From the NCBI GenBank assembly GCA_973895155.1, contig OZ316897.1:6748470-6812469 (forward strand): a stretch of DNA of 64,000 nucleotides, read 5' to 3'. This DNA is from Marsupella aquatica. Taxonomy: Eukaryota > Plantae > Marchantiophyta. The number at the start of each line of letters is the position of its first letter. The stretch's first letter is position 1. This document shows, piece after piece, positions 1-64,000 of this stretch. The translations under genes were made by a program, and so were the position numbers. Below the pieces are notes generated by a model. That model saw nothing but the letters and a program-made list of their open reading frames with translations, was not told where the DNA came from and did not search any database.

Positions 1-109
1 TTAATAGTTTTACACCATCCCAACCTTCATCTTGTGCTTCCTTCCAAGCTGTGGGGGCCTCCTTGTCCAAGCTTGCAACTATGCCCCCAGAAAGGAATAG
101 ACATTCATT

Positions 110-2700
110 ATGCAAATATCCAAGGGTCATGCTTCCCTCTGGCCGTGCAGGTTGACGAACCCATGACTTCAACACTTTCATGTACCTCTCCACCCAATAC
201 ATCCACCGAGCATGGACTGGCCCAGCTATGGCCACCTCATCCACCAGGTGACTCACCAAATGGGCCTACATGACAAATTTTTTTGGAGGCAACACTTTCT
301 CCAAATCACACATCAAAAGTGTGGTTTTTTCTTGCATGGGTTCAATGTCACTCACTTTAATTTCCTTACTGCACACCCATCTGCATGTTTAGGACCCACA
401 AATCAGTACGTCAGTACTTCTAAAACAACAAAAAAGTGTGGCCCACCAAAAGTACCACATGAAATAACAAGCCTCCATACCTAAACAACCCACACAGGTC
501 ATAAAGAGCCTGGCGTACTCCCCTCCGCAATCCTTCATCATCACAACAACGTAATACCACAGGCAACACATGTTGCATGAAACTTGTGGTAATCATGGGA
601 TTTTAACCCAATAGGAGGCGTACTATCATCACGCGTTGTACACCCCCAAATCCGGCCCCATAATGACTTGGGAATTTCATCCCACAAATCATTCCATTCA
701 TTCTCCTCAATAGTGGTCTAGACAAAGACCATGGGGCACCCGACACTACATCATCACGGGATGTCCAACCCCGTGTCCAACACCCCTTGACCGTTCCAAC
801 ATCTTTTACATCTTCACGTATGGCCCCCGACTCTTTGTTGCCATTCAAATGTGACACAATGTTCTTGGTCACATTCACCTCAACGTACATAGGGTCTATC
901 AACCACCTTATTAATAGCATTTGCATTCTCAGACCACATCACAACAGAATCAATGTTGATACTTCCAATTTAAACTTGTCATGATAGCATATGACCCGCA
1001 ATAAACAATGACTATAAAGAGAGATACAAAACCACTCTTACCCTCCAATAAGGTAAATCCCATAGGCAGCTCCGGGAATTCACCCCAGTTTCTTTGGGTG
1101 TCTTCAAACCCTCCTTTACCAATGATGCTAATTGAAGTTGAGCTTTTGCTGAGGGTCCAGAAGGACATTGCCGCAACTCCACATTTCTCCAATGCCTTGT
1201 GTTATGCCGCAAAGGATGATCTAAGGGTAGGTGACGACTTGCTCCCTCATATGTGGTCTTCCGGATTTTGCGTGAGTACCTCCCCCGTAGATTTGGCCTG
1301 CAAGATGGACAGGCAGTACTGTAGCCAGCGACCTTCAGACCAGAAATGGTGTTCATACCTTTAAGACATACCACCTCAAAATGGAACATTATACTTGCGG
1401 ATCATTTAACGTAGCCATTTTGATGTTAATGACACATTACGTCATTCTGAAAGACGTTAAGGTTACCCGAACGTCGTACCTTACGACATTTCCCTCCTAT
1501 TAACTAAAGTTTACATCATGGCAGGCGATGTATAAACTAGGTACGTCCTTCATGACAACGCTAAAAAGGAAACATGGACATTTTTAACCGAACAATTCAT
1601 GTCATGAATACCTAGTGTATAGGGGCATACCTGGTCCATCGGTTGTGCAGTGAGTGAGCATAGCCCTCATTTGGAATGGTTGAGGGCCTTCAAGAACATT
1701 GATTGTGGGTGCTCCTACCTCCCACAGGTGTTGGAACTCTTCAATTGCAGGTGGCAACCAAACTGAAGGATCTTTACATGCCTGGGGCCAGGTATGATTT
1801 CACGAAGCATAACGTGCCCTTTTTCATTGCATAACAAGGAGAAATATTCTGGTTTAGGAGTATCACAGGCCATGTGGACTTTGGTTTCCTCCTTTGCTTG
1901 TATGGGTTTACTCCATCCAATGCCAATCCCAATCGCACATTCTGTGGCTCCTCGACAAACTTAGGGAAAGTGGCATCAATGTGCTTCCAAGTAGGACTAT
2001 CCTGGTGATAATGCATCATGCTAGGAGAAGATTTCACCTCATAATGCCATTTCTGCAATTCAGATAATTGCTGTCGGCGATAAAGATTTGGTAGCCGTGG
2101 AGTCGCAAGAAAGTACCATGTACAACACCTAGTACACTTAATGTACACCACATTCCGCATTCTTACTTAGCTGGCTATGGGAAATTTGCCAATACATGGT
2201 ACATTTACAATGCACTTGACATTGTACCTTTTCTGGGATTTTGTCGCCAAGTGTGTCGCTTCGATACCGTGGAAGATTGCATCCTAAAATTGGACAAACA
2301 GTAAGATCCGCATACTCCTTTTTGTACAAGACACACCCTCTTGGGCAAGCATGTATGATCTCCAAAGTCAGCCCTATTGATGAGAGCAGTTTCTTGGCTC
2401 CTCTCACACCTTGGGGCAAAGTATTTGGTTGTGGCAATAGCTTCCAAAGTAACTCAAACAATGCATTCGTGTGAACATCTGAGGTATTGAACATCCCCTG
2501 CAAATTTAACACCAATATAGTGGCAGCCATCCTACACAACAGGTTCACCCATGCATGAAGACAACTTCACTATGAACACAGTCACAAGCTGCCAAGATAG
2601 GATGAAGGTGTGATCTGCTTACCGTGATGACTCTGATCCCTCAAACAATGGAGTCCTTGCTTCTTTCTCAAGTTTGTCCCAATTGTAGTTGACATTGTCT
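110..2700 (-). pseudogene. CACTA Tnp2 transposase (Transposase_21/DUF4218-type) pseudogene, intron-containing
   Basis: Motifs LLPQPNTLP...IHACPRGCVLY...CP (2138-2548), DSPTWKHID..FPKF..EPQNVRLGLALDGVNPY...STWPV (1774-2160), DPMYVEVNV (603-926) and HLVDEVAIAGPVHARWMYWVERYMKVLKSWVRQPARPEGS (about 130-250). Stops and frameshifts are present. Confidence 0.9.
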
Positions 2701-3065
2701 GAGCCATCATGTGGGCCAAATGACTGTCTACCAAGTGGGAAAATGCATGATCTTCCTCCAAAATGGGGGGTCGGTCATTTTCATCCTAAAAAATGTGCTC
2801 ATGGTGAAAAGGGGATCCATCCATGTCATAGTAGGATGATGTATACTCAGACGGATCATGGTCCTCCTCATTGTGCCTTTTGTAAAATGCACAGACAGAA
2901 GGAGCCATCATTGAAGTATGAGGCGTGGGAGTCACGGTGGAGTTATGCTACATACATGACATTAAGTTCACATTGACACAACATAACATGGTCATAAGTA
3001 CAATGAAATGCATGAGGTGCACACTAGTATGTACTAAGGTATTTTGTACAAATTGTGAGTCAATG

Positions 3066-3533
3066 CTAATCGTAATCCACAAAAATCTCATCTCCAAACT
3101 GAATCGTGCGAGTGGCATGCATGATAACATACTGGGTCACTCTACATGGCAGGCGAGGGTGTACCTGTTGCACATACTCAACCCACTCCGCATTGGGGCG
3201 ATACCCACAACGACGCGATCTAGTGGTGTTGTTGATGTCCCCAGTTAGGTTCCCAGTCCTAGGCAGGAATCCATCAATCTGACTAAAATGAGGGTCCCCC
3301 TTAATCGCTATACCATAGCAACTAAAGGTAGGGCACTGTTGTGTCAAGATGCGCCAAGCAGCAGCTGAGTACCGTGGCCCATAAAGAGGAAAAAGTTGAG
3401 GATAGTCCATAGGAGGACAACCCTCTGCCACTCTGATGTCGGATAGGGCAAACAAGCCTAACCCAACCTCAAGCCCAAGGAGAGAGGGAAGAACGACCCA
3501 TGGCCAGTCCCAAACAAAGAATGGCTCTCCAAC
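3066..3533 (-). pseudogene. SET-domain (lysine methyltransferase-like) ORF inside the CACTA element
   Basis: Open frame 3533 to 3066 reads VVLPSLLGLEVGLGLFA...IDG...GNLTGDINNT...PNAEW...HATRTIQFGDEIFVDYD. This matches SET motifs GxGLFA, (R/G)xINH-like, PN and ATRxIxxGEE(L/I)xxDY. An in-frame TAA lies just upstream. Confidence 0.75.
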
Positions 3534-4429
3534 TTAGAATGCTCCATAGTTAGGGTACCCAAAACTAGTGGGGAAGGAGTCCTTCACGACTTCAAGAGCT
3601 CTACCATGGAGCTCCTTGGTAGTCCTCAAAACTGAAGGATCGTCTCAAAAATGGTTCACCCATGCATCCATGCGAGGCAGCCTCATCATGCGTGGATGAC
3701 TATAGAGGATGCCTCATCATGCATGCACATCTAACGACGCATGATGAGGCATCTGACTGTAGAGGATGCCTCAAGATAGTAGAACGATCTAACAATGGCT
3801 CAAGATAGTAGAACGATCCTGATCCACCACTCCCTTGCACCGTCTGCATGGGCAAGGGGTCTTTCACAGTGGAACATATGAATCCATAGCAGCCATAGTA
3901 GCAACCTCCACACGAGTTGACCGAGGTAAAGAACCAGATGATGTGGATGAAGACTGACGTTGATGATGATGATGCTGACATCTCAATACATGACGATGGC
4001 GTCACCTACGATCCCGATGAATTGGTGTATCACTACGGTTGTCATGACGATCTTGACTCTTGCTCCGATGTCTGTATCGATGGCAAGATCTATCACGAGA
4101 CCTCCACCTCCCATCCCCATCTGAATCTGAGTCGGCCATGTCCCTCGGCATGTCTAGAAATCCAGGCAAAGTAAGAACCATTACCCTAAACTTGCCACAA
4201 ACCCTAAACCTAAAACTCTCAACTCTGTTAATGTTGTACAGAACAAGTAAATATCATCAACAATGTTCTAAACAATGTAAACTACGTCATACGTCGCTTC
4301 GAAAACATTACGTGGGTGTTCCCACCAAAGGTAAAGCCTTCAATACGTGGTATGGGAATTAAGACGCAATTAGCGCGTGACTGTTGTTCTGAATGACGTT
4401 AATTAGTTAAACAACATGAGGCCGAGGCT

Positions 4430-6500
4430 TCAAGCGGTGGGAACTGGGACGAAGGGAAGGAAGGGAATGGAAGGGAGATGCCCCCATTGTAAACCTCCAC
4501 ATTCAAAACATTCACGTTCAGGGTTTTGCATGGAATAGTGAGCAACAACAATGGCAGGGGTTCCTTTCTCACTGAACTTTGATGCAAAGAAAGTTAAGAA
4601 TGGAGATGCATAAGAGATTGAGAAGGTGCGCACAACAGTGGAATCAACGAACCCAATGATAGTAGCTTTCACACACAGCTGGAATTTCATGGGATTACCG
4701 GATGGAAGCAAGGAGTCAAAGTTTATTGCTTACCTATGCGTTTGGTGTGCGAGCTAGGTCTTGTTGGAGGAGGATGTGGGACCGGTTTGTGTTGCTCACG
4801 GATACTCTACAGATCTTCTAGGACCTTTGGCTCCTCCTCCTCCTCCTCCGGACTTAGCTGGCATTTTTTACACCCAGGTCCCCCTACAGCTCACACCAGT
4901 CAGAAGTCAGGTTCATGTAGTGGACAGATCAAGTGGACGACAATGAGAAAAAAGTCCTTTGATTAGGTCATCTTCAGAGAGAGATGAGCAAAGAAGAAGG
5001 AAAGGGAAGGAAAGAGATAGCCTGAGTGACAGAAGGAGCAATGGAAGGAGTGAGAGAAGATGAGAAAGAATGCGAGATTGCACCACTGAGAGTGAGAGGA
5101 GGAGCAGACGACACTCACCACGAGAATGTCATGGCAGGGGTTGAAAGGAGCGCGCATCACATCCTCCACTGCCAACAATCAAGCTATCAGTGTTTGATGC
5201 GGTTCCAGAGGTCCTTGACAAGAAAGGCTTGACAAACTGCATGAAGTTGGTCCTTGGCCGGCATTGTCCCAACTGGACCATTTGGAAGGACCTGCAAAAG
5301 GACAGTCAGAGGTTGCAGCTCATTAGCAACGATGTGCAGGCCGGATTCAAGAATGTTGAGAGATAAACTTGTGCCACCTAAAGTCGAAGATCATCTCCCA
5401 CCTGGCCAATTGTCGCTTCAGGTGGAAAGAGAAGGTAAGGGACCACCAGGAACGGACCACCAAACAGTACAACCAACCTGAAGGGATGGCCAAGGCTGAC
5501 TTTCAAATTATAGTGAAGGAGCTCACGATAGTACTTGACACACCAATGGGACACCATGCATGAATGGGGGATATTGCCACTCAAAAGTGAATGTTGCAAC
5601 CCAGGAAAGTGGTCACCAACTACTAGGGACAAGGCGGGTGGAGGGGGTTTCTCCCCAAATATGTAAGTGTGGTTGCCTCAATTTTCTCCCAATTTAACAT
5701 TGGTTTTCAGCATTAACAATGTAGTCGCCGCATGTTTACGTCGCTCCAGACATCATAATATTAGGGCTTGCCATTTCATGTCGTTTGGAACAACGTTTGT
5801 TCCGGTTAACGTCACTTTGACTATGTTAATGCTACTGAAAATTTTCACAGAGCCTGGAAACGTCATCGTAGATGATGTAATGTGAATTTCTCTGTTATGT
5901 CCCGTCTGACAACGTAAAGTCTCTTCTAAACGTCCTACGGAACGACATTTTTGAGAATGTGCAAAAACTGAAGTATGGTCGTGATGCCAAGCCCATAGAG
6001 CATGAGAGAGTATTTTCAAAGAGTATGGGCCTTGCGCATTATGGCTACGATTAGACACAACAGGCGAGGGGAGGAGGTGAGCATGAAGGACAGAACCTCA
6101 TACCTTGTTGCTTAAGACATCCATTGCCTCATGGTTGCATGCATGTCACTAATTAATGCGTGAACCTGTGTTGTAGGTTGACTGGAGTGCTTCGATAGGT
6201 TGCATTTGTCGCCCTATATCTGAGGATGATGAGAATGATGAGACGGGCTTAGTCGATGAGGAGTGTCCCACTCGAGAGGCATTTTGGCAGGCACAGGCGA
6301 GTGCTGATGGTGTAGTAGACAAGAGTCATGAGGGTACTCATGCTGCATGTGACCTATTTCCCGTACGATCTAGAGATAGGAGGGGAGACCAGCAACGGCA
6401 GTCAAGAGGAGCCTGGGCTACCCAGGGTGAGAGAGATAGTGTGCACTCACAGGCGGGTAGGAGGAGGATGCCACATCGTGCATCCGAGCCAGATGCCACT
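4430..6500 (+). pseudogene. Second CACTA ORF relic (TnpA/Ptta-like), heavily disrupted
   Basis: Coding-like fragments with stops, e.g. LKSKIISHLANCRFRWKEK...GQGGWRGF. It has a GT-AG intron-like segment from 5662 and lies next to the Tnp2 ORF. The family assignment is by position and resemblance only. Confidence 0.4.
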
Positions 6501-6573
6501 GAGGGAGATAGCGACCACCTAGTTTGGTGTAGGCCAGCATGATCCAATAGGGATGCGGGGCCGTGTCATCGGA

Positions 6574-6657
6574 GTGCTAGGTTGGATAGTGCTAGGTTGG
6601 ATAGTGCTAGTTAGGATAGTGCTATGTTAGGATAGTGCTAGTTAGGATAGTGCTATG
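6574..6657 (+). repeat. Short tandem repeat, about 15-bp unit (gtgctaggttggata-like), about 5-6 copies
   Basis: Directly visible imperfect tandem array. Confidence 0.85.
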
Positions 6658-9099
6658 TAGGCCACAATTGTAAATAATTTGTTGGCATCTTAATCACGAT
6701 TCATTTTGTGCATGTACACACTATGTTATATTCCCGACACCCTACAAAACATACATGTCTGATGAAATTGTAAACTCGACCACCAATTGGCAGCATGGAA
6801 AATAATATAATCCACACTAAAACATTGTGCCTTGACCCCGGCCTCGACCAGAACTTATCCTCATACAAGGCAACATAAATTTGGTTACGTTCTCCACCGT
6901 ATGGCACTTTCCAACATACACAAGGATGTTTCTTAAACTAATGTCGGCCAGTGATTGGTTCTTTACCCTAAACACTACGACGTTACGTTATACTTAATGA
7001 CGAATGACACGACATTTGGTACCAAAATCAATACATCCGACAATGCCTTTTGCATCGTCCTGTCATTTATAAATACATGCTTCAAGGCCGATGATATGTC
7101 ATTTTACGTGCTTCTATGCTTGGAAACTATCCCTTCATGTCACGACGTACAGGAACATCTTATTGGGCGCCATAAATAACGTCCCCTGATTTGTGTCGGT
7201 GGGTATGACGTACACAGACGACGTAAAAACTCTTCTAAAATGACATGTACGTGAGACGATGTTAAAAGCTTAAAAATGTAGTTGTGTACATGCAAGTTGG
7301 ACCTAAGGGGCAACTCGCATCTTCCCGACCCTGCACAATTTGGCCATAAATAACTCACATGCCAGCATGTCACTGAATGAGACTTACCCGGCTGAACCTC
7401 CTGATGCGCCAGGCCTCACAACACCATCCATGCACAATGGCAAGGGCTGGAAAGCTTCCATCCTTGCAGGTCCCAACCTTTGCCTTGTGAAAAAACAAGA
7501 AAAACTGTCTCGGAAAACTGTACACTTGTTGCAAGTTTTGTTGTCCTTGGGAACTAGGGAACCAGATTTGTGTACGATTATGTTATCAAGGAAGTGCCAC
7601 TTTTTCCCATAAGTATCGGGAGTGCAAATTAAGGGCCGCATGCTTGAGGGGTTTTGCATGTGAGTTGGCCCTACGAGCATCTCTACCCAACTGGGTTTTG
7701 CTACTGTAACAGCTGGATGTTGACCAAACCCAGTAAAGAAAATCTAAAAAGCCAGGTCCAACCCACTCATTGTAACACTATTTTAATCCACGAAAGAGGT
7801 TTTCTGGTCAGGCTATTTGAATTCCAGGAACAAGGTTTTTTTTTTACTGGACCTGTACATGGGAGAGATCAAGAACTATAATACAATGTTCCGCCTTTTT
7901 ATGCACTGGTTGTCTTTTGAATTTGAAGTGCCCCCAAAAGTAATGAATCTGACCAAAGAGAAAGAATAAACATAAATAGAATTATATTTAGTGTGAGGGA
8001 AAGGGTGACACGTTTTCCAAGCAAGAAATAAAGAGTACTGCATACCAATGCACGATAATCAAGTTCTTCTTAGACCTCATATCCTCATATGCATAGTACC
8101 ATCCATTCCTAGGAAGCCATCCATGCATAAGAAATACTCCTCTCCATGCCTAGACAGTAGACAAAGATATCAAGTACCCATACAAAGATATCAAGTACGC
8201 ACAGGATCATCTATGAAGAGTTATATTCATTATAAATATCACATAATGTAATAGAAACACAGAGAGAAAGAGGGAATGGGGGGTAGGGGTGGGGTAGGTG
8301 TTTACATATGACAGGAAACAATAAACAACAACATGAAACAAAAAAATGGTAACAGGAAATTGGGTTTTTTGTTTTCTTATTGAATTTTTTTGAAAACAAC
8401 TAAAATATTTGGTGATTTGGTGGACATTTTTATGCTAGCGCCCGGAGCTAACAATAGTAGCACTCAGAGCTAGCGTAAAAATATTGTTTTTTAATAATTT
8501 TGGAAAAGAAGAATTTAAATGACACATTTGTAGATCACCATTTTTGCTGGTAAAAGGAAAAGCTTTATTGGTACCAAACAACCTGTTTCCTGATTCCTGT
8601 CTCGGTCCCGTAGGGTGGGGGGGGAGGGGGGGGGGGGCGGTGTTTAAAGAAATTAAAAAAAATTGAAAAATGCGAAGACAAACCTTTGTGGTTGCTGTCG
8701 AGCATTTTTTGCACAATGACATCTTTCACTAGAAAACATATTTTGCGCAATGAGATATTTTTAACAAATAATTGTTTTACTCAATGATATATCTTGCACC
8801 GTCCATATACTACTCAAACATTGAACAAACTTCAGAAATTTATAACTCCGTCTCACATAGCACAAATTGCAGTTTGGGGTACTCAACCACATTGAGTAAC
8901 CAAGATTTGTTTGATTCACTTCTATCAAATGAATAACACATGTATTTTCACATAAGCTACAAACTAACATCCTTTTCACTCTCCTACAACTTGTCCCCTG
9001 TGTCTCATCCTTGCAAGACGGCATACAGCCCCAAGAGAAGTGGGTTGAGCCGGCTCTTCACCTGGTTCACCAACATAGGAGCCACTTCAACAGTAGCAT

Positions 9100-9400
9100 C
9101 AATGTCAAAGCCAACTCGACTCCCTTCAAAATTCACTCGATACTTTGCTATGATATTCTGAAACTTAGGTGTAAATTTTTTTTCAGACTATACACCATTC
9201 ACATTGAGAGACAAACCAGTGTTTATCATTGAATTTTGTGCACAAGACATGTCATGTCTATCAATGTAACTATTCAGCTCAGCTACAAAGTCCCTTGCCA
9301 ATGTCAAAAACCAATGTTTGTCTGGATTTATCAATTTCCCATATGTGCTCCGTGTCCCAGTCCCCACATTTTTTGGGTTTTCATTTATCATTTTTGGAAG
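9100..9400 (-). pseudogene. Probable pogo/Tc1-mariner (DDE_1-type) transposase C-terminal relic
   Basis: GKLINPDKHWFLTLARDFVAELNSYIDRHDMSCAQNSMINTGLSLNVNGV*SEKKFTPKFQNIIAKYRVNFEG resembles, from memory, the C-terminus of DDE_1 transposases (GKLxNPGKxFFLxLA...YARKAMIRxGLSLxxxG.W). No TIRs were identified. Confidence 0.4.
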
Positions 9401-9991
9401 TGCAACGAGAATAAGCCAAAGGAGATGCAGATTAATTACCAGTGACATTTTGACATGTAGTCTTGATTCTCTCTCGGATTCTCTTTCCTTTGGTCTAGCA
9501 AATCCAACTATGATGGCCAATCCATTCCTGCCATGTTATCAATCTGTCAACCTCCTTTCACAAAGACTGACAAGCTAAAACACAAAGAAACTTTCTAAGA
9601 ACATACACACAAAGAGATGTCACTGGTAATCCGGATAACTTTGGAGTGGGTCCAGTTTAGGGTTACCACCAATAACATTATTACCTCTAATTATCAATAT
9701 TTTTCAATTATGTTAATTTATTTTTCAAAATTAGGGGTGATGGTAAATAGTGTCACTTGGGTGAAAATCAAGGGTTACACCTAATTAGTGTGTGTGATAT
9801 TAATTGTTAGTGACACTAATTGTTTTGTAACACTAAATACTGTATGTAAAGAGTGTAGTTATACAATAATTGACTCATTTATGGGTTTGTTGTTGGGTTT
9901 TCAAGATCTCAATCTAAGGGCTATCAGATCTTGATACCTGCTCTTTAGTGACGATTACCCCATCAGGGTCCATCAGGGTTGGGGCTGCTAC

Positions 9992-10073
9992 AGAACTAAA
10001 CAGTGAACTGAATGTAGGGAGCTATAGTGTATTTGTAAAGAACTAAACAGTGAACTGAATGTAGGGAGCTATA
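9992..10073 (+). repeat. Direct duplication of about 35 bp (agaactaaacagtgaactgaatgtagggagctata) x2
   Basis: Visible in sequence. Confidence 0.85.
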
Positions 10074-11398
10074 AGACTGGGTATTTTGTGTATTTGTAAG
10101 CAAAACCCCCTTAGGTTGGAGATGCTCTAAACTATAGCCTTGCCACTAGTACACCCGCCAACACTCTTTAAACTCCCCTCTTCTGACTTCCTTCATTGAC
10201 AGTTTGACGCAGTCAACACATAACAGACCGTGTCGGACCCCCTTTTCCGCAGTTTCCTTCGCACACAAGGAACGAACACCAAACTCACTTTCCTTTTCGG
10301 TGACTGCCCAACCTTTTGTGTCTGCGTGACTGGTCTGGTTCCTGGCGCAGATTCTTGCTTCCGCATTGCTGCGCAGTAGCATCAACAGAGATTACGAAAT
10401 GATCGTCAGTCGGAGATGGAGGTAGCTTCCCCAAGATTGGCCAGTACTGAATCTCACATCAGATTGTGCAGACGAAGCATTATGAAATTTGCTCTCCGAA
10501 AGATGAAAGATGTCTTGATGAATGAAATTACTTGTGAAAAAGAGGCGAAGGTGGCGTGCATGCAAAAATGTTTGCCAGCATCAGTATGATCTCATGATGA
10601 GGAATCCATATTAGTCTCTGTTCATAGAAACGGCTACCAGGACGATTACTGGCGCGAGAGGAGGCCTGACGTAAGTTCTATGCCAGAAGGTATCTAAATG
10701 AAACGAAATATGGGAAAGGTTTGGTGGTACAGAAATGTAATTTCTTGGAAGGAAAGACTCATGAAGAAGCCCAGGGATTGATTGCCTGCAGCCCTTCTTG
10801 GGAAAACAGAGTTCGGAAGAGTAAAAAACAAAGGCAAAAATGGAAAATGTTCTAATGATATGTAAATATAGTCGGAAACATCAGAGATTGAATCTTGGAG
10901 GACGAGAGGAAAACTGAATTTAATATTACTGAATTGGACGACGGAGAGTGAGTAATTGTAAGCATATGGTCGGAAAATAGAGACATGATTCGGTTGGAGA
11001 GAATGACCTGGATCCCATATAGACCAACACGGACACTGGGACTAGAAGCAAGACGTTCCTAGACTGTGTAGACTTCAGAGTAGAGGGAGGAAAGAATGGA
11101 GATGTCTAAAGGCTAAGGCTACAATGAGAAGGGAGGCAGCGAATTCCAAGGCGAAAAAGAGAGAATGACGAGACATGAGTTTGATTGTGAACTCCACTGA
11201 TGGTCAGGCGACGGAAAGTACAATGCAGAAGTGTGCCAGAAAATTTGTCAGAATTAAATAATTGACACCAAAAGACGGAATTTACCCAAATCGAGCCGTG
11301 GGGCCAAGGAGTTTGTAAGAGAGCCCACTCATTGTTTAGCGGGGACATAGGGAATACCTGTACTTGAAAGAACACTAGAAGGAGCCAATTGGTCATGG

Positions 11399-11621
11399 GT
11401 GGGATGGGTTTTGTGGGTAGTGGATTGGAGTTCTGATTATCTGTTCAGCCCCTGGTAGTCTATTTTGTGGCCCTGATTTAATTTTCTCTCCTTCCTGGTG
11501 CGGGTCCCTGTCGGATCTGTTGGGGCTCACCCTGGTCTAGATTCCCTAGAGAAAAACTGTCACATGGGGATGGGGGGAATCTAATTATATTTCCTCCCCA
11601 TTTCCGTTCAAGACAAAAAAA
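11399..11621 (+). mobile_element. Short retroposed insertion (5'-truncated LINE 3' end or SINE) with A-tail and long TSD
   Basis: agaaggagccaattggtcatgg is duplicated at 11377-11398 and 11622-11643. The insert ends in tcaagacaaaaaaa. Confidence 0.7.
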
Positions 11622-13792
11622 AGAAGGAGCCAATTGGTCATGGAAAGAAAGAATTGATGAATTGATTGTAACGTCCACTGACTCTACGATAGGCTCTACG
11701 AAAAGCTCTGCTGCTACGGTAGAAAAGCATATTTTCTTCTGCCTTAAAACCACTTTTGCCTCGAGAAATGAACATCTGTAACAGTACAACTGTATCAATG
11801 AGCTCCATGACAAGGCTTGCCTTGGATGAATGAGGGAGAGAGTTGTTTGAAATTCTGTACAGGAATGGTCGCTCTACAGTTGGAAACAGCGACTTTGGGA
11901 AGGAAGAAGATAGTATTCCAGTAGCTGCAAGTTCGCTAATCAATTTCTATTTTGACTGTCCTCTGGCAAGTTTATCAACCTAACTTTTTGTCAGAGTTTG
12001 AGCTACCTTGCCGGTGATTGTGTGACCCCATGATGAGCTTGCAGACGTGCGTGTCCCTTCTCGTCCTCTTCTGCCATAACTCCACATCACTGATAGTATA
12101 AGATGTGCTACAAAATGGAAAGACCCAACAGTAAACGCGCAATTACAGCCCGTCTTCAAGTGTTCCCTACTGACTGCAGAAATCCCAGTCAGCTTCCATG
12201 CCCTCGCGAATCTCGGGAACAACGAATTCCGCTTCTGACGAGGTGACAGGGACGTGAGAATGGTTGCCTGCTGTGTCTCTTCCACATTCTGAACTTCAAC
12301 CTCGGAGAAATGTTACTAACTCCAAAACCGCAAGTGGCTTTGAAGGCTTGCTGGGAAGAGACTAACTAAAGGTAGGCTAGCTGTTGACCTTTCACAATCG
12401 CACCAGGGCTGGCCATTTGAGTGGTTCCATAAGAAATATGTGGGTAACAGATGTGGCTTCAAACAAGCACATGTACCGTAACTCGCTTAATGAAGTTACT
12501 CGATTACAACCCGTGGGCAGAGTGCCGTAAGTAAGAGATGCAGGTCTTAAGCACTTCCAAAAGTGACGGAGCGCAGAGAAGCTCTGCAATGCAGACAGAT
12601 ATAGTTCCTTGTACATGATGGATGTCGTGCAGAACGCACCAGATCCATAAACGCCAAGAAGGGCCTTATTTGGAACGACATAGGGCTCCAGCGCACACGA
12701 GGGTAAACGTGTGTCACGAAGATTGTCGGCAGTGAACGAGAGCCTGGCAAAAACGTACGCGCGAGCAATGGAAGGACTTGACAACTCCAGGATGAAAGCA
12801 TTCGGACGAGTCTCCGGATAAACTCTTGGAGCGTGAAATGAGAGGGTTCGTATGGATTTTCATTGGAACGGAAATGGAGTGTAAGGACTCATTCTCAAAC
12901 GACAGACCTGCTGTTTGAGGACCCCAGCCATGGACATCGTCAGGTAGCCATGGACATAGTCAGGTGGAATGTAACAGTGGGCTAATTTCTGTTATATTTC
13001 GAGCGTATCCGTACGACAGAAACCATAGAATCCTGAGAATGACTCCTTCAAGGAAAAGACACCACCCCCTTCGTGCTCCCTACAGGCGGAATACCGGACA
13101 TCTTAAACAAAAGAAACAGTTCGGGGCAAAAGGACTCTACCTCATTAATGGTGGGAAACCCTCGCAAACAGACCCGGAATCTATCTTCCCCTGAATAAAA
13201 CGGCAGAGAAGACGGAATATCTATAATGTGAATCAAGAACTCAAACATTGCCAGACAGAATTCCTTTATTCATCATCCTTTGTGGCATTGCAACTGTCTG
13301 TCCTCCAAGTTGGAACCCCAGAGTAGTCCCAACCGAGGCTCCGCCATACCACACTATGTTTTGTTGCCTTGGGCAGCGTCTTGTCTTGCCATACCAGGCC
13401 AGACTTGCCTGGAGCGTCAAGTTAATCTGTCTCGAACAAGCTACCGGTACAACAGCGAAGATGAGGGCGCTCATACACGCGCAAGAACAAATCTTTCTAC
13501 GATGTGTTGTCACAGAGATAATGTACTCACACTAATGGCACTGCTCTACTTGCACAATGCAGGCCCACTATGTAAGGGTATCATTACTGGATTGCTGTTG
13601 GAGCTGCAGCACTTGGAGTTGCAGCACTTGGAGCTCCAACAGCACTGTTCCAATCAATTGCTTGTCAATTCTTTGTACAAGTGACGAGCCACGCGGCGTC
13701 GATCTTTCATTCAATCTCAGCCAAGAGAGGCTCCAGTACGTCACTGCAAGACACGGTCCAAATCAATTCCGAGAATCATCACTCGTTGATCA

Positions 13793-15274
13793 TCAAGGGG
13801 GCATCCACCCAGGGCTGGAAGCAAGGCCGTTCCATGCGTAGTGATACCGTTTGTTGTCCAGATCGCAAACGGGCAACCAGGACCATGATCTTCTCGAGAT
13901 ACTGTACATGAGAACCTCTTGGCTGCCCCAATATCTGAGGAATAGGGTATCCCCGCTGCCCACACAGCGCCAGTGCCTCATGGTGGGCGGCCAGTGCTTC
14001 ATGGTGGGCTGGCTCCTGGTGGACGCCAGCAGTTCAAGCAATTCCTGCGGCATCCGGTCCACCTCGATCCATTGCACCCTCCCATCCGCGTGCTCCAGAA
14101 GTCGCCAAATGCGAATGCTCTCGTCCCTCGCGATGCCTGCCACAATGTACAGCCTATTGTACAGCGCCACCAAATTGGGGCACTCCACGCCTTCGATGGG
14201 CACCTCAATCTCTCTCCACACTTCCCTTCTCATCTCGAAGGCCACTATAGTATAGGGTTTTCTCGTAATCGAATATACCGAGCCGTCGCAGCAGATGTTA
14301 CATCTCGTCAGTCTGGATACCGTGGGGTGTGGGAAGACGCTCTCGCAACCCCTCCACGCATTCGTCGACGAGTCGTAGATTTCCGTCACCACAGCACTGT
14401 TATTGATATTCGTTCCAGTACCGCAGTAGTTCCCCACCGTGATGAGCTTGTATTCTTTCGTTGTGAAGTCCACATACATGCCTGCGACGCAGATGCCAGG
14501 CCACGAGCAATTCCTCGTGGTCCCGAGCAGCTTTCTGCAGTCGTTCGTGAGCGGATTCCATACGAAGTGCTCCGCCGTGGCGATCTTCCACTCATACTGG
14601 CGGCTGTACTTGGTCAGGCATACTAGCCCGCCCATGGTGGCTTCGGGGACGACCGTGTCATCGAAATTGACCATATTAATTGAGGGTAGCGTCGTAATGT
14701 GCCATTTCTTTAGCGAAGGGGCGTAGAAGGCTAGTCTATTCTGCGTCACTGTGCCACTCAAGAACCACGTCTCCTCTTGGGCCCTCGGCGTTTGGTAGAC
14801 TTCATCCAGAAAGGCTCGTGACGAGAGCAAACGACTCCAGCCCTTACACACGTTGCGGACCCTGATCAAAGATTGAAAAGGTAAGCGAGCGAGCACGATT
14901 TCCATCAGCTCCCCCGGGAAATTGCCCCACACTCTCGAATCCATGGCCTCCTCCTCCTCCACTTCCATCTCCCTCGTCGTCCCTGTGCAGCAGCAACTTC
15001 CTTCCAGATTCTGGAAATTGGTGCTCGACGACGTCTCCACCACTCGGGAGCAGCAGCCCCTACTGCTTCTCATCCCTGCATTTAAATCCTCTCGAATCCG
15101 CTGCTGCTGTCTCCCGAGTGCCACCATGTTTGTGGGGAGTTCGAATTCATCCACCAGCAACGGACGAGTGACTTTGAATCTTTTGCTGAAATCCTCGCCA
15201 AACAAACCTCTCCAGCCTGTCAAATCGAGAGTCATTCCCGTTCCCAACAGATTCTGCTCTCGAATTCCAACCAT
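13793..15274 (-). CDS. F-box/kelch-repeat (F-box associated) protein, intronless; true start may be a downstream ATG
   Basis: 493-aa ORF with F-box MDSRVWGNFPGELMEIVLARLPFQSLIRVRNVCKGWSRLL, followed by GGLVCL, VWNPLT, TEIYDSSTNAW, W.EVDRMP and YSISRRSWSWLP, typical of plant F-box/kelch proteins. Confidence 0.92.
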   Translation of the reverse strand: MVGIREQNLLGTGMTLDLTGWRGLFGEDFSKRFKVTRPLLVDEFELPTNMVALGRQQQRIREDLNAGMRSSRGCCSRVVETSSSTNFQNLEGSCCCTGTTREMEVEEEEAMDSRVWGNFPGELMEIVLARLPFQSLIRVRNVCKGWSRLLSSRAFLDEVYQTPRAQEETWFLSGTVTQNRLAFYAPSLKKWHITTLPSINMVNFDDTVVPEATMGGLVCLTKYSRQYEWKIATAEHFVWNPLTNDCRKLLGTTRNCSWPGICVAGMYVDFTTKEYKLITVGNYCGTGTNINNSAVVTEIYDSSTNAWRGCESVFPHPTVSRLTRCNICCDGSVYSITRKPYTIVAFEMRREVWREIEVPIEGVECPNLVALYNRLYIVAGIARDESIRIWRLLEHADGRVQWIEVDRMPQELLELLASTRSQPTMKHWPPTMRHWRCVGSGDTLFLRYWGSQEVLMYSISRRSWSWLPVCDLDNKRYHYAWNGLASSPGWMPP

Positions 15275-16432
15275 CTACAGTGCAGCTTCACGTGCAATCC
15301 TAATCTACCTTGACCGGTCGGCTTTCAAATCTCACGAATTCGAAGTAGATGCGATCTCCGTGCTGATTAGAAGCACATTAGATCAATTGTTTACGAGAAG
15401 AAGAGAGTACTCTCATCGAACCGGTAACCCCCAATTGGCCGACATGGGATCTATCCCAATTGTCCGTTCTGCTTCCGCCACGGCTGTTTGTCGCTTCTCT
15501 CCTTGGATGATTTGACAGTCCAGGCCGGCGAGGGTCTCTCTCTCGAAAATGATTGTCGATCGATTCGGCGCAGTTTAATTGCGTTACTTTCCTGGGAGTA
15601 AGGGAGAGTTTTGCAGCGGAGATGCAGCAACAACGCATCATCACCTCAACCTGCCCCGTGGCCACCGGGGATATTGGTGACCCCACCTTGTCGTCCTTTC
15701 TACGATCAGGACCGAGTCTCTCGGAGAGAAAGAAGGCCCGGTTCCACAAAGGTGGACAACTTGCTGCAGAATGCAAGTTGGCGGGAGGCCTCCCGAGTAC
15801 TACCGGTCCTGAACTCGTGTAAAAGGAAACGACTCGTGTCCTGTGAGGATGGAAAATGCGAAAATAATGTGGGGGGAGAGGACAGGATGATGTCTTATTG
15901 TTGGAGGGCCGGGACGAACACAATGGACAAAATACAGCATACACGAAAGACAACCGTAGCTTCCGCCCCCCGTCCTCGTGCTTTGCTGTTGCTGCTGGTG
16001 CCACTGGCTGCACCTTTACTCCTTTGCGGAAGCTGAGTCTGCTGCTGCTGCGGCCGTGCTCTTTCCACAAAGTTTTACTTACTGTCCTGTGATCCTGTCC
16101 TATGGTACTGACGAATTTACCTAAATAAGTCAGTAGCATAAAGTCAGCCTTCTAAAGAGAGCACTCGCCGCTCGCTACTCCCTGCACTCTGCACCCAGCC
16201 TCTGCTGCCGTGCGCTGCCAACATGCTGCTGCTACCAATCTACCAAAGCTGTGCTGTACCGTCTTATCAGAGTATACAGGCAGGGGGGTGGCGTTCAACA
16301 GCTTCGCTTGTCTGTCGTGGTCAGTTAGAAACAGTGATTTTTGAGTTGCGCCAGCAGCGGCCCAGGCAACACCGAAGGAGCTGACAGCCTCTCGCAACTT
16401 TCCTCGTAACAGAATTGGCATAACAGAAACTG

Positions 16433-16524
16433 CTCGCTCTCTCGCTCTCTCGCTCTCTCGTTCACAAATCTCACAATCTCGGCCGGTAAAGTCGAGAATC
16501 TCTTTCTCTTTCTCTCTCTCTCTT
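16433..16524. repeat. CT-rich microsatellite tract upstream of the F-box gene
   Basis: (ctctctcg)n and (ct)n runs. Confidence 0.7.
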
Positions 16525-16941
16525 CTGTCGCTGTGTAAATTTTTCAGTTGAGTCAGTCCGCCACAAACGCCGACGGGATAACTTTATTACATTTCATAAA
16601 TCGCTTCACTCCATCTCGACCGAATCTGACAGAACCGAATCCCTCCTGTCCCTTGCACCGCGGATACCTTGCCTCCCGGAGTATCTCCCCTCTCTGTCTC
16701 ACCAACTCTGAAATGAAATCACATTCTTGCAGAAGACAAAATAAGATCTCGGCTTCTCGCGTTCACCGGGCCGCTACTCTACACAGATCGTGCTGCTTTC
16801 AGCTTCCCTACCTCAACCTCACTCCGTCTCTCTCTCGACGCCCACCCCGCCGCTGCCGATGGAACGCTATAGCTCTCTCCTCCCGCCGATGGGCAACAAC
16901 CAAGGTCATTGGTAAAGGTTATTCTTTTCAGCCAGGGTGCC

Positions 16942-17550
16942 TAATGTCACTTTGTATGAAGTAGGAGATCCTTAGAATACCAGGCGAGTGACCAAATCCA
17001 CGTGGTCACAGCAGGCTTAAACAATAACAATAGCGTTTTGACAATATGATGCCATCTTGCGTGGAAGGACAAGATCTCAAGAATATCATGAGAGTGACCA
17101 AATCCATGTGGTCACACAATAGGATGCACCAAAAGATTTGAATATATGATTTTCAATCTCTTATGGGCCTTCTGGGCCATTTGGGCCCCATCACCTCAGC
17201 TCAAGTAAAGTTGGGCCAAGAATTTTCAAGGTTTTCTTCTTTTCGGCCATGGGGGTACAAATCCACGTGGTCATCACAGGCTTAACAATAACAACAGTGA
17301 TGAGACAATATGATGCCATCTTGGGTGGAATAAGAACGTCCTAAGAATATCATGCCAGTGGCCAAATCCAAAGATTTGAATATATGATATTCAATCCCTT
17401 CCGGGCCATTTGGTCCCACCACTTCAGCTCCAATTAAAGTTGGGCCAAGCATGGGGGCACAAATGTCACCTTGTGTGAAGGAGAAGATACTAAAAATATT
17501 TTTCATTTAATTGTCCTAGATTGATTTCTGACCATCAGATTTTCCTAGTT
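16942..17550 (+). repeat. Degenerate tandem duplication (about 270-bp unit); a shorter shared motif is dispersed at about 16942, 17461, 17903 and 19941
   Basis: caaatccacgtggtca...aatatgatgccatcttg...aagttgggccaag occurs at about 16992-17220 and 17258-17449. The aatgtcaccttgtgtgaaggagaagat-like motif is repeated. Confidence 0.75.
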
Positions 17551-18801
17551 GCCGAGTTGCCCATCACTTCATCATACGAATACTGATGAGGGCTTTACAA
17601 TAACTTAGAGCCCATCTAGTTGTTTTCTAAATTCAAGATACAATTGTAGCCATTCAAATGTGGGAACAGAATACACTTTATATGAACTCCGGGGCACAAT
17701 TTGGCAACTCCTCCTGGTCACCTACCAGTGGGTTGGACTTTTTGCAGTTGTGGCCAACTTTTTTTCATCAAAAACTTGACGTAGTCATAAGGGGACTTTA
17801 CAAGAAAAGAGAGGTCCAAAAATAAGAGGTAACTCTCTCCTTCACTCATTGGTTGGTAGCAAGCAGGGTAATTTGGACAGTTTTACTTTTTTGCCTGGTG
17901 ACAAATGTGACCTTGTGTGAAGGAGAAGATGCTAAGTAATTTTATATAATTTTCCTAGATTTATTTCTGATGGTTAGATTTCTCTAGCTTTAAGAACAGC
18001 CATCAGATTGAAGCTAATGAGGTCCGTGGTGAGGTGGAACTGGCTTCAAAATGAGAAGAGCATGGCTTAGAACATTTTAATGAGGTAGAATTTGGCAAAA
18101 GGCTTGTAAAGACAAAATTTGTGGCTAAGACACTTTAATGAGGTGGAATCTGCCAGATTTCTGCCAGTGAAAAAACATGGGGAACAAGTAACAATTGCAC
18201 GCACACCCATTACCTCAGTATGGGGGGCCTTTCCAAGAACTCCAAGGCCAGCTCTTTTCACTCCTATGTCCGGATGCAATCATAGTCATTCAATGCGGGA
18301 ACAACCAGACTTCACTTTGCATGATTTTTGGGGCACAATAACAAAACCATTACCTATTCCCTCCTAGTGGGTCCCTTGTTTTGCTGATTTGGCCATGCCT
18401 TTTTTTTAATTATCAAAGACGTATTAGACCATCTCTTGAGGATCTTGCTTTATTTCTCTACCCTGATACACTTTAGATAGGCATTTTAATTTTAGTGTGT
18501 GCAATAAATCTCATGTTTAGATGGGTAATAAAGGACGATTTGTGTCCCCAAGGCCTTCCAAAGCGTTCTTATAAAGCCCCCGTTCAAGATTTTCCCGGAC
18601 AGATAGATGATCTAGATTCGTCATGTCTCTCTCCAGAACAATATGTTGATTGCATTGAAAACCCAACTTTGGACCAAATCAAATCTCTCTTTGATTGCAT
18701 TGAAAATCCAATTTTTAACCAAATCAAATCCAACTTAGCAAAATAATGGCATCCAGAATAGAGTAGTCTACCGTGGCCAATAAGGAGGACGAACATTTTG
18801 G

Positions 18802-18929
18802 TGGAATGTTTGTTGGGAATTCACTAATTACAAGTCTTTGGGTATGGACTTGTAATTAGTGAATTCCAAGGGAGCATTCAAGTCTTTGGGTATGGACTTG
18901 TAATTAGTGAATTCCCAACAAACATTCCA
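18802..18929. repeat. Perfect 35-bp inverted repeat (foldback) with internal 37-bp direct duplication
   Basis: 18802-18836 is the exact reverse complement of 18895-18929. 18831-18867 is repeated at 18879-18915. Confidence 0.9.
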
Positions 18930-21102
18930 ACTCTTGGATGCTCCCTGCCTGGCAGTTTTTATTTGGTGATAAGAAATATTCTTCCAATTTTCAAAGTGTC
19001 CAATGTTTTTGGTATGCAAAAGCTAATAGACTTCTGAAATTTGAACTCAGGATTTAGCTTGCCACAAAGAAGAGCATTATGTTGTTGGGACTACTGTTGA
19101 GTAAACTTTGCACTTACAAGAATCTGCACACGATAGCATTAGGAAATGTGAAAACAGATTACTCATGCACTATAGAAAACAGGCAATATCAAGTAACACT
19201 AAATGGCCTGATCCCATGGACAACAATACATAAATTTGCTACGAACAAATTTGTTCATAGTGGTGAACCTGAATTTCTGTATTATACACAGGGAAAATCC
19301 AGATAAATATTCAGTGTTGTAATAATGTTCTTCTTCTCTTATCGTCGATCGGCCGTCCTGCCAGTCCACTAAATATTGATATAGCATGTTCATACTAATA
19401 GATGCTTGTTTTGTCTTATTGAATATTGATTTACCACATTGCCACAAAAGGCTTGCCGGCGAGGGCCATGGAGAGAGCGTGGGCACGAAAGAAATCGCTG
19501 CGGTAAAAGTTGCTGTTGGTGGCCTGCGGGTAAAAGGTAGAAGCCACGAGAAAGAACACAAACTGTAAGCTACATCTGGCGTTCCTTCCGATGACCTACG
19601 GACCTCTCTCTGTGTCCACCAAGGAGACGAAGCGAGGGAGAACTCACGTCCAACCTGACCTGACCAACCTGACCTGACCGGACCTGACCTGACCATGGAT
19701 GAGCTGACCCGACCAGGCCGCACGCACATCACATCGCCTCGTTTGTCTCGTTGCTTCATGGGCAGCAGCATCAAATCACCCCGTTGTCAATCCATCATCC
19801 ACTCACCCACTGCTTTTTTAGATTGGGCTTTTTTAGAGTGGGGCCAAGGAGTGGCGCGTCACTTAGGGTTGCTTTGCAAGAGGTTGGGGCAAGTGTATTT
19901 TTTTAAGGCTTTTCTTTTTTTCCCCTCAGTGGCCTCGAAGGACACCTGGGTGTGAAGTAGAAGATCCTAAAAGAATTATTTATATAATTTTCTTAGATTA
20001 ATTTCTGACCGTGAGATCTCAATTAATTTAAGGATAACCATGAGATTTTTGGCTAGGTGGAAACTGGCTAATGGAATAAATCTGTTTAATTGAGTTCAAT
20101 CTCTTGAATGAATGAAGAAAGGTGCTTCTCCTTGAATGAATAAGGCTACCTCTCTCCTGCCCAAGGTTGGCTTTTGGTGAGCAAACATATAAGGACCAGG
20201 CTGGGGAGTTTAAAAGAAGCGATCTCAAAAGACATTGAGCGGCATGGGGCAGAAACCCAGATCCATTTACCCAGGGCGAGATGGTATGAGATGGTATGAG
20301 ATTGAGACTGCATTAAAATGAGACAACATGGAGTGGGTTGAAGATGCAGACATGGAGACACTTCAAACTACAAAATAAAGGGCATGTCAAAACTACAGTG
20401 AATCGTGTCTAGGTGCGGCTCCCAGGAAGACACCACCAGCTAGCACTTATTTACGGAATGCGCTATGCTATAAGTGCACTGGATATCATTTATGCAATTC
20501 TCCATTTGTGCACGGTCTGCACTACCTAATAAAATTGCTTATGCACTTCCTCATTGTGTTGTAGGTAACACATGTCAGAGAGATCAAACCGCATTTATGC
20601 AAACTGCATTTTTTTGGTGCATTTCAAAAGAAATCTGTGATATTAATTAGGGGACTACATGGCCAGCCTGCATTTGACCATTGAATGCACTTATCCACGC
20701 TGCACTCAGGCATGGTTTACTATATTCTATTCTCAAATCTCCCACTGGAGAAAAAAAATTGTTGGATGATTTGATGATGGGAAACAAGTTTTGGAATTGG
20801 TTGGAACTGGCAGGGTTCCTCTTTATCCCAGTGGTTATTGAGCCCTTGCCTCTCTGCCTCTCTTTGTGACCTTGTTGGTCTAGTCTCCCATCCATGCCTC
20901 TTAGGCTGGTTCTCAGCTCATGCTAAGGAAACGGCTGTTCAAACAGAGGCATGTATGGGGTATGTATGGCCTGCAGCCTGTTTGTGACAGCATTCCCTTA
21001 GCTTTTACCAATGCTCCCCTGGTGAACCATTACGCATCTTGGGTTAGTATAGTCTAGTTAAATCAACCCATTACAAAATGGGGCTAAATTGATCATTATA
21101 CT

Positions 21103-21432
21103 TGTCATACCATTCTAGATGTTGTTGTAGTATATAGTGCTAGTTGAGTATGTACATTTTGTATGTGTGCTATTGGAGCCGATAGGGTTCCATTAGGTTT
21201 GTGTGAGAGGGTAGTTCTCTCTTGTGAGGCATTGAAAGGTTATCTTTCAATGTTGAGCCTTGGAGAGGGGAGCTTGTGTGGTGGCTATGGTGGCTGAGAG
21301 CTCTCTCTATGTAGGGTGGATTCCTTGAGTGCAAGGTGCGTTGGCTCAACATACATGTGTGATCGGATTGGTGCGGGATCGATGGGGTATTGTTGACCGG
21401 GATTGTTGTGCCGATTGATTGTGGAGATTACA
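21103..21432 (+). repeat. Terminal repeat A1 (328-330 bp)
   Basis: Colinear with 32236-32563, with about 10 substitutions counted by eye. Confidence 0.95.
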
Positions 21433-22765
21433 TTGAAAGGTCAGATTCAAAATTTGTTGTACGGACTGTGCGGACAGAAGTTCGATTGATTGAGTTGTCG
21501 ATGATTTGTGGTAGTTTGGATCGTGTGTTGTTATCGAACAAATCGTTGGTATCTCGATCTGTAGCGACGTTGAGTTGTTGTCCGATCAGCCTACTTCCCG
21601 ATCGATGTACAGATCTGTGATTGGTGACAGGTTTTGAGTTCGGACATTACCGTGGGCTGGCTATCGAAGGTAATCAGTTCGGAACGTTGAGGCTATCGTG
21701 TTGATCGTTAGCTTCTGTCAATCTACACTAAAGGTTGGATCACAATCTGTGAAAGGCAGGTTCACAAAGCTCTGATTGGGTCTGCTGTTTTTATGAAGGA
21801 AATTGCTCCTTCCAATTTCAGATGTTGCCAGATTTGATAGCAGGTTGTTGATCTACGAAACCCAGTTGGAGATGTTTGACTATGTTCTTGCATCGATCTG
21901 CTATTTTCAGGAAAAAACATTCACAAATGTTGTTGGATTCGTAGCGGCGCCAATGATGCAGGTGCGGAAGTGAACTGTCAACGATCGTGAATCGTTGGCA
22001 CTTTTGAAGCTGCGTTTTTTTTTGAAGGGATTAAGGGCCGATGTTGCCAAATTGTGTATGCTGTCGGATGGCATTTTTGTGAAGGAAATCGCTGCTTTCA
22101 AATGGAAAATGTTGTCATTTCTGAGCCCGACGACTTCTATTTTGTGCACACACACAAATGTGCGCGCATAAGGCGAATCGCGAGGTCACCCATCCCAGGA
22201 CTATTCCAAGTTGCAAGCGCTTAACTGGCAAGTTCTCATCACATCTTGTGTACACACAAGCTTTCACAACTTGTTGTTTAGATTCAAGCGTCATGGGGCT
22301 TTATACACTTCCCGATTTGTTTAGAGGCCTATTCTAGGCCAAATCAGAGGCTATTTAAGGGTTTTGATACTTCTGAGTCCATCTAAATTCACAGATTGAA
22401 CCAATTTTGCCTCGATTCTCATCTACAACATTGGAGTGCCATTGTGAAGCCTATTATGAAGGCTCTTCCTTGAACTTTATGAACATTGTCATATTGATTT
22501 GCATTTGCTTTTGTGTGGAGAGTTGAATGGTATCCATTCTTGTTTCTGGATCCTCTCCACACATGCTTCCTGTTTATGCGCCGTGTTAGTTTGGTGTGGG
22601 TGCTTGATTCCATAGGAATGATCCGGGTTTGCAACCAGACATTTTAGTTGTGCTGCGTATTTCTCTCCTGGTGATGTTGGAGTGATGCCCAACACACCAT
22701 GGTAAGTGCTTGTGGTGCTGACAGAGACAGATTGCCCTTAGGGTTAGCACATAGATTAAGTTAGT

Positions 22766-25700
22766 TTGGTCACCACAGATTCTTCTGGTGCTGCTGGGTT
22801 ACCCGATGGACGACGGACCGGTTTCACTCAGAGTGGGGCGCAGTTTCGGCCAGCGGCATTGGTAGCAGTCAGCAGTGCAGCTTTAGACAGTGATTCCGAC
22901 GAGGACTCGGTGACTAGTTCTCCTCATCATCAGGTGGTTGCACCTTTGTTGTGGGATATGGACGAGATGTACGGGGCTACAAAGGGCCCACGATGATACT
23001 CTGGTGCAGTCGGCATGATTGATCTGGATGACTTCATCCAGGAGTTTGATACGTGGTGCGATATGTAGACATTGCGTAACGCCACGTTGTTTATCCCTTT
23101 CATGGCATGGAAGGGATTATTTCAGCATTTGGAGGGGCCACCCATGGATGACTACCATGAGTTTTGGAAGGCTCATTTGGTTGAGATTGAGGCATGGAGG
23201 CAGCATTGGTCGCCTAATTACGTGTCCATCACCTATGGCACTAGTGCGGCTGCCCAACCCATTGCCACAACTGCTGCTTCTTCTAGCAGCACTAGCCAGA
23301 GTGGCACACCATCCACCAGTAGCACTCCAACAGCATCCACCGCTACTCCTGCCGGTGTGATTGTGACAGGGACTGGAGTTGCACCAGCATTTAACCCTGT
23401 GGTGGAATTCTTTGAGGTACTGAAGCAGAACTATCAGGGTGTGAGAACTGATAAGTTGAAGGGTCTCCAGGAGTTTTAGCACAAGGCTAGAGAGAGCCTA
23501 CGTGAGGCATACACTCATATGCGCAGATTGATCACTATCACCAAGGGAGTGACAGAGGCTCAGGCCGTCCAGTTTTGGTATGCAATTCTAGACAGAGAAT
23601 TGCGACGCAGAGTGAGAGATGTCACTCTGCTTAGGGATGCAAATCCCACATTAGCAGTTGTTTTTACATTTTCTGAGCGCATTGAGCTCAATATGGTGAA
23701 TGAGAAGGTGGTGACTTCCGGATTTTCCAAGGAAGCACCGAAGGCTGCATCTACATACACACCACAGCCTACTGCACCACAGCCTACTGCATGGAAGAGC
23801 CAGAGGGAGAAGCCTACTGCACGAGAGTCTACCAGCCAGAGACCTGTGCCCTCTTATGCTGGACAGCAGTCAGGATGTTGGACCTGTGGTGGGGATCATG
23901 CACAGAGATATTGCCCAGATCATAGAGGATCAGGGGAAGCATCAGCGCCTGATCAGCGACAGTGTGATCATTGTGGAGCTCCTAGACACACCAAGGATAG
24001 GTGTTTCTCACTCCATCCTGAGTTACGGAGAGGAGGATCCCGTACACATGATCAGGGAAGAGGAGGAGAGTGGGGGACCTCCCACCACGTGCTCGTCCAA
24101 ACTCGCTTCTCAGCCTTGAAACAAGTTGAACCTTGCACTAACACGGAATGTTGGGGCAAGTTCTCTCCGACTATACTCCTTGTCGTTAGCAATCCCTCCC
24201 ATACAAAGCCGCACTTGCCCTCATCACCATAACCATCGCTCAACGGTCTTTACTATCTGCACAAGCAACCAACCAATCGGTAAGAACCCGTCTTGATCTC
24301 GGAACTCCCAAGACCATTATCTTGCATCAAGCTCAACAGTCGTTAGTAAGTAGGTCAGCAGATAGAGCCTCCCAGGCCCACATGGCCTTGTCATAAGCTG
24401 AAATTAAGGTTGGCATCACTGTTCGTCCGGAATAGTCTATCTACCGGATGTCACCCAAGCTTCCCCACTTTCTACCCGTCAATGGCTGACCGCCCTGCCT
24501 CCAGGACATGTCCATGGCCCAAATAGCGTAGCTTGTACTAAAGCTTGTCCCAACACGTCAGGACCAGAATGACCCCCACCTCTAGCAACCAACTCCTAAC
24601 TTGCCCCACTGACGGTCTAGGGACCGAGCACTCTTGGAACCCAACCTCCATACCTACTTGGCCTTGCCTCCCCAATGCAAGTTCCCTTGGGAGACTGAAC
24701 GCGGTTTAGCTGCTGTTCGGTAGGATTTGGCAAGCGGGCGAGTTAACACCTGCAAACCCCGAGAACCCAAGGTTCCCCCCCAACCCAGTTGAGCTCAAGA
24801 GGGCGTAGCCCTCCTCGAGAGCTTTCCAACGCACCAAGAAGTCCTCCAACGGACTTCCCGTTGGAAAGATATCGCTTTTTCCGTTTGGTGGTTTCCCTTA
24901 GTCTTTTGGCTCGCCCTTAGCCCCCCAGGGAGACACCACTCCCCTCATATATGCTTTTGGAGACCTGGCACCCCCGGACCAGCTTTGGTCCCTAAACATT
25001 TGGCCCCCAACCCGGATCCTATCGCGCATAATGGGGGCGCCATCAACTGGCAATGCCCATAACTTTCTCGTTAGGCATCCGCAAGCGGAGTGCCTTAGCC
25101 CGTTGCGAGCAGGCCGACCCAGTGCTCATGCCTAGGCCCTCAGGTGTCATCGCCGCTCGGGGACCCCGATCGGCCCAACCCGGATCGGACCCTAACTCGC
25201 GCCCCAAGCGTTCGTTGCCCATGGCGTCAACTCCATTGGCCTTGGGCCCAAGAGGAGTTCACTCTCAAGCCCTCAGAACTCAAAGTCCTTCCAGAGGCCC
25301 GGACAGTTGTCCTTGAGCCCGGCCCGTTTCCCCTTGACCCGACCAGCTCTCAGCTTGTCCAAGTCCTTAGTGTGCGTCACCAGCTCGGCTCCTTGCCTTC
25401 GCTAGTGCCAATTCTCGTTGCCCACAAGTCTCCCCATGCTAAGTCCTCCCCGAATGGCCTATCCGGGCCTGGACCATAAGGGAGCTCGGCTCCTTGCCTT
25501 CGCTAGTGCCAATTCTCGTTGCCCACAAGTCTCCCCATGCTAAGTCCTCCCCGGATGGCCTATCCGGGCCAGGACCATAAGGGAGCTCGACGTCGGAGTC
25601 AGTGACGCCGGAGCTAAGTGTTAAGGTAGTCGAGTTCTACGACTCCCAAACTACAAGTATGCGGTTTGAGTCGGCCATAACTTTTGGCCCCTGGGTCCGT

Positions 25701-26498
25701 TGGTCGAGAAATATGCGGCCCCATGATCGGGCTCATGTGGAGCTTCTTGGGCCCCTATGGTGATCCATCAGAAAAATAGTTCATTTTTCCATGATCGGCA
25801 ACGGGCCCAAACTACAAGTATGCGGCTTGAGTCGGCCATAACTTTTGGCCCCTGGGTCCGTTGGCCGAGAAATATGCGGCCCCATGATCGAGCTCATCTG
25901 AGGCTTCTTGGACCCCTATGGTGATCCATCGGAAAAATAGTTCATTTTTCCTTGATCGGCAACGGGCCCAATAGAGTTAAATTGGAGTGCGCTTTTCTCA
26001 AATCTTGTCCTTGCTCTTACTAGCCTCCTCTTTGTTAGTCGCATCCCTAATGGCCATGATGGTAGAAAATCTAAGAGGGGCTCAATGCTGGAGTTAGGCA
26101 ATATCGGAACAATCATGAGTAGGTGGAAGTTGTATTTGCGACTAGGAGGAGGTAGAGGTGGTGGACGTGGTCGTGGCATGCCACATGCAAGGAGACAGGG
26201 AGGTGACGCTGCCCCTGCTGTAACCATAGATCCAAAGGATGCTACGATTGCTCAATTGGAGCAACAACTAGCTGTCATGGCTAGTTCCCAGGTGAGACCT
26301 ACTTTTGGTGATGGGGCATCTACATCCTATGGACCTTCCACATCCCATGGTCCTTCCACATCTTATGGAGCTGATGGAGACCTTGCCACCATGGGATTCA
26401 TGTGTGGCACTGCACATATTGATGCATCAGCAGCTTTGACACGTGGGGCAGCCAAAGCTCTTGAGCCCCGAGAAGCAGTAGTGGAGCTAGATCCATAG
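22766..26498 (+). pseudogene. gag with two CCHC zinc knuckles and RGG tail; interrupted by insertion 24069-26143
   Basis: CWTCGGDHAQRYC and CDHCGAPRHTKDRC knuckles. The GRGG reading frame resumes after the insert. It is homologous to the gag at 45844-47220 and has several in-frame stops. Confidence 0.85.
24069..26143 (+). mobile_element. Non-coding solo-LTR-like insertion with AGT...ACT termini (copy 1)
   Basis: Begins AGTGGGGGACCTC and ends TTGCGACT. AGGAG flanks both sides (24064-24068, 26144-26148). It is homologous to 51129-52619 in inverted orientation. Internal tandem duplications of about 101 bp (25382-25587) and about 162 bp (25644-25970). Confidence 0.8.
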
Positions 26499-26570
26499 AG
26501 GAGGGATGCACGTCGGCAGACAAAGCTTCCTCAGTCTTTTACATTGTCAGAGACAGTTTAGATTGCCTCT

Positions 26571-27350
26571 ATGAATCCGGTTCGGACAAACCCTGGCGTG
26601 GGTAAGTTGGCAGAATCAGGTACTAGTGATGCAGTAGGGATAACAGGTACCCTGCTAGGGGCGGCTACTGCCATCGTACGCACCCCATTATTTTCAGCGA
26701 TAAACATGCTGAACTTGGGAGTTGGTCATGCAGAAGTGTTCAGATTGGCAGCTACACTCTATGAGGACACTCTAGTGGTTGCTTCCCATGCAGAAGCAGC
26801 TTGTAGTGTTGAAGCAGTGAAGACCATGCCACCTACTGCTACTAGTGAGACATGGCATGCAGCAACAGCGAGGTTGGTGGATTTACCAGCACGCCCTGCA
26901 TTTGAGAGGACTAGGTCTAAACCTAATGTTGTGTCATTGGATAATTGGAGTGGTATCTTTCGATTAGTTGGGCCATCTAAAACAGTATACCAGCCAGAGA
27001 GAGTGTTACTGGATACTGGTGCTCAGCCCTTGATGTTGGGGAAGTCTGCCATACGTGGATTGGGATTGCGATTGCGTCCAGAGGATTTGGAGGATTGTCC
27101 CTTTCCCATTCAGACTTCATTGAGGGGACCTACACCTGCACAACATATCACCAGGAGACCACTTGATTTGAGGATTCAGGAAGGTCATGCGACAAATAGC
27201 TCACAAATATAGGCACGAGCTATTGACTAAAGCAGAGTCATATGATGTGTTGGTGGGATGTACAGTGCTCTACCCCGTGGGATTTATTCTTGATTTTTGG
27301 GATGAATCAGTGTCATATAGACCTGATTGGTAGTCAGGAGATGCTTGATT
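26571..27350 (+). pseudogene. Retropepsin aspartic protease region
   Basis: RVLLDTGAQP catalytic motif, then a downstream YDVLVG-like motif (about 27241-27258) after a stop and frameshift. Confidence 0.8.
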
Positions 27351-27720
27351 TAGCAGGTTGCCAGTGAGATTTAGTGGACCTATGGGAGGCCCTAAATCCA
27401 CACTCTTGTCTTTGGCAGCATTCAGTGGTGTAATTACTGGACCTTATGATTTGATTGAGGGTAATGCGCATGCAGCACATGTTCCACCATTGGAAGAGTC
27501 ACATGAGGAACAGATCATGCGGGGATTACCTGTTGGCAGTGTGGCGCCACCAATGTGGGGCACTAGACAGGCCTTGCCACAAGCAGCAACACGATTGATA
27601 CATGATGTATGGCGTCATGCTTTTACACCACAGTCAGGAGCAGAGCGGTCTCTTGCAGATGGACCGGTGACTCTTTCACCATTGGATACCACTTTTGTTG
27701 CTTGGCAGTATCCACCGGAG

Positions 27721-28600
27721 GGTATTTACTTGTTGGATCTATTTGGTGGGATTAGCACTGGATTAGCTGCTGTTCTTCGGGCATGAATTCCTATGCGTCG
27801 CTATTTGTATGTGGAGACAAATGAGATAGCACGGAGGGTCTCAATATTGCGGCATGTGGCTATGTTAGTGGATAGATATCCACAGTTGCTGCCAGTGGAT
27901 GCTGTTTGTGGTTATCAACATGCACTACCTGCTGATATTTCATTGTTGGGGGCGGATCATTTGCATCGTGTTGGCCCCATTGATTTGGTGATTGCTGGTT
28001 GGTCATGTCAGGGCCAATCTAGAGCTGGCATTGGGCATGGACTTCATGATCCATGCTTTGCATTGTTTTGGGAGATGTTACGGATGCTACATCATCTCCA
28101 GCTACATCAGACACAGTCTCCAACATACATTTTGGAGAATGTGCCATTGTTAGATGATGATCGTAGTCGGGTTGTTGCTAGTGTTCACCAGGTGAGGGGG
28201 TGGACTAATTTGATCCCATGTGAGGTGCTGAAGTGCGCATTTGACAGCATTCCACGCTCACCAGCCTTAGTGGTGGATGATATTTTGGATCCAGGGCGTC
28301 TTGCATAGGGTGTGACCCAACCTGATAGACCTCCATTGGCAGTGGTCAATGCAGTTGGGCGCCCACGTTGTGCATTACCCACTCTTGTAAGCCACTCTGC
28401 TTCATATGCATTCAAAGCAGGTGGCCCTGGACTTGTGTGGGACACAGCTCTCCAGCAGTTAGTAGAACCTACTGTTGATGAGAGGGACCATGCTATGGGG
28501 TTTTTGACAGGCACCATTGCAGTTGCCTCGGTATCAGAGAGTTCATGCCGCCAGGTCCTTGGTCAAGCCATGGATTTGAATTGTTTGACTTGGATTGTCA
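27721..28600 (+). pseudogene. C5 cytosine DNA methyltransferase domain (DNMT3-like) within pol
   Basis: All in one frame: motif I LLDLFGGISTG, II YVETNE, IV GPIDLVIAGWSCQG, V LFWEMLR, VI YILENV, WTNL, IX EPTVDERDHAMGF, X RQVLGQAMDL. Two in-frame stops are present. Confidence 0.9.
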
Positions 28601-28846
28601 GCTTGGGAGTAGCTGAACAGTTGCGGATGCGCTCTGCTGGTGTTACTGATCGTCCATTAGTGAGCTTGCGGTCCACTAAGACAGTGATGACCACAGCTGG
28701 GGGCGAGCAGGTCTACCGTCCATGGACCTATGGCAGGATTGGCCAAGGCTAGACAGATTGTTGAGCAGGAAGAGACTACTCAATCTACTACTAAATAGCA
28801 ATCATCGGCTATCTCTTCTACCCTACAAAAGGATATTAGGGATCTG

Positions 28847-30290
28847 GTGGAGAGTTGGGAGCCACAGATTGGTCCTAAGTTGACAGGGGATGAGAGATGT
28901 CGCATGCATCGATTCCTGAAGAGTTACTGGAATTGTTTTGCATTCAACATGAAGGATTTGGGGACATTGAAAGGCCCTGGTATTCAGATTGAATTGGCTA
29001 GTGATGCGCCAATCTTTCGTAGACCATACGGTTATAGTGACATGGAGAGAGCTCTGATTCAAAGCAGAAATCAAGATTTGTTGGAGGCTAGATTGGTGGA
29101 GATTTCATATGGGGAGTATGCATCTGCCTCAGTGATGCCAGCCAAGAAAGATGTACATGGCAATTACACAAATAGGCGCATGTGTGGTGATTACAGACCT
29201 ATTAATCGCCAGACAAAATTTGATCGATATGCCATGTCCACACCTGAGGAGATCTTTGATGCTGTGGGGCATGCAAAGGTTTTCAATTCATTGGATCTGA
29301 GGGCAGGGTACCATCAGCTTCCAATTAGACATGCTGACAGGTCCAAGACAACATTATGGGGGATTGATTCTTATGGCAAAGATCATTTATATCAGTGATT
29401 GTTCTTACCATTTGGGTTGAAGAATGCACAAGCTGAGTTCCAGAGAGTCATGGATCGAATCCTTGCAGGTTTGGATTTTGTCAGATGTTATATTGATGAT
29501 ATTTTGGTCTATTCTTCTACTGTGGAAGAACATCAGCAGCACTTGCAGATTGTGTTGGAGATATTGAGAGCACATGGGTTGAAGCTCCATCCTGGCAAGT
29601 GTAAGTTCTTCCAAGACCAGATTGAGTATTTGGGCCACACTATATACCCAGGGATTGGGTGTACAACAGAGTAAAGTGGAGGCCATTACACAGATTCCTC
29701 GTCCTACTGATGTGAGCAGAGTTCGTGCATTCTTGGGATTGGCGAGCTACTATAGGAGGTATGTTAAAGGATTTAGCCAGCTTGCTAAACCTTTAACCAT
29801 ACTCACTAAGTTGGATCAAGAATGGACTTGGGGTGATGACCAGGAGCATGCCTTTCAGGAGTTGAAGCAAAGGTTGGCATCATCCCCTATTTTGAGAAGA
29901 CCCATTTCAGGCAGACCATTTTAGCTAAACACTGATTGGAGTGGAGTAGGACTTGGAGCAGTGCTGACTCAGAAAGATGATGAAGGGCATGAGTTTGTTG
30001 TGGCATATGCCAGTAGATCAAACAATTTAGCAGAGGCTAAGTATAGCTCTTATGAGGGAGAGTGTTTGGCAGCAATGTGGGTTGTGGCACACTTTTGCTG
30101 TTACTTGTTTGGTAATCCTTTCACTTTGATCAGTGATCATCAGCCTCTCAAGTGGTTAATGGAGTTTGACAAGCTTATTGGGAAGCTTGCAAGATGGGCA
30201 TTGTTGTGGCAGGAGTATGATTTCCAGGTTGTACATAGACCTAGAAAGGTGAACTTGGATGCAGATGGGTTGAGCCGCAACCCATGTACC
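28847..30290 (+). pseudogene. Ty3/Gypsy reverse transcriptase and RNase H
   Basis: RMCGDYRPIN, LDLRAGYHQL, LPFGLKNA, YIDDIL, RAFLGLASYYRRYV, TDWSGVGLGAVLTQ, SSYEGECLA, SDHQPLKWL, ADGLSR. Confidence 0.97.
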
Positions 30291-30380
30291 AGTCAACAGG
30301 ATGAGACTGGAGCCAGATGGCATGATGAGTCAGATAAGGAGATGGTGCCAGGATGACATGCATCTGCCTTTCTTTGTTGG

Positions 30381-31781
30381 GTGCCAGCATACAGTGGATC
30401 TGTGGACTCTACCTCATTGGATGGAGTGGATGACGAGTCTTCAGATGTGGATGTTGGTGAGGTAACTTCTGGACATCAAGATATTCACAATGATGTGAGA
30501 GTGTTGGAATATATGCGCAGTGGTTCTATTGTTGGCAGTGTTAATGCCAACGAACGTGACGGGGTTCTACAGAGAGCCAAGAGATTTCGATGGGAGGGAA
30601 ACCATCTTCTGAGAGTACTGCATGATGGTAGGGTGTTGGTGGTACCAAAACCATCACAACGAGTACATTTGGTGCAACATGCGCACGAGGAGTTGGATCA
30701 CTTTGGTGTGAAGCGCACTTACAGCTTGTTGCAGACACAATATTGGTGGCATGGTATGCACACTCATGTCCAGTAGTTGATAGCTAAGTGCGTGGTATAT
30801 GATAGAGTGAGAGCATCATTTAATGTTCCCACTCCCCAGTTGCACCCATTGCCGATCATGGGTTTGGGATATCGTTGGAGATTGGATTTTGCTGGTCCAT
30901 TACCTCTTACCGAACGTCATAATCGGTATGTTTCGGTCATGGTGGAGCACTTCTCCAAGTGGATTGAGCTAGTGGCGTTGCTAGATAAAGCCAATGGAGG
31001 AGTTGCTGCTACATTTTTGGATCATGTACTCAGTCATTTTGGAGCACCAGCTGAGGTGTTGACTGATCAGGGAACTGAGTTCCATGGAGAGTTTGAGAAT
31101 TTGTGTGAGCAAGCTCTGATTGATCATCGTACTACCTCTCATGATCATCCTAAGGCAGATGGATTATCTGAGAGAGTTGTGCAAACTGTGAAGAGAGGAT
31201 TGCGTAAGTATGGCTTGCAGGTTGGTCATCTGGGAGATTGGGATCTCCAGCTACCTTGGTTAGCTATGGGCTACCGTTTCAATCGGCAAGCATCACTTGC
31301 ATCCTTCTCACCTTACTTTTTGCTCTATGGTAGAGAGCCAGATTTGTCAGCAGCTATTCGTCATGATGCTGCACCAGTTGTGAACTTGGATGATCTTGAT
31401 GTTTGGGTCAAGGTGTGTTCAGAGAGAGCACGGGTATTTCAGAGAGTGATGCCCATGGCTTTTGACAACCTTGCCATTGCCCAACATCGTGATACTTTGA
31501 GGCATGCCACTATTTGTGGAGGAGGTTATCGTGCAAGCATTCGACGATTTCATCCTGATGATTATGTTTATTTGCAACAGACAACACCCACGACACTTGA
31601 TGTGACCGTTGGCCGAACAATCTTACGTGTGTGTGAAGTGTTGCCTTCTGGCGTCCTGATGTTGGAGGGACACGATGGTATGGTTTGGAAGGATCATGTG
31701 CACAACTGTGCACCATGTCACCTTCCCAACATTGATGGTACAGTAGATCCAAGCTTGGCACATGTTCGTGCTGGCTTGAAA
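30381..31781 (+). pseudogene. DDE integrase (H2C2 zinc-binding + rve core)
   Basis: HEELDHFG...YWW, LDFAGPLP, EHFSKWIE, LTDQGTEF, HPKADGLSERVVQTVK, SPYFLLYGRE. Confidence 0.95.
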
Positions 31782-31922
31782 TGTATGTTGTGTGGATCTA
31801 CTCAGGGAGCAACTACTATGTTGATTTGTGATAAGTGTTCTAGAGGATGGCACATGTCATGTTTGACACCACCATTGTAGGTGATTCCTAGTGGATCATG
31901 GTTGTGTCCTCAGTGTTGGTGA
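31782..31922 (+). pseudogene. PHD finger (C4HC3) at integrase C-terminus
   Basis: CMLC-x11-CDKC-x4-HMSC-LTPPL*VIPSGSWL-CPQC, with one internal TAG. Confidence 0.92.
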
Positions 31923-32097
31923 AGCTGACTAGTTATCATTTGTGTTCTCTTGGCCGATATGGATTGCAGGAAGGTGATCGATGGGGCTCACTTGCACCCG
32001 GCCTCCTGATCTTCACACTTAAAAAGGTGTATATCAGCCTTGTAGAACTCATGGCTAGCTAGAGTTAGGGGACCTTACTCCCAGCTAGGGGGGTGAT

Positions 32098-32233
32098 TGT
32101 GGGTTTTGGACATGTGTGGACATGAGTTCCACTTGTATTCCATTCTCTTGTGTTTGTGATGTTGCATTGTGGATATGTTTGGATGCGTGTGACAAGCGAT
32201 GTATGTTGTGTAGCGATGTGTACGCGCACGATA
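32098..32233 (+). repeat. Terminal repeat B1 (136 bp), preceded by polypurine-tract-like aggggggtgat
   Basis: Colinear with 32565-32700, with about 6 substitutions. Confidence 0.95.
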
Positions 32234-32235
32234 GC

Positions 32236-32563
32236 TGTCACACCATTCTAGATGTTGTTGTAGTATATAGTGCTAGTTGAGTATGTACGTTTTGTATGTG
32301 TGCTATTGGAGCCGATAGGGTTCCATTAGGTTTGTGTGAGAGGGTAGTTCTCTTTTGTGAGACATTGAAAGGTTATCTTTCAATGTTGAACCTTGGAGAG
32401 GGGAGCTTGTGTGGTGGCTATGGTGGCTGAGAGCTCTCTCTATATAGCGTGGATTCCTTGAGTGCAAGGTGCGTTGGCTCAACATACATGTGTGATCGGA
32501 TCGGTGCGGGATCGATGGGGTATTGTTGACCGGGATCGTTGTGCCGATTGATTGGGGAGATTA
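32236..32563 (+). repeat. Terminal repeat A2
   Basis: Copy of 21103-21430. Confidence 0.95.
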
Positions 32564-32564
32564 T

Positions 32565-32700
32565 TGTGGGTTTTGGACATGTGTGGACATGAGTTCCACT
32601 TGTATTCCATTCTCTTGTGTTTGTGATGCTGCATTGTGGATATGTTTGGATACGTGTGACAAACGAGGTATGTTGTGTAGCGATGTGTATGCGCACGACA
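32565..32700 (+). repeat. Terminal repeat B2 (element 3' end)
   Basis: Copy of 32098-32233, ending GACA and followed by TACT. Confidence 0.95.
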
Positions 32701-33364
32701 TACTATTTTGGGGGGCAGGTTAGTAATTTTGATCAGTTTGGGAGATTGGATAGTCAAAATGGTTATTAGATATGTGCCGCCACTATGCCTCCATGTTGGG
32801 CAAGTTGACATATGAGCTGTGGATAAGTGCAAGGCCTTGGGAAACCTGCAGTTGAGTGGTTTGCATAATGTGTCACTTCAAAACTAGGGTAATTGCACCT
32901 TTCCATTCCTACTGCAAAGTTTCACCCTGTTATTCAAAACACGCACCACAATGCTCAAGAGCAAATTGAAGAGAGGATTAAAACCCTTAGGACATATAGA
33001 TTATTTTTCATGCCATTTCTTCTAACTGGTAATGTAATTTTTTACTCTACATATAGCCCTGAAGGTATTAACTATTGCAAGATTCCATGTCCTCTCTTTT
33101 ACCCGTTAGTGCAAGTGCTGACCAGTATGTGTCAACTGCAGTTGTCTGTAAGTGCACCGCAACACCTATGGACTGGTAGTGAGCATGGAACTTATCATAA
33201 CTGCAAAGTACCCAAAAAAATGAATGTACGTAAGCCCTCCAACTCTCCCTTTGCAATCATCCATGCTTTGCACTTATTTATGTTTGACTTGACCCCATAA
33301 TGAGGTGTCCTTCTCCATATCTACATGTGTTATTGTCGGGGTATCAATTTGACCAGGCCGCAGC

Positions 33365-33543
33365 AAATACTCTCATGATCTGTTGCATGTATTGCATTTT
33401 CTACATGCTAGCATGCCAGTTAACTGATGTCATAGTCTAGTTAACTCGTGTAGGAAATACTCTCATGATCTGTTCCATGTATTTGTAATTTCTACATGCT
33501 AGCTTGCCAGTTAACTCATGTAATAGTCTACTTAACTCGTGTA
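33365..33543 (+). repeat. Tandem duplication of about 89 bp
   Basis: aaatactctcatgatctgtt...ttaactcgtgta occurs twice. Confidence 0.85.
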
Positions 33544-34884
33544 ACAATCTAAACGCTCTATTATGCAATTGAGTCTCTCTTTCTCACGACCTGTTTACCA
33601 AATGTCATTCTGGTGGGAAACTTCTCTGACCCTTTGCTGAGATGGGCCTAAAGGTGTCCCTTTTTGCCTTTTCCATGCCAACCAGGTCACTCTCCTCACT
33701 GCTCACGCACTACTTGAATTCCCGTTGTAGGGCCAACTTGTCGAATCCCCACAGTATCCAACTGCATGGCCATCTCACTTGACAACACTTCTGCTCGAGA
33801 TTGCTTACCATTGACAAGATTGTGTACTGCACGGGCATTGAGCTAGTGGCATTATAACAGTGCACACTCATACTGAAGACCAAGGCCTGATGTCCGGTTG
33901 GGCACTTCAGTCAGTTGTAAGGCAGTCAGTTGTAAACACAGTCGTCAGCATAATCTAAGATCTGCGCCAAAATTCGGCATTATTAAGTGCAAAGCCTTAA
34001 GTGGGTACATGTTGGACCGAAAGGATGTCAAGCTTTGGCTCTCAGCCAGACATTCAATCCAGTCCACATATATGGAACATGGGCAAACATCGATACTCAG
34101 ATCATCAATAGTTGAGGAGATGGAAGGTGAAAGCTTCCAATCGGAGAGCGAAACTCCAATTTTAGAAAATAGAAACAATTTTGTGGGGTGGCAGATCAGT
34201 GCTATGATCGACGTTGTTTCAATGAGGCCGTGAAGGCCAGTTTCAAAACCTGCAAGGTAAGACTTAAACATTGGCTTTAACTGTTTCGGCTCTACCACAG
34301 TGATCTTTCACATTTGAAGATAGTACAGGAGCCTGCAATTTCAAAGCAGTCGAAATCTCTAAACGCTTGCTGCAAGCTTGGAAATCTTTGATTATCTTTC
34401 ATCGATGAAAGCAAGGATGAAAAGAGTACTACTCCAAGCAAACCCTAAACCCCCCAGTAAAACCTATTTCCTTCTTAATTTCAGTGTATTATGGATATAA
34501 TTTCAGTACTCTGGGTTCTCCATATACGGACTGGATTGAATGTCTGGCTGAGTACTCAAACTATAGCAACCCTAGACAAACACAAACCTTCTTTGGTTTC
34601 TTCCATTCGCGACTGTGGCTGAAGGAAATAACCCAGCCACCAGTGACAATCATGTAACTAACACTTCGTGTAGAAACCTTCCAGCCAGTGTATTCTGTGC
34701 AGACCCTTGCAAGTGGAACGCAGCCAGACATGTTTTCATCAATAGATTAGCTTAAACCTCCGCTGTCACCCAAAGTGCGGATTAAAAATTCCTCCCACTT
34801 CTTTACGTTCTTAATCTAACTTCTGGTATGACCAAAAAGCGAGGAGTGACAGTGGTGGTTTAAGACATTGAGACGTGGGCGATA

Positions 34885-36100
34885 TCATTGCCACTTTTGA
34901 TGTAAAACTGGGGCCTCTTGCAAGGCCTTGATTTTCAAACGGTATCTTTCTCCCCTGGGCACAGCCTGTGAAGACCCAAAACCCGAATGCCCACCTCTCC
35001 TGGGCATGTCATAGTAGATGAACCCCACTAACAAGTTGCACGAATTGCACCGAAGCTGGGTTCTCCTACGATGAATTCCCCAGGAATCCAACGAATCAAA
35101 GAAAGGGAAGCAAGAGCGCCACTTCTTTTCCCTTTGCTTCCGAAATTTAGACATATCAACTTCCATAAATGAGAGGGTACCTCTGTTACCTGCTTCAAAA
35201 TATGTATCTGGAGGGTATAGGTCATTTGAGGTTATATTCAAGCTTACCCCGCATTTCCCACAACTGCAAGGCCCACACCACACAGTTTGCACTCCTGTCA
35301 GAAACTCTATTCAGCAGCAAGCTCACCGACATTTTGAAAATATGTACCACACAACACCGAAGAGTAACATAATCATCCACGTTTCTCCAAACTAGCCTGA
35401 CTGTTCGAGCATTGTTCAGGCCCACTGTTGCCTTCCCCACCTGTTCCCTCACCTCGTAACTTGCCACCACCCTAGAGTCACAGTCTAGAGGCTTCACCCT
35501 TAGACCATAGGTTCCAGAGTGTAGCTTTCGATCGTGAATTATTACTTATATGCAACCTCTGGCAAAAAGTGGACTCTCACAGACAAGCATGTCCTATACT
35601 CAATCTCAAGTCGCAATATTGTCCACATACTGCGCAGATTTCAAACAACACATTGCACCCGGATAAAATTCTATCCATGAGCGTCATTCACATATTGCAA
35701 TTGTACCTTAATGTATCTACAGCACTCGAGGGAAGAACTAACTTGGGAATATTGAGACAAGCACATTCGTGACCAGAAATGTCTGCCATAAGATACCTTA
35801 TTCAATATAATCAGGTTTAGCACTCACTTATCTACAGTAACTATCCACAGATGTTCATACTTCAGTAACTGCTTGGACATGGTCCTTCACGAGGTGAAAT
35901 TAGGAACATGACGAATATTTGCCACGCAGCTCTGGATGAAGCATCAGATAACTTTTACACAAAGCCTTAAGCATTTCAAGGACTGTGCATAGTTACACGG
36001 TACTACGCAAGAAAGTCATATGTTTGTACACCTCACAACATGGTGGGCGGGAGGCTCCAGGATCTGAGTGAACATACCAATACATAGCGTCTGCCGTCAT
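34885..36100 (-). CDS. Uncharacterised zinc-binding plant protein (At2g17705/At4g08330-like; Yippee/Mis18-like CxxC pairs); exons 36100-36078 and 35263-34885
   Basis: Splicing a GT-AG intron gives MTADAMYCCGKCGVSLNI...LYPPDTYFEAGNRGTLSF...WGIHRRRTQLRCNSCNLLVGFIY...SQAVPRGERYRLKIKAL. Confidence 0.85.
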
Positions 36101-37882
36101 AGCTCTTCTCCACCTCTGGAAATCCTCCCTCCTCGGTCCCCAAAGTAATTCCCTGAGCCGCTGCAGTTTAGTGTTTTGTGACGAGGCCGGATTCTCCGTA
36201 GATTGTTTCAATCCACGTGAGACGGCCTCTATTCCTGCGGTGCACAAGATCATCCCCACCTACGATCACCGACAGACTCGCCGATCTCTCTCCCCCTCTC
36301 CTCCTCCTCTCTCCCTCAGCTCCAACCTGTGGTCTGACCACGGAAGTGAATTACACTCGAAGCTCAGGATTGCTGGCGAATTCACGGCTAACTGAAGTAT
36401 GACATCCCGTCCGACCAATCTGCTCCTGACGATGAGCCTCGAATCTAAAGCTCACCCATTTTCAAACCATTTCAAAATCCTCAACCGACAGCATTGAAGT
36501 CAAGCAACGTGATCTGAGCTGATGAGCCCGACTCCGATAACTTCTCATCTCAAGCCTTCCTCAAAGCATGATCCCAACCTTGCCTGTCCTCTCCCTCCTT
36601 TCCTTTCCTTTACTTCCCCTGTCCTACTTCTATCTTCACGAATCCAAGAAAAATGTCCCAAAGCAAAAGACATAAACAATGCGTGTATACAAATCGACAT
36701 ACACCACGAAAGGCCCGAATCCGATTGATGTCACTTCAATCGTCTCCACTACTTCACTCAAACTTTGGAATACTCCGTGTGTTTGGAATGGAATGAGAAT
36801 GGAACGGTGGCTTGTAGCCTGCCATCCACACCGGTCAAAAGTTGTGAAGGTCCAAGTAAGTGTCGGTGAGTTTCCTGGTCATGGGAGAGGCAGCGTCAAG
36901 GAGAGTCACCCTCTTATGTGTTTAGTCCTGAGTTTTACCAGGCTTTAGTTACTTGACCTTTGTTGGGACTCTGGAGCTTTTCGGCTCGTTGGTCTGGATT
37001 TTCCATTTATTGGCTCCCCTGTGTACATGCTTTTTTGCATTCTTTTATGCTTGTCATTTTTAGTGCCAACCTGAATAACACTTCAATTGGTGCCATGCTT
37101 GGTGCCATGCACCAGAATCCAACTTTTATGAATAGGATAATGTCCTGGTTAGAGTGCATTATGATATATAATGCCCTGAAAAAAGAGGGCCACAGCCCAA
37201 GTTTTGAGGGCATTATTCTCATAATGCCACTAACTAGGACATTAATGTGCATAAAAACTTGAGTGATTTTTGGGTAACAAACAAGAAAAAGTGAATCTCT
37301 GAATAGAAAATCCAAGCAAAAGGGCCTGCAATTGGCCAAAGGCATGAAAGAAGTTAAAAACAAATCTTTTGATTTTGATACAAGTTATTATGTTATTTTA
37401 TTTGGTAACACTATATTTGGGTTTTATCTTTCCTATTTTTGTGATATTTCACATAATGCCCTCCTCAAAAGAAGGGAGTCTGTATGGGATATTAATGCAC
37501 TCAAAAATACAAAGAGAAAAATCACAAAAGTCTGTACGTTTTCTTATTGCACTCTATTCGGACTACAACTTCAAGTGTCCATTTCATTATTTCTAACAAT
37601 TCCAGGTAGAGGGTATTTGAATGCATACCAATTCAAAAATGGAGGGAGAAATAGTCTCTTCTATAAGGTTTGGAAGTGGGAAGAGTGTAAATGAGTGAGG
37701 GTGTATGGAGTGTCACTGTAAGTGGGCCGGGTGTCCATGGGGTTATATGGTTCACGAGCCAGGTCCAGCTGTTGCATCTTATGTATTGTGTAAACTATAT
37801 ATCACAGTGCCCAAGGGAAAAAAACCAAACCGGGACAAGCCAAGGATTCCCCAACAACAACTAGGGAGCAATAAAAGACAAA

Positions 37883-38410
37883 CTGGGATTTACTACATTG
37901 TCACATTTTTTGGCATAATACATACAATGCTGCTGATTTTTTACTATTTATCACAATGCCATTGTTTTTTATTGTGGGTTAAGAAAACCAACCTGGGTTA
38001 GCTCTTTTACATCCAATGGCTATCCTAGCACCCAGTTCCGCAATCTGACAGATCCAGTCTCCCTCAAAGTGACTTTTGCCACCCTCGGTAGGGCAGAAAT
38101 AGAGGCTATGTGCAAGGACAGACTGGCCCTCAAAGAAGGCCATGTATAAGATGGGATCATAGGACCACATGACCCGCCCTGCAATAAACTGATCCAAGGG
38201 TGGTCAAGTCACCTTGAGTAAGACCCATGCCAATCTATCCCAAAACTGGATGTCATGATAGCCATAGGATGCGAAGGAGCCACCCAGGTTAAATTTTTTA
38301 ACTCACGAACAAAACTATTTATATTTTGATAAATAAATAGAAAAAAATGAGTAAACTGAGTGGCATGTATGTATTATGCCAAAAAGGTGTGACAGTGTAG
38401 TAAATCCCCG
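37883..38410. mobile_element. MITE (Mutator-like), about 44-bp TIRs
   Basis: gggatttactacattgtcacattttttggcataatacataca (37885-37926) is inverted at 38366-38408. Flanks are aaaagacaaa and aaaggacaaa (10 bp, 1 mismatch). There is also an inner inverted aacctgggt. Confidence 0.8.
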
Positions 38411-38672
38411 AAAGGACAAAACCACAGAACCTTCAAGATACCGAGTAAACTCCAATTTTGTTTAGAATCAGGGAACGAGAATGCGAGATTGACACTTGAA
38501 AATACCACAGTTGGGGAATGTCTTATTGCAGGCAAAGACAAATTCCTCCAGTCTCATATCTGGCAGACGCTGGAGTAGCATCAAGCACCGATTACGGCGG
38601 GTTGCAGAGAGGCGGATCTCGATTGAAGGAGTCGAGTCTGTTTGGAACGATTGATCGAGCTAGAGGAGAGCG

Positions 38673-41600
38673 ATGGCGGAACGGGTGCTTCAGGCTCTCA
38701 GTGATCATGGCTTTCGTCTGGAGCTCCCATCGGCCGGCTCGGTATCTACGTCCACCTTTTTTAATCCGCCTGTTTATTTGTGGGCGCCATTGAGTTCGAT
38801 AAGACGTTGTTAGCTCTGTCGATGACACCTCTTTGTTCTCTGCCTTCATGTCAGTACTCTTGCGTCACAGATAGTCTCCGGCGCGGTTGTCATGTAGTCA
38901 ATTTTCTGTTACGCAACAAACTCTCGCGAACTGAATGAATGATAATTCAGATGTGCTGCATTCTGGCATTTGATTAGTTTGGCTCCCATTTTTCACTGTG
39001 GGGCTCCAGATCGTTATATTGCTTGGATATTTGGGTGGCCTAGCCGCTTTGGGTGCCATTATTCCCGGCCCAAAAATCTCAGGAGCTGTGTTGGCTGACA
39101 AGACGAGGAAAACCTACAATGTGAACGGTGGGTGTCTCCACTGTCTTGAGAATTGGGAATGTGGCATAATTGAGTTGTTGTCGTGAACTTCAATTGATTA
39201 CATGAAGTGCTCGACGATGGAAAACTTGAGCCATGGGATGTATCTGATGCAGGATTCAACGTGCTTTTGGTTCTACTGGGAATTCTCGGTGCTGCTTCAA
39301 AGGCGGGATTATTCCCTGCTTCCGTATGACAATCTACACCTTCAATGAACTTAGCACGGTTGTCTATGTATTTGCAAATGGATCCGTTGTTTGGGTTTGG
39401 TCTAGTCCGACATTGATCCTCTTGCTGGGGCTGCCGTTGTACACAATCCTATCATTCATCTTCATATCACGTGCTCGATTTTTGAATATTTTCACAGTTT
39501 ACTTTGACATTTTCCATGGAGTACCTCGTGAACCTCGTCAGCTGTTCGCTGCTTGTAGGTGATTGCAGACAAAGGAGGACAACTATTCACCACTACAATG
39601 GCCTTCTGTGTTTTGGTATAGTACGGTTTGCGGCTTTGACCAATTTTGTGGTCCTTTTGACCGGTTTTTCAATAAAACTTTTCAAAACCCAATGAGCAAG
39701 ATCCAAATCGTCGAATTTTTCCTGGTTTGAAGGTTTTGTCCCTTGTCCCAAAATGGGGAATTTGCATTTTATTATCAATTCGTGCAATCATTCAATCATT
39801 ATTTGATGCTCAGTGAATCTTATTTTTTGCAGGTTGCTTCAATACTGTATGTCGTAGGTTCCTTGTCGAAGAGCAAAAGTTCATCCTTGAAGCCCCATCT
39901 ATCTGGCAACATATTAAATGACTGGTGAATCCAATAACTCTATGTGCGAAATCACCCACGTCTATCAGAAGACTTCTCGTTCATGCTCTCAAATTTACCA
40001 ATGATAAGTATAGTAGAGAGGAACAGAGCAGCGATTGGGCTCTTTTACTTATCAAATTTTTTGGTTATTCTCCCGAAAGTACGTCATGAGCAATGACTCC
40101 AGCAAAGATTTTCAAATTGATTGCATAATGTGGATCCTGTAGAAGGGTGAAGTTGCTCATCGCAGTCGGTTTTTTGTTACATAGGCTTCTATGGCCAACA
40201 CAGCTAGAACATTAATGAACGCCCACTTATTTTACTTGGCTTGCTCAGGTGGCTTGGTGTGCAGCTAAATCCTCATTTCCTTGGTCTTGACCTCAAGTGA
40301 GTGTTTGATAGCACATTATCCTTGTTTCTGGTTCAGAATTAAGAGCAGACAAGTGAATGTAAGTAGGACTATTCTCTAAGCTTTTACATGTTGTAGGACT
40401 TAGTATGGTCTGTCGTCTGGAGCTCAGGCTACATCAGGCTACTATTGAAGTGGAGTTAACAGAATTGTACCGTGGATGCATCAGATTTTTTTGGATACGG
40501 GCCGGCATGATAGGATGGCAGCTGATTGGCTTGTCAATTATGGCGAAACAGTATCAAGATCAGGGTTACGTCTCACTCTCAATGGCCCTCTTTCAGGGAT
40601 TCTGTCTTGTAAGCGCCCTTCATTTTCTATTCATTTGGGGAAGCGTAATAGATCCAGTGTAGGCATCTTGATAGCCCTTTGTGGTCAGTCAGAGCATCGG
40701 AGCAAGGGGTTTGACGTGCTTATATCTGCACCGCCATCTGCAGATATATATCATGGACTACTTCTGGTACGAAGAGTACATGACTTCCACGTAAGTGTTC
40801 AACTCATTGCTACCCTTTGCTCCCAATCAATTGATTGCATCTTTATTTTGGCATTAAGAGTATTTATATGTGTCCCCTTAGTTTGTTTCTTGATAGGACC
40901 TGCAGCTTGACTTCTACATGGCGGAGTTATGAAGAACAGGGAAAGATAGATTAGCCGTTTTTGTTCTGTCCTTTATGGATATATTTGGTTTAAGACTTGG
41001 GATTTATCTTGTTTCGTAACACAAGCTGTGTCAATACAGGTGGGATATTATTGCAGAAAATTTCGGCTTTATGCTGGTTATGGGAGATATTGTGTGGATT
41101 CCATTCACGTTCACTATACAGGCACGTGACCAACAACAGTCTTGTCATACAACTGCATCTGATTTTGGTGCTCTCGGCTAGCAAGAAATCATGTTCATAG
41201 TTTATCTCGTAGGTTATAATGAAGTAGCTCCATAGTTTTTTGCAGGCTTGACAGCTAGTTTTCTTCAACGCAGGCGTGGTGGCTTCTAAAAAATCAAGTG
41301 AAGTTAACACCAGTTGCTACAGCAGCTGATATTGTTATCTTTGCTATAGGGTGAGTAGTTCTGTCAGAAGCTAAGTTTTAGTTTCGGTCATTGTATATCT
41401 TGGTTAAGAAGCACAGGTTAAGTTGTTATCCTCGTCAGTTCGCGATCTTTGGGCAAGTGGTCTTTTTGACACCTGGTTAAATCTGGAAAATTATTATAAA
41501 AACCTCACGCGTCTGATCAAGATTTGCCATTTTCATTGTTTGGAAGCCAGTGAAGAATATTTCTGAATGCGTCTTGAGACTTCTCCTTCAATTAATTCTA

Positions 41601-42558
41601 GGTGCTCTATTGCATAGCTGTAAGGTGGAGTTCTTGCTAATAGAGCTTGTACATAAACAGGTACTGTGTCTTCCGTGGTGCAAATAAGCAGAAGCATACC
41701 TTTAAGAAGGACCCCAAAGCTCTGATATGGGGTCAACCCCCCAAAGTCATTGGGGGCAAGTTGCTTGTTTCAGGATATTGGTATGTGAATGGCATCTCCG
41801 AGCACCAACTACCAATAATCTCTCAAAGCGTTCTTTCAAACAGAAGTTTCATCTGTAGTACGATCATAGTCAACCTTTGAGGGGCCAAAGACTGGCGGCA
41901 GATTTGGACCTCGTTCATAAGTGCACGCATGACTATCACACTGGGATAGATGTGACGTGAATGATTCAAGCTAGGGGAAAACCATGATTTTGCTAAACCA
42001 TCGATAGTGTCTGTAGAACATTGCGTGAAGGACGATGTCTTTGGGCTCACTGTATCCATATTTAATTCACAGACAACGATAATTGAATTTGAAGGGATGT
42101 CTCCACGTATGCAGATGTGATTTCGTAGAAGTAATTCGTTTCTTACAATTATTTCAGGGGTATCGCAAGACATTGCAATTATTTGGGGGACTTGCTTGTG
42201 GCCTTCAGCTTCAGCTTGCCTTGTGGCTTCAGGTATTATGTACATGCCAAAATATCCCTTTTACGAACCTTGTAATGAGCCTCTCTTATGTCTCTGTTTA
42301 GTCTCATGTTGGTATTACTCACTTGCCTCCCAGAGTCCTAGCTGGCTCCGTTTTCTTATGGTTTTTCCCTGGATGAACTAATTCTGCATTCTTGTGTGTA
42401 ACAGTTCTCCAGTTCCCTACTTCTATCCAATTTATCTTCTGATTCTGCTCCTGTGGAGAGAGAGAAGAGACGAGGCAAAGTGCAGGGAGAAATACAAGGA
42501 AGTATGGGAAGAGTATTGTAAAGCCGTGCCTTGGAGAATTTTCCCTCGGTTGTATTGA
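38673..42558 (+). CDS. FK: Delta(14)-sterol reductase (FACKEL/HYD2/ERG24), 13 exons: 38673-38741, 39010-39127, 39253-39323, 39559-39615, 39833-39924, 40249-40296, 40485-40608, 40744-40790, 41040-41121, 41274-41350, 41661-41780, 42158-42232, 42405-42558
   Basis: The spliced product contains SSLKPHLSGNILNDWWLGVQLNP, DLKFFWIRAGMIGW, EEYMTSTWDIIAE, FRGANKQKH, GGKLLVSGYWGIARHCNYLGD and WRERRDE.KC.EKY..VW.EY...VPWRI, all characteristic of plant sterol C14 reductase. Exon phases are consistent. Confidence 0.96.
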
Positions 42559-43736
42559 GAATGAGAACGCTCGGCTCACTAACTCTCGATAGAAATTCCA
42601 GGGGAGCACTAATTACTAATTTTTGACATTTTTCAAGGTTTTTAAGAGAAGTGTCCGCCACACTCAAGGGTTGTGCAATCGCAGTGTTGGCACTGGAGAG
42701 GCAGAAGAGTGTTGTGAGAATGTACCCTCCATAGACCGTTCTCAGCTATAACAGATCAGTTTTTATTGCTCTGCTTGTTCCATTTTCGACTTGAAACTTC
42801 ATCCTGCGTAAATATAACTGCGGTTGTTGTAGTAATGCACCCGTTAGATCTCCATAAGCTATCCAACAGTGCTTTGATGAACTAGTAGGACCCAACTAAT
42901 CACTCACGATAATCCTTGTAGTTGGCCTGATTGCCCTTTCCTTGAGCGGAGAAGGAGGTGAGGACAAACAAATTCTTTGAAAAAAATAATTATTGGCTGA
43001 TCCCGTTCCTCTCTCTCCCCCCCCCCACTCAAACTTGTTCTTTTGTCTGCACCCTCACTTTCAGTCATGTCTTGAGTTAGAGTCAAGGTCTAGAGGTTTC
43101 ACTCTAAACTCAGGCACTTAAAAGTAACTTTTCATTGCCAATTACTAGTAATATATGTCTAGACTCAGGCCTTAAAAGTAACTTTCCATTGCAAATTACC
43201 AGTAATATATGTTGTGGGGATCATCACAAAAACAGTGCACAATTCAGTTTTGTATGTATGGACCGATGAATGTTTTGAATTAAAGACCTGAAATATATGT
43301 AAATGGTACATTTAGTTTAGGTCCTACCTTTAACGGGTTTTCCTTAGATTACTTGTTTCAGAACTTTGGGATCCCCCAATGTCTTTCCATACAAGCAATG
43401 ATTGCCTTGCCACTGTTTGTAGTCAATTAAGTTTGGGCAGAAAATCAAACAGAAATTTTGATATTATCTCGGTATGATTGACTTGCACCAAGATCCCTCT
43501 CATCTATTCGTGTCCAGCTTCAATATTGATGGCGGTCGAATTATACAATGCCCCAGTTACTGTGAAGCACTACCAGCGATTCGGTATTACTGCAAGGTTT
43601 GGAACAGTGAGAAGATTGTGGACCAGAACTCCGTAGATGCACAATCGAATTTTATTCACTAGGACACCAAGAGTTGAAAGGAAACTTCGCCTCAATAAAA
43701 GAGATCTCATAATTGCTCCACTGCTAAGCAACTCGC

Positions 43737-45843
43737 TTAATTTCTGTTAGAAAAAGTGTTATACACTTGAAAGCAATTCTCACGAATAAATCTTACCAAG
43801 TTATCAAAGAGTAGTTGCTCCGCTGTGGTCTTCTCCTTTGCCTTGTGCAGCAACTGTTCAAGATGATAGTTCTTCTTCTTCTCTTCCTCTAATGACTTCT
43901 CTAGCTGCTCAATCTTGACCTTGTTCTCATCTCCTTTCATCAGGTCCTCCACTTTCTTCACAAAGTCAGCAGGAGCTACACCAGTCACCTGGGAGAGCCT
44001 TGAGAGCACTGGTTCCATGATTCCCATCTTGGTCTTGATGGCCGAAAGATCCTTGAATAAACAAGAAAAATGGTGTAAGGTAGAGTGTGAAAGACCGGCT
44101 GAAGAGGTAGTAGCGCCACTCATCGGGTAGGAAATTGGGTCAGAAACCGGTTCAGAAGCCGGATCAGAAGCCGGTTCAGCTTTGTCAAGCTTCCTCTTCC
44201 TGGTTGGCCCTACAAAGTCGATCTCTTTCGGCTCTGGGTCATCTTCAGACTCTGGTAAGCTCTGAATTTCTAGATCCAAGACTCCATATTTCACATAGCT
44301 ACTCTTGGTGCCAAATGCACTCTTCTCATGTTTGAATAAGGTTTGGTCATGAGAGTATAGATGTACCAAGTAACAGGAGGGTGCTCTGTTGGACAGGGCG
44401 GAGACCTGCTTCTCTAGAATGCTTGAGAAGATAGTGGCCCATGATACCTCTCTGGTTTTGAAGAAGGAAGCAATGATAGTACTTCCTACTTTAAGAATCA
44501 CCCTCCTTGGTTTCTCTGGATAGATGAGGAGGACTAGGAATGCCATCACGTTCCTGAGGTCCTTGTGAGTACACTGATTGATGGTCCATCCTTCTTTGGC
44601 ATCCATCTTGCCACCAAAGTATTCCACTATGAGATTCTCTCCTCTGGGGCAGAAGCCACTCCCTTTCACTGGTAGCTGAAAAGCTTCTCCAACGAATGCC
44701 TTGGTCCAAGCTTCTGGTCGAGCTCGTGCAGTCTTCTGAAATTCTGTGGGAGGAACTCCTGCCAGCACTTCCCTCACCATGTCTTCACTCAGAAATCCCC
44801 AAGTAAGATCCATCAAGGAGGCACAGCCCATTAGTGTAAGATCTTTTCAGAGCTGTTCCTTCTCAGTTGCATCAGTAGAAATGAGGGGTCTCAAGGGCTT
44901 TATGGTGATCTGAGTCTCCTTCCTCTTTGAACGTCGTACTTCTGGCTTTACTGGAGTCCCACTCTGAGTCTTGGAAGAAGGACTGCTCTTGGCACTCTTC
45001 ATACTGCCTGGTAGTTGGAGTAGCAAACAGATTTGAACCGGTGAGAGCAGAAGGTAGGAGCTAGAAGTGAATATAGCCTCTATAATTACTCCATCACGTA
45101 TATCAGCCAACCTTCTCGATCTCAGCACACTTTCAGCGAAAATGAACGTCCAGCAAGCGAGATATAGCAGAAACAGTTTGCCACCGGTTTAGTTCCGGTT
45201 CAGAAACCGGCTCAAGCCTCGGAAGTAGACGACTATCAAAACAGGGGGCCTTAGCGCCAATCTCCACATCCCCAGCCTTCCCTCCAAGCGTAGGAGTAGG
45301 CTGCCACCTCACACGAGTCTGTCAAGGCTCTCTTATACCTTTCTCTCACAGAAACTAGAATGGTCCTATAATCCGGACCCAAGATCCTCAACCGGAAGAG
45401 AAGAGCCTCCTTTCACTACTGCTTCAACAAGCCTATTCACTCGGGAGCTCAAAACTTACTCTGTTTAACTTTGAGAGGTGTGAGAAGAGCAAAACCGGTT
45501 CGGCCTTAAGAGGGATTCCGGCTCACTGTCAGGAGTCCAATGCTTATGGGTTTTCCCCAGGACGAAGAGCGTAGTCTCGGCTTCAAGAACCTGGTGTTAG
45601 ATTTTCTTGATAGCGTCCGGAGACGATTTTACGGCTTCCGGTTTGTGGTCCGGTTTCCTTCTCTTTACCAAGAAATACTTTCTTCCGGTTGAGCCTCTTT
45701 TCCTTCTCTTAATCTCTTGAATGGTTGTTAGACTTTCAATAATGGTTTGCTTAGCATTTAAGGTTCTTCTTTCCCGCTTCAAAGGCAAAAAAATTTAGTT
45801 TTTCCACTTTCTTTATTCCTTTCTTCTTAACCATGTTATCACA
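43737..45843 (-). mobile_element. Truncated LTR-retrotransposon fragment with accessory ORF (43737-44831, coiled-coil C-terminus), inserted into the gag of the element at right
   Basis: The - strand begins TGTGATAAC exactly where the gag RGG region breaks (45843/45844). The 364-aa ORF (R.RPEAWT, FL..IYPEKP, V.WA.I, YL.HLY) resembles bryophyte retrotransposon accessory proteins. The left end was not found. Confidence 0.55.
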
Positions 45844-48800
45844 GGGAGGGGCAGCCACTATAGGCGCTCCAACTGCTGGTGGACCTCTACCACCCCTACC
45901 ACCTCTACCACCTCCACCACCTTGGCCTCTCTGAGGTGCTCCACCACGACCTCGACCACCCATCCTCAACTCTGGGTATAGGTCAAAACAACGGTCTCGA
46001 GGATGACCTGCTCGACCACAATGATCACACTGCACATGGGCTGACTGAGATCCATCCTCTAAACTCCATCCCCCACTCTCCTAGGGACAAACCCTCCAGA
46101 CATGATCACCTCCACATGTCCAACACATTGATCCTTGCTGCTGGGCAGCATATGAAGGCAATGGTCTCTGCACACTCATCCCTCTGGAACCTGATTGAGG
46201 TCGTGCCGAACCTCCATGACTCCCACTACTACCACCACCACCACTACTACAAGACTATAAAATGGCTGGCTGAACACGAGAAGTAGTGGCTGTATCCCTA
46301 CTGAATGCAGATGTCACTACCCTCTCCTCCATCATGTTAAGCTCAATCTTCTCAGCCAAAACAAACACACGGGACAACGTGGGTGGATCATCACTCATCA
46401 GAGTAGCATCACATACCCTCCTCCGCAACTCTCTGTCCAAAATCCCATACCAGAACTGGACAGCCTGTGCCTCAGTCACACCTTGGGTAACTGAAATCAA
46501 ACGCCGCATACAAGTGTATGCCTCACGAAGACTCTCACCAGTCTTTCTCTCAAACTCCTGAAGACTCCTCAACTTCTCTCTCTTCACCCCCCGGTAGTTC
46601 TTCTTCAACCTCTTGAAGAACTCTGTAACTAGGTTGAACGAAGGTGGAGTGCTAGTGCCCCCACTAGTGCCTCCACTGGTGCCTCCACTAGCCGCTCCAC
46701 TAGTGCCTCCACTAGTACCAACACCACCCTGAGTGATAGACACATAGGCTGGAGACCAATGTTGTCTCCATGCCTCAATCTCAATAGCATGATCATTCCG
46801 GAACTCATGATAATCATCCATGGGAGGCCCCTCCAAGTGCTGAAACGACCCCTTCCATGCCAAGAAAGGTGTAAATAATATGGCGTTACGCAACATCTGC
46901 ATATCACACCATGTATCAAACTCCTGAATGAAGTCCTCCAACTCAATGGTGCCCATTGCCCCTAAGTAACGTCGTGGGCCCTTCATGGCCCCGTACATCC
47001 CGTCCATATCCCAAATCAATGGGGCTGCTATACTGGACAATACAACTGAAGACTTGATGTCTGGGACACCCTCGTCCTCGTCCTCATCAACTAACGGTAG
47101 TGGAAAAGGTAGCCGATACCTCAATCCACTCCGTGTAAAACCACCAATGTCAGCACCAAGGTCCCCAACAGGACCACCAAACTGCTCCGTGATGACAAGC
47201 CGCAACAGCACCACCACCAAGTAACGTCGATGTCGCCGTATTACTCTAGCCCTAATAGCTACATGGGTGTGGGCAACCTAACCTGTCATCACCACAAGCA
47301 ACCTCCCATGGTCTATTGGTCATTACTCCAGTCTCACCATGAGAGAAACATAGGTAGTCTGACTGGTCATCACTCCAACCTCACTACCGGTAGCACACTG
47401 GAGTAAAACTACTCCGGAAATCAGTGTCAGCCCTAACAATGGGCGCGCAAGCAAGAAGCAGCAATGGAGGGGATCCAAACACAGGAAGTCCAACGACAAC
47501 CCTCCAATCGCAAATGAAATACAAAACAGAAATCAAGGTAACACAATCCACCAACCATGGCGCCCCCTGAATCCACAAAACAAACCACACAATCCTAACG
47601 CAATGTAGCTACTCCGCTAGTAGTCTATGACGTGCTCCTCGCACTCCCAGCATTTGATAATGTCACCTGCATGGAAACGCTATCCACCACCATCCGCTAG
47701 GAATCCCAACACGGGTCCTAACGCAACCTAAAACGATGCATATATGGGGGAAAACGTCCAAATATTACACCAATTTCTCTAAGGCAGTCTATACACTAGC
47801 AGAATTCAGAACCTGCCAGTTAAGCGTCTTGCAGGCAGAATAGTGCAAAGATGGGTGACCAGTTATGCAACACAATAATCACAGAACTACTCACAAATCT
47901 GCAAAACTATCTCACGCCCAAGCAAGCAAGCTTGCTTGCTTGCTCCCTTGCTCCTTTTCTCCGCCTCTCACGCCCACTCGCCCTGAGCTACCACGAGTTG
48001 CCAACGAATCTGTCTGGACCAGAATTCAATTGGCCACCATAGCTATCTCTCCACAAGAAATCAACTACAACTGAGGTCTGTACTTCAAGCTAAAAATCGG
48101 ACAACATTTCGGCCTATACATTTCCAAAGTTGCACAGCACTTTCGCTCACGATCTATGAGCCACAACTAGGATAGCGCTTCTGCGCCATTGATCACACAA
48201 CACAGATCTGCACTTTGTCATCCAGATCTACTACCAATGCATTGAAATCCGGCAGCGCTTCCGCATAGATTCATCAATACAGAAATCTGCAACGGTCCCT
48301 CTCTAAACAACAATTCGCTCCACACACCAGAGCTAACTAGTTCTACACGATTGAATTGATGTTGCAAATCAGACAAGGATCAACATCAGAAACCTCTCAC
48401 CCAATCTGGATGACTTCCAACAGAGCTTCCGCACTCAAGCTTTCCAAATCTGAAAAACCGTCGAACACAAACCAGATTCTTCATTCTTTGATTACTTCCA
48501 ACTCGCTCGACCAAACCAGGCGATCTTTAGTGCGTTGGAAAGCTCTCAGCAACGCGCTTCTTCCCCACCCATACACGCACCAGATCCACGAACCACAATG
48601 TATCCACGGATGATGCTATCAAACAGCCTACCAGATCCTACTGATCTCTGAGCGAAGTTACAATCGATCACTACGAGTTCTTTGAGTGAAATCCATGAAA
48701 GACATACTGTCATAAAACACATAAGAACACACACAGTCAAGCCAAACCCACTCCACAATGGAGAATCTAGGTCAAAGCTAACGGGACACCATAGCAAGGA

Positions 48801-49049
48801 GCTCCACTCACTACCAAGGCTCTCCCAACGCCAAAGGCTCAACTCAAAGAACTAATCGTCCTTTGAGCCTCTCCACACTATACCCTCCAACCCTGAGGGC
48901 GGGTCCTACTAGAGGAGTCACCCTCAACAGGGCACCCCCTCTAACCCTCTACCATGGAACCAGACTCCTAACTAGGCACTACGGCCCATCTAAGGTATGG
49001 ACTCTGCTAGCACACTACATAGTCTAGCATGCTATGTATGGTCATGACA
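45844..49049 (-). mobile_element. 5' part of a diverged relative of the 21103-32700 element (terminal repeat candidate 48708-49049; gag 45844-47220)
   Basis: Gag is homologous (APL.WDMD.MYGA.KGPR, DFIQEFDTWCDM, GPPMDDYHEF, GVTEAQAVQFWY, CDHCG..GH..DRC). The 5' end reads TGTCATGACC on the - strand. Confidence 0.85.
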
Positions 49050-51128
49050 TCTTGGCGGGAACAGTTGGAGGTTGGCTGGTAGGGACAGGTCCCGGCAAAG
49101 TAGCCATATCCCAATCAAATGTGCTAGAGCTCTCTCTGAGGAAGGTGAGTTTTTGTGCTTCCTCCGATTGATAGTTGATCTTGTTCTCTCTCTGCTTGGC
49201 TGCAAGCTGCTGCTTGGCTGCAAGCTGCTGCTCAATGTAGCCTGGACTCTTATCAAACTATGCTTGTGTTAGCTTTTGGCCATCCTTCAACTTAAATTAC
49301 TCTGCTGGTACCACCAAAATTGCCTCCACTACAAACCCAAAGCCTTTGTTGTTGATGTACAACTCGGTAATGTAGTCTTGGGTCTTGTTGTATTCGGAAT
49401 CCTTGGTAAGAGCGACCTTCTCGTAGTTGATTTGTGCTACTTTATTAACCAATTTAATGTACCTTTGCTTGTACGCAGCCTTCTTGGGGCAAAAATACCA
49501 GTAAGTCTCTGATATTTTGGCTCTTACCTCCCTAAACAGGGTCTAGAATTCGAGAGCAATACGGGTCACACTAACCTTCTCAGTCTGTTAGTTGAGTTTG
49601 TCTCCCATGCCACCTTTGTTGTTGCAGTAATGCAGGTCTGCAATCTCTTGTGGAGAATTCTTGATTGTCTCTTTGTACTGCTCTTACTAGATCCCACTAC
49701 AATGCATGCTTATCCTTCGGTTTTCTTTGATAAAATGAGTACAATCAAGAGCAAAAATGGAGCATAAGTGCAAACCAACAGGGATCAAGCGACAACAATG
49801 GCAAGGCGCGAGGGACTTTGGGCGTGAGATTGTTGAGTACCCACAACCGCCATCTCTCAATTAAAAGTTGTTGAGTATAGACAACAATCTCAACGACAAG
49901 CCCATGAACCATTTAACGCACAAGAGTCGACACAGAGAGATATGTGGTTCACCTCCACATGAGGCTACGTCCACGGGAACACACATGAGCATTACTGCAC
50001 TCTAGGCCGACCGGCCATACCAAGCATCCACAGCGCAAGCTCTCTCTCTCTCTCAACTAGCTTCGTAACAATGAGCCTGAGTTCCTCCTCTCCAAGCAAA
50101 CACCGCTTGGTTATAGAGTGTGCACAGCATGACTAACATAACCAAGTCTGCGACTAAGGTTAGCCTTAACTATGGTACAGTTGCAACTCTAGACCTAAGA
50201 GTAAATCCTAACAATCTCCCCCTTGACTCTGGTCTAGGGGAGGGTAAAGATTGCTACCAATATGATTGCTCAGCGGGAAGTTTTGGAAAGAAAAAACCAA
50301 ACCGGTTTTTTCCCTCTTTATACGAGAGTAGATCGACCAGAACTAAGCCGTAGCCTGTACAAGGAATGAGCAAGAGCATATCTCAGTATCTACATAAATG
50401 TTAAGTAACCCTACTTGTGAGGCAATTGCAAAACCTGTAATGCATTACGGTGTCTAGAAAAACTCTCCAAAGGAATCACTTTGGTAAAAGCGTCAGCTGG
50501 GTTGAGTTTACCGAGTTTACCGTCAATCTTGACTAGCTCAAACATATTATTAGACACAACTTGACTGATATAATGGTACCTGATGTCGATGTGCTTCACT
50601 CTGCTATCCATCACCTGGTTCACAGCAAGGTGGAGCACACTCTGACTATCACAATGGAACTTCACATTCCCCTATGGCAATCCCATCTTAGTGATCAGTC
50701 TATCCAACCAAATCGCTTCCTTTACTGCTTTCGCTGTTGCAACATACTCCGCTTTTGTAGTAGACTGAGCAATACACTTCTGCAACTTAGTAGACCTTCA
50801 ACTTATGCATCAACCTCCCAGTGTGAACATATAACCTGTTGTTGACCTCCTCCAATCCAGATCCTGTGCATAGTCAGCATCTACATAGCCCATCAATGAT
50901 CTAGCATTATTAGCATGTGCATCAAACAATAGACCATGATCCACGGTACCCTTCAAGTACCAAATAATCCACTTCACTGCTTCCCAGTGTACCTTCCGTG
51001 GATTCGACATGTACCTGCTCACCTTGCCCATAGCCATGGCAAGATCAGGTCTAGTGCAAGTCATCAAATACATGAGACTCCCCACTACTTTGTCATAAGG
51101 AACCTTTGACATCAGCCCCTTCTCTATC

Positions 51129-52619
51129 AGTCGCGGAACTCAACTACCTTAACACTTAGCTCCGGCGTCGCTGACTTCGACGCCGAGTTCCCTTATGGTT
51201 CAAGCCCGGATAGGCCATTCGGGGAGGACTTAGCATGGGGAGACTTGTGGGCAATGAGACGTGGCACTGGCGAGGCAAGGGGCCAAGCTGGGACTCAAGC
51301 TAAGGACTTGGACTAGCCTATGGCTGGTCGGGTCAAGGGAAAATGGGCCGGGCTCAAGGATGGCCGTCCGGACCATCGGATGGACTTTGAGTTCTGAGGG
51401 CTTGGGAGTGAGCTCCTCTTGGGCCCAAGGCCAATGGAGTTGACGCCATTGGTAACGGACGCTTGGGGCGCAAGTTGTGGCCCAATCCGGGTTGGGCCGG
51501 TCGGGGGCCCCAAGTGGCAATCAGACCTGAGGGCCTAGGCATGAGCACCGGGTCGGCCCGGTCACAACGGGCTAAGGCACTCCGCTTGCGGATGCCTATC
51601 AAGAAAGTTATGGGCGTTGCCAGTTGGTGGCGCGCCCATTATGCGCGATGGGATCTGGGTTGGGGCCAAATCTTTCGGGACCAAAGCTGGTCCGGGGGTG
51701 GCAGGTCTCCAGAAGCATATATGAGGGGAGTGGTGTCTCCCAGGGGGCTAAGGGCGAGCCGAAGTCATGAGCCGCGGCGGTCGCGACACTAAAGGAAACC
51801 GCCAAACGGAAATGACGATATCTTTCTAGCAGGAAGTCCGTTGGAGGACTTCTTAGGTGCGTTGGAAAGCTCTCGAGGAGGGCTACGCCCTCATGAGCTC
51901 AGATGGGTCTGGGGGTACCATGGGTTCTCGTGGTGTGTGGGTGTTAGCTCGCCCGCTTGCCAAATCCTGCCGAACAGCAGCCAAGCCGCGTTCAGCCTCC
52001 CAAGGGAGCCTGCGTTGGGGAGGCAAGGCCAAATAGGTATGGAGGCTGAGCCCCAAGGGCGCTTGGTCCCTAGACCATTAGTGGGGCAAACCGGGAGTGG
52101 GAGTTAGAGTCGGGGCCGTTCTGGTCCCGGCGTGTTGAGACAAGCTTGGGATAAGCTTTAGGACGAGCTATGCTCTTTGGGCCATGAGCATGTCCTGAGG
52201 TCAAGGCGGTCAGTTGGTGATGGATAGGTACGACGGGGAACCCGGGCTGCGCCCAAGGAAGGAGTTGTCCTGGACGGACAGTGGGCGTGGGTTCTGGTTC
52301 CGACTTATGGCATCGGGAGGACCTATCGCTGACCTATTTACCAACGTCTGTTGAGCTTGAGTTAGGATGCTAGACTTGACGAGTTCTAGATCCGGAGGGG
52401 TTACTTACCGAGATGCTTGGTTGCTTGTGCAGACGGTGAGGACCGTTGAGTAGCGGTCGTGTAGGTGAGCAAGTGCAGCTTTGTATAGGAGGGGCCGCAG
52501 GTGGTGCTAGAGGCACTTGGGTGCTTGCTCGAGGTATTCCGTGGAGGCGTTCGGGCACCAACGGCACTTAGGCGCAAGTGTTGGGATTGGTGAGGGCGTT
52601 GGTGGCGAGGTCCACCACT
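51129..52619 (-). mobile_element. Solo-LTR-like insertion with AGT...ACT termini (copy 2) inside Copia RT
   Basis: The - strand begins AGTGGTGGACCTCG and ends TTCCGCGACT, with CTATC on both sides (51124-51128, 52620-52624). Removing the insert and one TSD copy restores CPTDEIEKGLMSKVPY. Confidence 0.85.
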
Positions 52620-52771
52620 CTATCTCATCCGTAGGACAAAAAGCTGATGACAACTTGAAATGTGGAGCCAATGGGGTACTTACTGGCTTGCTATCCCCTC
52701 TGTTGAACCTTGCAATTACCTTCCTTGCAATTACCTTCCTTGCATAACTACACTGCGTCAACCATACCTTG

Positions 52772-55197
52772 TGTCACGCGATTGACATGGGTCTTAACAC
52801 CAAAAATGTCACTATGGGTGCCAAAACCATCTCCTTGTACCTGAGGATCACGAAGGGATGTTGTGAAGGCCGGTAAACACCAATTTATGCCCTTAACTCC
52901 AGACTATCATAGCAAGACTCTATCACACATCACCCAAGCTCAATCCCAAGGAACGAAGGTTGGGGATCAGATCTGCACTCATGATAGTTCTGGTGAGAAG
53001 GGGTCTTCATATCGGGCCCGTACACACAGGGCCTAGCGCTACGGTGCGCATAGGTCTATACTTATGCTTACTGTCATAGGTATGTTTCTATTCCGCCGCC
53101 AGAATGTACCCATAAACCAGTGACTCCTGACTGATTCCCGGCTTAGGGACTTCTAAGCCATTGCCCCACCACTCTGCCATTCCACTCTCAGCAATCAGAG
53201 CTATGACAGTCCTCACCCAGCCCGCTTCAATGCACCCTGTACACCTCTCAGTGGTGCTGCTAGTCCCATCATACACTCAGATTGCCTCACACACACACAC
53301 ATCCATGAGAGAAATGAGGCCTGAGAGGAAAACTCAATTAGATTCAAAGATGTGCACAATAGTTCACTGAGAACACTTGATCCGAACACTAGGGCCGAAT
53401 GCTGTCTCCTCCAGATTGTGACATGCTTGCCCCGCAAGCCCCATGCTTGCCATGCAAGCTCAATCCTGAACCTGAGCCCGACTCACTCCAGATTGCGACG
53501 GCAGATTGGACTCAAACCAATCCCGTACTTGCCTTGCAAACTCAATCCTGAACTCAACCTCCTTCACTGCACGTCATTCTTGGGGGCACATACAGATCTC
53601 ACACCTCCAATTCAGATTGTCAAGTTACGCATGCATAGTTGACTCGACTTCAAAGCTGGTACCAGGCCTAACAACGATCTATCCTAGACTGCAATGAGGC
53701 CCGGCCTCACGCTTGCCCTGCAAGCTCAGCTCTGGCCATAAATCCCTTAGTGCTCTCTACCAGACAAAGGCCGAGACTCCCCATGGATCACGTAGCCTTG
53801 CCAGACTGAACTGTAAATGCTCCTCCTGCTGCCCCTCAATCAGGGTCTCAGCCTCCCTAATGTGCTCACCACAAATCAAATTGACATCCTCCCCACAGTT
53901 TACAATCACCAATACATCACCTATCCCCAAGGCTCTGTATCGGGGGAAAAGAACCCAGTTGTGCTGCCCACTAGAAAGAGCCACAATCCAGCTCGCAAAC
54001 CTAGCAACCCGTTGCTGTGAAGCTTGGCTGATTACTCCCTGAGTAATAGCACAACCAAGCTCTTCCCAACACGCAGCGTCCAAGTCCAGCCTTGCTTGCA
54101 CAGAGCTCCTCCCTGCTGCTTAGTCTAAGTGAGATCACACAACTGAAGTCCCCCCTGCCTCTATCGGGGGCTGCTCTATATACTCTCATACTGAGCCCAA
54201 ATGGGTGGATACTACGTTGTTGGAGCCCCATCCCAGCCCTAACAGAGCCGCCACTATCTCTAACTACTGAACCCTAACTCGCAACTTTATTTCTATCTCG
54301 AATTGGCTATGTACTTCGGATTCGGCTCTCCTCCATGGTTTTTGCGAGCTTGCGCCTCCTCTCCCGATTTCTCTATTCAACCATTTGCTACGTGGATAGC
54401 AGCGTTGGAAGCGGCTTGAGCTCCTCTTTCCAACGAGGTCAATTATAGTCAATTTGGTCAAATACACAGAGAGTTATGCCCCCGCAACCGAGAGGGGGTA
54501 CTCATTGCTGCGCTAACCCGAGTTACATAGCTAACCCGAGTTTGGCTAACCTAGCTATCCTATCTAACCCGAGTAGAGCTAACCCGTGGTCTCGGGTTAG
54601 GCCGCTACCCGCTATCCGCTATCCGCTAACCTAGCCTAAGCTGAGCCCGAATCCGAGCTTACCTATGTTAACCTGAGGCCGCGCTGACCTGAGCTAAGCT
54701 GAAGCCGTTCTTACCTGAGATAAGTTGAAGCCATGCTTACCTAAGCTAAGCTGAAGCCGTGCTTACCTGAGCTAAACTGAAGCTGTGCTGACCTGAGCTA
54801 AGCTGAAACCGTGCTCACATAAGCTAAGCCGTGGTCGAGCTTGGGTTAACCCGAAACTGAAGCCGAATCCACTAATTTCGGCCACAAGTTAACCCGTCAC
54901 ACTAATCAGGCCGTATCTTTCTTAATACACCTTCGTTTCTCAAGTGTTTTATATCGATTTTACTCGCCTTGACCAGATCTTTCCAATGCTCTTTACAGAT
55001 CTGGATTTGGTGACATATTGAAAGAGATATGGTCATCAACCACCCGCGACATAGCTTTTATTTCCCTACTCTTAACGCCATGATTGCCCTTATTCTTGCC
55101 ATCTTGCTAATTGTTATGCAATATCAATAGCTACTCCTTGCATACAGCAACCTACTTAATCAAATTACAAAATAAGGACCATGTCATTGGCGTCACA
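52772..55197. mobile_element. Solo LTR (2.4 kb, TGTCAC...GTCACA) inside Copia RT
   Basis: CCTTG TSD at 52767-52771 and 55198-55202. Removing the insert restores EVGKVWLTQCSY. Confidence 0.9.
54510..54865 (+). repeat. Minisatellite in solo LTR: gctaacccgag units, then about 26-bp gccgtgcttacctgagctaagctgaa units
   Basis: Directly visible; about 6 copies of the 26-mer. Confidence 0.85.
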
Positions 55198-58100
55198 CCT
55201 TGCCAACCTCCAAGTCCCTAGTGATCTCCATACCCAAAATCCTCTTAGCTGGCCCTAAGTCCTTCATCTTAAACTCTGCACTAAGTAGTGCCTTGAGCTT
55301 AACAATCTCAGACCTATCCTTGGCCGCAATAAGCATGTCATCCACATAAAGTACTAAAATAATGAACCCAAAGACAACATCATTCACCGGTTTAAGATAC
55401 ACACAAGGGTCAAACACACTCTTGTGAAAGCCTGGTGCATGAATCAATCATCAAACCGGTTATTCCATTGTCTTGGTGACTGCTTGAACCCGTACAAGGA
55501 TCTCAACAATCTACAAACCAAATCCTCTTGCCCTTTCTTCAAAAAATCTAGCGGCTCTCTCATGAAGATCACCTCTTAAAAGGTGCCATAGAGGAAAGTT
55601 GTGACAACATCCATCTGATCTAGCAGCATACCAAACATTACAACAAGCACACACAATAGCCGTATTGTTGAGTACTTAGCAACTGGTGAGAATCTGACCT
55701 CATTGTAATCCATACATTTTTCCTCTGTGAATCCCTTGGCTACCAATCTAGTCTTGTAGACCTTTGATCCACCTCCTGTGAACTGATCCTTCAGCTTGTA
55801 TATCCACCACTTGTTGTCCTTCAGGTGGCTTGACAAGCTCCCAAGTTTTGTTGTCCTTCAGTGATTGCATCTCCGTTTGCATTGCTACAGTCCACTCTTG
55901 CTTCTCCTTAGAAGCACTTGCCTCATGAAATGAAGAAGGTTCCCCTTCTTCCAATATCAACGCATCACCCTCATCGTCAGTAACAAAATCCTCCTCTTGC
56001 AACTGAGATGAATCAACCCACTGTCCATACCTTGGTGGAGCGCATACAATGTGACCAGATGTTCTTCTAGCCGATGACTCCGGTTTGATCTACGTGTGCT
56101 GGTACAATCTTAAGCTCAGCAACATCCACTTGCTGCTCACCAACATCAACAAACTCCTCTGGTTCCTCTGGCACATGAACCAACTCCATAATTGGAGCAA
56201 CTCCATAATTGGAGCAACTCCTTCTCGGTATTTCCCCTCTCCTTCAATAATCTGGATTCATTGAAGAAAACATCCCTATTGACAATGAGCTTACAAGCAA
56301 TAGGATCCCATAGCCGATAGGCCTTCACACCACTCTAGTACCCAAGAAAAACACATTTCTTGGAGGTAGGATCCAACTTGGTCCTATTCTACTTTGGTGT
56401 GAGAGCATATGCATCACTTCTAAAAACTACCAAGCCATGATAGTCTGCTTGTCGCTTATAGCACATCTCAAACGGCATTTTGAAATTGATAGCACTAGAA
56501 GGAGAAAGATTTACCAAATAAGTTGCAGTATTGACAGCTTCTGCCCAAAATTCCTGTGGTAAACCTAATTGGCTCAACATACTTCGTGACTGCTCCAATA
56601 GTGTCCGATTGAGCCTCTCAACGACACCATCCTGCTGCAGAGTATAAACTATGATGAGATGCCGAGTTATCCCCTATTTTGAACAATACTCTTTAAATTC
56701 CACTGAAGTGTACTCCCCGTCGTTGATAGACCTCAGACTCTTCACCCTTGTATCCAAACACTTGACCGTGTTTCCAGTCTGATTCTCCACTTGGGCCTTC
56801 CACTTCTTAAAAATCGACAAGACATCAGATTTATGCATCATGAAATAAATCCATACAAATCTTGAGTAATTGTCAATAAATGATACATAGTACAACTTTC
56901 CAAAGTGTGAGGGAGTCGGGGATGGACCCCACACGTCACTATGTATGTACTCAAGAACCGCCTTGGTACGATGAGTTCCAACACCGAAAGCATGATGATG
57001 CTGCTTTCCAAGAATGCAATGCTCACAAAACTCTAATTTACAAGATTGCAAATCAGAAATGAGTCCATTCTTCCGTAAGATAGCCAAACCCTTCTCACTC
57101 ATGTGACCTAGCCGTGAATGTCATAGGTGAGTTATCTCCTTGTGAGACTTGGTTACATTGGCCTCTCCATATAAATATTGCCCTGCAACACATACAAATC
57201 CTTTTGTTTGCTTCCCTTCAAAATCACCGTCTCTCTTGACCTGACTTGAAGTTCACCATCAATAACGCTCCATTGATGACCATTTGAATCCAACACATCG
57301 AGTGAAATCAAATTCTTACGCATGCCAGGTATATACCTGACTCCGGACACTGTGCGCATAGCGCCATCAAACATTTGAATCTTCACAAACCCAATACCCT
57401 TAATTTGACAGGATTGATCATTTCCCATCAGAACTGAACCGTTTGAAACAGAGTAAGAACTGAAAAACTCACAAATATAACAAATGTGAAAAAAGCAAGC
57501 ACAATCAAGAATCCACACATTATCTGCTCTCCTAGATGACGTGCACAGGGCATACCCCTAGCTTCATAATACATACTCATCATTGAGTAAATCAGCATCT
57601 CCATCAGCCCTAGCCACATTTGCCGATGAAGATTCAATTGCCTTGAATAACCTAAAACTACACAACTCTTGCAAAATGTCCATTTCAAATTAGGGTATTT
57701 TGGTTAATATATAGAAACTCTTGGGCCAATGCATGACTCGCTAGTTGCATACAACTGCAGAATAAAATTTGTATGAAACATGATAAGTATGCGCTCGAGG
57801 TTGTTGACCCCATCAGTTATCAGCCACCCATATCAGTGAATCTCAGCGGCCTCACCAAACTTGAACATCAATTGGTGGTTGTCTTTTTCCTCTCTGAAGC
57901 CAAGCCTAGTTGGAAAATTACCACTCAGTTGACCTTACTAAGCAATAGGCTGCCTGTGTGAGCACTCTGCTGACCTGGCTGAGTAGGAAAATTTTGCATA
58001 CAAAAGAGTGATGGGAGCAACTGACACCAAATATTGGCAACTGATGAGTGATGGGATTGCGATACTATATGCATACCAAGGGTATCATCCATCTGAAACC

Positions 58101-59163
58101 TTTTAAAAAAAAATTAAGGGGAAATTTGTAAAACCCCGGAGACAGGGAACAGTCATTCATAACATTTGAACCCAAGAGAGTCTCCACTCAAGTGAGCTAC
58201 CACACGGGCTACCACACATCCATGCCTTGCTGGGTGGCAGACCATCTGAAGGGTAGACCACATTCGCCTTCTGAACTTGCTCTTTCCCAGTATCCATCCT
58301 TGTAAGAGAAACTCTTGTTCAAGCCAAAGCGGACAAATGACCTGGCCCAAATTTCAGCATTTTCACTCAGGATGTTGGTCGCAAGTTTTTATCAGCCACG
58401 ACCTCGATTGCTTCCCTTTTGATCACCAGTTCCTTACCAAGTTCTAACTCAAACTCCTCTTTAGCATCCTCAAATTCATCATCCACTTCCATTTTGACTC
58501 TTCACATAGGTTTGAGACTCCACAATTTCTGACTCTCAGGGCTCCCCCATCAAAGTGTGAGGACCCTCCTTGTAAAATAATCCATTTCCTCTTGGATCCC
58601 TCCAATATTGCTTCTTGGATCTCTAGCCTCATGCTACCAAACAACTCAGCATTGGTTACAACCTACGGGTACATAGCCAGATCCACATCCCTACCAAGCA
58701 CCCAGCTTGGATCCTATTTGATCAGCTTCTCTTTAGCAGGTTCCTTTCCACTCGATTCGTCCTCTTTGAATTTGACTATTTTCTCTTTGTCTCGCCTTTC
58801 TTGCTCTTGAGATTGCAATGGTGACTCACTCTCCTTAGTCTTCTTTCACTTTGATTTGACTATAGCATCCAAAGTTGCCCCAACCTCAACCGTTATCGCA
58901 TTGTGTGATGCCTAGCCAGGAATCACTAGGCCAATCTAAATGATAAAATAAGGAGGAAACCCTGGAAACACATTAACTGTGTAGTAGCAAAAAGATGGAA
59001 AATATAAACAATTAAGGGTGGCTATGGAACCCGAGCCGAGGCCGGAAGTAAAAATGTTGGGGGAGGGAACACGATTAGGGTTAGGGCGCGCTAAGTGCCG
59101 GCGGCTATAGGTAACTAACGGGAAGGAAGACCAGTCGGGGAGGGGTAAGGATCGATCGCAAGG

Positions 59164-62100
59164 AATGGCGGCTCATTTGCAAGCACGAACTAAGCAGACG
59201 ACCACGGGAGGCCAACTACTGTTCGCTGCTCAGGCAAGCACTCGGGGTGGAAGCAGATACCGACAATCAACTCAAGAAGGGTATGAGCAACGTCAATCAA
59301 GCTACTCATTTTTGGGGATGCCTGTTAGAACAGGCAACTGAGTACATTGGGACCTACGAGGATGAAGAATCGGAGAGAGCCGCTCGAGAACGGCAGGAGC
59401 TCGCTCGACTGTGGGAGCTGCAAAAATCTGCCTTCTTAGGAGGAGAACTCATCACGGATGAATTCCTATGGACACCTACTGCCAACAAACTCGACGATCT
59501 TCTGTTTTGTGAGAACAGAATAGTCGGCATCCGGGAAGCCATCAACCGCTGCAATGACATACACTGGGAGTTGAAGGGTAGCATGGAGGGGTGGACGAAG
59601 GCAACCGTGCTAGGAGAAACATCCACGGCAGCCGCTATGAAGAGGGAAGGGAACATCAATGAAGAGACCACCCCTACGAAGAGAACAAGGGCGGCGGCAC
59701 CAAGGAAGCCAGCCGAGCAAGGGAGCAGGAGGCAAGAAGAAGCCGAAGAAGAGGAGGTCAACCCCATCAATGTCGTTCCGACAAGAGATGACACCTGGAA
59801 AGGCTGGGCGGCGACCCTCCCCGAGGAAGTGCAATTACACTTTGCACGTAAAGAGGATGCATGCTTTATGGCTATGCAGACTCGGAAGTACCAAGGCTTC
59901 ATGGCCGGATTCGGCTTGGAAGCCTTTGTGAAATTACCATGGCTGAAGCTGGAGGTGCCGGATTCAGACTTATTAGAATTTGTGGGATCCTGGGAGCCCG
60001 AGTCCAATTCCACAAGGGTGTATGGGAAGGATTTCTATCTCACTCCCCGAGTAATTGCCGAAGCGTTTGGCTTGCCGATGGGCAATAAGACCAAAGTTGA
60101 TACCAGGAAGACCTTGCATGACAAGGAGTTCTGGTCGTTCCCAGGGCCAGAAACGAAGAATGGCTTCTTCCGAAACACCTGCACCAACCCACACATAGGG
60201 GAGATGATCGATTTCTTGCGGGTAACCATGCATTGCAACTTGCCAAGGCCAGAGATCGGCAAGGCACAGGTTTACCTGGCGGAGAGGCCAGACCCCCAGC
60301 CGGGACTACAACGGATACCTCCTCACCCAATTGAAGAAAATCTTGAAGGAGGAACAGCAGGTGATCGGCAAGGGAAGCATGTCCCGGCTTGGCTATCATA
60401 TGCCGCTGTTGTGCCGGTATGCCCAAAGTCAGATATTTGCCCCGGTACTTCCCCTGCAGGCAAGAGCACCAGAGGAGGTTCCGGAACACAGGCCGGCAAC
60501 AGAGAAACCAACCCAGCCCAACAGTCCTACAATCAAGCAGGTGTTTAGGCTGAGGAAGGAAGACTTGCCGATGCAACAACCAGGCATGCAGAATCTGCTG
60601 AAATTGCTGGAGAAGGAAAGGAGAATGGCAACAGTAACGGTAACGGGACCGGTACAAAATACTGCTCCCAAAGTTGGCCTAAGCCGACTTACCAGGGAAA
60701 ACCCCTTTACCGGGGCCAAGGAGAGAGGGAGGCCGGAACACGAGCCAGGAGTCCGAATGTATGTAGGAGCCTCAAGTCCCAAAGCCGAGGAAAAGCAACC
60801 CGAAGCTCCTGGTTGCGACAGGGAGAAGAAGAGATCAACCTGGAAGCCGGAGGAGGAACCACGACCCGTGATCTGTGAGGCCGTGTTCACGGCAAAAGCA
60901 GGAGAGCAGCGGAGGGAGCTGGTAGTCCAAGCCACGGAGGAGGCAGTAGAAGGCTACGACAATGATGACTCCGGCTATGGGCCGGACCATCATGTTCCAG
61001 GAGTAAGGACTTGTGGCAGGTTCATCTCCACTCTTCCAAGAGTAGTTCGAGGGGACCCCACCCAGCAGAGCAGCCCCGAGTCTCCCCCACCAGATGTTGC
61101 TCCCCCTTGGGGGGTTAACTAAGTGTATATTTTGGGGTACCACGTGCGATCCTAGCCTAATATAAATAGACCTATTTTATAAAGAAAAAATTCCAAGAAT
61201 ATTCTCTATTTTCAATATTAATAACCTATTTTACTTTATAAAAGGTATATATTAGAGATTATTCTATAAACATGAGTTTATAATACCTTCTTTTGCCTCC
61301 TACGCTTTTTAAAAATTTAGTTAAGTTCTATCCAAAATACCTATTTTGGATCGCACGTGGTTCCTAAGATTTTTTATAGTCAACCCCCCAAGCGCTTCCC
61401 CGAGCTTTGACGGCATAAAATAGATGGCACGAGAGTTTCAGGAGCGACTTAGGGAGGAAGAGAAGGCAGCCCTGGCTAGGGAGAAAGATTTACTAGGGGG
61501 AGAATGGCCAGAGCACATCCAGGCGGCTTGCAGAAAAACGAAGCAGCCCTCCAGCCACGATAGAAGAAATCCGCAAGGCGGCTTGGGAACAAAGGCCACG
61601 ATGGTTGATGCCGATGACTTCTACTCACTCCGCCTATGCTAAAGAAAGAGCCATGGAGTACGGGGAGATGTGTGGGGAACTTGCGCTCAGCATCTTTGGG
61701 GAGGAGTTGGAGCAAGGACCCTTTTTCCAGAGAGAGATGTTGGAGAAGCGCCGATTAGAAGAAGCGGTGGCTTTGGAGAGAAGCAAGAAGGACGAGGTCA
61801 TCCGTCGGCTTAGGGCAAGGGAAGCCAAGGTAGAAGACCTGAAGGCGGCCAAGAAAGCCCAAGATGAGCTGCGGATTAAGCGGCATGAGCTAAACATCAT
61901 GCAAGGGCAATTGGATACCGCGCAGTCTGATAATCAGATTATCAAGGATAAACTGACTCGGACCCAAGGAGAGTTGGCCGATGCGATCAAGGAGAAGGAG
62001 AAGTGGAAGCGAGAGCTTAGAGACGCAGAGGAGGCCCACATAGCAGCCAACAACCGGGCCATGGCGGAGACCCAGAGAAGGGAGAGGGCGTTGAAGGGGG

Positions 62101-63023
62101 AGCTCGAGGATATCCGCGGAGCCCTTGAGCAGAAGGAGGCCGAGTTAGGAAAATCCTATTAGGCGATCATTGTGCTAGGACAGGAGCTTGCATCCCTGAT
62201 GGCCAGCTTCAAGGCCGACCTCCGTGAGAAAGACGACCAGCTCGACCAGACTTATGCCAAGATGAATAAAATGGAGTCTGAGGTTGTAACAGAGCTCAAC
62301 AAGGAGCTAAGAGCAACCCAGGAAGAGAGGGCTACCTTAAAAAAGGAGCTAGAGAAAGCCCAGAGAGAGTTGGAGGAAGCTCAGAAGGAGCTGGAGGAGG
62401 CATGCAAGGACCTGGACGAATTGCAGGAGGAGTTGGAGGAAAGCACGCGGAAGATGGAGAACTTACAGCGGCGGGCTAACAACCACACGGAGCGGTTGAA
62501 GAAACAGGCAGCAGTATTTAAGTATTTAATAGGGGCAACCAAGTTGCCAGGAGTAGTACTGGCCGAAGGACAAGCCGAGACACTCGCACCCGTGCCGGAG
62601 GTAAGTGGCAAAGGGAAGGGACCAGCTGCCAAGACAAGGAAGAAGAAAAAGCAAAAACCTTTTGGGTCGGGGAGTAACACGGCTTCTCAAGCCGTTGTGA
62701 CCAAGGAGGTAAACCCGACACCAACCTCAGGCAGGGTCACGGCAGAGGATCCAACTGTCCTACAAGGGGATGGCAAGGGCAAAGCTGGAATGCTCAGTGA
62801 TGAAGCCGGGGTACCGGATCCACCACTAGAGCATGCTGGGGAGGCCGTAGCCGTATTAAAGGTCATGGCCAATGTTGAGGCCAAAGCCGAGGGTGGACCC
62901 GGTCAGGCCGCGGGTGAGTTGACTGGGTGTGGGGCAGGTAATCTGTCAGAGGACGGACCTACAACAGTGGCTACGGAGGAAGAGTTGGGGGCGTCCATTG
63001 AGGATCAGCCACCGCTACCATGA
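59164..63023 (+). pseudogene. Large disrupted retrotransposon accessory ORF (putative plant transposon protein / Transposase_32-like N-part, long coiled coil)
   Basis: Collinear ORF pieces at 59247-60548, 60331-61122 and 61424-63023. Motif LLEFVGSW...VYGKDFYLTPRVIAEAFGLP and an E/K-rich heptad C-terminus. No introns. Confidence 0.55.
61106..61392. mobile_element. AT-rich MITE/foldback insertion interrupting the accessory ORF
   Basis: TIRs cttggggggttaacta and tagtcaaccccccaag, with inner inverted ccacgtgcgatcc (61140-61152, 61348-61360). The interior is AT-rich inside a purine-rich coding region. TSD is unclear. Confidence 0.75.
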
Positions 63024-64000
63024 CGGTGGTGAGGGCCACTCCTTTTAAGGAGGGCGGACGTGGAGGGAGGAGGCATGAGTAAGCAGGGCGGGCTCAGATC
63101 TCCAAGTTTAGAATTAGGATCAGGACCAAGAGGTGGCCCTGACACTTAGATTAGTGGGATTGCGGATCCACTGGTAAGAGCAACACTTGTGCTCCTGCCT
63201 CACTGTACATAGTAGATTACAGTTAGGATAGATTAGGCTTACGCTGCAAGGAATTAGGTGGATCCACTACCAGGATAAGTACCTGGGCAGCGGGTAGTTC
63301 AGGGCCTTCTTCCTTAGCAAGTTTTTTGTGCACCAGCAGGGCTAGGATCAAGTAGTTAAAGAAGATCTCGGTTAGTTATGTTGTGACCCTTGTGTATATT
63401 CATGTTTCCTCATAACTAAGAGATGAATCTCTTGGCCTCACGGCTTAGTTCACAGATCTTGTGTATGAGAAGTACTGTTTGTATGGCAAGTGCATGGTAT
63501 AACTCAGTCAGAAGGAGTCATTTTGCTATTTGTGTGTCGCATTAACTTGTTTGAAGATTGCCCACATCAACCAAGAAGGGAGTAAGCAAGGTAGTAAGAG
63601 TTGGATGTGTTGAGCTGAGAGAGGTCTTAGCGGCTTACCCAAGCCAGTTGGGGATCATTCCGACGGCGGAATCCAAACATACCTAAAGGAAGACCCGGAG
63701 AGGAGGACAAGGGAAGGCATAGAAGAGGCCGGCTACATATTTCATGACCCGATGAAGGATTTGTCCAGTATATGTGTGTAAAATGTTAGTCGAAGGAAGT
63801 TAACAGCGTCCCATGCCGCTAAGCCGCGAAACCGGCCTCGCCAAGAGCAAAACCTGCAAGAATCGACTTGTGCAGGGGGGTTTCTTGGGTTCAGGGAGCC
63901 ATGGGACGCACCACACATTGATCAGCGCCGGGTCGTCCCACCCAGAGTTCTCTCAAACTTGGTTAGCCAAACTCTTGTAATACTCTTTTGTCTTAGTTAT

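Follow-up and report, generated by a model that had tools for sequence, protein, structure and literature searches.

The window analyzed here, a 64,000-nucleotide stretch of the genome of the liverwort Marsupella aquatica, contains at positions 21103–32700 a decayed 11.6-kb Ty3/Gypsy element with a DNMT3-like cytosine methyltransferase domain. This element very likely belongs to a Gypsy family that encodes such a domain, and the methyltransferase is a trait of the family and not a peculiarity of one copy. The kind of element is already known from an alga; the land-plant branch seen here has a conserved stop codon, likely read through, and conserved split ends. Taken as a whole, our reading is that the family encodes its methyltransferase in the Gag-protease frame, ahead of a leaky stop, such that the enzyme would reach the abundance of Gag and would methylate the element's own cDNA, an account whose probability we put at roughly 0.7.

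Plants silence transposons mainly by cytosine methylation, and why a transposon should keep a methyltransferase of its own is therefore a lasting puzzle. The puzzle was left open in 2018, when no methylation by the algal enzyme was seen in yeast, as described in the part of that report used here (PMC5890265). In the family described below, the conserved stop would predict the amount of enzyme made, the split ends hint that this integrase-type element is copied in an unusual manner, and Gag-protease-DNMT proteins of Marchantia polymorpha bring the question into a genetic model.

Architecture of the Window Element

The features of the element and its flank are as follows, with positions given relative to the window.

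21099–21102: 5′ target-site duplication TACT, with the 3′ copy at 32701–32704
21103–21432, plus strand: repeat A1, LTR-like, TG...CA, 97% identical to A2 (10 of 328 positions differ)
22958–24063, plus strand: first part of gag, with 3 stops, 56% identity to the Marchantia Mp4g09160 protein (P0085)
24064–26144: 2.08-kb insert from a different repeat family, nested within gag (joint 24063>26144 in 4/4 runs)
26145–27300, plus strand: end of gag and aspartic protease (DTG at 27012), with a frame change near 27222
27721–28620, plus strand: DNMT3-like C5 cytosine methyltransferase domain, broken
28796–28804, plus strand: conserved TAG stop with CAATCA next to it (stop-CARYYA), a probable read-through site between ORF1 and ORF2
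28874–29644, plus strand: reverse transcriptase (RT), YIDD at 29489 (PF00078, E 1.6e-29)
29670–30290, plus strand: RNase H (PF17917, E 1.1e-30)
30600–31450, plus strand: integrase, H2C2 zinc finger and rve core (PF17921, E 2.5e-12; PF00665, E 8.1e-11)
31779–31922, plus strand: C-terminal PHD finger and terminal stop (PF00628, E 1.9e-10)
32087–32093, plus strand: polypurine tract AGGGGGG, at a position common to 8 relatives and the distant locus L085
32094–32233, plus strand: repeat B1, 94% identical to B2
32227–32240, plus strand: B1/A2 junction (end of B, 2-bp spacer, TGTCA)
32236–32563, plus strand: repeat A2, pairing with A1
32564–32700, plus strand: repeat B2, ending ...CGACA just before the target duplication
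34885–35310, minus strand: flanking host gene of the At4g08330 family (PF24046)

The earlier note on this DNA had described a Ty3/Gypsy element, bounded by a target-site duplication, with a methyltransferase inside pol between the protease and the RT. The assignment to Ty3/Gypsy is borne out by the RT, RNase H and rve integrase domains found downstream of the methyltransferase, with the protease-RT-RNase H-integrase order and a DDE integrase present in the Pfam scan; a tyrosine recombinase gave no match in the sense frames scanned, and the integrase is of the rve type. The position between protease and RT also holds, given that the protease lies upstream (a weak match, Pfam E 0.0096, below the cut-off) and the RT downstream. 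The location inside pol, however, does not, because the conserved stop at 28796 separates the domain from the RT and places it outside a single pol ORF, in the Gag-protease ORF. As for the boundaries, 4-bp TACT copies do flank 21103–32700, but the ends follow an A...B-A-B layout and are not a normal LTR pair.

The window copy is defunct: 15 premature stops interrupt it, its reading frame shifts near 27222, 28713 and 29650, motif IV of its methyltransferase reads Ser-Cys, motif VIII is lost, and its gag is split by the nested insertion, the empty site of which is spanned by contigs in 4/4 read runs. The summed contig depth of the element, which does not equal copy number, is hundreds of times that of the unique flank contig. 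The terminal repeats diverge by only 3–4% (K2P 0.031 and 0.038). Coding decay on this scale seems excessive for such a divergence; the parent of the window copy may already have been defective and mobilized in trans. At a distance of 2.2 kb from the element lies the flanking PF24046 gene. Its best cluster, in which the named members come from Calypogeia fissa, shows 89% identity, compared with 70% for Marchantia paleacea and 52% for an angiosperm, and by this one gene the host is likely a leafy liverwort.

We note a number of other features in the window. The nested repeat at 24064–26144 is flanked by a purine-rich duplication, the length of which is uncertain (5–8 bp), and has internal 101- and 161-bp tandem duplications, with neither TG...CA ends nor clear inverted ends; its middle is covered more deeply by reads than the host element is, and a second copy (51129–52493, minus strand), 80% similar, lies directly beside a Copia RT/RNase H fragment. 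A truncated member of a related subfamily lies at 45967–47860 (minus strand) and comprises the 5′ leader and gag only (64% identity to Marchantia P0085); no DNMT was found for it in the window. Adjoining the breakpoint of this second gag is a 369-codon open frame (43737–44846, minus strand) with no Pfam match and a CpG observed/expected ratio of 0.27, like that of transposons. CACTA Tnp2 transposase fragments are found at 1012–2166 and 3066–3533 (both minus strand), with a weak SET-domain match nearby (E 5e-4, below the cut-off); a probable host gene, in the form of a long F-box-encoding open frame, at 13793–15274 (minus strand); and, at 56674–57557 (minus strand) and 54649–54854, Copia protease and integrase fragments and a 26-bp tandem array of at least 6 copies.

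Identity of the Methyltransferase Domain

The earlier note had proposed a DNMT3-like, non-permuted C5 methyltransferase and a PF00145 profile search as the check on it. With stops read as X, the peptide of 27229–28800 scores 26.7 bits against PF00145 (cut-off 22, E 4.8e-6), and its best PDB match is DNMT3A (E 1.7e-6). Motifs I (27733–27753), II (27802–27816), IV (27973–28008), V (28039–28050), VI (ENV, 28129–28143), WTNL (28195–28212), IX (28480–28503) and X (28549–28575) follow each other from 27733 to 28575 in a single frame, in unpermuted order and intron-free. The proposal is thus upheld, with DNMT3A/B as the nearest solved relatives. Its description of the motifs as lying in one intron-free frame is correct as to frame and introns, but two in-frame stops interrupt the domain, at 27784 and 28306, and motif IV reads Ser-Cys instead of Pro-Cys in this copy. 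Compared with relatives, 23 codons including motif VIII are gone at ~28198.

Relatives give a sharper picture of the domain. With a profile built from 72 of them, DNMT3A (6.9e-26) comes out ahead of DRM-type enzymes (1.4e-13 to 2e-10), HhaI (5e-9) and DNMT2 (1e-5), and the profile aligns to DNMT3A across motifs I, IV–VIII and IX–X. The predicted structure of one natural relative, P0002 (pLDDT 93.8), superimposes on DNMT3A/B with Z 28.7 and an rmsd of 2.6 over 274 aligned residues (HhaI, Z 23.8), and Foldseek likewise returns a DNMT3 fold match (E 3e-18); a search of the ESM Atlas gave only PF00145 clusters. Judged on this model, the family domain is predicted to have the DNMT3 fold, and our term "DNMT3-like" rests on these scores and on the modeled fold. 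A C-terminal DUF3444 marks the host DNMT3 of non-flowering plants, according to the part of PMC6453930 drawn on here, and DUF3444 gave no match in a Pfam scan of the window peptide or its relatives.

Distribution and Conservation of the Family

Protein searches returned 82 + 51 matches, with Marchantia, Calypogeia, Riccia, Sphagnum, Closterium and Mesostigma as named hosts, and a profile of the family matched 474 clusters at E 1e-30 or better. A domain order like that of the window element is seen in relatives from Marchantia, Calypogeia, Sphagnum and Closterium, so that the land-plant lineage suggested by the earlier note does exist, with the same gene order in three land-plant genera (Marchantia, Calypogeia and Sphagnum). 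The order gag-protease-DNMT-RT-RNase H-integrase-PHD recurs wherever the contig is long enough (80 metagenome loci and L085). The sole main-group locus in the DNMT tree, L020, clusters with named Sphagnum proteins, and contig depth over the DNMT is about that over the RT and integrase in 4/4 runs.

Pro-Cys is present in 56/73 and ENV in 67/73 proteins of this order, and C140, E183, N184, R223 and R225 (P0002 numbering) are kept in at least 90% of 72 sequences; motif counts in the metagenome loci are biased, because these loci were retrieved by motif IV and VIII patterns. Relative to the main group, dN/dS (Nei-Gojobori, with dS near saturation) for the window element is ~0.16 for the DNMT, 0.09 for RT and 0.10 for integrase, and the DNMT values, again with dS near saturation, are 0.16–0.17 for the window element and L027 and 0.24 for L085. 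Within the main group, which consists mostly of decayed close copies, the ratios are 0.61, 0.42 and 0.48 for DNMT, RT and integrase, respectively. These ratios indicate purifying selection on the DNMT of the family, at Ka/Ks < 0.2 for the window element and L027, with dS near saturation. The outcomes that the earlier note had named as damaging to its claim are thus absent: PF00145 is matched, sister copies carry the domain, and the domain is under purifying selection.

Full-length Gag-protease-DNMT proteins of Marchantia polymorpha, such as Mp4g09160, MpVg00370, MpVg00540, Mp5g06330 and Mp5g06860, fall into one 90% cluster of 18 members; among the 15 members listed, at least 5 are Marchantia polymorpha proteins of 1278–1281 aa. 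Of 146 long relatives, 20 are Gag-protease-DNMT proteins without RT. The Marchantia polymorpha proteins are filed as hypothetical host genes, and ORFs of the family could distort bryophyte gene counts and DNMT inventories.

Outside eukaryotes, viral contigs gave 4 distant matches (25–39% identity), none with retroelement domains, and a single contig (L085) matched among the prokaryote genomes. Family members occur in records filed as bacterial bins (Synechococcales, Obscuribacterales), namely L085 (1–9285) and the protein P0011; both records are most likely eukaryotic contamination.

That a retrocopied host DNMT3, or a nested piece of DNA, landed only once, in a single Gypsy copy, is extremely unlikely. 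A DNMT-less copy does exist, since 27499 is directly followed by 28728 in one contig from one run, and the window element already carries another nested insert; against a one-off event, the position of the DNMT is the same in relatives from mosses, liverworts and algae, the DNMT and RT trees split congruently, and neither the domain nor its relatives have the DUF3444 of host DNMT3. On the shared position and the congruent trees, we reject this explanation in favor of a family-wide domain.

A Sister Clade with a Different Gene Order

A large sister clade has the DNMT between RNase H and integrase instead; RNase H precedes the DNMT in 67 of the 146 long relatives. Examples are P0123–P0129, P0139 and P0204, with one member named from Scenedesmus, a chlorophyte. 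Motif IV reads Glu-Cys in 40/89 proteins of this other order, and in P0142 and P0309 there is no stop, with the DNMT in one ORF with RT and RNase H. The two gene orders fall on either side of one branch both in the RT+RNase H tree and in the DNMT tree (SH-aLRT 100 and 98), the former a quick search with 57 rows and the latter comprising 82 of 165 domains after thinning, both unrooted and built without outside references. A single old capture followed by a later move of the domain would fit these unrooted trees.

A bolder history is conceivable, in which a green-plant Gypsy element captured DNMT3 before the chlorophyte/streptophyte split, later moved it from its place between RNase H and integrase to the Gag-protease frame before a leaky stop, lives on in mosses and liverworts, uses the enzyme to premethylate its cDNA, rebuilds its ends from a palindrome, and has gone unrecognized in land plants. 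We regard this full sequence of events as doubtful. If true, a retroviral-type integrase would act on DIRS-like ends, and every particle would contain as many copies of methyltransferase as of Gag. The usual LTR finders would then overlook the family and, with the full-length first ORFs of Marchantia filed as host genes, a land plant may hold many unrecognized mobile de novo methyltransferases.

The Stop Codon between the Methyltransferase and the Reverse Transcriptase

An in-frame stop is present in the DNMT-RT linker in 48/48 informative loci (of 85), with CAA as the next codon in 46/48; after removal of near-duplicates, a stop followed by CAA is found in 36/38 loci, and L060 does not fit this pattern. 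The contexts are TAG-CAATCA in the window (28796) and L085, TAG-CAACCA in L027 and TAG-CAACTA in L076, all of which fit stop-CARYYA, described as the plant read-through consensus in the part of PMC5397192 used here. In the largest subfamily the stop precedes CAACCC, which differs from CARYYA at one base, and an in-frame ATG comes next; among the de-duplicated loci, 33/38 are one base off and only 3/38 match in full. Of the 16 internal stops in the window element, 28796 is the only one with a CARYYA context (chance rate ~0.0014), and in L085 the linker stop is the sole break from gag to PHD, leaving two in-frame ORFs. An RNA hairpin after the stop was sought in four copies (z –0.63, –2.34, –1.53 and –1.32), and no conserved strong structure emerged.

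Taking these observations together, the linker stop is probably a read-through site. If it is read through, the DNMT would be made at Gag levels, ~10 times those of the RT, because the stop lies between Gag-protease-DNMT and RT-RNase H-integrase-PHD. For comparison, the context of tobacco mosaic virus gives 6–10% read-through in stable Arabidopsis lines, with UAA tolerated, as reported in the section of PMC2754532 considered here. The window UAG-CAA-UCA fits the same consensus as the viral site (PMC2754532, PMC5397192), whereas the 5′ CAA codon of the virus is absent here and the main subfamily is one base off.

Some plant elements splice out the stop region, as in Ogre. With this parallel in mind, the stop might merely terminate ORF1, with RT-integrase reached by splicing, re-initiation or a separate transcript, which we consider unlikely. 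The main subfamily would lend itself to such routes, having an ATG two codons past the stop and a T-rich run before TAG that could act as a splice acceptor, but the window element, L027 and L085 lack any Met from the stop up to the conserved W.P..GP.LTG block, and no T-rich run precedes their stop. Moreover, the bases CAA-Y-Y are kept although the second residue varies (Ser, Pro, Leu), and 10/38 loci have TAA, which provides no acceptor, with the caveat that these may reflect decay. Read-through remains our preferred reading of the conserved stop.

Element Ends and Target-Site Duplication

The layout in the window is A1, coding region, polypurine tract, B1, A2 and B2, with TACT on either side. 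The TG...CA ends, target duplication and polypurine tract of a Gypsy element are all present, and yet there are no paired like LTRs directly bounded by the duplication, with A at the 5′ end and B-A-B at the 3′ end. Among 7 loci spanning both ends, the A...B-A-B arrangement is found in 4 (L034, L052, L057 and L077), in addition to the window, and no terminal repeats were seen in 3 (L021, L023 and L029); the B pair alone was detected in L012, L066 and L074, and not in L017, L020 and L053, the 3′ ends being compared in assembled loci only. All 5 complete A...B-A-B cases have a 4-bp duplication (TACT, TCTC, CATA, AAGG and AATC). With regard to a TGG-type primer site, the only type considered, A1 is followed by TTGAAAGG, and relatives have CTCAAAGA, not TGG.

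At the B/A junction, relatives have a CA-GC-TG or CA-AT-TG palindrome. The junction CACGACA-(GC or AT)-TGTCA is exact in 6/85 loci, among them L085, a distant relative; three further loci and the window have a near-exact version. The B1/A2 junction looks like both element ends fused through a 2-bp spacer, and from this resemblance we infer that it could serve as the template for both ends before insertion by the DDE integrase.

Possible Function of the Methyltransferase

The mechanism that we propose would run as follows. Most ribosomes would stop at UAG-CAA-YYA and yield Gag-protease-DNMT, with a minority continuing into RT-RNase H-integrase-PHD; the protease would release the DNMT within the particle, where it would methylate the reverse-transcribed DNA, probably at CG, such that the new copy arrives premarked. 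The internal B/A palindrome would template both TG...CA ends, the DDE integrase would insert them, and the PHD finger may read host histone marks during integration.

The step concerning the enzyme itself, namely that the DNMT acts catalytically on the element's own cDNA after packaging with Gag, has in our estimate about an even chance of being correct. Fusion to Gag-protease predicts packaging into the particle, which argues against the DNMT being kept for another job, such as the methylation of rival elements or of already integrated copies in the host nucleus, RNA modification, or a DNA-binding role within the integration complex; alternatives of this kind are listed by de Mendoza 2018, in the part of the paper used here (PMC5890265). 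The catalytic Cys, ENx and the arginines of motif VIII are furthermore near-invariant over 72 diverse sequences, and the related SymbioDIRS Dnmt3 methylates CG de novo (PMC5890265, as described in the same portion). Nevertheless, a Glu precedes the catalytic Cys in 10/73 same-order and 40/89 other-order proteins, the Klebsormidium domain showed no methylation in yeast, a result its authors regard as inconclusive (PMC5890265), and there is no element-specific loss of CpG. On balance, another job is rather unlikely.

We also considered CpG depletion as a sign of self-methylation and rejected it. The CpG observed/expected ratio is 0.33 in the window element and 0.27 and 0.44 in the two Copia fragments of the window; as the loss in the element is no stronger than in these controls, there is no self-methylation footprint.

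Comparison with Known Systems

Host DNMT3 proteins (PpDNMT3a/b, PMC6453930, as far as described in the part used) and animal DNMT3A/B share with the family an unpermuted catalytic domain and its predicted fold. In contrast to them, the domain of the element has no DUF3444, PWWP or ADD match, is ~25% identical to DNMT3A, and, in the window, sits embedded in a retroelement.

Among Gypsy lineages, Phygy and Selgy (REXdb, PMC6317226) likewise come from non-seed plants. According to the portion of that paper considered here, Phygy prefers NCGN targets, whereas NCGN is found in 0/5 duplications of the present family, and neither a methyltransferase nor a PHD is mentioned in this portion. The REXdb search required LTR pairs flanked by target-site duplications (PMC6317226), and the family is possibly absent from REXdb because it lacks such pairs.

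A "Gypsy-DNMT3" of streptophytes is named in bioRxiv 10.64898/2026.05.21.726589, with no land plant named in the part used, and PMC12344493 (2025) mentions such elements in "streptophytes", without hosts in its accessible text; bryophyte sequences may sit in the "streptophyte" trees of both. We found no account of a bryophyte Gypsy-DNMT family in the openly licensed literature, and nothing on it in the sections of PMC11982613, PMC6673714 and PMC12885004 covered here.

With the DIRS/Ngaro elements, the family shares split direct repeats, but its integrase is of the rve type and not a tyrosine recombinase. SymbioDIRS-Dnmt3 of Symbiodinium, for which de novo CG methylation has been demonstrated in yeast, similarly combines a Dnmt3 domain with A-coding-B-A-B repeats in a retrotransposon; it uses a tyrosine recombinase, whereas the window element has a DDE integrase and the family 4-bp duplications (PMC5890265, in the portion used).

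The closest known system is KnitGypsy-Dnmt3 from Klebsormidium nitens, which confirms the precedent for DNMT capture that the earlier note had named. In the part of PMC5890265 available to us, it is described as a Dnmt3 in Pol, with DIRS-like repeats, Gypsy domains and Ka/Ks < 0.2, and as showing no methylation in yeast, which the authors call inconclusive; according to their peer-review file, the DNMT is in one ORF with RT and RNase H. No match named Klebsormidium is present among the protein matches of the family, and the two are compared by description. In both, a Gypsy element carries an unpermuted Dnmt3-like domain that is free of introns and under purifying selection, and both combine A-coding-B-A-B or DIRS-like repeats with Gypsy domains (Fig. 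4c legend). A PHD finger, target duplication and junction palindrome do not appear in the KnitGypsy-Dnmt3 text considered here. Unlike KnitGypsy-Dnmt3, the present element has a land-plant host, and a conserved stop cuts its DNMT off from the RT, though in frame. Likened by text description, the window element is thus a land-plant variant of the Gypsy-DNMT3 kind.
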